A stretch of 64,000 nucleotides of DNA from an uncultured bacterium. GTDB lineage: Bacteria > Babelota > Babeliae > Babelales > Babelaceae. A model generated the notes under the pieces. It was given only the letters and a program-made list of their open reading frames with translations. It made no database searches and was not told the DNA's origin. Position numbers and translations under genes: made by a program. The DNA lies in the NCBI GenBank assembly GCA_963722385.1, contig CAVRKK010000002.1, positions 1,024,001 through 1,088,000 of the forward strand, in the 5' to 3' direction. Positions 1 through 64,000 of the stretch are shown in pieces (position 1 is the first letter of the stretch; every line of letters begins with the position of its first letter).

Positions 1-491
1 ATCAATATTAAGCATGATACATTTTCAGAAACAGAAAAAGGGCATGGTCGAATTGAGATTAGGACTTGTACAACAACCGATCAAATAGGCTGGCTTTCTA
101 AAAAGAATGATTGGGTCTCACTAAAGAGCATTGCCTGTATACAAGCAGAGCGATTGATTGGTAAGAATAAGACTATAGAAAAACGTTACTACATAACAAG
201 TATTCCTGCATCAGCAGAAAGAATATTGCGCGCCGCAAGAAGTCACTGGTTAATAGAGAATTCGATGCATTGGGTACTCGATGTTTGCTTTAATGATGAT
301 CAATCGAGAATTCGAAAAGGTAATGCTCCTCAAAATGTAGCGACCATCAAAAGTTTGGCGCTTAACTTGCTCAAACGAGCCCAGCCATTGGTTGATAAGT
401 ACATCAGTATCAAATGTCTTCGAAAGCTGTCTTGCTGGCAACCTAGCACTTTGGAATTAATTGTCAATCAAATTTAGATGAGCCGGCCCTG
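1..491 (+). mobile_element. ISAs1-family IS, 3' part (transposase C-terminus, stop at 475-477, plus right end)
   Basis: Frame 1 is open from base 1 and shows EKGHGRIEIR, RYYITS, RSHWLIENSMHWVLDVCFNDDQSRIRKGNAP. It ends in GCCGGCCCTG (to 491), matching the CAGGG-type ISAs1 terminus. Confidence 0.9.
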
Positions 492-548
492 AGCTTAAGC
501 AGTCCAGCTTGCAATAAGTAGGAAAATACATTAATCTAACTAGGAAAT

Positions 549-624
549 GCGGGAATAGCTCAATTGGTAGAGTGGCAGCCTTCCAAGCTGTAGGTTGCGG
601 GTTCGAGTCCCGTTTCCCGCACCA
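549..624 (+). tRNA. tRNA-Gly(TCC)
   Basis: Cloverleaf GCGGGAA...TTCCCGC-ACCA, anticodon loop CTTCCAA, T-loop GGTTCGAGTCC. Confidence 0.97.
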
Positions 625-655
625 AGAACAAAGAATTATGGATACAAAGGTGTAC

Positions 656-731
656 GCTGGCGTAGCTCAGTTGGTAGAGCAGCTGATTTGTAATCAGCAG
701 GTCGCTGGTTCAAGTCCAGTCGCCAGCTCCA
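656..731 (+). tRNA. tRNA-Thr(TGT)
   Basis: GCTGGCG...CGCCAGC-TCCA, anticodon arm CTGAT-TTGTAA-TCAG. Confidence 0.97.
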
Positions 732-843
732 TAGTTAATTTGTTTTTTTCTTTTTTTTCAATTACACTAACTAGAAAGTGAGCATGAAAGATGCTTGGGC
801 CCTTGCTCGCACATGAGCGCAGGGAAATAAGGAATATACGTAA

Positions 844-919
844 GCCCACGTAGCTCAGTTGGTAGAGCACTTCCTTGGTAAGGGAGAGGTCACCGGTTCA
901 AGTCCGGTCGCGGGCTCCA
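844..919 (+). tRNA. tRNA-Thr(GGT)
   Basis: GCCCACG...CGCGGGC-TCCA, anticodon loop TTGGTAA; one A-C mismatch in the acceptor stem. Confidence 0.95.
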
Positions 920-950
920 TAAGCAAGACACGCAAAGGTGCAGGCACAAG

Positions 951-1109
951 ATGGCAAAAAATAGGGTGACGACTCATCTAGCATGTGAAACATGCAAGGA
1001 GCGTAATTACTCACAAGTGGTGGGCAAGAAGCGAACGGTTGGCTCGTTAAAGTTGAGCAAATACTGCCCTCGCTGCCGTAAGCATGTGGGACATAAGGAG
1101 ACGAAATAA
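951..1109 (+). CDS. rpmG: 50S ribosomal protein L33 (Zn-binding form)
   Basis: Not in the ORF track. Translates as [20 protein letters not shown]...[16 protein letters not shown] with two CxxC; canonical position before tRNA-Trp/secE. Confidence 0.95.
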
Positions 1110-1116
1110 GTTCTAC

Positions 1117-1192
1117 AGGCCAGTAGCTCTAACGGTAGAGCGGCAGACTCCAAATCTGCGGGTTGGGGGTTCGAATCCCTCCTGGCCTGCCA
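1117..1192 (+). tRNA. tRNA-Trp(CCA)
   Basis: AGGCCAG...CTGGCCT-GCCA, anticodon loop CTCCAAA; sits between rpmG and secE. Confidence 0.97.
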
Positions 1193-1225
1193 TAACGTGG
1201 ATACTATTAACACATAAAGAGGTGC

Positions 1226-1432
1226 TTGTTGAACGGTACGATAAAGAACGCAGTCGAATTTCTTGGGCAAGTGAAAGCTGAATTTCTAAAAATTGAGTGG
1301 CCTACGGTTGAGGAGTTCATTGGTTCTACTATAGTAACGCTGGTTCTTGTTTTATTTTTTACCATATTTGTTTTTGGCATAGACCAAGCTATAAAAGCGC
1401 TGGCTAAGTACATTTTTACGTACACTGTGTAG
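1226..1432 (+). CDS. secE: Preprotein translocase subunit SecE
   Basis: FLGQVKAEFLKIEWP motif plus one TM helix; upstream of nusG. Confidence 0.92.
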   Translation: MLNGTIKNAVEFLGQVKAEFLKIEWPTVEEFIGSTIVTLVLVLFFTIFVFGIDQAIKALAKYIFTYTV

Positions 1433-1446
1433 GGATTTAGGGGACA

Positions 1447-1968
1447 ATGAAACGCTGGTATGTTGTCCAGGTTCATGCTGGATATGAAGAGCAAGTTAAA
1501 GCAGATATTCTCAAACGTATCGAAGAAACAGGGCTGCAGGACTTGTTTGGCCAAATCTTAATTCCTTCGGCCAAAATGAAGCAGTTTTTTGAGGTTGGTG
1601 ACGCTATGCGTGACCAACAGCTTTTTCCTGGGTACGTTCTTATTGAACTTGAGCCTGTGCCTGAAGCATTTCGCTTGGTAAGTAGCAGGCAACGCGTATT
1701 ACGGTTTTTGGGTGGCAAGGAACCGGTAGCCCTTTCATCAAAAGAGGTTGAGCGTATTCAGGCACAAGTGAGCGGTGCTGTTGTCGTGCCGACGCAAAAG
1801 CATGAACTTGAAGTTGGAAAAGAAATAGAAATTAGAGGAGGCCCGTTTGCTGGCTTTGTAGGCCTTGTTGATAGGGTCAATGAGGAAAGCGAAAAGCTTA
1901 CGGTGATGGTAAGTATATTTGGCAGAATGACGCCGGTCGAATTGAGCTTCGATCAGGTTAAGCGATAG
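1447..1968 (+). CDS. nusG: Transcription antitermination factor NusG
   Basis: RWYVVQVHAGYE, LFPGYVLIE, KOW domain GPFAGF...VSIFGRMTPVEL. Confidence 0.97.
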   Translation: MKRWYVVQVHAGYEEQVKADILKRIEETGLQDLFGQILIPSAKMKQFFEVGDAMRDQQLFPGYVLIELEPVPEAFRLVSSRQRVLRFLGGKEPVALSSKEVERIQAQVSGAVVVPTQKHELEVGKEIEIRGGPFAGFVGLVDRVNEESEKLTVMVSIFGRMTPVELSFDQVKR

Positions 1969-1983
1969 AAGGGATAATTTTTT

Positions 1984-2403
1984 ATGGCAGAAGTTAAAGC
2001 ACGCATACGAATGCAACTGCCCGGGGGGGCGGCAACTCCAGCGCCACCGGTGGGTTCTTGCCTTGGGCAGCAGCAAGTTAACATCATGGATTTTTGTAAG
2101 CAATTTAACGCTCGTACTGCAGATAGGAAGGGTCAGACGGTACCCGTTCTTGTTACCGTCTATACTGATAAAAAGTTCACTTTTATTGTCAAAAGCGCAC
2201 CCATTGCTGAGCTGATTAAGAAAAAGTTGAACTTAGCTAAGGGCTCTTCGGTGCCTAATAAGCAAAAAGTAGGCAGGCTCTCGCAAAAAGATATCGAAGA
2301 GATAGCGAAGGCAAAACTTGCTGATCTTAATACGATCGATCTTGAACAGGCAAAAAACATTGTTGCAGGCACGGCCCGCAGCATGGGCGTTGAAATTGAA
2401 TAG
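1984..2403 (+). CDS. rplK: 50S ribosomal protein L11
   Basis: GGAATPAPPVG, NIMDFCKQFNART, GTARSMG. Confidence 0.98.
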   Translation: MAEVKARIRMQLPGGAATPAPPVGSCLGQQQVNIMDFCKQFNARTADRKGQTVPVLVTVYTDKKFTFIVKSAPIAELIKKKLNLAKGSSVPNKQKVGRLSQKDIEEIAKAKLADLNTIDLEQAKNIVAGTARSMGVEIE

Positions 2404-2414
2404 GCAAAAGGGCT

Positions 2415-3122
2415 ATGCCGATGGATAATCATGGAAAAAAGTATCAAAAAGCACGTGAGGCAACAACGGGGATAAAGCACGGCCCTGGCCTTTCTCTTGG
2501 GCAAAGTGTTGCCAAGGTAAAAGAGCTGGCGTACGCCCGTTTTGACGAAACAGTGAGCGTCGATGTGAATCTTGGCATTGACCCCCAAAAGGGCGAGCAA
2601 GTGGTTCGCGGTTCGGTCATGCTCCCGCATGGTACGGGGAAAAAGGTAAAAATACTTGTTTTTGCCAAGGGAGATGCTGCTGAGGCGGGGCAGAAAGCAG
2701 GCGCTGATTATGTTGGTGCTGAAGACCTTATTGAAAAAATAGAATCCGGTTGGATGGATTTTAATTACGCGGTTGCGACACCTGACTTGATGGGCATGGT
2801 CGGTAAGGTCGCTAAAATTCTTGGTCCTCGTGGCTTGTTGCCCAACAAAAAATCGGGAACGGTGACCTTTGATGTTGCTGGTGTAGTGAGTGACCTCAAG
2901 AAGGGCAGGCTTTTCTTTAAGAACGATAAGAGTGGTATTGTGCACTTTGCTTTTGGCAAGGTTTCATTTGCCCCTGAGAAACTGAAGGATAACTTACAGG
3001 CATTCTTAAAAGCGCTTGCTGCTTCACGACCGCCAACGGCTAAAGGGGTATTTATTAAAAAAGTGACCGTGTCTTCTACGATGGGCGTGGGTATTCCCGT
3101 GAGCCTTGACGAGATACACTAA
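2415..3122 (+). CDS. rplA: 50S ribosomal protein L1
   Basis: FDETVSV, LPHGTGK, ILGPRGLLPN, SSTMG. Confidence 0.98.
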   Translation: MPMDNHGKKYQKAREATTGIKHGPGLSLGQSVAKVKELAYARFDETVSVDVNLGIDPQKGEQVVRGSVMLPHGTGKKVKILVFAKGDAAEAGQKAGADYVGAEDLIEKIESGWMDFNYAVATPDLMGMVGKVAKILGPRGLLPNKKSGTVTFDVAGVVSDLKKGRLFFKNDKSGIVHFAFGKVSFAPEKLKDNLQAFLKALAASRPPTAKGVFIKKVTVSSTMGVGIPVSLDEIH

Positions 3123-3144
3123 CAAGTTTTTAAGGATATAAGAT

Positions 3145-3666
3145 ATGAATCGTAACGAAAAAGAGCTTGTTGTGGAATCGTTACGCGGTGACTTTCGCAA
3201 GAGCCAGGCAACGTTTCTTGTAGGCGTGCAAGGGCTTACGGTTAGTCAACTACAGCAGCTCAGAAGAAATTTACGGGAACACAAGGGCAAGATGCGTGTT
3301 GCTAAAAATACGCTTGCTAAGATTGTCGCCCACGATATACCAGGCATGCAGGAATTGGCGCCCTACTTAAAGCGGCAGATTGCCATTGTGTTTGCCATGG
3401 GCGAGTCGCCAGCGGTTGCCAAAGTACTCTGGTCGGTCGCGCAAGAAAATGAAAAAGTTGCTCTTGTTGCCGGGTCTTTTGAGTCGCGCATTATTGATAA
3501 AGAAATGATTAAATTTCTTGCTCTATTGCCAGCGCGCCCTGTCTTAGCTGCTCAGGTTTGTGCTGCGGTACAAGCACCATTAACGCGCCATGTTAATCTT
3601 CTTCATGCAGTGCTTGCGCGCTTGCTGTGGGTATTGAGTATGGCAGCTGAAAAGAAACAATCATAG
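3145..3666 (+). CDS. rplJ: 50S ribosomal protein L10
   Basis: GLTVSQLQQLRR, RVAKNTL; lies between rplA and rplL. Confidence 0.95.
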   Translation: MNRNEKELVVESLRGDFRKSQATFLVGVQGLTVSQLQQLRRNLREHKGKMRVAKNTLAKIVAHDIPGMQELAPYLKRQIAIVFAMGESPAVAKVLWSVAQENEKVALVAGSFESRIIDKEMIKFLALLPARPVLAAQVCAAVQAPLTRHVNLLHAVLARLLWVLSMAAEKKQS

Positions 3667-3704
3667 GTAAGGTAAAAGTTCTTTTAAGATATACGGAGAA
3701 TGCT

Positions 3705-4088
3705 ATGTCAACCAAAATCGAACAATTAGTTAATGATATTAGCGGATTAACAGCTCTTGAGCTTGCACAGCTTACTAAATCACTCGAGGGCGTATTTGGC
3801 GTCTCTGCTGCGATGCCAGCAGCAGCAGCTGCTGCTCCTGCTGCTGAAGCCGGTGCCAAGAAAGAAGAAGAAAAGAGCGAGTACAAGGTTGAGCTTATTG
3901 ACGTTGGTGCTAATAAGATTAACGTCATTAAAGCGCTTCGCCAAGTTAACAGCAGCCTCGGCTTGACGCAAGCACGTGAGCTTGTTGATAACGTACCATC
4001 CGTGTTGGCTGAAGCAGCATCTAAAGATGATGCCAAAAAAATGAAGGAAACTCTTGAGGCTGCTGGTGCCAAAGTTAAACTGACATAA
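3705..4088 (+). CDS. rplL: 50S ribosomal protein L7/L12
   Basis: FGVSAA, Ala-rich hinge, KINVIK, LEAAGAKVKL. Confidence 0.98.
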   Translation: MSTKIEQLVNDISGLTALELAQLTKSLEGVFGVSAAMPAAAAAAPAAEAGAKKEEEKSEYKVELIDVGANKINVIKALRQVNSSLGLTQARELVDNVPSVLAEAASKDDAKKMKETLEAAGAKVKLT

Positions 4089-4149
4089 GCAGGCTTCATC
4101 AATCAGCTATACATAGTACATAATTTTGGTTATACGAGGAGCAGATTTG

Positions 4150-7100
4150 ATGCCTAGCTTGCTTGCACGTAATGAGACTATTCGTAGATCATTTGGTAAG
4201 ATCAAAGATATAGTTCCTGTTCCTAATTTAATTGAGATCCAGTCACGCTCGTTTAATGAGTTTGTGCAGCTTGACTATTTGCCAGCAGAAAGGAAAGCGA
4301 TAGGGCTTGAGAAAGTCTTTAGGGATATTTTTCCGATAGATTATAATGATAAGATGTCCCTTGAGTACGTGAGCTATGAGCTTGGTCAATGGGCGTGCAC
4401 CTGTGGGAAGCTTGCGGGAATTGTCAACCGCTATACATGGTCATGTACTTCATGCAAAAAGTCGGATTGCTCACGCTTGGATGATGCGCATACATGTACC
4501 TTTTGCCATAAGCGAACGGCTCGCTATAAAGCGTGCCCAAATTGCTTGTCGCGGGTTACGATTAAGTTGCCATTAACACTTGATGAGTGCCGTTCGAGTG
4601 AGCAAACTTTCTCAATGCCGTTGCGTGTGACCATGCAGCTTATTACCTGGGATCAACCTGAGGGAGGCCAAAAGGTCGTTCGGGATATTAAAGAGCAGGA
4701 TATTTTCTTTGCTGATGTACCTGTTATGGTCGATCTTTACGAGGAGAACGGCCAGATTCTTTTAGGCAACCTAGGGACGTTCTTAATTAATGGCGTTGAT
4801 CGCGTCATTGTGAGCCAGTTGCATCGTTCGCCGGGGGTTATCTTTTCACACAGCAAGCGAGTCAAGGATATTCGCGGCAAGCCCTACTATCTTGCGCGAA
4901 TAATTCCTATGCGGGGGTCGTGGCTTGATTTTGAATTTGATAGCAATGATTTCCTCTATGTTCGTATCGATAAGAAAAAGAAGCTTCTCGTAACAACGTT
5001 CTTGCAGGCGCTGGGCATTGAGCGCGATAAGATTGTTCCGCTCTTTTACCGATTTGATCGCATTATCATGGAGCACGGTGAGTATAGCCAGAGGCTTGAT
5101 GATGCCGTTATGGGAACGCGCATTGAAGCGGGCATGACCGAGCTTGAGAATGAAGAAAATTTTATCGGGAAGCGTATTACCAAAGAGATTGTTGCGCGCC
5201 TTAAAAAGGCAGGCATCGATCGCTTAATTTTGCGTAAGAGCCATGTGCTCAATCGTGTCATCGGTGCCGACGTTGTTGATCCTATTACCGGTCAGATCAT
5301 TCTTGAGACGGGAGCAACGCTTACGCAAGAAGTACTTGATGAGCTTACGAAATATAAAAGCTTGACGATTGACCTTATTGCTTCGGCGGGCTATGTCTTG
5401 CAGCCTACCATTGTCTTGACCTTGAGCCAGGATAAAACGTTTTCTGAAGAAGAAGCCCTTCGTGAGTTGCATGCAAAAATGTGGCCTGGCGATGGTGCTT
5501 CGGTTGCAGAGGCGAAAGAGCACCTTGAGAACCTATTCTTTAATTCGCGGCTCTATGACTTAACCAAGGTAGGCCGTATTCGAATGAATCGGAAGCTCGG
5601 CCTTTCAATTCCTGATGATGTGCTCACGCTTACCCGCGAGGATATACTTGCGACGATTGCGTATCTCATTAACTTGCGTGAGCGGGGTGAGGGCGAGCTT
5701 GACGATATTGACCACTTGGGCAATCGCCGCGTGCGTCTTGTAGGCGAACTGTTAACCAATCAGGTGTATTTAGGGCTTTTGCGTATAGAGCGGATCGTGA
5801 GGGAGCGGTTTAGGCTCCAAGAAACGCATAGCGCTTTGATGCCTCAGGATTTCTTGAATGTTAAGCCATTGAGCGCTGTTCTGCGTGAGTTTTTTGGCAC
5901 GGGCCAGTTATCGCAGTCGATGGATCAAACAAACCCGCTTGCTGAAATTGCGCATAAGCGGAGGCTGTCGGCCCTCGGGCCTGGTGGCGTGCTCAAAGAT
6001 AGGGCAACTTATGAGATCCGCGATGTGCATAATTCCCACTATGGTCGTATATGTCCGATCGAGACACCAGAAGGCCAGACGATTGGTTTGATCTCATCGC
6101 TGGCAACGTATGCGGTGGTCAACGACCTTGGCTTTATAGAAACGGCTTATCGCCCGGTGATTGAAGAAAAGGTACAAGATAAGGTTGTTTTCTTGGACGC
6201 TTTTGAAGAAAGTAGCCAATATATTGCGCAGGCGGATGCGGTTAAAGATGGCGAAAAAATTAAGCAGAAAGAAGTGGTCGCGCGTCACCATGGCAATTTC
6301 CAGTACGTAGATGCAGCACAGATCAGCTTTGTTGACTTGTCGCCTAAACAGCTTGTTTCCGTAGCAACGGCGCTTATTCCCTTTTTGGAGCACGATGACG
6401 CGAGCCGTGCCTTAATGGGTGCTAATATGCAGCGTCAGGCAGTACCGCTTATTAGAACGCAGCCGGCTACCGTTGGAACGGGCATGGAGAAGGAAATTGC
6501 GCGTGGATCGGGTGCTTGCGTCGCAGCACGGCGTAATGGCGTGGTAGATTATGTTTCAGCTGATAAGATTGTTGTCCGCGCTCATGAATCAGATTTTAAA
6601 AATACGGATGAGTGGATTTCCCAAGGTGTTGATATCTACCATCTGAGAAAATTCCAACGCTCAAGTTATAGCACCTGGATTCACCAGACGCCAATTGTCC
6701 AGCAAGGGAATCAGGTTCGAGCAGGTGATTTGTTGACGAATGCAGCATCGATTAACAGAGGTGAGCTCGCGCTCGGTGCCAACTTGCTCGTAGCGTTTAT
6801 GCCGTGGAACGGCTATAACTTTGAGGACGCTATTGTTCTTAATGAGCGACTCGTTGCTGAGGATGTTTTTACCTCAGTACACATTGATGAGTACGTTGCC
6901 GATGCTCGTGAAACGAAGCTTGGCCCTGAAGAGATTACGCGTGATATTCCTAACGTAAGCGAATCGGCTCTTGTCGGTTTGGACGAGGATGGTGTTGTGC
7001 GTATTGGCACGCGGGTGCGGCCGGGCGATATTTTGGTTGGTAAAGTGACGCTCAAGGGCGATGTTCAATACTCTCCTGAAGAAAAGCTCTTGCGAGCAAT

Positions 7101-8472
7101 CTTTGGTGAAAAATCACGTGAAGTGAGGGACACTTCCTTGCGCGTACCACCAGGCATTGAGGGCACCGTTATTGATGTTAAAATATTTTCGCGTAGTGGC
7201 GCTCGTAAGGATAAGCGATACAAAGAGTTTGTTACCCAGGAAACCAACAGGCTGCAGGCAGAGTTTGAGATGTACCGAAGCTCGCTTGAGAAAATGGTAA
7301 GTCAAAAATTTGTTGCTGAGCTTCACGAAAAAGAGCCACAGGGCAAGGTCTCTGCAAAGCTGTTGGCCAAAAAGCTTTTTGACGCTGCCAAGCTAGCTGA
7401 GCTGGCTTTTGATGAGCTTATCGTTTTGCGGTCAACTGAAAAGAAGGTAAATACGCTGCTTGATGACCTTAAGGCGACGTTTGATAACCAGTTAAGGATA
7501 CTTGCGGGCTTGCAGGAAGAAAAAGTTGAAAAGCTCAAGCGCGGGGATCCATTACCATCTGGCGTTATCAAAATGGTTAAGGTATATATTGCGATGAAGC
7601 GGGCGATCCAGGCGGGCGATAAGCTGGCCGGGCGCCATGGCAACAAGGGAGTAGTCTCGATTATTGTACCTCGGGAAGATATGCCGTTTCTTGATGACGG
7701 CACCGCGGTTGATATTGTGCTCAATCCGATAGGCGTCCCATCACGTATGAACGTGGGCCAAATTTTGGAGACGATATTGGGCATGGCGGGGCGCACGTTG
7801 GGTAAGGGCGTGGGTCATATGCTTGAAGCTGCTCGTTATGGCGAGGTAAAAAAGCTGCTTGAGAAATATTATGGCAGTGAGCTTATCAAATCATATGACG
7901 CTACCTATGGCAAAGAAGGAATTCTTGAGCTTGCGCGCAGGACGGCGGCTTATGGTGTCTTGTACAGAACCCCTGTTTTTGATGGTGGAACGTTTGAAGG
8001 CGATATACGGCCTTTATTAGCCGAAGCTGATTTACCACAAACAGGAACCTTTAGGCTGCGCGATGGGCGTACCAATGAGTATTTCGATCAATCGGTTACC
8101 GTCGGCTCGATTTACATGATGAAGCTTAATCACATGGTTGATGATAAGCTGCACGCTCGATCGGTCGGACCGTACTCATTAGTGACGCAGCAACCACTCG
8201 GTGGTAAAGCGCAGATGGGTGGTCAGCGTTTTGGTGAAATGGAAATATGGGCACTTGAGGCATATGGGGCTTCTTATTCCTTGCAAGAGGTGCTTACGGT
8301 GAAGTCAGATGACGTTGCGGGTCGCCATAAGGTATATGAAGCGATCGTACGTGGCGAGGATGTTCCGGAGCCAGGCATACCAGAGTCATTTAATGTATTG
8401 ATTAAAGAGCTGCAAAGCTTAGGCGTGCGCGTTGATCTCTTTAAGAGTGGCAAGGAGGACGTTAGTGAGTAA
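4150..8472 (+). CDS. rpoB: RNA polymerase beta subunit (ATG 4150 preferred; ORF open from 4126)
   Basis: SQLHRSPG, HYGRICPIETPEG, GDKLAGRHGNKG, GGQRFGEME. Confidence 0.99.
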   Translation: MPSLLARNETIRRSFGKIKDIVPVPNLIEIQSRSFNEFVQLDYLPAERKAIGLEKVFRDIFPIDYNDKMSLEYVSYELGQWACTCGKLAGIVNRYTWSCTSCKKSDCSRLDDAHTCTFCHKRTARYKACPNCLSRVTIKLPLTLDECRSSEQTFSMPLRVTMQLITWDQPEGGQKVVRDIKEQDIFFADVPVMVDLYEENGQILLGNLGTFLINGVDRVIVSQLHRSPGVIFSHSKRVKDIRGKPYYLARIIPMRGSWLDFEFDSNDFLYVRIDKKKKLLVTTFLQALGIERDKIVPLFYRFDRIIMEHGEYSQRLDDAVMGTRIEAGMTELENEENFIGKRITKEIVARLKKAGIDRLILRKSHVLNRVIGADVVDPITGQIILETGATLTQEVLDELTKYKSLTIDLIASAGYVLQPTIVLTLSQDKTFSEEEALRELHAKMWPGDGASVAEAKEHLENLFFNSRLYDLTKVGRIRMNRKLGLSIPDDVLTLTREDILATIAYLINLRERGEGELDDIDHLGNRRVRLVGELLTNQVYLGLLRIERIVRERFRLQETHSALMPQDFLNVKPLSAVLREFFGTGQLSQSMDQTNPLAEIAHKRRLSALGPGGVLKDRATYEIRDVHNSHYGRICPIETPEGQTIGLISSLATYAVVNDLGFIETAYRPVIEEKVQDKVVFLDAFEESSQYIAQADAVKDGEKIKQKEVVARHHGNFQYVDAAQISFVDLSPKQLVSVATALIPFLEHDDASRALMGANMQRQAVPLIRTQPATVGTGMEKEIARGSGACVAARRNGVVDYVSADKIVVRAHESDFKNTDEWISQGVDIYHLRKFQRSSYSTWIHQTPIVQQGNQVRAGDLLTNAASINRGELALGANLLVAFMPWNGYNFEDAIVLNERLVAEDVFTSVHIDEYVADARETKLGPEEITRDIPNVSESALVGLDEDGVVRIGTRVRPGDILVGKVTLKGDVQYSPEEKLLRAIFGEKSREVRDTSLRVPPGIEGTVIDVKIFSRSGARKDKRYKEFVTQETNRLQAEFEMYRSSLEKMVSQKFVAELHEKEPQGKVSAKLLAKKLFDAAKLAELAFDELIVLRSTEKKVNTLLDDLKATFDNQLRILAGLQEEKVEKLKRGDPLPSGVIKMVKVYIAMKRAIQAGDKLAGRHGNKGVVSIIVPREDMPFLDDGTAVDIVLNPIGVPSRMNVGQILETILGMAGRTLGKGVGHMLEAARYGEVKKLLEKYYGSELIKSYDATYGKEGILELARRTAAYGVLYRTPVFDGGTFEGDIRPLLAEADLPQTGTFRLRDGRTNEYFDQSVTVGSIYMMKLNHMVDDKLHARSVGPYSLVTQQPLGGKAQMGGQRFGEMEIWALEAYGASYSLQEVLTVKSDDVAGRHKVYEAIVRGEDVPEPGIPESFNVLIKELQSLGVRVDLFKSGKEDVSE

Positions 8473-11400
8473 TTCGATTCTTGAGAGATTTAGAGAATAT
8501 ATTCAGGCTAACCAGTTTAACGCTTTTAAGGTTAGCCTTGCTTCTTCGGAAAAGATTAAATCATTATCATATGGTGAAGTTAAAAAGATAGAAACGATTA
8601 ATTACCGTACGCTTAAACCGGAACGCGATGGGCTCTTTTGCGCGCGCATTTTTGGCCCGGTCAAAGATTGGGAATGTAATTGCGGCAAATACAAGCGCAT
8701 GAAGCACCGGGGGATTACGTGCGAAAAATGCGGCGTAGAGGTTATACAGGCGCGTGTTCGACGAGAGCGGATGGGGCATATACAGCTTGTATCACCGGTC
8801 TGTCATATCTGGTACTTAAAGGGGGTTCCCAGCTATTTGAGCTTGGTATTGGATATGCCAATCAAGGACCTTGAGCGTGCGATTTATTTTGATGCATACT
8901 TGGTGGTTAATCAGGGCAAGTCGCCTTACCCGCGCAAAACTTTGCTCTCGTCCGGCGATTATGAAAATTATAAAGATTTGCATCCCCAAGATGACCAGTT
9001 CTACGCTGAGATGGGCGCTGAGGGTGTCAGGCAGCTTTTGGTCTTGATGGATTTGAATCTTGAGGTACGCAAGCTGTCTGAAGATTACGCTAAAACGACA
9101 TCGGTGGCTATTCGCCATAAAATTATGCGCCGTATGAAAGTCTTTAAAGGGCTGATGCAAGGTAATTTGCGGCCCGAGTGGATGATATTGGCCATTTTGC
9201 CGGTGTTGCCTCCCGATTTGCGGCCATTGGTCCCTCTTGAGGGCGGTCGCTTTGCAAGCTCGGACTTAAATGAGCTCTACCGGCGTGTGCTTAACCGGAA
9301 TATTCGTCTCCAACGACTGATTGAAATAGAAGCGCCTTCCGTTATTATAAAAAATGAAAAGCGAATGTTGCAGGAGTCAGTAGACGCTCTTATTGATAAC
9401 GGGCGTCGAGGCCAGCCTGTTCGCGGTTCGAATAAGCGGCCGCTCAAGTCGCTGAGCGAGATGCTTCGCGGCAAGCAGGGGCGCTTTAGGCAAAACTTAC
9501 TGGGTAAGCGTGTTGACTACTCTGGTCGCTCGGTGATTGTGGTTGATCCCGAGCTCAAGCTTGACCAGTGCGGGCTTCCGAAGGCAATGGCGCTTGAACT
9601 TTTTAAATGCCATATTTATGGAGCGTTGCTTGAGCGCGGGCTGGCTCCCAACCTGCGCGTTGCCAAGCGGATGGTTGAAGAATTAGTGCCAGAAGTATGG
9701 GATATGCTTGAAGAGGTTGTCAAGAATCATCCTGTTCTTTTAAATCGTGCGCCAACACTTCACCGCCTCAGTATCCAGGCCTTTTATCCGATTCTCGTTG
9801 ATGGGAAGGCTATCAAGATACATCCGCTTGTCTGTCAGGCATTTAACGCTGACTTTGACGGTGACCAGATGGCCGTACACGTACCATTGAGCCAATGGGC
9901 TATCAAAGAGGCGGCCGATTTGTGCTTGTCAACTAAGAATATTTTGTCACCATCTAATGGTCGCCCGCTTACCGTGCCAACACAAGACATGGTTCTTGGC
10001 CTCCACTATTTAACCAAGGTGCGTTGCCAGGTTCCTGGGGAAGGAATGGTCTTTGCTTCTACGCAAGCGGTTATTACCGCATATGAAGTTGGCAAGATTG
10101 CACTTCACGCTCGTATTAAGGTTCGCTTAGCGACCGGAGCGCTGATTGACACGACCGTCGGGCGGGTCTTGCTCTACGAGGCGTTGCCAAGCGGTGCGCC
10201 GTTTGAGCTCGTCAATAAGGTTATGACGCGGAGCGATTTAAGTAAAATGGTTGAGCGTATTTATCATGTCTTTGGCGCTGAGGCAACGGTAAAAAGTCTC
10301 GATAAGATTAAGAAGCTTGGTTTTTACCACTCGACCATGGCTGGTATTTCATTTGCTATTGATGACTTACTGATTCCTTCGCGTAAAGATGAAATTATTC
10401 GTAGATCTGAAAAAGAGGTCGCTCGGATTGAACAGCTCTACCGCGAAGGTGTTATTACCAATGGTGAGCGGTACAGCAAGGTTATTGCGCTTTGGTATCA
10501 TGCTGCCAATGAGGTGGCGGTAAATATGGCCCAGGACCTTGAAAAGCAGGATCGCAGCGCATTTGTCAATGAGGATAAAGAAAACCAGGCGTTTAACCCT
10601 ATTTTTATGATGCTTGAGTCAGGGGCTAAGGGTTCTAAGGAACAAATAAAGCAGTTAGTCGGTATGCGTGGTCTGATGTCGACGCCGACGGGCGAGGTTA
10701 TGGAAACGCCCGTTAAAAGTAACTTTAAGGACGGCTTAAGTGTTTTTGAGTACTTTATTTCGACACACGGTGCTCGTAAAGGCCAGGCTGATACAGCATT
10801 AAGAACTGCTAACTCAGGTTACCTCACCCGACGCCTTGTTGACGTAGCGCATGATGCCGTCGTCCTTACGTATGATTGTAAGACGCTCGGGTATATTGAG
10901 CTTGAGGACTTGCAGGAGTCAGGTGACATTATTTACCCATTGTTGACACGTGCTTACGGACGGGTAACCGCGGCAGATGTTAAGGACCCGCTTACCGGAC
11001 AGCTCTTGCTTAATCAGGGTGATGTTATTGACCGTGAGCGTATTGAAAAATTGAGTGAATCGGCAGTGAGCAAAATTAAAGTGCGCTCTACGCTCGTATG
11101 CCAGGCTAAACGTGGTGTTTGCGCGCTCTGTTATGGCTTAGACTTGTCGAAGGGCCGTATTGTTGACATCGGCACCACGGTGGGTATTATTGCTGCGCAG
11201 TCGATTGGTGAACCGGGAACGCAGCTTACGATGAGAACGTTCCACGTTGGGGGTACGGCTACGCTGACGGAGCAATCCCACTTTGTTGCCAAACGTCCTG
11301 GGGTGATTCAACTGCGTAATTTGCGAACGGTTAAAAATCGGGATAATCAAACGGTTATTATGAGCCGTAAGGCCCGTCTTGCTATACTCTCGGCTGACGG

Positions 11401-12541
11401 TCGTGAGTTGCAGCGGCATAATCTTGAGTATGGTTCATTATTGCTCGTTGATGAAGGGCAATTAGTGACCGCGGGAACGCGGCTTGCTGAATGGGACCCG
11501 CACAGTAAAGTAATTATTACTGAGTACGCTGGCAAGGTCCAGTATAACGATTTGGTGGAAAACGTAACGATTCAGGAACGTTTTGACGAAACGAGTAACC
11601 GATCGACGCGCGTTGTTCTTGATCACAAAGGTGATAAGTACCAGCCAGCACTTGGTATTACCAATGAGGAGGGCGACGAGGTCGCTCACTATTATATACC
11701 GCCGGGCTGCCAGGTCAATGTTACTGCTGGTCAACAGGTTGCTGTCGGTGATATTTTGGTTAAGATGTCACGTGAATTATCCCGAACGCGCGATATTACC
11801 GGTGGTCTGCCGCGGATTGCCGAGCTCTTTGAAGCGCGAATTGCTAAAGATCCAGCTATCTTATCAGATATTGATGGCGAAGTGGTCTTTGGTGGTATTT
11901 ATCGGGGTATGCGTAAGGTCTCGGTGGTAAATGGTGATGAGTCATACGATTATTTTGTACCGCGTGGCAAGCAAATTAACGTTGTTAATGGTGATAAGGT
12001 TAGTGCCGGTGACCCGTTAACGTCGGGTACGCCAGTGCTCCATGATATCTTGCGTATATTGGGGCCTGACACCTTGCAGCGATACCTGGTTAATCAGATT
12101 CAGGAAATTTATCGGCTTCAAGGTATTGATATTAATGATAGGCATATTGAGCTTATTGTGCGCCAGATGATGCGTAAAGTCCGTATTGTTGACCCAGGCG
12201 ATACTGACTTCTTGATAGGCGATCGTGTTGATAAGATGCACTTTAAAATGGTCAATGCTGCGTTGGGTGCTGAAAACAAGCGCGTGGCAGTGGCAAAGCC
12301 TATGCTGATGGGGATAACGCTTGCTTCCTTGGGAACTGAAAGCTTCCTCTCGGCTGCATCATTCCAAGAAACAACACGAATCTTGGCAGAAGCGACAATG
12401 GCAGGGCAAGTTGACTATCTTTATGGATTAAAAGAGAATATTATTATAGGTAAGCTTATTCCTGCAGGGACAGGGATTAAGTCCTTTAGGGAAAAGTATT
12501 TAGAAAACGTGCCGCAAGAGAACCATGTTTCTGCGGCATGA
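8465..12541 (+). CDS. rpoC: RNA polymerase beta' subunit (likely GTG start at 8465 after AAGGAGG)
   Basis: N-terminal Zn finger, NADFDGDQMAVH, TQLTMRTFH, DITGGLPR. Confidence 0.99.
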   Translation: MSNSILERFREYIQANQFNAFKVSLASSEKIKSLSYGEVKKIETINYRTLKPERDGLFCARIFGPVKDWECNCGKYKRMKHRGITCEKCGVEVIQARVRRERMGHIQLVSPVCHIWYLKGVPSYLSLVLDMPIKDLERAIYFDAYLVVNQGKSPYPRKTLLSSGDYENYKDLHPQDDQFYAEMGAEGVRQLLVLMDLNLEVRKLSEDYAKTTSVAIRHKIMRRMKVFKGLMQGNLRPEWMILAILPVLPPDLRPLVPLEGGRFASSDLNELYRRVLNRNIRLQRLIEIEAPSVIIKNEKRMLQESVDALIDNGRRGQPVRGSNKRPLKSLSEMLRGKQGRFRQNLLGKRVDYSGRSVIVVDPELKLDQCGLPKAMALELFKCHIYGALLERGLAPNLRVAKRMVEELVPEVWDMLEEVVKNHPVLLNRAPTLHRLSIQAFYPILVDGKAIKIHPLVCQAFNADFDGDQMAVHVPLSQWAIKEAADLCLSTKNILSPSNGRPLTVPTQDMVLGLHYLTKVRCQVPGEGMVFASTQAVITAYEVGKIALHARIKVRLATGALIDTTVGRVLLYEALPSGAPFELVNKVMTRSDLSKMVERIYHVFGAEATVKSLDKIKKLGFYHSTMAGISFAIDDLLIPSRKDEIIRRSEKEVARIEQLYREGVITNGERYSKVIALWYHAANEVAVNMAQDLEKQDRSAFVNEDKENQAFNPIFMMLESGAKGSKEQIKQLVGMRGLMSTPTGEVMETPVKSNFKDGLSVFEYFISTHGARKGQADTALRTANSGYLTRRLVDVAHDAVVLTYDCKTLGYIELEDLQESGDIIYPLLTRAYGRVTAADVKDPLTGQLLLNQGDVIDRERIEKLSESAVSKIKVRSTLVCQAKRGVCALCYGLDLSKGRIVDIGTTVGIIAAQSIGEPGTQLTMRTFHVGGTATLTEQSHFVAKRPGVIQLRNLRTVKNRDNQTVIMSRKARLAILSADGRELQRHNLEYGSLLLVDEGQLVTAGTRLAEWDPHSKVIITEYAGKVQYNDLVENVTIQERFDETSNRSTRVVLDHKGDKYQPALGITNEEGDEVAHYYIPPGCQVNVTAGQQVAVGDILVKMSRELSRTRDITGGLPRIAELFEARIAKDPAILSDIDGEVVFGGIYRGMRKVSVVNGDESYDYFVPRGKQINVVNGDKVSAGDPLTSGTPVLHDILRILGPDTLQRYLVNQIQEIYRLQGIDINDRHIELIVRQMMRKVRIVDPGDTDFLIGDRVDKMHFKMVNAALGAENKRVAVAKPMLMGITLASLGTESFLSAASFQETTRILAEATMAGQVDYLYGLKENIIIGKLIPAGTGIKSFREKYLENVPQENHVSAA

Positions 12542-12549
12542 TAAACATC

Positions 12550-12624
12550 AGGCGCGTAGCTCAGGGGCAGAGCACTGCTTTGACGTAGCAGGGGTCAGCG
12601 GTTCAATTCCGCTCGCGCCTACCA
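12550..12624 (+). tRNA. tRNA-Val(GAC)
   Basis: AGGCGCG...CGCGCCT-ACCA, anticodon arm CTGCT-TTGACGT-AGCAG. Confidence 0.95.
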
Positions 12625-12662
12625 TGACAACGTTATGGATACACTTAATAGAGGTTTGATGC

Positions 12663-12929
12663 ATGATTACGTCGGAACGTAAAAAGCAATTAATGACAGA
12701 GTATCATATACATGAGCACGATACGGGATCGGTGCAGCTTCAGGTAGCGCTGTTGACGGAGCGTATTAACCAACTTAATAAGCACTTTCTGCGGCACAAG
12801 CAAGATTATGCTTCGCGTCGCGGTTTGATGCAGTTGGTAGGCCAGCGCCGTCGCTTTTTGCGCTATCTTGAGCGTACGGATAAAAAAGCGTATCAAAGCA
12901 TGATTGGGCGGTTAGCGCTTCGTGCTTAG
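12663..12929 (+). CDS. rpsO: 30S ribosomal protein S15
   Basis: HDTGS.QLQVALLTERI, SRRGLMQLVGQRRRFLRYL. Confidence 0.98.
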   Translation: MITSERKKQLMTEYHIHEHDTGSVQLQVALLTERINQLNKHFLRHKQDYASRRGLMQLVGQRRRFLRYLERTDKKAYQSMIGRLALRA

Positions 12930-12989
12930 GCTTAGGAAGGATCCCTGCGGCATAGAGTTAATTAATCTTGTAGAGATAGGTTTATAGTA

Positions 12990-15065
12990 ATGGTAGAAAA
13001 AACATTCAAGTTAGGGGAATACGAGGTTACGCTCGGTAAGTTTGCGCAGCAGGCGGATGGCTCGGCGTGGGTGCGGCATGGAGGAACGGTTGTTTTGGCT
13101 ACCGTTGTCTCGGCGCCTTCTAAAGAATTTCCAGGGTTTTTGCCGCTTACCGTCGATTATCGGGAGCTCTTTTCTGCAGCAGGTAAAATTCCTGGTGGCT
13201 ATTTTAAGCGCGAAGGCAAATTTACTGACAAAGAGGTTCTTACCGCGCGCTTAATTGACCGTGCGATACGGCCATTATTTCCGCCTAATTATTTTAATCA
13301 GGTGCAAGTGTTAGTTACCGTTTATTCGGTAGATAAAGAACACATGCCACAAACGCTTGCGTTGCTGGCGACCTCTATAGCGTTAACAACGTCGAAGATA
13401 CCATTTATTGAGCCCGTGGGGGTTGTTGAAATTGGGCGAGTTCAAGGCCAATGGGTCGTAAATCCGCTCTATCCGCAGACGCTCGAGTCGGATGTCCGGA
13501 TCGTTGTTGCGGGTACACATGATGGTGTGTGCATGGTAGAGGGCTCTGCTCAAGAAATTACCGAGTCCCAGTTTATTGATGTGCTTTTTATGGGTCACGA
13601 GGAGCTCAAGAAGCAGGTTACGTGGCAGAATACTATTCAGCGTGAGCTGAGTGTTGTTAAAGAGCATGTCGTTGATCATTTTGATTGGGATTTGTGGAAG
13701 CAGCGTGCTGAGGCTTATATAACCGAAGACCAGGCAAAGCGCTTTTTTAATGTTGATAAAGTAGCGCGTCAGGAAGTTGAAGAAGCCGTACATAAGGCTT
13801 TTTTGACCACCCATGCACAAGAGGTTGAAGCAAATAAGGTTTCTGAAACGTTTTTAACCTACGTGTTTGACGAGGTATGGCGTGAGCAGATTACCCGGCT
13901 TTGCTTTACGATGAACCAGCGCTTCGATTTGCGTAGCTTTGATACCGTGCGGCCTATCAGTGTTGAGGTTGGTCTGTTGCCGTTTGCTCACGGATCATCT
14001 TTATTTACGCGCGGACGTACGCAGGCATTGGCGAGTGCGACACTTGGTGGCGGTTCCGAAGGCGGCTTCCGCTTTGAAGGTCTCATGGATGAGCGCCCTG
14101 ATGGTATGTTCTTATTGCATTACAATTTTCTGCCTTTCTCGGTGGGGGAAGTAAAGTCTATGCGTGCACCGAGCAGGCGTGACGTGGGCCATGGGCATCT
14201 TGCTGCTTCGGCCATTACGCAGGTTTTGCCAAAAAAAGAAGAGTTTCCTTATCTCATTCGCATTGTTGCGGATATTCTTGAGTCTGATGGCTCCACCTCA
14301 ATGGCAACCGTGTGCAGTTCTACCATGGCTTTAATGGACGTAGGCGTCCCTATTCGAAAGATGGTAAGTGGAATCGCCATGGGCCTTTTAAGGAGTCCAG
14401 CAAATGCGTTTCAGGTGCTGACTGATATTTCAGGTAGTGAAGATGCTTTTGGCCTTATGGACTTTAAAGTAGCTGGAACGGCTGATGGTATTCTTGCCGT
14501 CCAGATGGATATTAAGCATAAGGGTGGCCTTAAGCGTGAAGTTTTTGAAATGGCGCTTGAGAAGGCGCGCAAGGCACGCTTGCATATTCTTCAGGAGATG
14601 CAAAAAGTTATGACGGCACCCCGTGCTGAATTATCCCCACTTGTACCGCGTGTTGTTATGGTTAAAGTTCCTAAAGAAAAAATAGGGGCGATTATCGGTA
14701 CGGGCGGCAAGGTTATTCGTGAAATAACCGAAAAGACTGCGACGACGATAGATATTGAAGATACGGGATTAGTAAAAATCTTTGGGCAGCCTGGTCCGAA
14801 GCTTGACCAAGCAGTGAACTGGGTTAAGCTGTTGGGAGGCGATGTTGAGCGCGGAACGCAGTATTTAGGTACCGTAAGGCGTATTGCTGACTTTGGCTTG
14901 ATTGTTGAGTTGGTACCAGGTCTTGACGGCCTTGTGCACGTATCAACAATCCCACGTCAAGATCAAGAAAAGCTCTTGCGTTCTACGAAGCTTGACGATA
15001 AAGTAATGGTAGAAATTACCGATTACGATCCGGAAAGTGGTCGAATCCGTTTAAAACTGGTATAG
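12990..15065 (+). CDS. pnp: Polyribonucleotide nucleotidyltransferase
   Basis: LPLTVDYRE, AGKIPGGYFKREG, ESDGSTSMATVC, MDFKVAG, KH and S1 domains. Confidence 0.98.
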   Translation: MVEKTFKLGEYEVTLGKFAQQADGSAWVRHGGTVVLATVVSAPSKEFPGFLPLTVDYRELFSAAGKIPGGYFKREGKFTDKEVLTARLIDRAIRPLFPPNYFNQVQVLVTVYSVDKEHMPQTLALLATSIALTTSKIPFIEPVGVVEIGRVQGQWVVNPLYPQTLESDVRIVVAGTHDGVCMVEGSAQEITESQFIDVLFMGHEELKKQVTWQNTIQRELSVVKEHVVDHFDWDLWKQRAEAYITEDQAKRFFNVDKVARQEVEEAVHKAFLTTHAQEVEANKVSETFLTYVFDEVWREQITRLCFTMNQRFDLRSFDTVRPISVEVGLLPFAHGSSLFTRGRTQALASATLGGGSEGGFRFEGLMDERPDGMFLLHYNFLPFSVGEVKSMRAPSRRDVGHGHLAASAITQVLPKKEEFPYLIRIVADILESDGSTSMATVCSSTMALMDVGVPIRKMVSGIAMGLLRSPANAFQVLTDISGSEDAFGLMDFKVAGTADGILAVQMDIKHKGGLKREVFEMALEKARKARLHILQEMQKVMTAPRAELSPLVPRVVMVKVPKEKIGAIIGTGGKVIREITEKTATTIDIEDTGLVKIFGQPGPKLDQAVNWVKLLGGDVERGTQYLGTVRRIADFGLIVELVPGLDGLVHVSTIPRQDQEKLLRSTKLDDKVMVEITDYDPESGRIRLKLV

Positions 15066-15078
15066 GGAAGAAACCCTT

Positions 15079-15894
15079 ATGCAAAAAATGGCAGCCGGTT
15101 TGCGTACCGCAAACCGTTCTTACGATCAGTTAAGACCGCTTAAGGTCACCTATGGTATATATCCCTATGCGGCTGGGTCTACACTTTTTGAGATAGGTAA
15201 CACAAAGGTATTATGCGCCGTTACCCTTCAGAATGGCGTTCCCCACTTTTTACGAGGTAAAAAGATGGGCTGGCTAACGGCTGAATATTCTTTGCTTCCT
15301 AGTGCGACGCCAATGCGTACGGTACGTGAAATAACCGCCAATAGGCGAAGTGGCAGGGTCATCGAAATATCTCGTTTGATTGGTAGATCGCTTCGTGCGG
15401 TTACCGATCTGAGTGTGCTTGGCGAACAAACGATCTTTATTGATTGTGATGTTTTGCAGGCTGATGGAGGCACGCGTACGGCGTCGATCACGGGTGCCTA
15501 TTTGGCATTGCGCGCGGCCCAAGCGCGGTGGCAAGCGCAGGGGATATTAGGCAAGCAGGCGTTGCTGCAGGATGAGCTTGCAGCGGTGTCGGTAGGCCTT
15601 GGCAATAAGGGGCCTTTGCTCGATATGGATTTTGCCGAAGATAGCGTGACGGCTGCTGATTATAATTTTGTGCTTACTCGTTCGGGCAAAATCGTTGAAA
15701 TTCAGGGCAGCGCTGAGCGTGCACCAATTGGCTGGAGCGATTATGATGAAATGAGACTTCTGGCCGTGCAAGGTGCACATGAGCTGTTTTTCTTTTACGA
15801 TGCTTATGCAAACGAGGAGCACTATTATGTATCTCAACAGCAGTCTCCTTATATGTTCTCTTCGGCGCAGATGGTTCTTGACGAGCGGCCGTGA
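15079..15894 (+). CDS. rph: Ribonuclease PH
   Basis: GWLTAEYSLLP, EISRLIGRSLR, DVLQADGGTRTASITG. Confidence 0.96.
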   Translation: MQKMAAGLRTANRSYDQLRPLKVTYGIYPYAAGSTLFEIGNTKVLCAVTLQNGVPHFLRGKKMGWLTAEYSLLPSATPMRTVREITANRRSGRVIEISRLIGRSLRAVTDLSVLGEQTIFIDCDVLQADGGTRTASITGAYLALRAAQARWQAQGILGKQALLQDELAAVSVGLGNKGPLLDMDFAEDSVTAADYNFVLTRSGKIVEIQGSAERAPIGWSDYDEMRLLAVQGAHELFFFYDAYANEEHYYVSQQQSPYMFSSAQMVLDERP

Positions 15895-16850
15895 ATTTGG
15901 TTGGTTTGTTAAGTGTTGACGGGCAGTATGCTCGGGCAACATTCGCAGCAGCAATTGCTGACAAGCATGTTTTTTTGTTCAAAGGGGGAGCAGCAAGCCC
16001 CCTTTTCTGTTATTTCTTGGTAAAGCGCATTGCTGAACTGCTGGGTTGTCAGGTTGTTTCTTTCGACTGCTCGACAGAGAGTCATCAAAAGCTCTTGGCG
16101 TTTTGTGAGGTTTCTTTTTTGACTGAATCATTACTTTGGATTAAAGACCTCTCAGCATTGCCAGCTCGCCAGCGGCAGCTTACTCTTGAGTACCTCGTAC
16201 GCTATCAAGGACCCCATAAAATTTGCTTTGCCTATGATGAGGTGCCGACCGATAGCTTGCCAACGACCTGTGTTATTGAAATGGACGAAGCTATAACTGC
16301 GAGCACTTACCCATTATTGTTTTCTGTTATACATAACAAAGAATTGGTTGACGACAGGCTTTGTCAGCAGGTGTTTAAAAAATTTAAGCATATGGCGCTT
16401 GATGCTGCTTGTATGGTAGCGCATTACCAGGAAGTGCTTGGTCGGCGATGTGAAGATTTTGTTGACCAGTGGCTTGAGCGGCTGTGGCCAGTTGATCGTT
16501 CGCTTTTTTTACTCAGCCAGCTTTTATTAGCCAAAGACCGTGCCGGGTTTTTATCGGCATGGCCTCGGTATGCGATGATGTACCCAGAAGAGTTTTGGCT
16601 GGCTTACTGGTCTGATCAGCTGTGGCAAGCAGTTCTATTTGTGGAATTGAAAGGCGCCTCAAAGCAAGGGTATCGTTTGCCCTTCTCTTTTATGCAGCGT
16701 GATTGGCGGTCATATACGCTTCAAGAGCTTGTTCGTGCTCATGCATTTCTTACGACGGTTGATGATCGGCTTAAGCATGGGTCAATCATGGATGGCATTG
16801 ACCTCTTTTGTCTTAAATTTTTGACGCATCATTTTGTAAAAAGTGCTTAA
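15891..16850 (+). CDS. Probable divergent DNA polymerase III delta subunit (HolA-like)
   Basis: Size and motif layout: N-terminal FLFKG, SFL...WIKD, LEYL, C-terminal LVRAH.FL.TVDDRLKHG...IDLF. Confidence 0.55.
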   Translation: MNLVGLLSVDGQYARATFAAAIADKHVFLFKGGAASPLFCYFLVKRIAELLGCQVVSFDCSTESHQKLLAFCEVSFLTESLLWIKDLSALPARQRQLTLEYLVRYQGPHKICFAYDEVPTDSLPTTCVIEMDEAITASTYPLLFSVIHNKELVDDRLCQQVFKKFKHMALDAACMVAHYQEVLGRRCEDFVDQWLERLWPVDRSLFLLSQLLLAKDRAGFLSAWPRYAMMYPEEFWLAYWSDQLWQAVLFVELKGASKQGYRLPFSFMQRDWRSYTLQELVRAHAFLTTVDDRLKHGSIMDGIDLFCLKFLTHHFVKSA

Positions 16851-16925
16851 CTACTTATTTCGCTAAAGAGATATAACAAAGTCTTGTCTTGCTGCTGCTT
16901 AAAACACTAGGTTGTATGGTAGGTT

Positions 16926-17852
16926 TTGATGAGGAGTGGTATGGGTATGAGATTATTATTCTACTTCGTTGCGTCTTTAGCGGCTGGCGTGTTCCAGGTA
17001 GATGCGCATATGAACTGCGAAGCACTCTCATTAGAAAAGCGTATTATACGCGTGCGTAGCGTTGTTTCTTTGTTAGGTGCGGGTCACACGCGATTTATGC
17101 TCAAACAGCTTGATGGGTTTCCTCAACGATATATTACCAAGACAGCTGCCGAGGCATTGGGGGTATTTATCGCTGAGTCGATCGGGATACCGTGCAATCA
17201 TGTTCAGATTATCCCTGCTCAGGAAAGCTGTCAACACAAGTATTTTGCGCAACAGCCAGCAACGCTCCATACGTATATTGAGGGCAAAACGTTAGCCAAG
17301 CTTAAAATCTTTGACGCTATCGACATTCGGCTGAAGCAACGTTATGTGGAGAATAGGGTTAAAACGGGATTAACAGAAACAACCATCAGAGGAATGGCAA
17401 TGCATCCTGATTTACCACCTATAGCTGCGCTTGACACGTTTATAGGCAACTACGATCGCCACGCAAGCAATTTGATATATAACAAACATGACGATCATTT
17501 TTATGCGATTGATTTTACGGTTACCTTTTATGTCAACCTTGCCGATATAGCGATCGAAAACCTTCAGGAGATGATTGAGGCCGGGGTTGCTTTTAATGAT
17601 CGTGAGATGCAAGGGTTAAGAAGTTACCGTGATACGTTGCGTAAAATTTTAGCGATGCATACGCCAGCATCGTTACGCGCGCAGTTTGAAAAATTTCTTG
17701 AGCAAACTGGGATGTCTATCGTGCTACCTTCGTTAGCTCACCGCAAAAAAAAGGCGCTTTATCGGACCATAAAACAATGTAAGGAGCTTATAAACGTAAA
17801 TTACCATGCTTCACAAAAATTATTAATCCTTCTTAATAAGATATGCTCATGA
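16926..17852 (+). CDS. Signal-peptide protein with PI3/4-kinase/HipA-like kinase fold (paralog 1)
   Basis: Hydrophobic N-terminus; LKQ...E, DTFIGNYDRHASN, YAIDF. Confidence 0.75.
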   Translation: MMRSGMGMRLLFYFVASLAAGVFQVDAHMNCEALSLEKRIIRVRSVVSLLGAGHTRFMLKQLDGFPQRYITKTAAEALGVFIAESIGIPCNHVQIIPAQESCQHKYFAQQPATLHTYIEGKTLAKLKIFDAIDIRLKQRYVENRVKTGLTETTIRGMAMHPDLPPIAALDTFIGNYDRHASNLIYNKHDDHFYAIDFTVTFYVNLADIAIENLQEMIEAGVAFNDREMQGLRSYRDTLRKILAMHTPASLRAQFEKFLEQTGMSIVLPSLAHRKKKALYRTIKQCKELINVNYHASQKLLILLNKICS

Positions 17853-18772
17853 ATATATATAACAAAAAAATTATATTAATCACTGCTTTGCTTAGTTCTT
17901 TTCATTGTGCTGCTCGAGCTATGGATTGGCGAAGGATGACGTATGTTCGTGATATGTCAAATCGTCATAGCAATATATACTTGTTATCGGGTGCTGATAA
18001 TAGCCAGTTTCTCATAAAGCAGAGAATGGCTTGCGGTGTTCATGCGGTGTTTATGACCGTAGTTGAGACTTTTGGGGCCTATGTTGCCCAAACAGTTGGT
18101 ATACCGGGCAACCGTGTATCCCTGGTTGCAGCTCGTGAGCAGTGTCCGTTTGCTGAACTTACCAAGTATCCCGCTACGCTGCACACGTTCATGCCTGGCG
18201 CTGAGGTCAAAACAGTAAAGCGGTTTGCCGACGTCAGTTTTAATCTACGTTGTACACGTAAGAATGGCAAAGGAGTATGTGGGCTGACGCATCAGCACGT
18301 TAAAAATATGGCCTTGCATCCAGATTTGCCCAAAATTATGGCGGTTGATACTTTTATTGGCAATAAGCGTCATGGAGCTAATTTGCTCTATGATGAGCGC
18401 GCTGACAGGTTTTACGCAATTGATTTCGGCGCAACGCTCCGTTCAAGTTTTGGTAAAGCAAGCGTAAAGCAGCTTTCTGGTATTTTAGCCAACGCTGATT
18501 CATTCAATGGTGCTGAAATTGAAGCCTTGTTTAGTTATTATAAAACGCTTAAGCGGTTATTAAAGATGCATTCACTGCAAAGCTTGATGAGAAAGCTCCA
18601 AGAGTTAACCGAGCAGGCTGAGCTATCACCTTCGACGCCATTTTGCAAAGATGCCACGAAATCGTATAAAAAATATATCAGAGAAAGAAAAAAATGTTTG
18701 CGTGAGAACTACTACGGTGTCCAGGAAATGGTGGCAATTTTCGAGAAATTTTTTAGGAATGCTGATGATTGA
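17843..18772 (+). CDS. Signal-peptide kinase-fold protein (paralog 2, catalytic Asp missing)
   Basis: IKQ...E, PATLH, DTFIGNKRHGAN, YAIDFG. Confidence 0.7.
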   Translation: MLMNIYNKKIILITALLSSFHCAARAMDWRRMTYVRDMSNRHSNIYLLSGADNSQFLIKQRMACGVHAVFMTVVETFGAYVAQTVGIPGNRVSLVAAREQCPFAELTKYPATLHTFMPGAEVKTVKRFADVSFNLRCTRKNGKGVCGLTHQHVKNMALHPDLPKIMAVDTFIGNKRHGANLLYDERADRFYAIDFGATLRSSFGKASVKQLSGILANADSFNGAEIEALFSYYKTLKRLLKMHSLQSLMRKLQELTEQAELSPSTPFCKDATKSYKKYIRERKKCLRENYYGVQEMVAIFEKFFRNADD

Positions 18773-19707
18773 GAAAAGTGATGATGCGTTTTCACGTAAT
18801 TGGCACGCATTATATTAGCGTGAGCATAATAGGTATGGCTTTTCACGCAGCGTTACAGGGGCTGTCATGCGTAGAGTTGCGGCACGAGGGAAAATTTGCG
18901 GGTATACACAGCGATATGGTAGAATTCAGTCGGAGGGATGGTCAGCGTTTCTTGCTCAAACAGCGTTATGGCGTGCTTCTCCACAAGCATTTTATGAGCG
19001 TTCTTGAAGTTTTGGGCAGTAAAATGGCCGAGTCAATGAATATACGATGTAATTATGTAGAGATCGTGCCTGCTGACCAATGCAAGGAGTATAAGCATTA
19101 CCCCGATCGACCAGCCACGTTGCACTCTTTTGTTCCTGGCGTGCAAATCGATAAGAGTATTTTTAAAAACCAGATTAATATCAAGCAGCGCAATAGGAAT
19201 GAAAGAAGCTCAAAGCGGGGGCTTAATTTGGCTATCATGAGAAATATGGCAAAACACCCGTTTCTTCCCGTGTTGGTAGCGTTTGATACGTTTATTGGCA
19301 ATAGGGATCGTGCAGGGGTTAATCTTCTCTACGAAGAAAAGACTGATACCTTTACTGCTATCGATTTTGGTGATACATTCAAATTTAATTTGAGCGAGAT
19401 TGCGTTAAAGAATTTAAGAAAATTTAAAAAAGCGAAAAAGCTTAATTTCAATGCCCGCGAATGGGAGGCGGTAGCTGTCTACCGTGACACACTTGTGCGG
19501 TTGGTAAGCATGTATAATCCTCGAAACATGTATAGTATGCTCTTGGCAATCGCGCGTGAAGCGAAGATTATTTCTGATAACCCAACATATGCTTCCAGAA
19601 AACAGGATCTGGAGGAGCTTTTGGCGCTTCACAAGAAATTCATGTTTGAGAATTATGCTAGTGTAAAGAAGCTTATTGCTGAGCTTGATGATATCTTGGG
19701 ATATTAA
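18769..19707 (+). CDS. Signal-peptide kinase-fold protein (paralog 3; start may be ATG 18781)
   Basis: LKQ...E, PATLH, DTFIGNRDRAGVN, TAIDFG. Confidence 0.7.
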   Translation: MRKVMMRFHVIGTHYISVSIIGMAFHAALQGLSCVELRHEGKFAGIHSDMVEFSRRDGQRFLLKQRYGVLLHKHFMSVLEVLGSKMAESMNIRCNYVEIVPADQCKEYKHYPDRPATLHSFVPGVQIDKSIFKNQINIKQRNRNERSSKRGLNLAIMRNMAKHPFLPVLVAFDTFIGNRDRAGVNLLYEEKTDTFTAIDFGDTFKFNLSEIALKNLRKFKKAKKLNFNAREWEAVAVYRDTLVRLVSMYNPRNMYSMLLAIAREAKIISDNPTYASRKQDLEELLALHKKFMFENYASVKKLIAELDDILGY

Positions 19708-19750
19708 CTTTTCTTGAGCTGTAGGCAGGCTACTTATTTGCTTGGCCCGC

Positions 19751-21073
19751 TTAAAGCATCCAAGCAGGCAAAAATAGAATATTACTTTCTTTATCAAAAG
19801 ACAGAGGCCCCATATAGCAAAAGATGCCAAGCGAGACCCTTGAGGCACTGTGCATAAAGCTTTTCAAATTGTTAAATTTCTTTACTTCGATATGAGAAGA
19901 ATACGTAATTTCAAACGGAATGATGTGATTGCCGAGTGCTATAACAAAATCAACCTCGGCACCTGCTGCAGTGCGCCAAAAATAGACATGATGTCTTTCT
20001 GCCTGTGTATCGAGCCATGTTTGGATTTCATTGAGGAACCAGTTTTCAAACCGGTGGCCTATCAAGCCGGTAGCCTTCAAAATGGAGAGATCGTATATGC
20101 CTGTCAAATAGCTAATTAATCCATTATTGATCAAGTAACCTTTGGGTGATTTTACTAACCTTTTGATAGAGCTTTCGATAAAAGGAAAAAGCTCGGTATA
20201 TTGTAAGGTAGCGAGTAAATAATTGCGGTATTTTGCAAGTGTATTAATAGAACAGTGCAAGGCTTCGGCAATTTTTTTATCGTTTCTTGTTGACCCAGTA
20301 AGCTCTGCTGAAATTTTCATAAGATTTTGGTATAACGATAAATCTCCAATAGTATCGATTGCTCGAACATCCTTTTCTAAATACGTCTGTAAATAATTGC
20401 CAAGGTAGCTTAGGCGAGTTTTGTCCGACGGTTGCTCGATTGCCTCGGGCAAGCCTCCCCAGATGAGATGGTTTTCTAGCGAGCTATGAAGTACCTTTTG
20501 GAATGGGCGGATGGCGAGGAAGTTTTCTTGTAATGCTTCAAAGCTTTTGGAATTGAATATGATATCAAGAGCGCCATCGTAAGGAAGCGAAAGCTCTCGA
20601 TGTTGTAGAAGCGCCATTTCTCTAAGATTAAACTCGCGGAGATTTAATAATTCTACGCGTCCTGCCAAGGACTCAGCTGTTAGCTTGTGTAAATTAAGAT
20701 GGGCAGAACCCGTGAGAATAAACTTGATATGGTTAGTTCCTCGGTGGGTGTCGTAGATCAATTTGATTTGATCAAATAATTCGGGACACTTTTGAGCTTC
20801 GTCAATAAAAACCCATAATTTCTTTGGCCCGCCAATTCTCTGAAGCCCTTCTTGTTCGATCATGACTGCAAGCTCTTCATTGGCTACCTTGGCTCTTTGA
20901 GAGGACACGTCCATATTCAGATGGACCCATTTTTTTTCAGGGTCAAGCCTCATGTAAAATTCGACCAACGTAGTCTTGCCCACGCGGCGGGGACCAAGCA
21001 AGGCACTAACAAAGGGACGCTCAAAGGATTCAAAGAAAAATTTTTCGTTTACGCGTATAACATACTTTTTCAT
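19751..21073 (-). CDS. AAA_14 + DUF4143 ATP-binding protein (start MKKYVIR preferred)
   Basis: GPRRVGKTT, IDEAQK, LTGS, ESLAGR, GGLPE, KSPKGY, FEN, WRTAAGAEVDF. Confidence 0.9.
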   Translation of the reverse strand: MKKYVIRVNEKFFFESFERPFVSALLGPRRVGKTTLVEFYMRLDPEKKWVHLNMDVSSQRAKVANEELAVMIEQEGLQRIGGPKKLWVFIDEAQKCPELFDQIKLIYDTHRGTNHIKFILTGSAHLNLHKLTAESLAGRVELLNLREFNLREMALLQHRELSLPYDGALDIIFNSKSFEALQENFLAIRPFQKVLHSSLENHLIWGGLPEAIEQPSDKTRLSYLGNYLQTYLEKDVRAIDTIGDLSLYQNLMKISAELTGSTRNDKKIAEALHCSINTLAKYRNYLLATLQYTELFPFIESSIKRLVKSPKGYLINNGLISYLTGIYDLSILKATGLIGHRFENWFLNEIQTWLDTQAERHHVYFWRTAAGAEVDFVIALGNHIIPFEITYSSHIEVKKFNNLKSFMHSASRVSLGIFCYMGPLSFDKESNILFLPAWML

Positions 21074-21239
21074 AAGAAATTCTTGAACCTTGATTATTTT
21101 GCATGGCAAATCTTTCAAGATAATGATAGAATTGCATGGCAAAACTGTCAAGGCTTATATAAAAGCTGATGAAATTTATTGTCGCATGAGTGAGATGGCT
21201 GACCTAAAAATCCGTTAAAAACGAAACAAAGAATATTTT

Positions 21240-21626
21240 TTATTCTGCCGATAATTGAGAAAGTATATATGCGCCAACCGCCATAACCGTGTCACGTACG
21301 GCAATGTCATAAAGAGTTCCCATGGTAACTAGATTTAGAACGATAGCCATAAGCCATCCAGTTGCAATGAGAGCTGCTTTTTTGGTCCAATGGGACATAA
21401 GAATTCCTACCCCAACTATAATCTCAAATATGCCTACGATATACATGAATATTGCTGGAGAAATAGGCAAAAACTGAGCGATTGTTGGACTTAGGTACTT
21501 TGACCAGTGGGTAATAATATTCGTAAATTTATCAGCACCTGCGGCTATAAAAAGGAGCCCATACGTTAACTTGAGCATGAGTTGTAGAGTATGTGCTTTT
21601 TGCGGGGTGACGTGAGCTACTGCCAT
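21240..21626 (-). CDS. DoxX-like membrane protein
   Basis: AGADKFTN...W.KYL, VGIFEIIVG, YDIAVRD; four hydrophobic segments. Confidence 0.8.
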   Translation of the reverse strand: MAVAHVTPQKAHTLQLMLKLTYGLLFIAAGADKFTNIITHWSKYLSPTIAQFLPISPAIFMYIVGIFEIIVGVGILMSHWTKKAALIATGWLMAIVLNLVTMGTLYDIAVRDTVMAVGAYILSQLSAE

Positions 21627-21919
21627 TAGAACTCTCCTTAGTTAATAGCAAAACTTAAATCTTAACTATGATGCTGACCGAAAATAGCGGGTCTGTCAAT
21701 AGATTTATGTATCCCAGTATCCCTAAAATAGCGATAGAAAAAAGAGGGCTTCTTTTTTTGAAATGTGAGTGTAAAACGTCTGAAAAAAAGAAAAATTGGA
21801 TCTGATTTTAGGGACGGCAATGATTCAGGCAGACGATTTGATTTACTAGCAAAGGTATACAACCAGCTTTCAACACATATTTAGTGATTAAACAATGCTT
21901 GCTTGATGTTGAGTTCTAA

Positions 21920-24391
21920 TAGTATACGGACGACCTGGGTTAATTGTAATGGATTGCCGTGGTGTGCCACGACGCCTTATCCCAAGAATGAACAATTTTT
22001 TTCATGTAGTCTTGGTGGTTTTAAAGGTCGTCTACAGATAACTTGTTATCAAAATTGACACTTGCGGTAGCACGATGATGATACTGACGGTACTTATAGA
22101 ATAGAAAAACGGCGCCTACGGTGGCTGCTGTTAAAGCAGTAAGGCCAAGGGGAATACCTACGGTAGTACCTATAATTACTCCGAGAGGTAAACTACTACT
22201 TGATCCATCACCATCGCCCTGCGAGCTTCCAAGCAAGACTGGTATGAGTGAAACATCATTTGAATAGAGATTAGCGGTGAGTGCATAGGTGCCACTTGGT
22301 GAAAAAGTGATACTGACACAGTGGGTTGAGTTAGCGGGAAGTAAAGATGTTGCTGCTTGTGGTAATGTACCTCCTGTAGCGTTAAAGAAAGTGACACTGC
22401 TCGAATTGCTATTAGCTACCGCGAGATAGTTGCCATTTAATGAAGAAGCAATTGACTGGGGATTCATGGTATTCTGTGGTAACAGATAGGAACGACCATC
22501 AGCAAGAGTGTCATTGTGTACCGTAAAGATGGTGACATCATTTGACGCGCTATTAGCAGTTGCAAGATAGAGGTTGTTATTGTTAGCAAAAAAGGTAATT
22601 GACTGCGGTTCTGTAGAACCACTTGGAAGAGCATATGAAAGAGCATTGTTTAAATCGCCAGCTGTTACCTTAAAGAGAGTTACATCGCTTGAATATGCAT
22701 TTGCTGTTGCAAGATATATCCCTTCTGGAGAAAAAGAAAGACTGACGGGATATAAAGAGCCTGCAGGTAATGGATAAGAAAGGGCATTTTGTAAAGATCC
22801 TTCTACGACGTTAAATACAGTTACATCGTTTGAATCGCTGTTGGCTACTGCAAGATAAAAATCGTTGGGTGCAAATTCTACCGATGCTGGTTTTGTCGAT
22901 CCTGCAGGTAAGGTATATGAAATATTTGCCACAAGCTTGTCATTTACTAAGGCAAAGAGTGTTATATCGTGTGAATTACTATTGGCAGTTGCAACATAGG
23001 AATTATTAGTTGAAAAAGCAATAGAAGCTGGATGGGTTGAATTTAAAGGTAGTTTATAAGATATTACCGAAGCTAAAGAAGTGCCATTCATGGTGAACAA
23101 GGTTACATCACTTGAGTTGAAATTTGCTGTAGCAAAATGCTTATTGTCGGATGCAAATGCTATTGAGTCAGGCTGCGTAGAGCCGAGTGGTAAATGAAAG
23201 GAAATGCTTGTGACTTGTTCCACTTGAAATATCGTTACATCATTTGATCCACTATTAGCTGTAGCAAGGTAAGAACCATCAGGTGAGAATGCTACTGATT
23301 CAGGTTCGTTGGAACCACTTGGTAATGGGTATGATATTCCTTTCGATAGGACTCCTCCTGCTTCCATTTGAAATATTGTCACACTCCCAGGATTATAATC
23401 GTTAGTAGTAGCAAGATATGACCCGTTGGTCGAAAATGCGACTGAGGAAGGCTCACTAGAACCGCTTGGTAATGCATATGATACTGCTCCCGACAATACT
23501 CCTCCTACTCCAATCTGGAATATTGTTACATCATTTGAGAATATATTAGCGATAGCAAGATATGAACCATCGGGCGAAAAGGTTACTGAGTAAGGAAAGC
23601 TAGAACCGCTTGGTAGGACATATGATACTGCTCCCGATAACACGCCCCCTGCTCCAACCTGGAATAGTGTTACATCATTTGAGCCGTTATTAGCCGTAGC
23701 GAGATATGAGCCATCAGGTGAAAATATCACTGAATAAGGAGTACTTGAGCCGCTTGGTAATGCATAGGATGTTGCGCCCGATAGTACGCCTCCTGCTCCG
23801 ACTTGAAATACTGTTACATTAGCTGAGTTTGCGTTAACAGTAGCAAGACATGAACCGTCGGGAGAAAATGCTACTGAATAAGGAGTACTTGAGCCGCTTG
23901 GTAATGCGTACGAAGCTGCATCCGATAAGACGCCTCCTGCTCCTACCTGAAATACTGTTACATCGGTTGAGTTCGTGTTAGCAGTAGCAAGATATGAACT
24001 ATTAGAAGAAAATGCTACTGAAATAGGATAGGTAGAACCACTTGGTAATGCATATGACACTGCTCCCGATAACACACCTCCTGCTCCTACTTGAAATATT
24101 GTTACGTTGTTTGAGTCTGCATCAGCAGTAGCAAGATATAAGCCGTTAGGTGAAAATGCTACTGATACAGGATAGCCAGAACCGCTTGGTAATGCATAAG
24201 TGGATGCTCCTGATAAAGTTACCGCGTTGGCATGTATGCTTGTTAAAATGGTCAGAACTGCGCTGAGCAGAAGAGTGTAAAAATGACCTATGTGTAATGA
24301 CATATTATCAGGCCCCTTATTTTTTGAATTTTTAAGTTAGTAAAGAGCATAAATGACATTTAAGATATTAGCAATCTACGTTTTGCTTGAG
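21920..24391. repeat. Duplicated block, copy 1 (copy 2 at 26535-28989)
   Basis: Near-identical DNA at 21920-23027 vs 26535-27636 and at 24178-24391 vs 28778-28989; the middle is diverged. Confidence 0.95.
22021..24303 (-). CDS. Signal-peptide double beta-propeller (WD40/lactonase-like repeats) with C-terminal TM anchor, copy 1
   Basis: About 14 repeats of ~48 aa (SYALPSGSxxPxSVAFSPDGSYLATANxxSNDVTIF); N-terminal signal; C-terminal hydrophobic helix followed by a basic tail. Confidence 0.9.
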   Translation of the reverse strand: MSLHIGHFYTLLLSAVLTILTSIHANAVTLSGASTYALPSGSGYPVSVAFSPNGLYLATADADSNNVTIFQVGAGGVLSGAVSYALPSGSTYPISVAFSSNSSYLATANTNSTDVTVFQVGAGGVLSDAASYALPSGSSTPYSVAFSPDGSCLATVNANSANVTVFQVGAGGVLSGATSYALPSGSSTPYSVIFSPDGSYLATANNGSNDVTLFQVGAGGVLSGAVSYVLPSGSSFPYSVTFSPDGSYLAIANIFSNDVTIFQIGVGGVLSGAVSYALPSGSSEPSSVAFSTNGSYLATTNDYNPGSVTIFQMEAGGVLSKGISYPLPSGSNEPESVAFSPDGSYLATANSGSNDVTIFQVEQVTSISFHLPLGSTQPDSIAFASDNKHFATANFNSSDVTLFTMNGTSLASVISYKLPLNSTHPASIAFSTNNSYVATANSNSHDITLFALVNDKLVANISYTLPAGSTKPASVEFAPNDFYLAVANSDSNDVTVFNVVEGSLQNALSYPLPAGSLYPVSLSFSPEGIYLATANAYSSDVTLFKVTAGDLNNALSYALPSGSTEPQSITFFANNNNLYLATANSASNDVTIFTVHNDTLADGRSYLLPQNTMNPQSIASSLNGNYLAVANSNSSSVTFFNATGGTLPQAATSLLPANSTHCVSITFSPSGTYALTANLYSNDVSLIPVLLGSSQGDGDGSSSSLPLGVIIGTTVGIPLGLTALTAATVGAVFLFYKYRQYHHRATASVNFDNKLSVDDL

Positions 24392-24726
24392 TGTTGCACC
24401 ACAATGGTAATGTCGTCATGAGACCACAATAGAAATGTTGCCTTCCATCCAGTAAAGTGGTGAGTAGAAATAAAGCAAACCATCCCTGAATAGAAGGCAA
24501 TTCTATGAGAAGGCTTATTCTAGTGAATGATTATAACATTGGAAAAATTAAAAGATGGTTTAATAACACAAACCATGCACATCTCGCTATTAATAAAAAT
24601 AAATTTCGCTATCAAGTGGCTTTCTAAAAAAGTTATAAAAAGCAACCTTTCATATAATCATCCCCTGAGACTATCAACCTCTCGGGTCCTTCTACCTCAG
24701 CGCTATATGATATTGTCATTAATAAT

Positions 24727-24764
24727 GAACCCTGCAAAAGCCTGAAGCAATAAATTGCAGGGTT
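24727..24764. repeat. 38-bp inverted repeat, left copy (internally palindromic)
   Basis: GAACCCTGCAAAAGCCTGAAGCAATAAATTGCAGGGTT; 35/38 match to the reverse complement of 26247-26284. Confidence 0.9.
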
Positions 24765-24890
24765 CATTGCAGGGTTCTAAAATCTGGCTTTCAATCGATT
24801 GTTTGAAAAGTCGATTTTCTAAGTAATCAAAATTTGTTTTGACTCATGATGGCTTTTGGGTTATTGTATGTGCATAAACGGTGAGGGCAT

Positions 24891-26237
24891 ATGCTGGAAG
24901 AACTTTTGGCCCGCGAAGAGGGCAAGACGCTTGAATTTAAAGAAAGTACGCAGTCTCTACAGAAAATTATTCAGACCATTATTGCCTTTGCAAATACTGC
25001 GGGCGGGGTAATCGTTGTAGGAGTAAAAGACAAAACGAAAGAAGTTGTAGGTCTTAAAAATGTTTTGCAGGATGAAGAAAAAATAGCCAATTCCGTTGCT
25101 GAATCTGTTTCTCCTCTGCTTGTACCGACCATTAGCTTATTTACATGGCGCGGTAAAGACGTGCTTATTATTTATGTTTCACATTGCTATGGACCCTTTT
25201 TTTTAAAAGCCAAAGGGTTAGAGCTAGGCACACTTATAAGATTTGGCTCAACTAATCGTCTTGCTGATCAACATATCATTCAAGAAATCTTACGCTTAAA
25301 GAATAACAAGCACTTTGATGAGCAGCCTAATTTTGACTGTCCAATGCGGAACATCCGTTTTGATATCACTGAACAACTTTTTATACCAAAGAAAAAATTT
25401 ACTGAAAAAACAGCGCAGTCTTTAGAACTTATAGTTCAACATCAAGGCAAACCATTTCCCTCAAATGGTGCAGTTTTATTGTTTGCAGACAATCCTCGTG
25501 ATTTTTTTCCCGATGCAATTGTACGTCTTGGTCGATTTTTAGGAACGACCAAGACTGAGATTATCGATCACAAGGATCTTGAAGTTCCTCTTGCCACAGC
25601 ATTAGACCACATTGTCATGTTTATTCAACGTCACACTTCCATTGGGGCTAAGATTGAGGGAACGCGACGTCAGAACATACGGCAGTACCCATTGCCAGTC
25701 ATTCGAGAAGCAGTTATCAATTCATTGTTACATGCTGATTATTCTATGAAAGGTTTTTCAATTACAGTAGCCATTTTCGATGATCGTATTGAGGTAACTA
25801 ACCCTGGTGCACTTCCCTTAGGGTTGAGCTTAGAAGCTGCACTTTCTGGAATCTCTCAGCTTCGAAATCGTGTGATAGGCCGGGTATTTAGAGAACTTGA
25901 TCTTATCGAGCAGTGGGGCTCAGGATTGAAGCGCATGATCGAAATCTGCACCAAACAAAATATACGTCCACCAAAATTTGAAGAGCTGGGGAATTTTTTT
26001 AGAACAACTTTATATCATTCACCTAGATTGATGGCGATGGAGAAATGGGAACTGGTACTTATTGAATATCTACATAAGCATAAAGAAATAACGCCCAAAC
26101 AAGCACAAGTTCTGTGGAAAGTATCTGTTCGAACAACTGCAACACGCTTGGGAAAAATGTATCAAAAAGAACTGGTGATTGAAATAGCTACTTCTGCTTT
26201 TGATCCGTACAAAAAATTTATATTGCCCAGTGCGTAA
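24891..26237 (+). CDS. AlbA_2 (Schlafen-like) + HATPase_c_4 + HTH protein
   Basis: EGKTLEFKES, AFANTAGG.IVVGV.D, REAVINSLLHADY, DDRIEVTNPG, RN..I..VF..L.LIEQWGSG. Confidence 0.88.
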   Translation: MLEELLAREEGKTLEFKESTQSLQKIIQTIIAFANTAGGVIVVGVKDKTKEVVGLKNVLQDEEKIANSVAESVSPLLVPTISLFTWRGKDVLIIYVSHCYGPFFLKAKGLELGTLIRFGSTNRLADQHIIQEILRLKNNKHFDEQPNFDCPMRNIRFDITEQLFIPKKKFTEKTAQSLELIVQHQGKPFPSNGAVLLFADNPRDFFPDAIVRLGRFLGTTKTEIIDHKDLEVPLATALDHIVMFIQRHTSIGAKIEGTRRQNIRQYPLPVIREAVINSLLHADYSMKGFSITVAIFDDRIEVTNPGALPLGLSLEAALSGISQLRNRVIGRVFRELDLIEQWGSGLKRMIEICTKQNIRPPKFEELGNFFRTTLYHSPRLMAMEKWELVLIEYLHKHKEITPKQAQVLWKVSVRTTATRLGKMYQKELVIEIATSAFDPYKKFILPSA

Positions 26238-26246
26238 TCGACAACA

Positions 26247-26284
26247 AACCCTGCAACTTTTTGCTTCAGGGTTTTGCAGGGTTC
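26247..26284. repeat. 38-bp inverted repeat, right copy
   Basis: AACCCTGCAACTTTTTGCTTCAGGGTTTTGCAGGGTTC, starting 10 bp after the stop codon of the AlbA_2 gene. Confidence 0.9.
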
Positions 26285-26629
26285 TGGAATTATGCCGTGA
26301 AAATAACATGCCAAACGATTTAGCCCGCTCTCGCAAGCAGGCTTTCGAGATGAACCAGGCATGTTTCATGCTCAAGCTCATAGCGAGATTCTTTAAGTGA
26401 TGCACGAATATGGCATTATAACTTTGTGCTGAGATCAAAATGCTCGGCATAGTGAGCATGGCCCAATGCATTACGCTATATTTTTTGCATTACTCAAAAA
26501 TGGTATTTTGAAGGACTTAACGAGCTTTTTTTGCTAGTATACGGACGACTTGGGTTAATGGATTGCCCGTGTGTGCCACGACGCCTTATCCCAAGAATGA
26601 ACAATTTTTTTCATGTAGCCTTGGTGGTT

Positions 26630-28903
26630 TTAAAGATCGTCTACTGATGACTTGTTATCAAAATTGACACTTGCGGTAGCACGATGATGATACTGACGGT
26701 ACTTATAGAATAGAAAAACGGCGCCTATGGTGGCTGCTGTTAAAGCAGTAAGGCCAAGGGGAATACCTACGGTAGTACCTATAATTACTCCGAGAGGTAA
26801 ACTACTACTTGATCCATCACCATCGCCCTGCGAGCTTCCAAGCAAGACTGGTATGAGTGAAACATCATTTGAATAGAGATTAGCGGTGAGTGCATAGGTG
26901 CCACTTGGTGAAAAAGTGATACTGACACAGTGGGTTGAGTTAGCGGGAAGTAAAGATGTTGCTGCTTGTTGTAATGTACCTCCTGTAGCGTTAAAGAAAG
27001 TGACACTGCTCGAATTGCTATTAGCTACCGCGAGATAGTTGCCATTTAATGAAGAAGCAATTGACTGGGGATTCATGGTATTCTGTGGTAACAGATAGGA
27101 ACGACCATCAGCAAGAGTGTCATTGTGTACCGTAAAGATGGTGACATCATTTGACGCGCTATTAGCAGTTGCAAGATAGAGGTTGTTATTGTTAGCAAAA
27201 AAGGTAATTGACTGCGGTTCTGTAGAACCACTTGGAAGAGCATATGAAAGAGCATTGTTTAAATCGCCAGCTGTTACCTTAAAGAGAGTTACATCGCTTG
27301 AATATGCATTTGCTGTTGCAAGATATATCCCTTCTGGAGAAAAAGAAAGACTGACGGGATATAAAGAGCCTGCAGGTAATGGATAAGAAAGGGCATTTTG
27401 TAAAGATCCTTCTACGACGTTAAATACAGTTACATCGTTTGAATCGCTGTTGGCTACTGCAAGATAAAAATCGTTGGGTGCAAATTCTACCGATGCTGGT
27501 TTTGTCGATCCTGCAGGTAAGGTATATGAAATATTTGCCACAAGCTTGTCATTTACTAAGGCAAAGAGTGTTATATCGTGTGAATTACTATTGGCAGTTG
27601 CAACATAGGAATTATTAGTTGAAAAAGCAATAGAAGAGGGATTAAGTGATCCTGAAGGTAGTTTATAGGATATTCCTGATACAGAAGAAGTACTGTTCCT
27701 GGTAAACAAGGTTACATCGCTTGAATTATAGTTTGCTGTAGCAAAATGCTTATTGTTTGATGCAAATGCTATTGAGTCAGGCTGTGTAGAGCCGGGTGGT
27801 AGGTGGTATGAAGTGCTTGTGGTTCGTTCTACTTGAAATATTGTTACATTGTTTGAATTATAATTAGCAGTAGCAAGATATGAACCGTCGGCCGAAAAGG
27901 CTACTGAGTAAGGGTAGGAACTTGGTAATGCATATGACATTGCTCCCGATAACACGCCCCCTGATCCGACCTGGAATATTGTTACATTGGCTGAGCCTAT
28001 ATTAGCAGTAGCAAGATATGAACCATCAGGCGAAAAGGCTACTGAGTAAGACTCACTAGAGCCACTTGGTAATGCATATGAAACTGCCCCCGACAATGCT
28101 CCACCGGCGCCAACTTGGAATATCGTCACGTCACTTGAACCGTAGTTAGCGGTAGCAAGATATAATCCATTGGGCGAAAATGCTACTGAAGAAGGGGAGG
28201 TAGAACCGGTAGGTAATGCATATGAAACTGCCCCAGCCAATACTCCACCGGCGCCAACTTGGAATATTGTTACATCATTTGAGCTCGCATTAGCAGTAGC
28301 AAGATATGATCCATCGGGCGAAAATGCTACTGTCCAGGGAGAGCTAGAACCACTTGGTAATGCATATGAAACTGGTCCAACCAATACTCCACCTGCACCA
28401 ACTTGGAATATCGTTACGTCATTTGAGCCCTCATTAGCAGTAGCAAGATATGATCCATCGGGTGAAAACGCTACTGATAAAGGATCACTAGAACCGCTTG
28501 GTAATGCATATGATACTGCTCCCGATAACACACCTCCTGCTCCAACCTGGAATATAGTTACATTGGCTGAGTCGGAATTAGCAGTAGCAAGATATGAATC
28601 ATCGGGTGAAAAGGTTACTGAGTAAGGCGCGCTAGAACCGCTTGGTAATGCATATGATACTGCTCCCGATAACACACCTCCTGCTCCAACCTGGAATATA
28701 GTTACATTGGCTGAGTAGAAATTAGCAGTAGCAAGATATGAATCATCGGGCGAAAATGCTACTGAATTAGGATTTATAGAACCGCTTGGTAATGCATAAG
28801 TGGATGCTCCTGATAAAGTTACCGCGTTGGCATGTATGCTTGTTAAAATGGTCAGAACTGCGCTGAGCAGAAGAGTGTAAAAATGACCTATGTGTAATGA
28901 CAT
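26630..28903 (-). CDS. Signal-peptide double beta-propeller with C-terminal TM anchor, copy 2
   Basis: Same architecture as 22021-24303; identical leader and near-identical C-terminal half; start MSLHIGH at 28903. Confidence 0.9.
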   Translation of the reverse strand: MSLHIGHFYTLLLSAVLTILTSIHANAVTLSGASTYALPSGSINPNSVAFSPDDSYLATANFYSANVTIFQVGAGGVLSGAVSYALPSGSSAPYSVTFSPDDSYLATANSDSANVTIFQVGAGGVLSGAVSYALPSGSSDPLSVAFSPDGSYLATANEGSNDVTIFQVGAGGVLVGPVSYALPSGSSSPWTVAFSPDGSYLATANASSNDVTIFQVGAGGVLAGAVSYALPTGSTSPSSVAFSPNGLYLATANYGSSDVTIFQVGAGGALSGAVSYALPSGSSESYSVAFSPDGSYLATANIGSANVTIFQVGSGGVLSGAMSYALPSSYPYSVAFSADGSYLATANYNSNNVTIFQVERTTSTSYHLPPGSTQPDSIAFASNNKHFATANYNSSDVTLFTRNSTSSVSGISYKLPSGSLNPSSIAFSTNNSYVATANSNSHDITLFALVNDKLVANISYTLPAGSTKPASVEFAPNDFYLAVANSDSNDVTVFNVVEGSLQNALSYPLPAGSLYPVSLSFSPEGIYLATANAYSSDVTLFKVTAGDLNNALSYALPSGSTEPQSITFFANNNNLYLATANSASNDVTIFTVHNDTLADGRSYLLPQNTMNPQSIASSLNGNYLAVANSNSSSVTFFNATGGTLQQAATSLLPANSTHCVSITFSPSGTYALTANLYSNDVSLIPVLLGSSQGDGDGSSSSLPLGVIIGTTVGIPLGLTALTAATIGAVFLFYKYRQYHHRATASVNFDNKSSVDDL

Positions 28904-29097
28904 ATTATCAGGCCCCTTATTTTTTGAATTTAAGTTAGTAAAGAGCATAAATGACATTTAAGATATTAGCAATCTACGTTTTGCTTGAGGTCTACACTTC
29001 CTCTTCAAAAATGGTATTTTGAAAGGTTTAACGAGCTTCTTTTGCTATATAGCTTTTGTTAAATGCTTGCAAAGACACAAAAGCGGGATAGCAATGA

Positions 29098-29266
29098 TAA
29101 AAATCTGTTAAAAAATTGAGCAAAGAATATTGTTTATTCTACTGATAATTGCGAAAGTACGTATGTACCAACCGCCATAACCGTGTCACGTAGGCAATGT
29201 CATAAAAAGGCCCCATGGTCACTAAATTTACGACGATAACCATAAGCCATCTAGCTGCAACGAGCT
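29098..29266 (-). pseudogene. Degenerate 3' fragment of the DoxX-like gene plus its downstream flank
   Basis: Aligns to 21205-21375 with substitutions and a 1-bp deletion (CACGTACGGC vs CACGTAGGC). Confidence 0.85.
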
Positions 29267-29292
29267 CCTCCCTGAAATAGCAAGTATAATGC

Positions 29293-30423
29293 TCAAGGAA
29301 TTTGCCGAGCTTGACGATCTGCTGCATAAAAATCGCTAAGCCAGGTATTCAAAAATGCTACCAATGGCTCAATCTGCCCATTAAGTGCCGAGACAACAAC
29401 ATGAGGGCTGTAGCGAGCAATCTGGCTCTTAAGCTCTTCTAGGTTAGCTTTATCAGCTTTGTTGAATACATACAACATGGGCTTATCGATCTTAAGCTCC
29501 TCAAGCACGCTCTGTACAACCAGACAATGCTCTTGCCAGTTGGGATTTGAAATATCGACCACATGCAGTAATAAGCTAGCATATTCCAATTCTGAAAGTG
29601 TCGACTTAAACGCATTAACCAGATGATGGGGTAATTGTTGAATAAATCCAACGGTATCCGAAATAAGAGCTTTTTTGCTATCAACATATAATTCCCGCGT
29701 AGCGGTATCGAGCGTTGAAAAGAGCTTATTTTCGGCCAACACCTCACTTTTAGTGAGTGCGTTGAGAATTGTTGACTTGCCAGCGTTGGTGTAACCCACT
29801 AAGCAGAGAAGGGGGATCTGGCTTGCAATACGCTTTTTTCGTTGTGTCGCGCGAATTTGCTCAAGATGCGCAAGGTCTTTTTTGAGCTTGACCATAATAC
29901 GCTCAAGATGTTGCGTCTCTTTCTCTTTCTGCGTTTCACCTGGGCCGCGTGTGCCGATACGCCCAGCCTGTTGGGACATAGATACACCCTGACCAGCCAA
30001 ATGGGCCTTCTCATATTGAAAACGTGCAAGCGCTACTTGCTTTTTCCCTTCAGCCGATACAGCCCCGCGCTCAAAAATCTCAAGAATAAGCAACGTGCGG
30101 TCAATAATCGAACAGCCGAGCGTATTAGCAAGATTGCGTCCTTGCATAACCGATAACGGTTCTGAAAAGATTACCTCTTCTATCTTCTTCTCTGAACAGA
30201 GCTTTGCCAAGTCATCCAACTTACCTTTGGTAATAAAAGTGGCAGGCTCAATCTGACGAAGCTTGATATACACTTCTTCATCATAATCACGCCCGCTTGA
30301 ATGAACGAGGCTGCGAAACTCTTCCCAATAGGATTGTATGTCTTTAAGCGGGTTATCAGGTGCTTGTATGCCGACGATAAGGGTGCGTGGGCGAGGAGCC
30401 AGAGCGGGTATTAGGTTTTTCAT
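29293..30423 (-). CDS. hflX: GTPase HflX
   Basis: DRTLLILEIF, GIGTRGPGET-like motif, VGYTNAGKST, LFSTLD, DTVGFI, FKSTL.E, NKAD. Confidence 0.97.
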   Translation of the reverse strand: MKNLIPALAPRPRTLIVGIQAPDNPLKDIQSYWEEFRSLVHSSGRDYDEEVYIKLRQIEPATFITKGKLDDLAKLCSEKKIEEVIFSEPLSVMQGRNLANTLGCSIIDRTLLILEIFERGAVSAEGKKQVALARFQYEKAHLAGQGVSMSQQAGRIGTRGPGETQKEKETQHLERIMVKLKKDLAHLEQIRATQRKKRIASQIPLLCLVGYTNAGKSTILNALTKSEVLAENKLFSTLDTATRELYVDSKKALISDTVGFIQQLPHHLVNAFKSTLSELEYASLLLHVVDISNPNWQEHCLVVQSVLEELKIDKPMLYVFNKADKANLEELKSQIARYSPHVVVSALNGQIEPLVAFLNTWLSDFYAADRQARQIP

Positions 30424-30516
30424 GGGTCAAAGTTGCTTAATGCATCGTTTAAGGGTATTCTTCGTAAGTCGAGTAGCGCACTAAGTATAAAACAAAAAAA
30501 CTAATTTTGATATACC

Positions 30517-30939
30517 ATGTCTAGATTTCAGCGCCGCCATCTTTTTTTGACCATAGGCTGCTTTATTATTGATCTCTTTTTGATTGGTCTTCAAAGCCAG
30601 CCTATCGTTTTCCCCACGCTGATCAATTATCAGGCGCTTCTTTGGTTTTCGAACATGCGCCTCTTGCAAGGTATAAGCGCTTTGAGCTTGATTATCATAG
30701 CCCATCTTTATGGCTGCCTCGCATATCGTGAGCTCTTTTTTGTGTCGGGGGCTGCCGTCAGCGCTCTCCTCTTGAAGCAAGTGCTTCAGGAATCTAAGCT
30801 TGTTGTTTTTGCCTTTACGGGCTTATTTTATCTTGTACATGCGAGCCTTATGGAGCTTTCAATTGCCTGGACGAGTTTTGCGTTTTGTGCTAACATTATT
30901 CTTATGTATAGTATACTAAGTTACCAAGACGTACGGTAG
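30517..30939 (+). CDS. Hypothetical multi-pass membrane protein
   Basis: 140-aa hydrophobic ORF divergent from hflX, with an ATG start; no family recognised. Confidence 0.6.
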   Translation: MSRFQRRHLFLTIGCFIIDLFLIGLQSQPIVFPTLINYQALLWFSNMRLLQGISALSLIIIAHLYGCLAYRELFFVSGAAVSALLLKQVLQESKLVVFAFTGLFYLVHASLMELSIAWTSFAFCANIILMYSILSYQDVR

Positions 30940-31283
30940 ATGGGCAATCGCGCAAGGAAGACCGCTTCCTGGTGAGGAAAGTCCGGACTCCTAACGAGTA
31001 AGTTGCCGTGGGATAACCGCGGGGAGGCGCATCGGAAGGTGCCCTTACGGAAAGTGTCACAGAAAATAACCGCCAGATCCTTATAGGGCTCTGGTAAGGG
31101 TGAAAACGGGTGGTAAGAGCACCCGAGCATAGCGAGTAATCGCTCTGCAGGACAAACCCCAACTGGAGCAAGATAAAACAGTGCGTTCGTTACTCGTTCG
31201 GCAATACGCACGGGTATATCGCCTAGATAAATGGTTGCCACTGTTATCAGCACAGAATCCGGCTTATAGTCTGCCGTACGTCT
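30927..31283 (+). ncRNA. rnpB: RNase P RNA (type A-like)
   Basis: GAGGAAAGTCCGGACTC, AAGTGTCACAGAAA, GGGTGAAACGG-like GGTAAGAGC, ACAGAATCCGGCTTATA; terminal P1 helix AGACGTACGGTAGA/TCTGCCGTACGTCT. Confidence 0.95.
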
Positions 31284-31305
31284 CTTCTAATCCTAGGTTC
31301 GCTTT

Positions 31306-31986
31306 ATGACTCGCTATTTTTGGCTTATGCCTTTTTTTTGCTTCATAGGCGGTTACTATACAATTGCCTTTTTCATGGGGTCACAAACCATAGAAACGCC
31401 TGCATTTACGGGGCAGTCATTGCATGACGTTGTAGCTAACTTAGCCGCTTGCCGGTTAAGTATGCGCATTTTGGGTACGGTTGAGGAGCCAACGTTGCCC
31501 GATGGAACGGTTATCAGTCAAAATCCACTTGCCGGCCAAAAAATCAAATTTTATCAACCGGTGGGCATTATCATTTCCCGTGCGCCACCTGCGCTGCTTG
31601 CGCCCGATTTTAGGGGCATGACCAAAGAGAATATTCTCGAGTGTGCGCAAGCGATCGGTGCTCGCGTAAAATTTTATTGGTGCCCGAGCTTTTCCTCTCT
31701 CAATAACTGTATAGCCCAATTCCCCTCAGCAGGTTGTTCCTTGCCCACGAAAACCATCTTTGCTTACCTCTCATCTGGTTTAACGCCGTTACGCCTTGTT
31801 CCTGATTTTTGTGGAAAAACGCACAGCGAAGTTGAAGAGTTCCTCAAGCAACATGGCATGGTGGTTGAAATATTGCCTGGTGCACAATCGAATGCCCCGG
31901 GAATTATTATGGCGCAGAAGCCCCCCGCGGGTTCGTTTATTGATATAAACACGCAGAAGATTGTCCAGCTTTACGTGAGCAATTAG
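31306..31986 (+). CDS. PASTA-domain protein with N-terminal TM anchor
   Basis: Three repeats P.F.G.......VISQNP.AG / PDFRG..IAQFP.AG / VPDFCG..MAQKPPAG. Confidence 0.88.
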   Translation: MTRYFWLMPFFCFIGGYYTIAFFMGSQTIETPAFTGQSLHDVVANLAACRLSMRILGTVEEPTLPDGTVISQNPLAGQKIKFYQPVGIIISRAPPALLAPDFRGMTKENILECAQAIGARVKFYWCPSFSSLNNCIAQFPSAGCSLPTKTIFAYLSSGLTPLRLVPDFCGKTHSEVEEFLKQHGMVVEILPGAQSNAPGIIMAQKPPAGSFIDINTQKIVQLYVSN

Positions 31987-32795
31987 CGGCCAAACGTGCG
32001 CGTTCTGTTTGCAAAGGTGACAATTGCTTGCTTAAGATCTTCTGCGGTTATTTCTGGCCAATAGCAATCAAGAAAACAAAGCTCGCTATATGCTGATTGG
32101 TAGGGCAAGAAATTGCTCAGCCGTTTCATGCGGCCGGTGCGAATAATTAAGTCGCACGGCCGGGATGTTGGCAGTCCATAACTGCTCTTCAAAGATGTGG
32201 GGAGTAATGTCTTCGGGCTTAAGATCCCTTCCTGCACCGCGCGTGCGATTATGCGTACAGCGTTGATGATTTCTTGCTGGCCTCCATAGCAAAACAAAAT
32301 AGAGAGGGTGAGCTTGGAAGCCTTACGGGTCTTTTCTTCTATGTCGTTGATAACCGGTAATAATTGATCAGGAAAGAGTTTTCTATCGCCGACAAACCGC
32401 ACGCATACGCCTTGCTTAAGAAGCTCGTTAAGCTCATTGCTTGCAATTTCTTGAGCGAGGGTATTAAACAAGAAGTCAAGCTCTTGTTGTGGCCGCTTGA
32501 AGTTTTCGAGCGAAAAAGCATAGAGGGTCAGGTAAGGGATTTTGTGTTCGAGGCAAAATTTGATCGTTCTCTTGACAGGCTCGACACCTGAGCGATGACC
32601 AAGCCAAGGGGCAAGCCCGAGCCGACGTGCCCAGCGGCGGTTGCCATCCATGATAATGCCTAGATGGGTAAGGTGATGGTTCTCTAAGGTTTTATCAGGC
32701 GACAAGCTTGTCTGGGTTGCGTTAAGGTGCAACTTCCATCCTATATAGCAGGAGCCAACCAAGCAAAGGGTAAGTATCAATATGATTTTTTTCAT
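31983..32795 (-). CDS. uppS: Undecaprenyl diphosphate synthase (cis-prenyltransferase)
   Basis: HLGIIMDGNRRWA, TLYAFSLENFKRP, YGGQQEI, DLIIRTG..RLSNFLPYQSAYSEL. Confidence 0.95.
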   Translation of the reverse strand: MKKIILILTLCLVGSCYIGWKLHLNATQTSLSPDKTLENHHLTHLGIIMDGNRRWARRLGLAPWLGHRSGVEPVKRTIKFCLEHKIPYLTLYAFSLENFKRPQQELDFLFNTLAQEIASNELNELLKQGVCVRFVGDRKLFPDQLLPVINDIEEKTRKASKLTLSILFCYGGQQEIINAVRIIARAVQEGILSPKTLLPTSLKSSYGLPTSRPCDLIIRTGRMKRLSNFLPYQSAYSELCFLDCYWPEITAEDLKQAIVTFANRTRTFGR

Positions 32796-33550
32796 AAGCT
32801 AAATTTAAAAATACGGTTTAACCAAAAAAGACTGTCAACTCTGTGATGCTTTAAGAAAGTTTGTACATACTCATAGGCAGAAAAAGCTTGCTCAGTGACC
32901 ATGCTCAGAAGAACCGTACCGGTTGCCAACAAAAGCCTTTCTGCGCAGGCAAGCGGTATAAGGGCAAGCCAAAACTCAGGGGTTGTTGGGTGAGTATAGA
33001 GCCATATAACTGAGCCTACTGCATGAGTGATGAGTGTGCCGGCCAGTGCGTGAATGAACACATTTCTTGTTTTAAGCCAGGGAATAAGAGCAGGAGCGAT
33101 CCACAAGGCCGTGTAGGGTAGCGCTGTGCTGCCTACCTTATGGCACCCGAAGGCGATGATACAGGCTACGACAAGCGAGCTTGCCAAGAAGGCATGGAGC
33201 TTATGCTGCTCTCGGTTTGCCTGGTAGGGCGCGCTACTGGCCATATAGAGGCTTCCTAAAAAACTTGGAACATGATATACTAACAAATTAGGTATAATTA
33301 TTATGAATGCCTTATGAGTGAGGGCTTTGTATCCTATCTGCGCGATAGCGTACAGGATGCTTGATCGTATACAACCAAATCTACCAACTAATGGTGTAAA
33401 GCACTGGGCTGTGGTGAAGAACGCAGCTTGTGTTCCTACGATAGAGCTGATCTTGTAAGAGGCAAGAGCTTGACCCGCGCTTACTAAAGCGATTGATGAG
33501 ATGGTTCGTTTAATTAAATTAAGCATGGTATTTGTGCGCAAGCCTTGCAT
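32792..33550 (-). CDS. Hypothetical integral membrane protein (possibly ECF S-component-like)
   Basis: Six to seven hydrophobic segments; stop/start overlap with uppS; family call is tentative. Confidence 0.6.
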   Translation of the reverse strand: MQGLRTNTMLNLIKRTISSIALVSAGQALASYKISSIVGTQAAFFTTAQCFTPLVGRFGCIRSSILYAIAQIGYKALTHKAFIIIIPNLLVYHVPSFLGSLYMASSAPYQANREQHKLHAFLASSLVVACIIAFGCHKVGSTALPYTALWIAPALIPWLKTRNVFIHALAGTLITHAVGSVIWLYTHPTTPEFWLALIPLACAERLLLATGTVLLSMVTEQAFSAYEYVQTFLKHHRVDSLFWLNRIFKFSL

Positions 33551-33594
33551 TTGTAGATAAAAGTTAATTATGGATACTTATAGTTTAATGTAAT

Positions 33595-34278
33595 ATGGTT
33601 AAGGAAGGAAGCATGAGATATAAAGCAGTTATTTTTGATATGGATGGCACTATTGTTGATACCGAGCGAATTTGGCAAAAAACGGATCAGGTTCTTATTG
33701 AGCGCCGCGGTATAGCATATAGTCCCTTGCTCAAGGAGGAGCTGCATCGGCGGACGCGGGGCTTAGGGACGCGAAAATATTGCTCTATTATTAAAGAAAT
33801 ATTAGGATTGCCTGAGCCGGTTGATCAGCTGGCGCGTGAAAGCACAGCTATAGCTTTAAGCTTATACCGAGACGGGATTGCTTTTATTGACGGTTTTAAA
33901 GACTTTTATGAGAAGCTTGCTCGATTGCAGGTTTATAAGGCTATTGCGACCAATGCTGATGATAGCACAATCCAGATTACTGATGAGGCGGTTGGTCTTA
34001 AGAAGCTGTTTGGTAAGCATATTTATGGTGTTTCAGCTGTTGGCTTTGTTTACAAGCCTGATCCTGCCATATATACGCACGCGGCTATGCAACTTGGCTG
34101 CGACCCCGATGAGTGTATCGCTATTGAAGATTCTGCTTTTGGCATTACTGCTGCCCAGAGGGCGGGTATGTTTTGCATCGGCATTAATACCGCGGATGAT
34201 CCAGAAACAGTCAAATCCGCGCATACGGTTGTTCAGCATTACCAGGAAATCGATCTTAAGCAACTTTTGCAGCATTGA
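33595..34278 (+). CDS. HAD-family phosphatase (beta-PGM-like)
   Basis: IFDMDGTIVDTE, ATN, KPDPAIY, IEDS..GI.AA..AGM. Confidence 0.92.
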   Translation: MVKEGSMRYKAVIFDMDGTIVDTERIWQKTDQVLIERRGIAYSPLLKEELHRRTRGLGTRKYCSIIKEILGLPEPVDQLARESTAIALSLYRDGIAFIDGFKDFYEKLARLQVYKAIATNADDSTIQITDEAVGLKKLFGKHIYGVSAVGFVYKPDPAIYTHAAMQLGCDPDECIAIEDSAFGITAAQRAGMFCIGINTADDPETVKSAHTVVQHYQEIDLKQLLQH

Positions 34279-34955
34279 GGAGCTTTATGAGTAGTTGGTA
34301 CGGTCCGGCTTTGCCTTCTAAGGTGGACCCTGAGGCGCTGATTATTGCATTTGATTTACATCGTGTTGTTTTTCATCGCAATTTTTTGGCTACGTTCACG
34401 TACCTCATGCGTTTGCATCATAAAGGCCGTGCCCTAGCCCTCGCGCTCAATCCACGGATCTGGTCAATGGTTATGCAGTTGCGCCAAGAAACGACCGTTG
34501 GGGATGAGATTTTTGATAAGCTTATTGAGCGATACCCATCGCTTGCTCGATTTGAGCAAGATTATATTAACCTCGAAAATACACAAATGCCCGATGGCGC
34601 TGTCGTAGATATTATTCAGGAGCTCAAGCAAAAAAAGTTTACTTTGTATATTCTTTCAAATATTGGCCATCGCGCTTATGCTGACCTTTCAAAAAAATTT
34701 TCTTTTATCTTTAGCCTTTTCGATCATGTTTATTTGCCGACTAAAGCGCATAACTATCTCCAAAAGCCTCACGAGCCTTTTTATCATAATTTTCTTGCTT
34801 ATGCAGCCGAGATGGGTGATGGTGGCAAGCAGGTATTGTTTATCGATGATAAAGTGCCAAATTTAGTGGCAGCGGCACTTTGTGGCATATCGGGCATACA
34901 TTTTTGTTCTGCCCACCAGCTGAAAAATCTTCTTCATAAGCTGTTACTTGTATAA
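34275..34955 (+). CDS. HAD-family hydrolase
   Basis: AFDL, ILSN, QKP...FY, LFIDDK..N. Confidence 0.8.
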   Translation: MRSFMSSWYGPALPSKVDPEALIIAFDLHRVVFHRNFLATFTYLMRLHHKGRALALALNPRIWSMVMQLRQETTVGDEIFDKLIERYPSLARFEQDYINLENTQMPDGAVVDIIQELKQKKFTLYILSNIGHRAYADLSKKFSFIFSLFDHVYLPTKAHNYLQKPHEPFYHNFLAYAAEMGDGGKQVLFIDDKVPNLVAAALCGISGIHFCSAHQLKNLLHKLLLV

Positions 34956-34998
34956 TGTTTTGTCTGCTAGGTAGACTGAGCACTCAGAACCAAAAGTT

Positions 34999-35027
34999 TT
35001 GACGTTCTTAAACTCTTTTAATACAGT
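34999..35027 (+). promoter_or_regulatory. Putative sigma70 promoter of the ankyrin gene
   Basis: TTGACG-17bp-TACAGT; a similar TTGACG-17bp-TAAATT precedes the paralog at 36160-36188. Confidence 0.55.
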
Positions 35028-35073
35028 GAAAGTGAGTGTCAGCGTTTTATTGTTATAACCTGGAGGGGTTTGT

Positions 35074-36045
35074 ATGAAGCTCAAGAGTTATTCGCGCCAT
35101 ATCTGCGGCGCCCTACTTTTTATGATGGCTGGTGGGGGATCATTTAATACAAGAGCGAATCCGGAGGACGAAAATTTTCCCTATGCATTACATGAAGCTA
35201 TAGCAATAAAGGATACAGCGAATGTTAAAGCATTGTTAGAAGCCATGGATAAAGATACGGCGAGAACGCAAATTAATACTCGGGATGACCGAGGTAGAAC
35301 AGCACTACATAGAGCGGCAGAAGTAGGCTCCGATGACATAATTAAACTGCTGACGGAAAATGGTGCTGACATAAACGCACGCGATAATGAGGATAACACG
35401 CCTTTGCATACGGCAATTGTTGAATCTCGGTATGATGCCATACTGACGTTGCTGCAAGCAGAGAATCTTAATGTTAATGCTGCTAACAAAGGGGGACAGA
35501 CAGCGCTTGATCTTTTAGAGCTTAAGGACGGTAGCGAAGCGGTTCAATCACTCATCGAGACGCTCAAGATGAAAGGCGCTAAAAAATTTGTTGAACTTTC
35601 GGCATCCCTGAGGGCGAGTGATTTTTATCTTTACGAAGAAGAGAAGTTAAATGAAGATCTTGGCGATGAAGATTCTGATGTTGAGAAAACTGTTTATTAT
35701 GAGACAACGAGCTTTACCGATATAGTTAGCGGGGACCCTTCAAAGGGTGATGAGGCTGTTGAATGGGTAGCAAGGAATAAGGCGCCAAAAGGTTTCCCTG
35801 CGCCTGATAGAGAAGGGTACGGGAAAACTCCTAAAGTAAGGAAAAAGATCGTATTTGATTTCGAAGAAAAAAAAGCATGCTGGCGCTCATGCTTGAGCTG
35901 GTCGCCGGTAATGGCAGCTGGAGCTTTTGCTGTTGGCTTGATTGCTTATGCGGCGAAGTTAGCGCGTGATGCTTCTCATGATATTGCGGAAAAATTAGCT
36001 GGCCAAAAGCAAGAGAGCAAAAAGGGCCAAGTTAAGACATCTTAA
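35074..36045 (+). CDS. Signal-peptide ankyrin-repeat protein with C-terminal hydrophobic helix
   Basis: GRTALHRAA, GADINARD, NTPLHTAI, GQTALD. Confidence 0.92.
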   Translation: MKLKSYSRHICGALLFMMAGGGSFNTRANPEDENFPYALHEAIAIKDTANVKALLEAMDKDTARTQINTRDDRGRTALHRAAEVGSDDIIKLLTENGADINARDNEDNTPLHTAIVESRYDAILTLLQAENLNVNAANKGGQTALDLLELKDGSEAVQSLIETLKMKGAKKFVELSASLRASDFYLYEEEKLNEDLGDEDSDVEKTVYYETTSFTDIVSGDPSKGDEAVEWVARNKAPKGFPAPDREGYGKTPKVRKKIVFDFEEKKACWRSCLSWSPVMAAGAFAVGLIAYAAKLARDASHDIAEKLAGQKQESKKGQVKTS

Positions 36046-36074
36046 AACTTGTCACGCATGTTTTGGTAAACGGA

Positions 36075-36099
36075 AAAGGGCCCCTTTATCGGGGCTCTT
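36075..36099 (+). terminator. Possible intrinsic terminator hairpin
   Basis: AAGGGCCCC-TTTATC-GGGGCTCTT, 30 bp after the stop codon; weak U-tract. Confidence 0.45.
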
Positions 36100-36236
36100 G
36101 GGCATGTATTTCAGCTACTATTTTGGGCAATAAAGGCCCACAAGAATTACAGAAACTTTTTGACGTTATCGGGTCCTTCTTGTAAATTTTATATGGTTTG
36201 CCTGTCTTCACAACAAATAACTTAAAAGGATTACTT

Positions 36237-37283
36237 ATGGTACCAAGAAAATACTCGATCCAAGCAGGCCTTTTTTTGCTTATGATCGCTGGTGGCCACG
36301 TGTATAAGGCTAAGGCTATGGAGCAAAAAGTTGAAAATTCTGCGTTCGAGTGGCAGAGTCTTGTAACAAAATGTGACTTAAGCGAGCTAAAATTATGGGC
36401 TAATCTTAATAATATTAGTGAGCATATTAATCAGCAAGATCAAGGCGGTCATACCCTTTTACATACGGCTATTATAGCCGAGGCGAAAGAAGATGCTATT
36501 GATTGGTTGCTTGTGAATAAAGCTAATCCGAATCTTCAAACTGTAATGGGTAATACCGCTTTACACCTGGCGATCATGAATGCAGAGAGATCGAGTTGCG
36601 CAGCAATATTAAGGCTCCTCTCGCATGAGAATGTTGATGTTAATCTTATGGACAACGACGGCAATACAATTCTTGATATTGCACAGAAAAAGAAAGTTTT
36701 GGTTAAGGAAATCAAAGCTAAAGGTGGGTTGACGGGCGAACAAGTGCGTCAGCAAAAACAAACTGATGGAGCAAAGACAAGTAATCAGCAAGAAAAAGAA
36801 AAAGAGCAGGAACAGCAAAAAAATACTGACGCAGAACCGTTAACCGAAAAGATGGGGGCTGCGGCTCAGCAAACAGAAGTAAAGAAGGAAATTGCTAAAA
36901 AAGGGAAAGCCAAGCAGCGTGCAGGATTCTTGAAAGCGGAAACATTATCTGAGGGGGCGAGCGGCTTTGGTCCTGGCAACTCAGGCTCTGCCGACAAATC
37001 AATCAATGAAATTGCGGGCAAAAAGAAGAAAGAATTAGGAATTGATCAAGAACCAAAAGACAAGGCGGTACCGGCACGACGCCTAAATCGTTGTTTGCTT
37101 TGTCCCCTCGCTAGTGCTTTAACGGCAGTGACAGCAGCTTTCTATGTCCAAAATTATTGGACTGATGTGCAAGCAGATTTGAAGATGGCAAAAGAATACC
37201 TCAGAGAGCAACTTATAAGCCTTAAAAAAGCTACTGAACAATGGCTGGAGAGTAGGCAAGCGCCTGGAGTCGCCCGCGGCTAG
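36237..37283 (+). CDS. Signal-peptide ankyrin-repeat protein with C-terminal hydrophobic helix (ATG 36237 preferred)
   Basis: GHTLLHTAI, ANPNLQ..GNTALHLAI, GNTILD; RBS AAAGGA upstream. Confidence 0.9.
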   Translation: MVPRKYSIQAGLFLLMIAGGHVYKAKAMEQKVENSAFEWQSLVTKCDLSELKLWANLNNISEHINQQDQGGHTLLHTAIIAEAKEDAIDWLLVNKANPNLQTVMGNTALHLAIMNAERSSCAAILRLLSHENVDVNLMDNDGNTILDIAQKKKVLVKEIKAKGGLTGEQVRQQKQTDGAKTSNQQEKEKEQEQQKNTDAEPLTEKMGAAAQQTEVKKEIAKKGKAKQRAGFLKAETLSEGASGFGPGNSGSADKSINEIAGKKKKELGIDQEPKDKAVPARRLNRCLLCPLASALTAVTAAFYVQNYWTDVQADLKMAKEYLREQLISLKKATEQWLESRQAPGVARG

Positions 37284-37308
37284 CCAAAGAGACCGTGGTA
37301 TTATATAA

Positions 37309-37345
37309 ATAAGAAAGCCCCGGCAAGAAACCGGGGCTTTCTTAT
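37309..37345. terminator. Intrinsic terminator hairpin (degenerate copy at about 39180-39215)
   Basis: 15-bp perfect stem ATAAGAAAGCCCCGG-CAAGAAA-CCGGGGCTTTCTTAT. Confidence 0.8.
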
Positions 37346-37446
37346 AGCTTGTTTTGAAACACAAGAATATTTTGCTCTTTTTCCAAAAACCTTTAAACTT
37401 AAAGCTTAAAGCTCAAAGTCTTATCATAGGGGATGGCAAACAGTAA

Positions 37447-38487
37447 ATGACTATGGCTCAGGGTCGATGGCGCTTTCCTCACCTGCATAATGGGCGTTTT
37501 GCCAGTTATCCGGGAGAAAGAACGAATTCAACATTTTGGCGGGCGCTGCATGCTTTTATGCACTTATTTAAGCGACGGCCCCCCTATCACCCCGAATTAG
37601 ACCCATGGCTTGCCCTTAACAGTCCCCTCCCTCGTTTCCCGATCACCAATGATGCACATATAACCTGGATTGGGCACTCCACTTTTTTGATTACCATTGC
37701 GGGGAAAACGATCTTAACAGACCCTATTTTTGGTACGCTTGTTCACGTGCTCAGCTTTAAGCGAATTACGCCACCTGGCATGACGCTTGCCCAACTACCG
37801 CCCATCGATGCGGTACTTATCTCGCATAATCATCCTGATCATATGGACGAACCGACTCTTCTGGCGCTTAAGGAAGTCCATAACCCCGTTTTTTTAGTGC
37901 CACAAGGTGATAAGCCGTGGTTTGACAAGCGAGGCTTTGAATACGTACATGAGTGTATGTGGTGGGATACGTATAAGCTTTCTAATGAGGTTTCATGTAC
38001 CTTTCTTCCCGCTATCCACTGGTCGCGCCGTGGCATGTTTGATCATAACCGATCTTTATGGGGAGGCTGGATGGTCGAATCGCCAATGCCTAACCCCAAC
38101 ACAATTTATTTTGCTGGTGATACGGCTTATGGAAGCCATTTTAAAGCCATTGCTGAAGCTTACCCACGCATTGACGCAGCTCTTATGCCCATAGGGCCGG
38201 CGGAGCCATATCGCTGGATTCGTTGCTCCCACGTTAATCCTGAAGAAGCGGGCCAGGCATTCTTGGACTTGGGCGCTGATGTTATGATTCCCATGCATTG
38301 GGGCGCCTACTATTTGGGCTCCGAGCAACCACTTGAGCCACTCAATAGGGTTCGTGCCTGGTGGCAGATGCATGCCCGCCATGTTTTAGATAAATCCCTG
38401 CTCTGTATGAAAATGGGACAAACGTGGCCGGTAGCTCCACGGCAGCTTACGCCGATCTCAAGCAAACCAATGGAGCTGATATACTGA
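37447..38487 (+). CDS. MBL-fold metallohydrolase (NAPE-PLD/RomA-like)
   Basis: TWIGHST, LTDPIF, ISHNHPDHMD, HWSRR...LWGG, YFAGDT, PMHWG. Confidence 0.92.
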   Translation: MTMAQGRWRFPHLHNGRFASYPGERTNSTFWRALHAFMHLFKRRPPYHPELDPWLALNSPLPRFPITNDAHITWIGHSTFLITIAGKTILTDPIFGTLVHVLSFKRITPPGMTLAQLPPIDAVLISHNHPDHMDEPTLLALKEVHNPVFLVPQGDKPWFDKRGFEYVHECMWWDTYKLSNEVSCTFLPAIHWSRRGMFDHNRSLWGGWMVESPMPNPNTIYFAGDTAYGSHFKAIAEAYPRIDAALMPIGPAEPYRWIRCSHVNPEEAGQAFLDLGADVMIPMHWGAYYLGSEQPLEPLNRVRAWWQMHARHVLDKSLLCMKMGQTWPVAPRQLTPISSKPMELIY

Positions 38488-38581
38488 AGTTTTATCGTGA
38501 AATTAAGTAATAAGTCGATAGATTATTGCAATTGGTCAAATAAATTGTTTATACTTATAATGAAATTGCATTATTGTATTA

Positions 38582-39154
38582 TTGATGGAGGATATTATGA
38601 TTATATTTAATAAATCAAATTGCTTGAAAAGTTTGCTTTTTTTAGCCATTCTCGGCACGGGTTATTCCCAGATCAAGCCTAAGATTGATCAAGCTAATAT
38701 TTCAATGCTTGTCTCTAGTTTAGAACACGTTTTTAACAGCATAAATGCGAGAAATTGGGAATCAACTGTTGATCATGATCTTAGGGGTTTAAGTTCTTAT
38801 ACCAAAGAAGAAAATCCGCCTTCTGCTCGAGGGCTTACTAACGATATTCTCGATGACCTGAAGCAAGTGATTGCACTTGCTAAAAATGGTGATCTAGAAG
38901 TAGCTCAAGCTTTGGTTGCTAAAGCACAGAATGAGGTAACCATGTTTGAAAGAGATGTAAAAAGTTTTGTAAGGTCTATTGTGGCACCAGCAGGCGTTCT
39001 CAAGCCTGCTGCGGTATTAGTGCATACGGAAAAGTTTGTCGATGTCTTGGAACGTAGCTTAGCATGGGCTTCTTCAGATATCGAGCGATATAGGAAATTT
39101 GAAAAAGCTGCTGAACAATGGCGCGAAAGTACGCAAGCGCCTATAGTTGGCTAG
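38582..39154 (+). CDS. Hypothetical secreted helical protein (start probably one of the downstream ATGs)
   Basis: Signal-like N-terminus; no family recognised. Confidence 0.7.
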   Translation: MMEDIMIIFNKSNCLKSLLFLAILGTGYSQIKPKIDQANISMLVSSLEHVFNSINARNWESTVDHDLRGLSSYTKEENPPSARGLTNDILDDLKQVIALAKNGDLEVAQALVAKAQNEVTMFERDVKSFVRSIVAPAGVLKPAAVLVHTEKFVDVLERSLAWASSDIERYRKFEKAAEQWRESTQAPIVG

Positions 39155-39279
39155 CCAAAGAGATCATCGTATTATATAAATAAGAAAGCTCCGGCAAGAA
39201 GTCGGGCTTTCTTATTGCTTGTTTTGAAACATAGGAATATTATGCTCTTTTTCTAAAAACCTTAGCTCGCTTTCGCGAT

Positions 39280-40194
39280 TTAATCGTAAAAATTTTTGGT
39301 CAAGTACGATCGACCGGAATCGGTAAAAAGCGTAACTACCACATCGTTTGGTGTTAGCGTGCGCGCATGTTCTCGCGCTGCATAGGCTGCTGCCCCGCTT
39401 GCTGGCCCAACGAAAAGCCCCTGCTGGTGCGCAAGCTCTTTTAGAATACCAATTGCTTGCTCATCAGAAACTTCTATGAATTCATCAATGCAAGAATCTT
39501 CGACCATAGGCGCATCGTAATCGACGCCGAGACCCTCAAGCTTGTACGGCTTGGGATTCCCCTTGGTGGATCGATAGGATGTTTGCGCATCAACGCCAAT
39601 GACTTTGAGCTGTGGATTTTGCTCCTTGAGGAATTTGCCGGTGCCATTAATAGTGCCACCGGAACCAACTGCTGCGCAAAAATGGGTAATTACCCCCTTG
39701 GTCTGCTGCCAAATTTCGGGGCCTGTTTGCACATAGTGAGCACGTGCATTGTCAAAGTTAAAATATTGATTGAGCATGAATGAATTGGGTGTCTTCTGAT
39801 GCAGCTCAAGCGCTTTGCTATGATACCCATCAGGGTCAGTAAGAGTGTGCGTAACGGGATACTCAATTACGTGTGCTCCATAAGCGCGCAAGCTTTGCTT
39901 TTTTTCCGTGCTTACTTTCTCAGTAACGGTGATGATGACTTTGTACCCTTTGGCAGCGCCGATCATAGCGGCCGCTATGCCCTGATTGCCCGATGAAGCT
40001 TCAATGATGGTGCCGCCCGGCTTGAGCTTCCCCGTACGTTCAGCCTCTTCTATCATAAAGAGTGCGGCTCTGTCTTTGATCGATCCGCTCGGGTTCATGT
40101 ACTCCAGCTTTGCATAAACACGCGCAGGGGTATCAAAGGCAAGCCTAATAAGAGGTGTGTTTCCTATGCTTGGTAAAATGCTCTCGTACATCAT
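39280..40194 (-). CDS. PLP-dependent cysteine synthase/cystathionine beta-synthase family protein
   Basis: IGNTPL, AKLEYMNPSGSIKDR, EASSGNQG, VGSGGT, DSGRSY. Confidence 0.93.
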   Translation of the reverse strand: MMYESILPSIGNTPLIRLAFDTPARVYAKLEYMNPSGSIKDRAALFMIEEAERTGKLKPGGTIIEASSGNQGIAAAMIGAAKGYKVIITVTEKVSTEKKQSLRAYGAHVIEYPVTHTLTDPDGYHSKALELHQKTPNSFMLNQYFNFDNARAHYVQTGPEIWQQTKGVITHFCAAVGSGGTINGTGKFLKEQNPQLKVIGVDAQTSYRSTKGNPKPYKLEGLGVDYDAPMVEDSCIDEFIEVSDEQAIGILKELAHQQGLFVGPASGAAAYAAREHARTLTPNDVVVTLFTDSGRSYLTKNFYD

Positions 40195-40258
40195 AAAAAT
40201 CTTAATTTGATTGCCTATATGGTTATAGTATAGAAAAAAAGAGCTTTTTGTGCAAAGC

Positions 40259-41410
40259 TTATAAACTGCTATAAAGCTGCTGATGCTTATTGACCATTAC
40301 CGGTATGCTAAACTCGGTTAAGTTATCAGGGTAATGACGCACCGTTATAAAAAGCAGTTCATCAAGCGTGAGGGAGAGCATCCCTTTTGCCATATTTTGC
40401 CAATCATGCTGAGAATAAATAAAACCATTAACGCCGTGATGGACGATGTCACGTATGCCCCCGGTATCGTAGCACATAATAGGTATTCGGGTGAGCCGTG
40501 CCTCAATCAACGCACATGGCAATCCCTCCCACAATGAAGTTAGTACAAAGCAGTGCCACTTTCGCAAAAAAGGACGCACGTCTTTTTGCCAGCCGTGCAA
40601 GATAACAGCTTGCTGTAATCCATTTTTGGTAATCCACTCTTCTATTTCAGGCCGTAATACGCCATCACCGACGATCTCAAGTCGTGTTTGCGCATTGCCC
40701 TCGTGAACGGTTTTAAAGGCTTTGAGAGTATCAAAAATATTTTTTTGAGCTTTAAAGCACACGATTGCGCCGAAAATAAAAGGTTGCCCGTAATCAGGAA
40801 ACGGCGTTGCTTGCCGAGCGGGCACATAAAAGAGCTCCGTGTTAATTGCTGCTCTAATAATTGAGCTCTTCTTTTTAAAGCGGGGCAGTGACCTTATACC
40901 ATTGACCACATCAGCGCTTGAAACGCAGATAAAATGATTGGTAAGCGGTGAGCAAATAAGCTCAATAAAATACATAATAAACCACACAAATGAGTTCTGG
41001 TGCTGATGGAAAGCAAAGCCATGGACCGTATGGATACGCTTTTTAATACGTGCAGCCGTGGCAGCTAATCGTCCAAGTACTCCCGCTTTTGAGCCATGCG
41101 TGTGGACAATAACGTTGGGATGCTTCTTTTTAATGGCGCGCATAATCTTAACAAGCGAAAAAAAAGTTTTGATCTCGCGTAAAAAATTCTTTATACCTAC
41201 TTCGCGCTTGAGCGAATCAAGCAAAAAAACATTCGGTAAATCTTTGACCTCATCAACGAGAAGGCCGTCGGTGCCTGTGATAAGAAAGGTTGTTGAACCG
41301 GCTTTCTGCATCTCGCTAAAGAGTGAAAGACACACTTTCTGTGCCCCCCCAAGCTCAAGCTTGGTAATTATATAAATGATCGGTGGTTGTTGGTAAGTTG
41401 ACATACGCAA
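40259..41410 (-). CDS. Glycosyltransferase family 4
   Basis: ELGGAQK, VHTHGSKAG, HTVHG, TSLWEGLP..LIEA. Confidence 0.93.
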   Translation of the reverse strand: MRMSTYQQPPIIYIITKLELGGAQKVCLSLFSEMQKAGSTTFLITGTDGLLVDEVKDLPNVFLLDSLKREVGIKNFLREIKTFFSLVKIMRAIKKKHPNVIVHTHGSKAGVLGRLAATAARIKKRIHTVHGFAFHQHQNSFVWFIMYFIELICSPLTNHFICVSSADVVNGIRSLPRFKKKSSIIRAAINTELFYVPARQATPFPDYGQPFIFGAIVCFKAQKNIFDTLKAFKTVHEGNAQTRLEIVGDGVLRPEIEEWITKNGLQQAVILHGWQKDVRPFLRKWHCFVLTSLWEGLPCALIEARLTRIPIMCYDTGGIRDIVHHGVNGFIYSQHDWQNMAKGMLSLTLDELLFITVRHYPDNLTEFSIPVMVNKHQQLYSSL

Positions 41411-41593
41411 TTCTCTAAGGTTAAGTTTAACTGGCTTTTAAGTTTATGCGAAATTTCGGCGAAAGCCAGCTCTGTTTATATAATTTTTAAAATTGTGTTA
41501 TGTGAATCTTAATTTAGCGTACAAAATTATGCTTTTAACGCGATTAATTAGCGATAGAATTATAAAATCACCATGAGCGGTGGTAGGTGAAAA

Positions 41594-42517
41594 TCAAGGA
41601 ACTGCTTCATCGCCCTTTTGCTTTGTTTGGAAATGTTCGATTGCTTGCTTAATGAGTTCTGGTGCGCTTATAAGAATAGAGACATGCTTGACGTTGGGCA
41701 GAATGCTAACGAGAGAGTTTTGTTGAATCGGCTCAGGCGCGAACGTGCTCAGACGAATTACTTTTTCTGGCAAGAACTGTTCATCGTGTTGGCCAACGTA
41801 GAGTGCGAAAGGTTGTCCTAGCTTGGCAAAAAGAGCCTGAGGGTTTTCAGGTATTATCCCGCTTAACAGGGTATAGGTGTAGGAAGGCAGTATAAGAGGG
41901 TCTTCTCGTTTAGTGGTTAAGGGATAGTTAAAAAAGATGGCTGGCGTATGGGCGAGGATCCGTCCTTTTGACAATCGAGCAATGGCCATTACCCATTTCC
42001 GTATTTTTTTGATGAAGCTGCGCTTTTTAGCGATCGGCCGCTGTGTTTGTGCTTCTTCTCCCCAATAGGGGGCAAGAAAAATATAACCAGCAATAGCGGG
42101 ATGGCATGAGTTGCTATAATTTAAAATAAGACCGGCTCCTGAAGAGTGGCCGACTAAATAGATCGGTACACCAGGATGTAATTGAGCGATATGGCGTATC
42201 ACCGTTTCCACATCAGCTACCACGTGCTGACTGCTTGGAGCATCCCCTCGCTTTCCTCCTGAGCTGCCATGTCCCCGTATATCAATGCAATATGCACCGA
42301 TGGTCGAATTTTGTTGAAGCTTCCAGCCAACCCATCGATAGGCGTTATTAGAATAAATGCCTGCTCCATGATATATGATAACAAGTGCGGATAAGCTATG
42401 ATCTGGCAAAAAAGAATAATAGATAAGTTGTTTGCCGTCCGTGGCATCGATGATGCGCGGTGCTGCTTTTATTTTTTCAAGAGCCTGGACCTCAGCCACA
42501 GAAAATGGGTACGCCAT
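41594..42517 (-). CDS. Alpha/beta hydrolase (lysophospholipase-like)
   Basis: YHGAG, DIRGHGSSGGKRGD, GHSSG nucleophile, G..DE, H near the C-terminus. Confidence 0.9.
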   Translation of the reverse strand: MAYPFSVAEVQALEKIKAAPRIIDATDGKQLIYYSFLPDHSLSALVIIYHGAGIYSNNAYRWVGWKLQQNSTIGAYCIDIRGHGSSGGKRGDAPSSQHVVADVETVIRHIAQLHPGVPIYLVGHSSGAGLILNYSNSCHPAIAGYIFLAPYWGEEAQTQRPIAKKRSFIKKIRKWVMAIARLSKGRILAHTPAIFFNYPLTTKREDPLILPSYTYTLLSGIIPENPQALFAKLGQPFALYVGQHDEQFLPEKVIRLSTFAPEPIQQNSLVSILPNVKHVSILISAPELIKQAIEHFQTKQKGDEAVP

Positions 42518-42790
42518 GCTTAATGGTCCTTTATGATTATTTTTTCCCCCTTCTAGAATAGCTCAAGAACGGTTATAAAGCAAAGCGAGGTTGTGGAAAA
42601 GCATTTTGTCTATGTAAAAAAGTATGAATTTTGGCAAAAAATTTTCTTTGTTTATGTTTTGCTAAGAAACATTTAATTTACGGTGAGTTGCAAAATAATT
42701 TTTGATGTATTGACTTTATTTATTTTTGTTTGTTATTTTAAATTAGTAATATTTAATTTAAATTATTTACTAAAAACTAAAGGAAGAAAA

Positions 42791-43558
42791 ATGTTTGTCC
42801 GATTTCTTTATTCATTATCTTTTACATTTTTCTTAAGCGCTTTTATGCAAGCCAAGACAGAAACAATTGATTGCGCAAGGCCTACCGTGACGGCACGGAA
42901 TTCAATTAGTGAGATAGCGAAGGCATACCGTGAGTTTTTGCTAAGCTGTCATCCTGATAAAAGAAAGGGTTTTGCTAGTCCTAAGCAGATACATGACGAA
43001 TTTATAAAGGGCGAAGAGGCTTATAGCACATTATTACAAAGACAGAAAGAACCGTTTGAAATGAAAGAACCTCCATTTTATTCAATGAAAGAGGAGAAGG
43101 TAAGAAAAACAGGATTTGCGCGGCCACTTTCACCACTCGATGAAGAATTAGTTAAGGCGGTGAATTACCTCAATCAAGATGAAGTCGCACGCCTGCTTAA
43201 AAGAGGTGCAAAGGTGAGTGGACAGTCATTAGTTAAAGTAATCGAAATGCTAAGCGCCGATAGGTGCCTATCTTTTGACGGAAGTAGGCCAATGTTGGCT
43301 TTATTGATTGAACATATCAGCGATCCAAATATTACCAACGAAGTCGTTAATTGGGAAGAGTGCTATATAGCAGGCTTTTTAGAAGAGACTTATTGTGATG
43401 CTCGCACCGGAACTTTTTTTGAATACGTAGATTTTAAGTTAAAAGAAAAAGGCTACTTTGGCGAAAGAAGATGTAAAAATGCGCTCAGTAGTGAGGAAGC
43501 ACAGGCTATCTTTGATGCGGTTAATCGTGCCAAACAGCAAAGCCTTAATGAGCTATAA
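42791..43558 (+). CDS. Signal-peptide protein with J-domain and ankyrin-like repeat
   Basis: RBS AAGGA before ATG 42791; SEIAKAYR.....CHPDK.....F....EAY..L; then ELVKAV...V.RLLKRGA. Confidence 0.75.
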   Translation: MFVRFLYSLSFTFFLSAFMQAKTETIDCARPTVTARNSISEIAKAYREFLLSCHPDKRKGFASPKQIHDEFIKGEEAYSTLLQRQKEPFEMKEPPFYSMKEEKVRKTGFARPLSPLDEELVKAVNYLNQDEVARLLKRGAKVSGQSLVKVIEMLSADRCLSFDGSRPMLALLIEHISDPNITNEVVNWEECYIAGFLEETYCDARTGTFFEYVDFKLKEKGYFGERRCKNALSSEEAQAIFDAVNRAKQQSLNEL

Positions 43559-44252
43559 AGATGAACCCTTTTGGAAAGAACTAAAACAGGGCAAAGAGGA
43601 ACTGTTTTACGGCTTAGCAAAAGAAAGACGTGCAGACTTATTTATGCTCGATAAGCTGTTTGAACAGAATAATATAAATCCTATCTTACAAGTGCTAGAT
43701 TTTCTTGCAAAACAAACTGATTCTCCTCTTTATTCAGCAAGAAAACTATTCTTATCTTCCCATCCATCAAATATCGAACGAGTCTTGTATATGGTAGGCT
43801 TCTTGAAGGATCACGGCGTTGATGTTAATAGTGCGCTTAAAAATTGGCAACGTCATGGTGTCTGTTTGCCTTTACAAATACAGGAACTTTTTCCTTCCTT
43901 TGTTAAAGAACAATCGTTAAGGTCTCAGATAGTGCGAACAAAATATGAACAATGGCTCGAGAAACAAAAACATGATTACGATCTATGGAAAAAACAACTT
44001 TATGAGACATGGCGTTTGGAAGGCATAGAAAACAATGACCAAAAATATGATTTATTATTGCGCGTTCTAGCCTCCTCAACTAATCGGCATGATGAAGAAG
44101 AGAGAAAACAAGCACTCTATAGCTATAATTTACTTCGAGAACGATATAACAAACCGGTCATAAGAAAATTTGAAAATATTGATCGAGATTGGCTTGACGC
44201 AATTGAAATGAAGTTATTCTTTGGAGAGGCAGAGAAGATAACCTTTCGGTAA
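43548..44252 (+). CDS. M48-peptidase-like C-terminal fragment (no HExxH; possibly 5'-truncated)
   Basis: KERRADLF and FLSSHPSNIER resemble the M48 ExxAD and sTHP...eR motifs; start uncertain. Confidence 0.5.
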   Translation: MSYKDEPFWKELKQGKEELFYGLAKERRADLFMLDKLFEQNNINPILQVLDFLAKQTDSPLYSARKLFLSSHPSNIERVLYMVGFLKDHGVDVNSALKNWQRHGVCLPLQIQELFPSFVKEQSLRSQIVRTKYEQWLEKQKHDYDLWKKQLYETWRLEGIENNDQKYDLLLRVLASSTNRHDEEERKQALYSYNLLRERYNKPVIRKFENIDRDWLDAIEMKLFFGEAEKITFR

Positions 44253-44477
44253 ATTATGATAAAGCAATAAATGGGGAAATTTTGTTGGGTAGGATTACTT
44301 CCAACATGCTGTTAATATAGATTTCTTATCAATTATCGAAAATATCTCGGTGGCTAGATTTATGCTTTGTTGAAATATTGAGCGACAGGCATGATGTAAT
44401 ATTTAAATAAAAATATTGCAAGATAGAAAAAAATTATGCTATCTTGCTTATAATATATACTATTATGGAGATTTATT

Positions 44478-46241
44478 ATGAAAAAATTGCTAATTGTCGC
44501 CTATGGTGCGCTCCTTCTGAATCTGCATCTCATGGTGCATGGAGTTGCTCATGTGAGGGTTCAACCTGAGCCCGAGGAAGAGAATTCTCGCCAGGTGCTG
44601 CAAGAGCTCCAAGACCAAGTTCAAGATGTGGTTGCTGAGCTTCCTCGTCAGCTGATTCATGATTTAGTGTTGAGGAATCCCTACCGAACAAAAACAGCAA
44701 TGGTGAGGGAGACGGTGAGTGATGACATACCTAAGGCTGAGAAGAAATTTAGTAAGCAACGAGCAGGAATAACAAAGCATGCACTCGCCAAATTTTTAGG
44801 CAAGCCCGTTTCAGGAAGCGCGCCGCGGATAGCGCTTGCCTTTAGCGGTGGTGGTTTTAGGGCCATGATTAGCACCTTGGGATTTTTAAAAGGTGCTCAT
44901 GATATTAATCTTTTAGGCGCAACACATTATATGGCTGGGTTGTCGGGATCAAGCTGGGCATTAGCACCGTGGTTAGCTTCTGGCAAGAGCATAAGCGACT
45001 ATTTGACGGATCTTAGTGTTCGCTTGAAAGGTGGTATTCAGCCGCTCTCGCCATCCAAAGAGCTTATTAAAGCAGTGCTTTCTGTTTTTATCACAAAGTT
45101 TCTCTATGGACAATCGGTAACCGCCATGGATATCTATGGTGCATTATTAGCACGCTTGCTGCTTCACCAGGCTGGCATTAGCGGGATGAGTTTATCATTC
45201 AGTGATGCGCATAAACAAGTGGGTAGTGCGCGTATTCCGCTACCTCTTTATACGGCAATTGAAACAACGGTCAAGCCTTATGAATGGATGGAAGTTTCGC
45301 CTTTTGAAGTTGGTAGTTCATACGTTAAGTCATATGTACCAGTTTGGGCATTCGGAAGAACATTCGATAATAAGAACTCGGTGACATCCTCGAGCATGTT
45401 GGGCTTTGCCCCTGAGCAAACGCTTGGTTACTTTATGGCGGTTTTTGGTTCTGCTTTCGAAGTTGCGCTTAAAGACATAATAGAGCATTCGGCTGATATT
45501 ATTGATTTGCTGATGCAACATTTACCTGAAGCGATCGATGAGTATTTTGGTAAATCGACTTTTTATAGTATGACCTATGCTGCTTTTAAAGCAGTGGCAC
45601 CTAAAATCCTTGAAAATTTCTTTGGCGACCTCAGCAAGTATATTGAGCAAGCAGCCTCTTCATGGTCTGACATTCGCTTGCTGCCAGATGTGCAGCCAAA
45701 TTTTACGTATAATATGGCCGGTATGCCATTGGCCGATGTAAAAACGTTGTCCATGGTTGATGCCGGTATTGATTTCAATCTACCAATTCCTCCCTTGCTG
45801 CGGAAAGCGCGTGGTGTCGATGTTATTATTGCCTATGACCTGTCATCGAATATTAGCGGACCGCAAGGGGCTGCTGCATTAAGAAAAGCTGAAAAATATG
45901 CACGTGATCGTGGTTATAAATTTCCTTCTATTGACTACAAGCGCGCTGCTAAAGAACCGGTTAGCGTTTTTAAAGATCTTTCAGACCCAGAAACACCAAC
46001 GGTTATTTACTTCCCGCTGATTAATGATCCAGCATATAAGGTTACTCAATGCGATGCATCAGGCCAATGTACTGCCGTCCCCTTTAATATCGAGGACTGC
46101 ATGGCGGCTGGAGCCTGTGCAACCAGCAACTTCGATTATGATCGTGAGGATGTTGAGCGTCTTGCAGGATTGGCAGAGTTTACTATTAAAAAGCATGCAG
46201 ATGTTATTAAAAAGGCTGTTGAAGAAAAAATTCAGGCTTAA
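44478..46241 (+). CDS. Secreted cPLA2/phospholipase B-type (PLAc domain) phospholipase
   Basis: Signal peptide; SGGGFRAM, YMAGLSGSSW, PLPLYTA, WMEVSPFEVG, VFGSAF, VDAGIDFNLPIPPLLRKARGVDVIIAYD. Confidence 0.9.
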   Translation: MKKLLIVAYGALLLNLHLMVHGVAHVRVQPEPEEENSRQVLQELQDQVQDVVAELPRQLIHDLVLRNPYRTKTAMVRETVSDDIPKAEKKFSKQRAGITKHALAKFLGKPVSGSAPRIALAFSGGGFRAMISTLGFLKGAHDINLLGATHYMAGLSGSSWALAPWLASGKSISDYLTDLSVRLKGGIQPLSPSKELIKAVLSVFITKFLYGQSVTAMDIYGALLARLLLHQAGISGMSLSFSDAHKQVGSARIPLPLYTAIETTVKPYEWMEVSPFEVGSSYVKSYVPVWAFGRTFDNKNSVTSSSMLGFAPEQTLGYFMAVFGSAFEVALKDIIEHSADIIDLLMQHLPEAIDEYFGKSTFYSMTYAAFKAVAPKILENFFGDLSKYIEQAASSWSDIRLLPDVQPNFTYNMAGMPLADVKTLSMVDAGIDFNLPIPPLLRKARGVDVIIAYDLSSNISGPQGAAALRKAEKYARDRGYKFPSIDYKRAAKEPVSVFKDLSDPETPTVIYFPLINDPAYKVTQCDASGQCTAVPFNIEDCMAAGACATSNFDYDREDVERLAGLAEFTIKKHADVIKKAVEEKIQA

Positions 46242-46421
46242 TTATATACTTATGCTGTGCTACTTCTTTAGATGTCCACCGTAAATGATCTACTGTTATT
46301 CCTATCTTCCCATGGGTTATCATATTTGGCCAGGTTTCTCAAGACAAGACTGGACAAATTTACTTTTCAAGATTATATTTGTCCAGTTGGCATCGAATCA
46401 CCCAAGGACGGGACAAAATCA

Positions 46422-47597
46422 ATGATCATAACAAGAGACCTTGCCCCCAAACTTCTTTCAGCAGCCGCTCAATTCCCTGCAATCGCTGTCCTCGGGCCAC
46501 GCCAGTCAGGAAAAACCACATTAGTAACAACAACTTTTCCTGAATATCGTTATTTTTCTTTCGAAGATCCCCATGTTCGGGCGCTTGCTCGCGTTGATCC
46601 TCGTGCATTTCTTAATGAGTATAAGCATGAAGCAGGCCTTATTTTAGATGAAATCCAAAACATTCCTGAGCTTTTCTCATATCTGCAAACACATATAGAC
46701 CTTAATAAAAAAAAGGGATTTTTTATTATAACTGGCTCCCAGAATTTTGCGCTCAATCAGGCTATTACCCAAAGCTTGGCAGGCAGGATCGCCATATTTA
46801 CGCTATTACCTCTTTCCATTCATGAGTTAGAACAGGCTCAACTACTTCCTGAAAAAATTGATCAGCTCTTATTTAAAGGAGCTTATCCGTCAGTCCATGC
46901 TGATGGTATCAATGCATTAGATTGGTATCGGAGTTATATTGCTACGTATGTTGAACGCGATGTAAGGCAAATTAGAAATGTGACAGATCTAAATGCCTTT
47001 CAAAATTTTATGAAACTCTGCGCCGGTCGCGTTGGTCAGGTATTAAATATCACCTCACTCAGCAATGATTCGGGTCTCAGTGTTCATACCATAAAACAAT
47101 GGCTTTCGGTACTTGCGGCGAGCTATATAATATTTCTCCTGCAGCCCTACTATCGCAATTGGTCCAAGCGTGTTATCAAAGCACCTAAACTTTTCTTTTA
47201 TGATACGGGGATAGCGGTATCTCTCTTGTCGCTCAGCGAGCCGCAACAACTTTTTGACTACCACTTAAGAGGCAATCTCTTCGAATCATTCATTATAGCT
47301 GATTTTTTCAAGCAACGACTTAATAAAGGGTTAAATCCAAACTGCTATTATTGGCGCGATAAGGCAGGTCACGAAATAGACTGTATTGCAGAGAAAAATC
47401 AACACCTTATACCCATTGAAATTAAGGCAAGCCAAACCTTTAACAAAAGCTTTCTTGATTACGTGAATACATGGAACAAGCTTTCAAGCACTAAACCGGA
47501 AAATAACGTTCTCGTCTACGGAGGTGATATTAACCAAACAACTGCTCTAGGCCGTATTCTCGGGTGGCGATCTATAGGAAACCTTCTCGAGCCATAA
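46422..47597 (+). CDS. AAA_14 + DUF4143 ATP-binding protein (start MIITRD preferred)
   Basis: GPRQSGKTT, LDEIQ, TGSQ, QSLAGR, TYVERDV, KAPKLFFYDTG, FES, YWRDKAGHEID. Confidence 0.92.
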   Translation: MIITRDLAPKLLSAAAQFPAIAVLGPRQSGKTTLVTTTFPEYRYFSFEDPHVRALARVDPRAFLNEYKHEAGLILDEIQNIPELFSYLQTHIDLNKKKGFFIITGSQNFALNQAITQSLAGRIAIFTLLPLSIHELEQAQLLPEKIDQLLFKGAYPSVHADGINALDWYRSYIATYVERDVRQIRNVTDLNAFQNFMKLCAGRVGQVLNITSLSNDSGLSVHTIKQWLSVLAASYIIFLLQPYYRNWSKRVIKAPKLFFYDTGIAVSLLSLSEPQQLFDYHLRGNLFESFIIADFFKQRLNKGLNPNCYYWRDKAGHEIDCIAEKNQHLIPIEIKASQTFNKSFLDYVNTWNKLSSTKPENNVLVYGGDINQTTALGRILGWRSIGNLLEP

Positions 47598-47690
47598 CAT
47601 TCATCTTAGAGAAAAGGCTGCTGTTTTTTGTCTTTTTTTAGTGTGTGATAACTGACTTGATTTTTTGCATTTATCGCTTGGGATGCGCAG

Positions 47691-48002
47691 TCAATGCAGA
47701 CTCGTTTTTATCCAATCAGCTACGCCTGCTGAAGCCATTTTGACTTCAAGCGCTGTCAATACAAAAGTCGTATAACTATGTAATTTTCTTACTTCTTGTT
47801 CAACGGCATTAAATGTACTTTCTACGGTATCCATAAGCAAAAGAACTTCTTTGGCACTGTCTAGGGAGCCTTGCCAAAGGAATGTTGCATTAACAGGCAA
47901 TGTCTTTGCACATGCTATAAGCTGTTTTTCTAATAAAATGGTAGCTATCGTGTCAGCTTCTGCCTGATGAGCACAGGTTAAAAAAAGCATGATTAATTTC
48001 AA
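47691..48002 (-). CDS. cutA: Divalent-cation tolerance protein CutA
   Basis: EA..IA..LLEKQLIAC, F.WQG, E.LLLM.T, LHSY. Confidence 0.9.
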   Translation of the reverse strand: MKLIMLFLTCAHQAEADTIATILLEKQLIACAKTLPVNATFLWQGSLDSAKEVLLLMDTVESTFNAVEQEVRKLHSYTTFVLTALEVKMASAGVADWIKTSLH

Positions 48003-48043
48003 TACCTCTCCTTGTTACTGAGAGCTGATGCAAGCAAAACGTA

Positions 48044-49300
48044 TTACTCGCGAACAAAGATCCATGTTGAGCCTGAGCCGTCATTTGAGGTAGTATACGA
48101 AGGGCCGCCAACAGCAAGTACAGTGCCATCGGCTGATAAGGCTACCGAAGTTCCCTGAAAGCTAGGAGCCTGAGCAGGTGAACCGACCAGCTTAGGTCCT
48201 TCTTGCACCCATTGTTCTCCTGAGCGCCTAAACATCCAGACCGCCCCTATACGGTCATTATCCCCGACCCCACCAGCTGCAAGAGTATTACCATCGGCTG
48301 AAAGTGCTACCGAACTACCCATTTGCGATAAGCTCTTGGAATCAGACGCTATGAGTTTAGCTTGTGATTTCCATTGATCTTCCGAGCGAACGAATATTCC
48401 CGCGGTACCTCTATGGTCTTGGGAAGATGGCCAACCAACAGCAAGTGTGTTCCTATCAGCTGATAAGGCAACCGCTCCCCCTTGTCCACTAGCAAGTTTT
48501 GCTTGTTGAATCCAGTTTGTACCAGATCGAATAAAAATGTACGTTGATGGTACTAGGGCGGGAGCTCCGACGGCAAGCGTTTTTCCATCTGCTGAAAACG
48601 CTACAGCCATTCCCTGCCAATGTGCTGCATCTGCTCCTTTATCTACCAGTAAAGCTTCTTGCTCCCATGCTGTCTCTTCCTGAGCAAACAACCAGGTCGC
48701 TCCCGTTGCATTAACACTTGGTGCGCCAACTGCAAGAAGCTTGCCATCAGCAGAGATTGCCACCGACTGTCCTTGATGTTGACTCATGGTTAAGGAGCCA
48801 CCTGAGCCTACGAGCTTAGGACCCTGTTGCTCCCATTTACCATCTAACTGCTGGAATATCCATGTAGCTCCTATGGGTCCAGCAGGAATACGGCGATTAT
48901 CAAGGGGTCCGCCAACGGCTAAAATATCACCATTAGAAGATAGAGCGACCGAATAGCCCTGCCATGAAGCACCTTGGTATCCATTGCCTACAAGTCGAGG
49001 CCCTTGCTGTACCCACGTATCATTAGCTGACTTTGTAAATATCCATGTAGCGCCGAAGCTGATTTGGCTACCATAGAGGAAAGCGCCAATAGCAAGAGTG
49101 GAACCATCTGCTGATAGTGCTACCGATTTACCCTGATGCGATCCTTGAGTAAAGCCGGATCCTATTAACTGAGCTTGTTGTACCCATAAAGCTTTTGCAA
49201 GCTGCTCTCTTTTGGATAAGGAGTCAGCATTAAGTAACCCAGCTAAAGTTAAGATAAAGAAGCCAAAAGCGCACCTGTTATAAGAAACAAAATAGATCAT
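48044..49300 (-). CDS. Signal-peptide FG-GAP-like beta-propeller protein (ATG 49300 preferred)
   Basis: Seven repeats QG.SVALSADG.TLAVG.P.....GATWIF......W.QQ..L. Confidence 0.88.
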   Translation of the reverse strand: MIYFVSYNRCAFGFFILTLAGLLNADSLSKREQLAKALWVQQAQLIGSGFTQGSHQGKSVALSADGSTLAIGAFLYGSQISFGATWIFTKSANDTWVQQGPRLVGNGYQGASWQGYSVALSSNGDILAVGGPLDNRRIPAGPIGATWIFQQLDGKWEQQGPKLVGSGGSLTMSQHQGQSVAISADGKLLAVGAPSVNATGATWLFAQEETAWEQEALLVDKGADAAHWQGMAVAFSADGKTLAVGAPALVPSTYIFIRSGTNWIQQAKLASGQGGAVALSADRNTLAVGWPSSQDHRGTAGIFVRSEDQWKSQAKLIASDSKSLSQMGSSVALSADGNTLAAGGVGDNDRIGAVWMFRRSGEQWVQEGPKLVGSPAQAPSFQGTSVALSADGTVLAVGGPSYTTSNDGSGSTWIFVRE

Positions 49301-49370
49301 GATACTCTCCCTATACTTAGGTAAATATGCTACCGAAATTTTAAAATGGTGGCAACTGTGTATTAAGCTA

Positions 49371-50486
49371 TAGACATCACATTTAGGTTTTAGACTTAAA
49401 GCCCAGCAAACTGTACTCAAAGAAAGTGTTATTTAAAAATTCAGCAAAATCATTTGATATTTGCTTGATATTATCGATGAAACGATTATGTGAAACATTT
49501 TTGCGAGCAGCTTTCCAAACCTTCTCTTGCGGGTTTTCTTCAGGAGCATATGCTGGAAAGTAGATTAAATCGATGTTTTTATCTCCTTTTAAAAATTCCT
49601 GGACGGCTGACCCTCGATGCCATCCTGCATTATCCCAAATCAAAAGCAATCTGCTTTTCGGATAATTACGTCTAAGCTGCTTTAACACATCTACTGTAAT
49701 ATACATGTTTTGTTTTTCTGTGATGAAAGCATGTTCTCGGCCTGTTTTTATGTTTAAAAACCCATAAAATGACCGATTTTCTCGTTTGCTTGCGACCTCA
49801 ATTTTAGGGTACTCGCCGGCGGGCAACCAAATTTTTTGGAATGTTGTTGTTGATGAAAGAATCATTTCGTCAGCAGCGAATATCTCGATCTGATCACTAT
49901 TCCAGGCTTTTTTAATTACAGGCATTACTTCTTCTTTCCATTTCTGAACCTGCTGTTCATCACGTTTCTGATAAACCTTTCCAGGCTTGTGAAATGTAAA
50001 ACGCGCTTCTTTAAAAATAAGATACAATGAGGTTTTTGATTTATATTTTACATCATATTGCTCGCGAATAAGATGTCCTAATGACCAAGTTGTCCAGTAA
50101 TCCTCATCAAATCCGTAATCTCGAGGAGTATTATTTTTGAGCGTCTCTAAAATTTGTGTTCGTTGGCCTTTAGTCAGCAGTGATCGAGTCTTTTTTTTAC
50201 GCTTGTCCCTAATCCCGTCGATTCCTTTCCGCAGAAAATTGTTTCGCAATGTAAATATTGAACTTCTTTTAAACCCAGTTAGCTCTTCAATAATTCCTAA
50301 ATCGAATCTTCTATTAAGCATTAAAATCGCTTGGCTACGCAGCGATTCTTTCGTGTTTGTTTTTGAAAATGCTTTAAGATCTTCAATTTGTGCTTGGTTT
50401 AAAACAATCTGTCTTGGCATTTTAAAACACTCCCTTTTGCCAAAACAGTTTACCGTTTTTAGTCTATTTTTAAAGTGTGATGTCTA
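49371..50486 (-). mobile_element. IS630-family insertion sequence, apparently intact
   Basis: Terminal IRs TAGACATCACA...TAGACT at both ends; TA duplication at 49369-70 and 50487-88. Confidence 0.93.
49383..50420 (-). CDS. IS630 transposase
   Basis: HTH region, WT...L, ADE, IWDNAGWH, PAYAPEENPQEKVW (DDE). Confidence 0.95.
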   Translation of the reverse strand: MPRQIVLNQAQIEDLKAFSKTNTKESLRSQAILMLNRRFDLGIIEELTGFKRSSIFTLRNNFLRKGIDGIRDKRKKKTRSLLTKGQRTQILETLKNNTPRDYGFDEDYWTTWSLGHLIREQYDVKYKSKTSLYLIFKEARFTFHKPGKVYQKRDEQQVQKWKEEVMPVIKKAWNSDQIEIFAADEMILSSTTTFQKIWLPAGEYPKIEVASKRENRSFYGFLNIKTGREHAFITEKQNMYITVDVLKQLRRNYPKSRLLLIWDNAGWHRGSAVQEFLKGDKNIDLIYFPAYAPEENPQEKVWKAARKNVSHNRFIDNIKQISNDFAEFLNNTFFEYSLLGFKSKT

Positions 50487-50507
50487 TAGCTATACCTCAA
50501 ATCACTC

Positions 50508-50897
50508 TTATTGGCAACTATTAGTTAGGCCTAATGTTACCATGCATGGTGCTGGGCTATAGTTTGTAAGAACGATAGAGCTTGGCAGGTGTAGCATGTT
50601 GCGGCTGATTTCAAGAGGGTAGGTTCCTGGCTCTGCGAAGTCACAGGGTATTTGAGCGCTCAGAGCCGCCAGGTTAAGGGAACGGATATGTTTGCGCAAT
50701 CCCCGCAGTGTTATGAAAAGCGAGCTCGGTGCTTTTTTAACCATAAGCTGGCTGTTTGCTTTTAGATAAAGGGGAATTTTGCAGGTAAAGTCTATCATAA
50801 ATGCATCGCTCAGGAGTGACCAAAGAACATAAGCAATAACACAAGCGCTTATTTTAAGTAAGCTCCTGCTTCGTAAAATTATGCTGAGGCTGAGCAT
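50508..50897 (-). CDS. CdaR/YbbR-like protein (single domain)
   Basis: LKISACVIAYVLW TM motif, P....ITLRG, PGTYPL, P..V.L; directly downstream of the cdaA-like gene. Confidence 0.7.
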   Translation of the reverse strand: MLSLSIILRSRSLLKISACVIAYVLWSLLSDAFMIDFTCKIPLYLKANSQLMVKKAPSSLFITLRGLRKHIRSLNLAALSAQIPCDFAEPGTYPLEISRNMLHLPSSIVLTNYSPAPCMVTLGLTNSCQ

Positions 50898-51720
50898 GAT
50901 GATAGGTATCCTTTTGTATAGTCGGCGATTTGGCCAAATACTTCTTCAAAAGCGCAAGCATCTGCCATGCGCTTAAATCTTCTACAATTTTGCCTTGCGC
51001 GATGCACGTAAACAGCCGTGAATTGACGCAAACCCTTATGACGATCGCATCAGTTTTTGTCGAAAGAAAAACGGCGTCTTGCTTCCATGCTTGCTGAGCA
51101 TCAAGTGGGCTCGTAAACCATTGGACGTCAACGGGCATGCCCAATCTCGCGTTAATGGCGATCAGCTTGCCGGTTTGCTCAATCCAAAGCATCTGACCAG
51201 CTGCCGTATTTACATGGTCAACAAGAATTTCCAGCAGCTCTTTTTTTATATCTGCATTGAAATAATAAGGCGCTGTCAGAAGCGTTTTGAGGTTGTCGCT
51301 TCTTTCTATTAAGCAAATAAGCTCCTTATGCTTGTTAAGGACGCTTAAGCAGGTGCGCACGAGTTCATCGAGCCAGGCAAAGTCATGGTGGGCCGGTGGT
51401 TTAATAATTTTAGCGACAATCAGGTTCTTCTGAAGGCTTTGTTGATGCATCAGTATCAAAAGCATAATAGCAATGGGGGCGCTGATGAGTAATATGGTAC
51501 TGAGCACGGCAAGCTGCGCATAGTAAGCGATAATGGTAAGACCGGCATAAATATGAAAAAAAAGCACGGGGTAGGAACTTTTGTCTTTATTGAGCCATGT
51601 TAAAAAGAGATAAATAAGCCCCGCGAGAAGCGTAACCTCAAAAAAGTCACGCCAGGTGTAGAGAGCAAGAACTATTCTGGTAACCTCGCGAAAATGCTCG
51701 AGAAACTCCACGTGCTTCAT
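50854..51720 (-). CDS. CdaA/DacA-like diadenylate cyclase homolog with degenerate active site
   Basis: Three N-terminal TMs (W.DF.E...LA..IY), QQ.L, LS......LI.LIER...L, A.I..ELL..I, LS..TDAIVI.V; lacks DGA and RHR. Confidence 0.75.
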   Translation of the reverse strand: MKHVEFLEHFREVTRIVLALYTWRDFFEVTLLAGLIYLFLTWLNKDKSSYPVLFFHIYAGLTIIAYYAQLAVLSTILLISAPIAIMLLILMHQQSLQKNLIVAKIIKPPAHHDFAWLDELVRTCLSVLNKHKELICLIERSDNLKTLLTAPYYFNADIKKELLEILVDHVNTAAGQMLWIEQTGKLIAINARLGMPVDVQWFTSPLDAQQAWKQDAVFLSTKTDAIVIRVCVNSRLFTCIAQGKIVEDLSAWQMLALLKKYLAKSPTIQKDTYHHAQPQHNFTKQELT

Positions 51721-51831
51721 TACTTGCTCTCCTTTCTCTCTAACAATACAAGAAATCGTTGTTTATTGGAAAGAGTTACTTATGCTGATTACTAATTTCT
51801 GCCGGCCTTCGATTTATATAGTACTGAGAAG

Positions 51832-51990
51832 CGTAAAATAGTTGACATGTGGTAGAAGAATAACATCAAAAATACCAAGAGGAAATCATCACGTGATTTG
51901 AGCAGTTGGCTCTGTTAAAATAGAAGTGCTTGGGGAGCTTGTCCAAGATTACGAAGTAATCAAATCTGTAATAGGGCTTGGTTATACGGT
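51832..51990 (+). pseudogene. Degenerate copy of the yjjX promoter/5' end
   Basis: Aligns to 54423-54590 (CATCAAAAATACCAAGAGGAAA...GTTAAAATAGAAG...CAAGATTACGAAGTAATCAAATCTG) with indels. Confidence 0.85.
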
Positions 51991-52252
51991 GCGTCCCTTA
52001 CAGGCTTTCCCGACGAGCAGGCCGCAAAAACCGTCGCATAAATAAAGCGTTTTTCGAGGGTGCGTAACCGTTTTTTCAAGCCAGAATTTGCACTTCGTAC
52101 GCAATATCATCGACAAAACCTATTACATTGAGAATAAGTTTAATCAATCAGGATTGTGATAAGAAAGCAGGAGGCCTGGACGCTTAGAGCCTGATTGGTC
52201 TTTTTGCAGAAGCAAAAGACTCCTCGTTAAAGAAGAGCCTGCTTGTAAAAAT

Positions 52253-52281
52253 TTGCTCATTGTATTTATTATTGCTATAGT
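52253..52281 (+). promoter_or_regulatory. Putative sigma70 promoter of the ankyrin gene
   Basis: TTGCTC-17bp-TATAGT with extended TG; degenerate copy at about 54348-54376. Confidence 0.55.
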
Positions 52282-52333
52282 AAATAGAAAGAAGACAATA
52301 AATAAAAAAATATTGCATAAAAGGCGATAATCA

Positions 52334-54343
52334 ATGGGCAAAAAATTACTTTTCTTGGGGCTTTTTTTAGCAAGCCTTAGTCTTTTTTATCAAGCGCAAT
52401 CAATGGAGGTTGAAGAATCAGAAGAGGTTCAACCACTTGAGGAACCTGATCAAGAAAGCCATGGAGCATATGCACCGCAAGGCTTTCTTGGGCAGTTCGA
52501 TGCTAACGGGTTTCAACAGCATTTAGCGAGTCTTGATTTTTCACAGCAGCAAAAACTGTTTAAAGAATATATAGAACTTAAACAGATCGAGCCGCTCAAG
52601 GAAATGTTGGCCAAGAACCCAGCCCTGGCGTATAGAACTGGCGAATTTGGCAAAACAGCCTTACGTTGGGCACTTTTATGCGGTAATACGCCTATTGTGG
52701 AGCTTTTGCTATCGCGTCAAAGCAATGTGAACACGAGAGAAAATGCTGAAAATTTTCAAATGGCTATTAAGAAGCAGAATGAGCATATCATTGATTTATT
52801 CCTTGCACATGGTGCCCATATAAATATCCGAAGTACAAACCCATTACAGTGTGCTTTTGCTTATGATGTTCTTAAAAATGCAAAAACCCGGAGCGCGCGA
52901 GCAACCGCAGACCGAATAATTCTTAAGCTTGTCAAGCTGCTCCTTGAAGGCAAAAATACTAATTCGAGGGGCGGATTGTCTGTATTTCGGATGCTCGAAC
53001 CGTATGCATGTTTTCTTCTACGCGTAATCGCGGCGCAGGGGGATGACGCTTCTTTGTTAGAGCGATTATGCAAATCTTCTAAAGAGCTGAAACATCCTTT
53101 GATTAAAGATATTAATCTTTCTGATCCTGCCGGCAATACGATGCTGCATTATGCAGTTATCTTCAATCGCCCAGCAATCCTGGAATTTGTTTTGAGCCGT
53201 AAAGAGCTTGATGTCAATAAGGCAAATAAGCTCGGCCAAACTGCTTTAGCCATAGCGCAAGAAAAGGGTAATAATATTATCGTTGAAGCTTTAATGAGAA
53301 GAGGGGCTACTCCTCAGGTTGGGCAGACTATGGAGGTTGAAGAGGCAGAAGAAGTTATAATAGAAAGAAAAGTAGAAAATGATGAATTGGATACCCAGAG
53401 GGTAAATGACCTTGGCGTAACTGCGTTATTGATGGCCCAGATTAACGACGATACGCCCGCGCTGCATGCTTTAACCAATAGGGAGACCACCCAGGGAATG
53501 ATACCAGAAGAAGCCGCCGTAAGAGCCCAAGAGGTAGGAGCGGTAGACCAACAAGAAGATAGAGCAGAAATGCAGATGGCGGATGATACTCCTCCAGCTC
53601 AAGCAGTTATAGAAATAGACGATACGGAAGATACCGTAATAGAGGAAGGAACAGTACAATTAACACCTGAAACCTCCCGCGTTTTCATGAATGTCCAAGC
53701 AGGGGAAGAACAAGAAGAGCAAACAGCTCAAGAGACGCTGAGTGAGGATCGCCCCCCGATTATTTATGGCAACCAAACGGAGCTGGATCGTGCTTTTGAT
53801 TTAATTGGGCAAGCATCTGATCTACGAAGCAAACTGGCTGCACAGAGGATAATCATTAAGTGCGTTAAAGCCTTGCTGAAAGATCGTGCCTATTCAAGGG
53901 AATCGGTACGTGGCATCATTCAACCACATCGTTGGCGTATTCTGTGCTTACTTGCTTTACATGGTGATGACAGTTCCTTAGTAGACCAATTACTACAGCT
54001 TACTAACGCTGAAAAATGCGTCGATGATATTAATCACACCGATCAGTACGGTAATTCGGTCCTTCACTTTGCAGCCCAGTTCACGCGCCATCGCATACTT
54101 TCTGCCCTCTTGGCATATAAAGAACTTGCTCTTGACCGGCGCAATAATCTTGGTCTTACCCCTTTAATGATAGCCGCGATGAATGATGATATCCCTATGA
54201 TAGCAACACTGTTCGGCGCTGGCGCCAATGTTAATCAGCGTCATCCGGAATCTGGTGAAAATATCTTCGAGCGCTGTGCATTGTCATTACAATCACATAT
54301 TCATCGCTCTAGAAATAAAGGAACAGGAAACAGCCAGCTGTAA
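52334..54343 (+). CDS. Signal-peptide ankyrin-repeat protein with internal duplication
   Basis: GKTALRWA, GNTMLHYA, GQTALAIA, GNSVLHFAA, GLTPLMIAA, GANVN. Confidence 0.92.
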   Translation: MGKKLLFLGLFLASLSLFYQAQSMEVEESEEVQPLEEPDQESHGAYAPQGFLGQFDANGFQQHLASLDFSQQQKLFKEYIELKQIEPLKEMLAKNPALAYRTGEFGKTALRWALLCGNTPIVELLLSRQSNVNTRENAENFQMAIKKQNEHIIDLFLAHGAHINIRSTNPLQCAFAYDVLKNAKTRSARATADRIILKLVKLLLEGKNTNSRGGLSVFRMLEPYACFLLRVIAAQGDDASLLERLCKSSKELKHPLIKDINLSDPAGNTMLHYAVIFNRPAILEFVLSRKELDVNKANKLGQTALAIAQEKGNNIIVEALMRRGATPQVGQTMEVEEAEEVIIERKVENDELDTQRVNDLGVTALLMAQINDDTPALHALTNRETTQGMIPEEAAVRAQEVGAVDQQEDRAEMQMADDTPPAQAVIEIDDTEDTVIEEGTVQLTPETSRVFMNVQAGEEQEEQTAQETLSEDRPPIIYGNQTELDRAFDLIGQASDLRSKLAAQRIIIKCVKALLKDRAYSRESVRGIIQPHRWRILCLLALHGDDSSLVDQLLQLTNAEKCVDDINHTDQYGNSVLHFAAQFTRHRILSALLAYKELALDRRNNLGLTPLMIAAMNDDIPMIATLFGAGANVNQRHPESGENIFERCALSLQSHIHRSRNKGTGNSQL

Positions 54344-54479
54344 ACCTTTGCTCATGGTATTTATTGTTGCTATAGCAAGCAAGGACTTATCAATAAGGAC
54401 TTATTGGTCGTTTGACAAAAAACGTTAAATAGTCGAACATATGGTAGAATACTAGCATCAAAAATACCAAGAGGAAAGC

Positions 54480-55025
54480 ATGATTCTGGCAGTTGGCTCC
54501 ACAAACCGCGTTAAAATAGAAGCGCTTGAGGAGCTTGCCCAAGATTACGAAGTAATCAAATCTGCAAAAGTGCTTGGTTATGCAGTAGCATCTGGGGTAT
54601 CAAATCAACCGCTTTCATTATCAGAGACCATTCAAGGTGCTAAAAATCGAGCTCAAGCAGCTTTTGAGCAGTGCTTAAACTGTTCATATAGCTTTGGCAT
54701 GGAAAGTGGCTTGCTTGAGGCACCAGGAACTAACACTGGTTTTCTAGAAGCTGGTGTTTGCTGTATTTACGATGGCAATAGGTGCTATACCGGGCTTTCT
54801 TGTGGGTTCGAGCTACCACCGCGAATTCTTAAGCTCATTATGCATGAAACCATCGAGTTACAAGCTGCCTGTTATCGCTCTGGTATTACTGATAACCAAA
54901 CACTCGGCGCAGCAGAAGGACTGGTTGGTCTTTTGACAAAAGGTAGAATCGACCGCAAAAAATATACGAAGCAGAGTATTATTATGGCATTGTCGCAGCT
55001 CGAGAATACGTCGTGGTATGAATAA
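54480..55025 (+). CDS. yjjX: Inosine/xanthosine triphosphatase
   Basis: VGSTN.VKI.A, SGVSNQP.S..ETIQGAKNRA, G.ESG, FELP, GLVGLLT.G...R. Confidence 0.92.
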   Translation: MILAVGSTNRVKIEALEELAQDYEVIKSAKVLGYAVASGVSNQPLSLSETIQGAKNRAQAAFEQCLNCSYSFGMESGLLEAPGTNTGFLEAGVCCIYDGNRCYTGLSCGFELPPRILKLIMHETIELQAACYRSGITDNQTLGAAEGLVGLLTKGRIDRKKYTKQSIIMALSQLENTSWYE

Positions 55026-55128
55026 ATCTAAATAGCTTAATAGCTGATTCTTTTTGCCATTTTTATGGTATTATGGAGTGTCTCACGCTAATATGGAAGT
55101 TTCATTCTTAATGCTTTTAAGGAGTCGT

Positions 55129-55536
55129 ATGGTACGATCGTATTTTTTTGTTGCCGGTACGCTTTTAGCATTGTCCAGCCTAGCCTCATATGGCCAGGTG
55201 GGCGAAACGGCCGCTGTTTTTGGTGACACCCTTATATGCATGGCTGACGAAACAAAAGTCTCTTCGGAAAGCGGAGACGTAATCCGACTTAGCCGTGCTC
55301 AAGCGCACCTGTTAGAATATGGGTATAGGATTTCCTCCTCGTTCAATAATCGTGCAATACTGATAGTACCGCAAGAAACAGTGGATTTGCTGGTTAATAT
55401 ACTCATTGGTTCTGGTGTAGGAGCAGGTGTCGTAAGCATCGCAGGAATTTTATATATTATCTATCTCCAGGGCAAGCTTGCTCGTCACCAAAATCAGCCT
55501 GCCAATAGGGTAATTTTCCAAACTAAAGCTCATTAA
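55129..55536 (+). CDS. Hypothetical protein with signal peptide and C-terminal TM helix
   Basis: RBS AAGGAG before ATG 55129; two hydrophobic segments. Confidence 0.65.
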   Translation: MVRSYFFVAGTLLALSSLASYGQVGETAAVFGDTLICMADETKVSSESGDVIRLSRAQAHLLEYGYRISSSFNNRAILIVPQETVDLLVNILIGSGVGAGVVSIAGILYIIYLQGKLARHQNQPANRVIFQTKAH

Positions 55537-56124
55537 GGCACACTCTGCGCCACCTAGATTTTCTAAGGCCGAATAGGTGTGACGTTCTATCTCTGCTATA
55601 CGCTGGTACCACAGCCACGAGAGCCGTTTGTTTGGTGGTATTCTGCGGCCTTAGAGCTCGTCCTTTGGACTGGCTGTTTTATCCAATAAACAAGCGTATG
55701 ATTTTGCTTGAAGGGCTGGCATCTTTCTGCAGTGTGAGCCAGGCAAACGTATAGGTGAGCAAATTGTATATAGATTCTTTACCTTAGTTTACGAAAAAAA
55801 ATGTTGATACCTGGGTATATTAATGCTTGTTGAGGCTAAAGCTGCGTGCTTTGGCAGAGGAAATTGCTGAGCGATTTCCTGCTGATACCCCAAGCTCTTC
55901 TCAAACAATGAGTTCGAGTGAGATACAAGCACTTATTATAGGGCTTGTGCAACAGCTTTCGACGGGAAATGCTGGTTAGGTATGACAGGAGCAAGTAAAT
56001 ATAAATAGCTTGTGGAAGCGGAAAGGCGATATTTTTATGTGTCGACCAACTAAGCAAGTGAAGGGGTAACCAAAGCATTGCTTGTGTTTGTGGTATATTA
56101 ATAGAAAGCCCACGCAAAAGTTGA

Positions 56125-57168
<1,044 letters not shown>

Positions 57169-57187
57169 CTATAAAAAGGGGAGTACG

Positions 57188-58480
57188 GTGAAGAATGCAG
57201 CACTTTTTCCTGATGACCATGTTTATTGGTATCTATCTCAAGCTTCAGCCCGTCAAGTAACGAACGACATACAGGTGGATGTTGCGGTCGTAGGGGGAGG
57301 TATGGCTGGCCTGAGTGCGGCACAGTGCTTCCGGCAAAAGGGCTTTTCTGTAGCCCTTTTAGAGAAAACTTACTGCGGTGCTGGTGCGAGCGGTAAAAGC
57401 TCCGGCTTTATAACCAGCAATTCGGAATTTGCCTTAATTGATTTTATTCGGCTTTTTGGCAAGGAAGCGGCGTTACAGCTGTGGCAATTTGCTGAATCGG
57501 GTGTTGCTTTTATAAAGAAAAATATCGAGGACTTTGGCATTCACGCTGATTATCAGGTACAAGATACGCTTGTTGTTGCTACGAATGACCGAAAGTTTCG
57601 ACGTTTCATAGAGACCGAGCATCATGCCCGGCAAGAGTTCTCGTATCCTAGTAAGCTCTATGTACGCGATACGCTCGCTAAACTTCTTAACTCGCCATCA
57701 TATAGCGGTGGTATTATTTATGGGAATAGCTTTGGGATCAACGGGTACTTATATTGCCAAGGCATGAAGCGGGTTCTTGGCGAGCATGGCGTTGACATTT
57801 ACGAAGAAACGCCGGTTATTGGCGTTGATGCTTCCGGACTTCGGACGCCCGGGGGATTGGTAAAAGCAGATCAGATAGTATTCTGTATCGACCGTTTTTT
57901 GCCAGAGCTTGGTAAGCTAACGCATGAAATATACCACGCACAAACCTTTTTGATGATGTCATCGCCGCTTTCTGATGCTAATGTTCAAAAAATATTTCCT
58001 GAACGCCCGGTCATGGTATGGGATACTGATCTTATTTATCATTATTACCGACTTGCGGGACAAAACAGGCTCTTGTTAGGTGGTGGTAGCTTGTGGTCGA
58101 CGTATGCACGTCAGGCACAGCATGATAATGAGTATATGTATAAAAGTCTTAATAATTATGCCAAAAGTGCATTTCCAGAAGTTGATATTACGTTTGAATA
58201 TATGTGGCCAGGGCTTATCGGTATCACCAAAGATATTATGCCTATTGCGGGACCCGACCGTGATCTCAAGAATATTTATTATGTCTCAGGTGCGGCTGGC
58301 TTGCCATGGGCTGCGGCTTTAGGTAAGTACGCTGCTGAAAGTATCGTCGATAAAAAAAGCGACTTGGATACTTATTTTTCACCTTATCGTCGTTTTCCGC
58401 TCGGGCGCTTGATTCAGGCAGGAATCGGGACTCAATTAACCTTTGCTCTTTCTAATTTTTCCCAAATCAGCAGTCTGTGA
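57188..58480 (+). CDS. FAD-dependent oxidoreductase (DAO/PuuB-like); GTG 57188 preferred
   Basis: DVAVVGGGMAGLS, GASGKSSG, IYEETPV, YYRL...RLLLGG, W.G.IG.T.D..P. Confidence 0.9.
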   Translation: MKNAALFPDDHVYWYLSQASARQVTNDIQVDVAVVGGGMAGLSAAQCFRQKGFSVALLEKTYCGAGASGKSSGFITSNSEFALIDFIRLFGKEAALQLWQFAESGVAFIKKNIEDFGIHADYQVQDTLVVATNDRKFRRFIETEHHARQEFSYPSKLYVRDTLAKLLNSPSYSGGIIYGNSFGINGYLYCQGMKRVLGEHGVDIYEETPVIGVDASGLRTPGGLVKADQIVFCIDRFLPELGKLTHEIYHAQTFLMMSSPLSDANVQKIFPERPVMVWDTDLIYHYYRLAGQNRLLLGGGSLWSTYARQAQHDNEYMYKSLNNYAKSAFPEVDITFEYMWPGLIGITKDIMPIAGPDRDLKNIYYVSGAAGLPWAAALGKYAAESIVDKKSDLDTYFSPYRRFPLGRLIQAGIGTQLTFALSNFSQISSL

Positions 58481-58583
58481 AATCTGATTTTAAGCATGAA
58501 ATAAATTATCTCTTGTAATCGTTTTGCCAATAATGCTATTTTGATAAAAATAAATAACAAGAAGGGTAAAAGGAACGAATGCT

Positions 58584-58670
58584 ATGTGGATAAAGTTTCT
58601 GGTGGCCATGTGCTTGCTTAATATTTTGGTACTGGTAGTTTCTTATGCTCCTTGGTTATTCTATCGCTAA
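58584..58670 (+). CDS. Candidate 28-aa single-TM small protein
   Basis: MWIKFLVAMCLLNILVLVVSYAPWLFYR*, with AAAGGA upstream. Confidence 0.4.
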   Translation: MWIKFLVAMCLLNILVLVVSYAPWLFYR

Positions 58671-58728
58671 TGCCTCTTGTGTCACGCCGCTATGAGGTGG
58701 TAAACTGCTCACCTAAGGGAGAATAAGC

Positions 58729-59343
58729 ATGAAATTCATGGAAGAAAAGATAGCATGTTGGCGCAATAATGATCAGGTAAGGCTTGGTGTCTCGGTTGCC
58801 CTGGGACTCATCTTTCTTTTATTATTTGCGTATACAATTTATTATTTTTGGGGGCAAGCTCGTCGTGCTGTTGACGAGACCATTGTGGAGCACATCACCA
58901 AGCTTGTTGAAATTTTTCATGAGATTGACAAAGAGTGCAAAATTTTAGGATTTGATCAAGATAAGACTCCTATTAATTTTTTGAACGTTCAAAATTTCTC
59001 AGGTTCAGAAGTTGGAGGCATGCACCTTATGTATCCGGAGAAATGGCGGGGGCCCTATCTTGAGAGCAATCTGGTAGTTCAAGGAATTCATTATTACGTA
59101 CTTAAAACCGAGCAAAATGTGACGTATATCGTGCCAGGAGATGGCGTGCGGCTCGGCAATGGTAAAGTATTTGGCAAAGATATTATTATTACTAAGCAAA
59201 CAGACATTGAGGCATTGCTCAGCCATGATCCAGCGCTTGCCTATAAAGGACATCCGCTTATCATACCCTTGCCGCTTGAATCGCGTGAGCAAATGCTTGC
59301 AAAACTACGCATTAAAGCATATGGGGCAGTGTTGGGTGAATAG
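58729..59343 (+). CDS. Pseudopilin/GspG-like membrane-anchored protein
   Basis: N-terminal TM helix, amphipathic helix, P.KWRGPYL motif. Confidence 0.55.
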   Translation: MKFMEEKIACWRNNDQVRLGVSVALGLIFLLLFAYTIYYFWGQARRAVDETIVEHITKLVEIFHEIDKECKILGFDQDKTPINFLNVQNFSGSEVGGMHLMYPEKWRGPYLESNLVVQGIHYYVLKTEQNVTYIVPGDGVRLGNGKVFGKDIIITKQTDIEALLSHDPALAYKGHPLIIPLPLESREQMLAKLRIKAYGAVLGE

Positions 59344-59966
59344 GCACGGTTCTGTATTGAGCAGTTTATTTTGCCATCAGGACACTCGTTAAGGTATCAA
59401 AATTTTCAGACTTCTGCTGCAAGAACTGGATATCCAAACCTAAAGGTTGAGCTTCTCAGTGCTTTGGCTCACCTGAGCTGAACCGCCTACGATGCGCTCT
59501 CATATCTTCCAATCTTACGATAAATTTAAAGCCCTCATATCCCAACCGGGTTGGTACATAGCGGGGCTTCTCTATAAAAATGGAGCGCGCGTGAGACTAA
59601 TAGGATCAATTTAGCTTATTTCCTCATGAGCTTATTCAAGGAGCGTTGCTTCCGTTTGTCTATCGTGGCGGAGGCTCAAATAAGTAAATTTTGTTCATGA
59701 AAATTAAGCTCCTGGTAAAAAGCAGAAACTTTTTCGTAGGAAGTTGAGCTATTTTTGCATAGGTTCTGCAGGTAGCAGTTTAATTTTTTTGTTCCTGAAT
59801 GCATCACTTAGGTGCCGCCATACTTCGCTAAGGCTTCAGTTGGCACGCCAGTCTTCAGGTAATACCTAAAATATTTAAATCTAAAATGGACAAAAGCTGG
59901 CCGCCGAAGCTGTAGCGTAGGAAGACCATCTTCTTGTGTATTACGTGTATCTTGCTCAATCTACCC

Positions 59967-60032
59967 TTGTAAAAATAATCAGGCTTATTTATAATATGAT
60001 CTAAAGGTAAGAGTGAGTCTTACCTTTAGATC
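59967..60032 (+). promoter_or_regulatory. AbiE promoter with operator-like inverted repeat
   Basis: TTGTAA-17bp-TATAAT, followed by a perfect 15-bp IR GATCTAAAGGTAAGA-GTGAG-TCTTACCTTTAGATC. Confidence 0.75.
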
Positions 60033-60048
60033 CCCAAATAGGTTGATC

Positions 60049-60666
60049 ATGAAAAAAGGTTTTTTAAAAGATATTTTAAGGCTGAATCAGACGGTATATT
60101 CTTTTAAAGAGCTTGCTTTGCTTTGGCCAAATACCGAACCGAAAACACTCAAATCACGGTTACATTACTATGTTCAGGAAGGAGATCTTTATCATATTCG
60201 GCGTGGCTTATATGCTAAAGATAAAAAATACGATCGCTTTGAGCTTGCCACTAAGATTATGGCTCCTGCGTATATTAGTTTCGAATCAGTTCTAGTACCA
60301 GCAGGGATTATATTTCAACATTATAAGACTATTTTTGTTGCCTCAGACCAGTCAAAAGATATTCTTTGTGATGGCCAACTTTATTCTTTCACAAAGCTTA
60401 AATACTCACTTCTTACTGACGCGACGGGGATTGAGCTGCTTCAAAATTACAGTATAGCCAGCGCTGAAAGAGCTTTCCTAGATATTCTATACATCAATAA
60501 AAGTTACTATTTTGATAATCTGAGCCCACTTAATTGGAATAAAATCTATGAGATTCTACCAGTCTATAAGAACAAGAGCATGGCAAAAACAGTTGACCTC
60601 TACCATAAAACAGCGCAAGATATAGATGACAATCGATTCTACTCAACACAAAGATATCCTCATTAG
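60049..60666 (+). CDS. Type IV TA antitoxin, AbiEi family
   Basis: wHTH region with L.HIRRGLY, PAYISFESVL...GII.Q, IASAERAFLD.LY. Confidence 0.85.
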   Translation: MKKGFLKDILRLNQTVYSFKELALLWPNTEPKTLKSRLHYYVQEGDLYHIRRGLYAKDKKYDRFELATKIMAPAYISFESVLVPAGIIFQHYKTIFVASDQSKDILCDGQLYSFTKLKYSLLTDATGIELLQNYSIASAERAFLDILYINKSYYFDNLSPLNWNKIYEILPVYKNKSMAKTVDLYHKTAQDIDDNRFYSTQRYPH

Positions 60667-61342
60667 GATACTCAAAGATATTTTTAGCAACCCAGCAATA
60701 GGCCCCTACCTTGGTTTTAAAGGAGGAACAGCCGCACTCCTTTTTTACGGATTGCCACGCTTTTCCGTGGATTTAGATTTCGATCTTCTTGATAGTACTA
60801 AAGAAAAACAGGTTTTCAACGAATGTAAAAGAACTTTAGAGAGCTATGGCATAGTGAAAGAGGCTCAAGATAAACGGTATAGCCTTTTCTTTCTTCTTTC
60901 TTACATCAATAAAAGACAGAATGCTTATAATATCAAGGTTGAGATTAATAAAAGAAATTTTGGATCTGAGTATGAGCTCAAACAATATCTTGGTATACTT
61001 ATGAAGGTCATGGTTCAAGCAGATATGGTAGCTCATAAAATGGTTGCAATGTACGAACGAATTGGAAAAGCCAACCGCGATATCTTCGATGTTTGGTTTT
61101 TCTTACACAATAATTGGCCTATCAATAAAAAAATTATCGAACAAAGAACACAGATGACATATAGCCAATTTTTGAAAAAGTGTATTGAGAATTTAGAAAA
61201 AATGAGTGACCGAAATATACTTTCCGGTATCGGCGAACTACTCGATGAAAAGCAGAAAGCTTGGGCTAAAGCAAAACTAAGAGCTGAAACGGTCTTCTTG
61301 CTTCAGTTAACGCTCAATAATGAGATCCAACAAACAACCTAA
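60626..61342 (+). CDS. Type IV TA toxin, AbiEii nucleotidyltransferase
   Basis: FKGGTA..LFYGLPRFSVDLDF, IKVEI, AHK..A..ER...RDIFD. Confidence 0.92.
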   Translation: MTIDSTQHKDILIRILKDIFSNPAIGPYLGFKGGTAALLFYGLPRFSVDLDFDLLDSTKEKQVFNECKRTLESYGIVKEAQDKRYSLFFLLSYINKRQNAYNIKVEINKRNFGSEYELKQYLGILMKVMVQADMVAHKMVAMYERIGKANRDIFDVWFFLHNNWPINKKIIEQRTQMTYSQFLKKCIENLEKMSDRNILSGIGELLDEKQKAWAKAKLRAETVFLLQLTLNNEIQQTT

Positions 61343-61434
61343 GTGAAATTTCACTTCCTTATTCCGCGTCAATTAAGTACCAGCCAGCTTTATTTCTTAA
61401 AGAACGTCAGCTGGTTATTCTAGTCCCTTTAGAA

Positions 61435-62573
61435 CAGGACTTCCGCTAATTGGTGAAAAATCTGGTTAGGATTGACATTTAAGAAAATAAGAGCTCCAAT
61501 AATGTTGTTCAAAACAAAAAGGAGCTCTTAATGTTGCTTATAAGCGAACAAAAATCAACATATCCACTTGCGTTGCTTTTGTCTAGCGGTAAAAAAACTT
61601 GCGAAGGAATGGGCAGATTATTGAGCAAAAGTGGCGATTCAATCATAAGATTGCTAGAGCGCCATGTGACAACAATCGACCAATTAATAGATTTTGCAAA
61701 ATTTATCTTCAAGAACAAAGACTTATACCTTGTTTTACATGATACGTTTATAGAAAAAATGTACTCTGTAGCTATAGAAGGTACAAGCGATAACAGGGAT
61801 CATTCAAACGGGACAGTTTATCGTTCATTGTGTTCAATAGTAGCCATGATAACCGATGGAAAAAGCGGCATAGCAATAGATCATAGATTGTGGGCATCAA
61901 AAGAAGTAGTTCAAATCAGCTATAAAAGCAAGACAGAACTCGCTCAGGACCTTATAGAAAGCATTACTGCTAGAATAGCGGTTAAACTAGTCATAATGGA
62001 TGGACTTTATGCAACAGAAAGCCTGATTCAATGGCTATCTAGCGCAAACATATTTTTCGAAATGCGCTTCCATTCGAATAGAAGGCTTAAAAGCAGCGAT
62101 GGTAATACATTCGTAATTAGGGACTGCCCTGGCTTAAAGCTTAAGGGAAGAAAGAAAAGCGTGACTATAACAGCTTATTGGAAAAATATATCTCTCTTTT
62201 TTACTGCTGTGAAAAGGAAAGCAAAAGATGGTTACGTTGTTCTTTACCAAGTAAGCAATTATTCGACCTCTTCTGCTCATCACAAACTGCTTTATTCTTA
62301 CAGATGGAATATAGAGATGTTTTTTAGAACCGCAAAACAATATCTAAAATTACAAGATTGCCAGTCAAGAAAATTGAAGCTGCAAAAAATCATACCATGA
62401 ATGTTTTTCTTGCTTACGCATTACTACAGTCCAAACGCATTAAGCAAAGAATTGCTAACCAAGAAATTGCTCTTAGACGCATTAAAGACCATTTCTTAAG
62501 CAACTCGTCATTTCCCTTTTCAGCTGGCCATCAGATCTTTCGTCATTTTCAAGCTCTTTATGCGTAACTCCTG
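61435..62573 (+). mobile_element. IS701/IS4-clan insertion sequence
   Basis: Imperfect IRs CAGGACTTCCGC and TGCGTAACTCCTG flank a DDE transposase. Confidence 0.8.
61531..62567 (+). pseudogene. DDE transposase with a frameshift near 62383-62389
   Basis: SKTELA, MDGLYA, SNR, Y.YRWNIEMFFR.AKQ.L.L.DCQSR; the NH...VFLAY tail continues in another frame after an A6 run. Confidence 0.8.
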
Positions 62574-62734
62574 CAGGCTTTCCTCTTGATTTTTGTTAAG
62601 AAAAAGTTAGGATAATAAACATCGAATAAGAAATATGAGTCAAAAAGTATTAAGTTGTTAAGAAGGAGATACTGGTATTGATCAACGTAATAAAAATCAA
62701 GTAAAAGATATCAACATTAAAGGGAGGGTTGCTA

Positions 62735-63880
62735 ATGAAAGAGAATATATTATTAAGTATAGCAACATATTTACTCATCAATGTATCAATGAGTGCTGGA
62801 GTATGTGCTCTCCAATCTTACGCTGTACCGCCTGCTAGCGGTGTTGGCGCAATTCCTTATTCAGCAGCATTTTCACCGTCAGGTTTTTATTTGGCTACTG
62901 CTAATTATAGCACGAATAATGTAACCATATTTACCGTAGAATCGGGAGAGACCTTGAATGGAGGTACATCATATGCTTTACCAGCAGGCTCAACGGATCC
63001 TCAGTCAGTAGCGTTCTCGCCTAATGGCTTATATCTCGCTACTGCTAACTTTAGCTCAAAGGATGTAACGATATTTCAGGTAGGAGCAGGGGGTATTCTG
63101 AATGGAGGAACATCTTATACTTTGCCTTCTGGTTCTCAGTATCCTAATTCAGTAGCATTTTCACCCAACGGTTTATATCTTGCTACCGCTAATGAATTAG
63201 ATGTAACTATATTCCAAGTAGGGGCAGGAGGCGCACTATCAGGAGCGATTTCTTATGTTTTACCAAGCGGTTCTATTGGACCCCATTTAGCAGCTTTCTC
63301 ACCTGATGGATCATATCTTGCTACTGCTAATAGCGTTTCAAATGACGTAACGATATTTCAAATAGGAGCTGGAGGGGTATTGTCAGGAGAAAAGTCTTAC
63401 GCATTACCAAGCGGTTCTACTAGTCCAGAGGCGGTAGCATTTTCACCTAATGGATTATACCTTGCTACTGCTAATTTTTTCTCAAGTGATGTAACAGTAT
63501 TTACTGTAGGATCAGGAGGAGCTTTGAGTGGAGGAACATCATATGCATTACCAGGTTCTACCACACCAACATCAATCACATTTTCACCTAATGGATTATA
63601 CCTTGCTACTCAAAGTGCAGGTTCAAATGGTGTCTCAAATGGTGTAACATTATTTCAAGTAGGAGGAGTGCTATCGGGAGAAGATTCTTGTGCTTTACCT
63701 TCCGGTTCTGATGAGCCTTTTTCGGTAACATTTTCACCAGATAGCTCTTATATAGCTACAGCTAATAATTCATATGATGTTACGATATTTAGTATGAATT
63801 GCACATGCTCTAATTCAGGTTTAAGCTCTAGCAACGCTGCAAGCCATTTGCAAAGTTTACTTATGTATGGTTTGGATTAA
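62735..63880 (+). CDS. Signal-peptide single beta-propeller, same repeat family as 22021/26630, no TM anchor
   Basis: Seven repeats SYALPSGSxxPxxVAFSPNGLYLATANxxSxDVTIFQVGAGG; RBS GGGAGG upstream. Confidence 0.88.
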   Translation: MKENILLSIATYLLINVSMSAGVCALQSYAVPPASGVGAIPYSAAFSPSGFYLATANYSTNNVTIFTVESGETLNGGTSYALPAGSTDPQSVAFSPNGLYLATANFSSKDVTIFQVGAGGILNGGTSYTLPSGSQYPNSVAFSPNGLYLATANELDVTIFQVGAGGALSGAISYVLPSGSIGPHLAAFSPDGSYLATANSVSNDVTIFQIGAGGVLSGEKSYALPSGSTSPEAVAFSPNGLYLATANFFSSDVTVFTVGSGGALSGGTSYALPGSTTPTSITFSPNGLYLATQSAGSNGVSNGVTLFQVGGVLSGEDSCALPSGSDEPFSVTFSPDSSYIATANNSYDVTIFSMNCTCSNSGLSSSNAASHLQSLLMYGLD

Positions 63881-64000
63881 TAATGTATTAAGAATTAAGA
63901 TATAGTTGATATTAGTCTGAAGGCAGGTATAAGAATATTCATATTTGCCTTTTTATTATTTGTTAAAACTGTTTCTTAAAATACAGAGGCGCCGTTCGTA

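Follow-up and report, generated by a model that had tools for sequence, protein, structure and literature searches.

Two genes on the reverse strand of the window, the whole 64,000-nucleotide stretch that was analysed, encode large repeat proteins of common architecture. Gene A (F39; 22021..24303) specifies 760 amino acids and gene B (F40; 26630..28903) 757, the latter counted from the ATG equivalent to that of A; a further in-frame ATG lies upstream at 28957 in B only. Each chain consists entirely of a leader (signal peptide), 14 blades of ~48 residues forming two seven-bladed beta-propellers, and a 32-residue apolar anchor with its 24-residue tail. The distal propeller, which is the variable one, comprises blades 1-7 (A, 23218..24225; B, 27827..28825), and the membrane-proximal propeller, here termed the stalk, comprises blades 8-14 (A, 22225..23217; B, 26834..27826), all on the reverse strand. 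The anchor of A (22096..22191) has GxxxG-type spacing; basic residues come next, then a tail that contains SVNF and is acidic at its end. The anchor of B occupies 26705..26800. Blades recur every 144 bp, as the preliminary description had stated, with the exception of A blade 6 (147 bp) and B blade 7 (138 bp). Between the two genes lies a forward-strand open reading frame (24891..26237) with AlbA_2 and RecG-C-like regions, which is bounded by 38-bp inverted repeats (24727-24764 and 26247-26284) and is probably an insertion outside the propeller system.

A Pfam scan of A and B returned propeller-type families only, with no NACHT NTPase and no HET domain. The lactonase-type seven-bladed propeller PF10282 scored 148.7 and 168.7 bits against a cut-off of 21.7. 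Assignment to the 6-phosphogluconolactonase equivalog (NF008258, a single propeller) was rejected at 78.8 bits against a cut-off of 370, as was the canonical WD40 repeat of ~40 residues, since the 48-column consensus contains neither the GH/WD dipeptides nor the DH[S/T]W tetrad; PF00400 passes on the whole protein, while single stretches all fall below significance. The best Foldseek match was 2ymu (E 1.2e-36, 26% identity), and a search of the ESM Atlas with B at 0.9 gave no match.

Both paralogs of the preliminary description are real, but they belong to a far larger family, a third member of which (F41; 62729..63880, forward strand), with a leader and seven blades and without a long apolar anchor, lies in the same window. 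Ribosomal protein L1, also encoded in the window, had at least 120 matches; the three of these that bore an organism name were to Ca. Babeliaceae and Ca. Dependentiae, at 71-72% identity. In the source genome (G000; 1.60 Mb in 2 contigs, 93% complete) a blade HMM identified at least 46 family loci, a few of them single-blade fragments, with 562 blades covering 92,995 bp or 5.8% of the genome. Five of the 46 loci are split over several open reading frames, and there are short fragments besides. Among single open reading frames with at least seven blades, 31 of 33 contain whole multiples of seven (7, 14, 21 or 28), and most have their own leader. A second genome of the same genus (G001) shows a similar expansion, with 68 open reading frames, 759 blades and at least 125,928 bp counted in 25 regions picked from search matches, which are part of that genome. 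Across 261 genomes of the order, with four candidates scored per genome, matches at E 1e-30 came from 16, and those below 1e-100 from G000, G001 and G008 alone; similar proteins are present in metagenome collections. A quick tree of the stalks of 53 genes with 14, 21 or 28 blades interleaved G000 and G001 with at least seven forced label changes, which indicates that the family is older than the split between these genomes and that lineage-specific growth came later. An orthologue of A/B beside hflX in G001 was considered and rejected: the family gene there lies upstream rather than downstream, and its stalk belongs to a different clade.

Probably converted ends and exchanged blades

The near-identical ends that had been described for A and B were recovered in our comparison. 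At the 3′ end, positions 22021-23027 of A and 26630-27636 of B differ at 5 of 1007 positions (22027, 22036, 22040, 22119 and 22361), and a homogenised tract (22041..23027 in A, 26650..27636 in B) contains 2 differences in 987 bp. The homogenised 5′ tract, which covers the upstream region, the leader and the start of blade 1 (24178..24391 in A, 28778..28989 in B), differs solely by a 2-bp indel upstream of the ATG. Between these ends all seven collinear distal blades differ, with 72-81% identity, on par with off-diagonal pairs, and a dS of 0.69. The membrane-proximal propeller is collinear and conserved, in keeping with the proposed constant stalk, but constancy does not extend to its outer edge: blade 8 is 83% identical and the identical 3′ tract begins within blade 9, such that the start of that blade differs too, while blades 10-14 are 99-100% identical.

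The non-coding flanks of the two genes are 88-90% identical (3′ flank, 88%), compared with 2 differences in the 987-bp coding tract, which argues that the conversion was recent. A 48-bp remnant (26494..26541) is 90% identical to the upstream region of B (29005-29051) and corresponds to the start of the next tandem unit, indicating that A and B are older tandem duplicates. The identical ends are thus best explained by an apparent recent conversion between older tandem duplicates, with no need for a special constant-region mechanism. The likely history would combine an older tandem duplication, a recent conversion that covered leader and stalk, and replacement of distal blades from a wider pool.

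Several tracts are shared with other loci. A tract spanning B blades 3-5 (28212..28485) is common to blades 9-11 of F31 (G000:C2:750951-751224), a gene 300 kb from B, with 2 differences in 274 bp (99.3%), and a second tract spanning B blades 5-6 (28001..28189) matches F31 blades 11-12 exactly over 189 bp. F31 blade 11 derives from B blade 5, but between the two shared tracts it carries, verbatim, the 38-nt d-a loop of B blade 7 (27900..27937) with its two-codon (6-bp) deletion. Here a single loop was swapped on its own. Similarly, a tract around A blade 5 (23457..23666) is common to F32 blade 3, exact over 169 bp and with 3 differences across its 210 bp, and is partly present in the broken locus F19. 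In a quick tree the stalks of A/B and those of F31/F32/F44 form two distinct clades with SH-aLRT support of 99 and 100, and gene duplication therefore cannot account for the shared tracts.

The same pattern was observed across the G000 family. The nearest neighbour of a stalk blade was the collinear blade of another gene in 123 of 168 cases and a blade of its own gene in none (0/168). For distal blades (n=244) the nearest neighbour lay in the same gene in 63 cases, at a non-collinear position or in a fragment in 125, and was collinear in just 56. Exact runs of at least 45 nt linked 47 within-gene pairs among 245 G000 distal blades, together with 8 non-collinear and 3 collinear between-gene pairs, compared with 0 in five column permutations, a weak null that removes all relatedness. 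No exact run of this length was found among 336 G001 distal blades, indicating that recent exchange is limited to a subset of the G000 family. The constant-variable-constant profile recurs in F31/F32/F44 and in F16/F17; it is absent from F05/F15 and F30/F42, collinear pairs whose two parts have equal dS. The best match of a distal blade lay in its own genome for 204 of 244 G000 and 201 of 334 G001 blades, and in the other genome for 40 and 133, respectively; stalk shares were similar, and there was no clean clustering by genome. Taken together, the non-collinear tracts shared with F31 and F32, the nearest neighbours and the exact runs show that copying within and between genes has involved individual blades, series of blades and lone loops, which bears out the blade shuffling or gene conversion proposed in the preliminary description. 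Loss of mismatch repair was rejected as a cause, since MutS is present in G000.

Variable columns of the distal propeller

Variation between A and B had been placed at two spots per blade, and the loop motifs quoted for those spots are present in the blades of both proteins. At columns 8, 9, 11, 27, 28 and 30, 36 of 42 cells differ between A and B compared with 53 of 294 elsewhere, a contrast that is partly circular because A and B themselves had served to nominate five of the six columns. An AlphaFold model of the B ectodomain, built from a 26-sequence alignment (mean pLDDT 91.6, pTM 0.60), contains 14 four-stranded blades in which columns 8-9 end the d-a loop, column 11 begins strand a and columns 27-30 form the b-c turn, such that the variable sites fall on propeller loops as anticipated. 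The d-a loop and the b-c turn make up the top face of a propeller.

Pairwise dN/dS at the six loop columns of distal blades, based on 55 and 29 disjoint pairs, was 0.86-0.89 relative to their own dS and 1.33-1.62 relative to the dS of all columns (bootstrap 1.03-1.67 and 1.12-2.27), while in G000 the scaffold gave 0.24-0.30 and the same six columns in the stalk gave 0.14-0.24. In G001, which played no part in choosing the columns, loops gave 0.72-0.90 versus 0.18-0.19 and 0.15-0.17. Maximum-likelihood estimates, for which blades gapped in more than six codons or at any of the four columns were set aside, placed omega for four loop columns at 1.05-1.20 in distal blades, with a likelihood that is flat from 0.5 to 2, and at 0.25 in the stalk, where the values as a whole were 0.19-0.25. 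For six columns omega was 0.29-0.87, the value of 0.29 coming from the recombining pool, and for the scaffold 0.16-0.18. The loop columns require a tree ~12 times as long as the scaffold does and ~5-6 times as long as four other variable columns do; the estimate is near saturation, and because of this saturation the likelihood test of omega above 1 is uninformative. The site-wise analysis thus separates loops at about 1 from a scaffold at 0.16-0.3, while an excess over 1 was not established. By these values the distal loop sites are fast-changing and freed from the constraint seen in the stalk, with an omega indistinguishable from 1. The dN/dS contrast shows that changes in the top-face loops are tolerated or favoured while changes in the scaffold are purged; selection for change may lie behind this contrast.

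The variable sites of distal blades are rich in Tyr, Phe and Trp. Column 11 is aromatic in 31% of distal and 1% of stalk blades, and four sites present 237 different residue combinations among 245 distal blades.

Export, anchor and localisation

A cysteine near the N-terminus and another at the junction of distal propeller and stalk occur together or are missing together in 62 of 82 open reading frames (scored in rough windows), A and B having neither. Such pairing is expected for a disulfide in an exported protein, and together with the leaders it points to a family of predicted Sec-exported proteins. G000 carries Omp85 and two secretins, such that an anchor in the inner membrane would face the periplasm; an inner-membrane protein with periplasmic propellers would be the default reading for a diderm. 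LpxC was not found in G000, G001 or G008, in agreement with PMC4776705 in what its available part says of Babeliales.

The apolar span is unusually long, with 28-37 residues in 71 of 76 anchored open reading frames, and a VN[FY]-like motif is conserved in the tails of 53 of the 76. Processing by exosortase or rhombosortase was considered and rejected: neither the rhomboid nor the exosortase family (PF01694, PF09721) was found in any of the three genomes (G000, G001 and G008), and none of six C-terminal pieces came near the cut-off of a CTERM model (PEP-CTERM, GlyGly-CTERM). An HMM of anchor and tail retrieved one more family fragment from G000 and no unrelated ectodomain, indicating that this region is not a shared sorting domain. 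An E-x-x-x-L-[LIV] tail occurs in 6 of the 76, all from one seven-blade subfamily, and 11 other open reading frames end in a Ser/Thr-rich stalk, a small-residue site and a short apolar segment. We take the former to be dileucine-like and the latter to be GPI-signal-like, C-termini that would resemble signals of the eukaryotic secretory pathway.

Such C-termini bring up a further reading, which we regard as decidedly unlikely, in which an intracellular bacterium would place a recombination-driven variable receptor repertoire into the membranes of its host. Delivery to the vacuole or plasma membrane might proceed by vesicles, for example, with the propellers facing the lumen or the outside; host sorting machinery would read the tails, and loop swapping would retune specificity in living populations. 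Putative outer membrane vesicles have been reported for Chromulinavorax (available part of PMC6561590).

A proposed standing repertoire of top faces and its analogues

The interpretation that we favour, with a probability of about 0.6, is that of a lineage-specific, blade-exchanging exported family with a collinear stalk, which holds a standing repertoire of top faces for recognition. In each member the distal block, of 7, 14 or 21 blades, is reshuffled, and it sits on a stalk under purifying selection with a C-terminal anchor. The distal blades are all 144-bp units with a conserved scaffold, a uniformity that lets homologous recombination (RecA is present in G000) copy whole blades, several in a row or only a loop, and the outcome is many different top faces standing side by side. 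Judged from the genes, exchange looks like a route to continual new binding surfaces. Isolated members of the phylum infect protists (according to the available part of PMC12172432), and the likeliest use would be recognition of variable molecules at the interface of bacterium and protist, for example ligands of the host surface or vacuole.

If repeats had been collapsed or cross-polished during assembly, shared tracts and identical ends could be artefacts, and the preliminary description had named this as a danger. Contigs of four runs from one study, possibly including the source sample, were compared with window positions 24420-30400, which contain one gene copy. Contigs of run X1 bridge the unique upstream (28859-29517) and downstream (26434-26665) flanks of B, those of run X2 carry the unique flanks of A, seen at 26535 as a loose end and at 28989 as a joint, and one X2 contig reproduces distal blades of B (28001-28318) with zero differences. 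Runs X3-X6 contribute small shares. The examined subset of loose ends and variant columns corresponded mostly to exact G000 paralogs (F05, F09, F14, F28, F32 and F45). The whole gene is spanned by no contig of the four runs, and short-read contigs and assembly disagree at a few positions in the tail: at 26619, 26728 and 26970 the X1 and X3 contigs covering the site carry the allele of A at full depth, and some of the few A/B differences may be strain-specific or have been dropped by the assembler. Against an artefact stand the recovery of the unique flanks of both copies and of B blades 4-6 in separately assembled contigs, which makes collapse unlikely, the few diagnostic differences and the loop with the 6-bp deletion inside the shared tracts, and the distal/stalk contrast, which G001 has too. 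We therefore regard an artefact as extremely improbable.

Two biological alternatives accept the exchange but read it differently. The family could be a periplasmic or envelope scaffold undergoing neutral repeat turnover, with recombination as a by-product of the repeats and loops that are unconstrained. A loop omega indistinguishable from 1, the broken and fragmentary loci, the near absence of recent exchange in G001 and the continuous amplification and decay that the available part of PMC9218822 describes as general in repetitive propellers all fit such turnover. We nevertheless consider it unlikely, since stalk blades keep the same loop columns under purifying selection, a reduced genome retains mostly intact copies at the cost of 5.8% of its length in G000 and at least 125,928 bp in G001, loop columns have, by an estimate near saturation, changed far more than the scaffold and than other variable columns, and aromatic residues abound in the distal loops. 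Alternatively, the proteins could serve evasion, as a variable coat that changes to escape phage receptor-binding proteins or being recognised by protists, one or a few members being expressed at a time, much as in antigenic variation. Variable exposed loops and conversion between loci would suit such a coat, and some tracts are common to broken copies and intact genes (F19 and A/F32, and F34 and F18). Two low-depth X1 contigs, seen as contigs only, also fuse pieces of different G000 blades or paralogs, crossing at identities of 44-46 bp; such mosaics can be assembler chimeras, however, and errors in long reads may account for the frameshifts. The majority of loci are full-length, each with a leader of its own, and their upstream regions are unrelated to one another; no 9-mer is shared upstream across the family, no expression locus or promoterless cassette array was seen, and the variation lies on one face with aromatic residues. 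Evasion is accordingly very unlikely in our estimation.

Should the repertoire reading hold, the family would provide concrete candidates for host range and recognition in Babeliota, of which little is known, in the testable form of a fixed stalk with an exchangeable top face, as well as a natural library of propeller positions open to randomisation. A single assembly is enough to read the exchange events, at a resolution that reaches an individual loop.

In pilE/pilS, vlsE, msp2 and the lamprey VLRs, segments are copied into a variable region between conserved ends, and the present family is alike in this respect. The architecture of VLRs or antigenic variation to which the locus had been likened was nonetheless missing. 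Cassette-type antigenic variation was rejected, since no one locus emerged as an expression site supplied by silent cassettes and nearly all single open reading frames with at least seven blades hold whole multiples of seven, most of them with their own leader; a search for a shared promoter or switch motif upstream of the family found none (the best 9-mer occurred in 6 of 37 regions). A lamprey VLR is an LRR solenoid assembled per cell from cassettes, whereas this family has a beta-propeller fold encoded in complete genomic open reading frames, with no sign of programmed or per-cell assembly. A diversity-generating retroelement (DGR) was likewise rejected: the sole RVT_1 match in G000, a 141-aa open frame, lies at a distance from the family loci and is presumably group II intron-like by its motifs, and G001 and G008 have none (genomes 90-93% complete). 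With no layout of silent cassettes and expression site and no DGR, the system is closer to concerted evolution of the HNWD kind than to VLRs.

Repetitive prokaryotic propellers (WRAP and STAND-linked WD40, including 2ymu) resemble the family in their recently amplified near-identical blades, top-face hotspots of diversity and frequent broken copies, as far as the available parts of PMC9218822 and PMC5587647 describe them. The family differs from the STAND-linked propellers in its 48-residue lactonase-like blades, its export and anchor, and its visible exchange between genes; the main texts of the two papers, searched with one term each, gave no match for gene conversion or recombination. Expansions of ankyrin, WD40 and beta-propeller proteins are reported for Babeliota in the available parts of PMC4378268, PMC4776705 and PMC6561590, and are similarly lineage-specific and signal-peptide-bearing in a protist-dependent phylum. 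Those parts give counts and presumed secretion rather than blade exchange, constant/variable layout or anchors. The family is undescribed in the literature searched, which consisted of main texts and lay largely outside subscription journals; a supplementary table of Babeliota proteins might list relatives.

The closest working analogue is the HNWD/NWD family of Podospora anserina (het-d, het-e), of which the Babeliota family is not a member. According to the available part of PMC1805685, HNWD repeats are likewise exchanged within and between loci across clades, and the variable residues lie in the d-a loop and b-c turn of the top face on a homogenised scaffold; positive selection at the variable codons has been demonstrated there. 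HNWD proteins have NACHT and HET domains (same source), while the Babeliota family has no NTPase or effector domain and, unlike HNWD, is bacterial, with a signal peptide, a membrane anchor and a stalk propeller that is not shuffled. If our reading is correct, it would represent a bacterial, exported counterpart of fungal HNWD diversification that occupies 6-8% of a reduced genome.

Sequences bordering the tandem propeller genes

Between A and B, the two tandem anchored propeller genes, lies an AlbA_2/RecG-C-like ORF that, together with its bordering repeats, occupies window positions 24727-26284. The borders are 38-bp inverted repeats with 92% identity, and a related repeat is found at positions 299702-299755 of contig C1 in the same genome (G000). 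The arrangement suggests insertion of a cassette that now separates the two genes. A 101-bp non-coding repeat at 26380-26480 has four further copies in G000 at 96-98% identity (C2:231686, 510455, 988879 and 1180072), two of which lie no more than about 1.5 kb from the family genes F38 and F44. Because a remnant at 29098-29264 matches the 3′ end of a DoxX-like gene (21205-21371) at 85% identity, an older duplicated piece brackets the A/B region.

Other ORFs and mobile elements

Four adjoining ORFs of 308-319 aa each occupy 15891-19707; two or three of them gave weak, below cut-off Pfam matches to HipA-like/PI3-PI4 kinases, and they may possibly constitute a tandem effector-kinase family. The window also encodes a lysophospholipase (PLA2_B; 44478-46241), an FG-GAP-type propeller (48044-49420) abutting an IS630-like DDE_3 transposase ORF (49383-50420), and an AbiEii nucleotidyltransferase (60626-61342). 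A DDE transposase (61531-62400) sits directly upstream of F41, the third family member in the window. Elsewhere in G000, at about 278.6 kb on C1, there is a truncated reverse transcriptase fragment (L078:1474-1863), which we take from its motifs to be group II intron-like.

The propeller family beyond A and B

The partial locus F34 (G000:C2:845721-846781) has 921 bp in common with F18 (C2:353003-356356) at 99.2% identity, covering the F18 stalk, anchor and 3′ flank. F34 thus arose recently, by either partial duplication or conversion. Each genome has one 28-blade member, F09 (G000:C2:3629-7933) and its counterpart in the same-genus genome G001 (C1:1010091-1014410), and the two fall together in the stalk tree; within F09 there are many near-identical tracts of up to 305 bp. 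While family members are scattered in G000, more than 20 family ORFs are packed into 60 kb of G001 (C1:1101664-1161811). In other genomes of the bacterial family, a leader and one related propeller are fused to long beta-rich repeat regions, which take the place of an anchor (L005, L006, L009 and L090).
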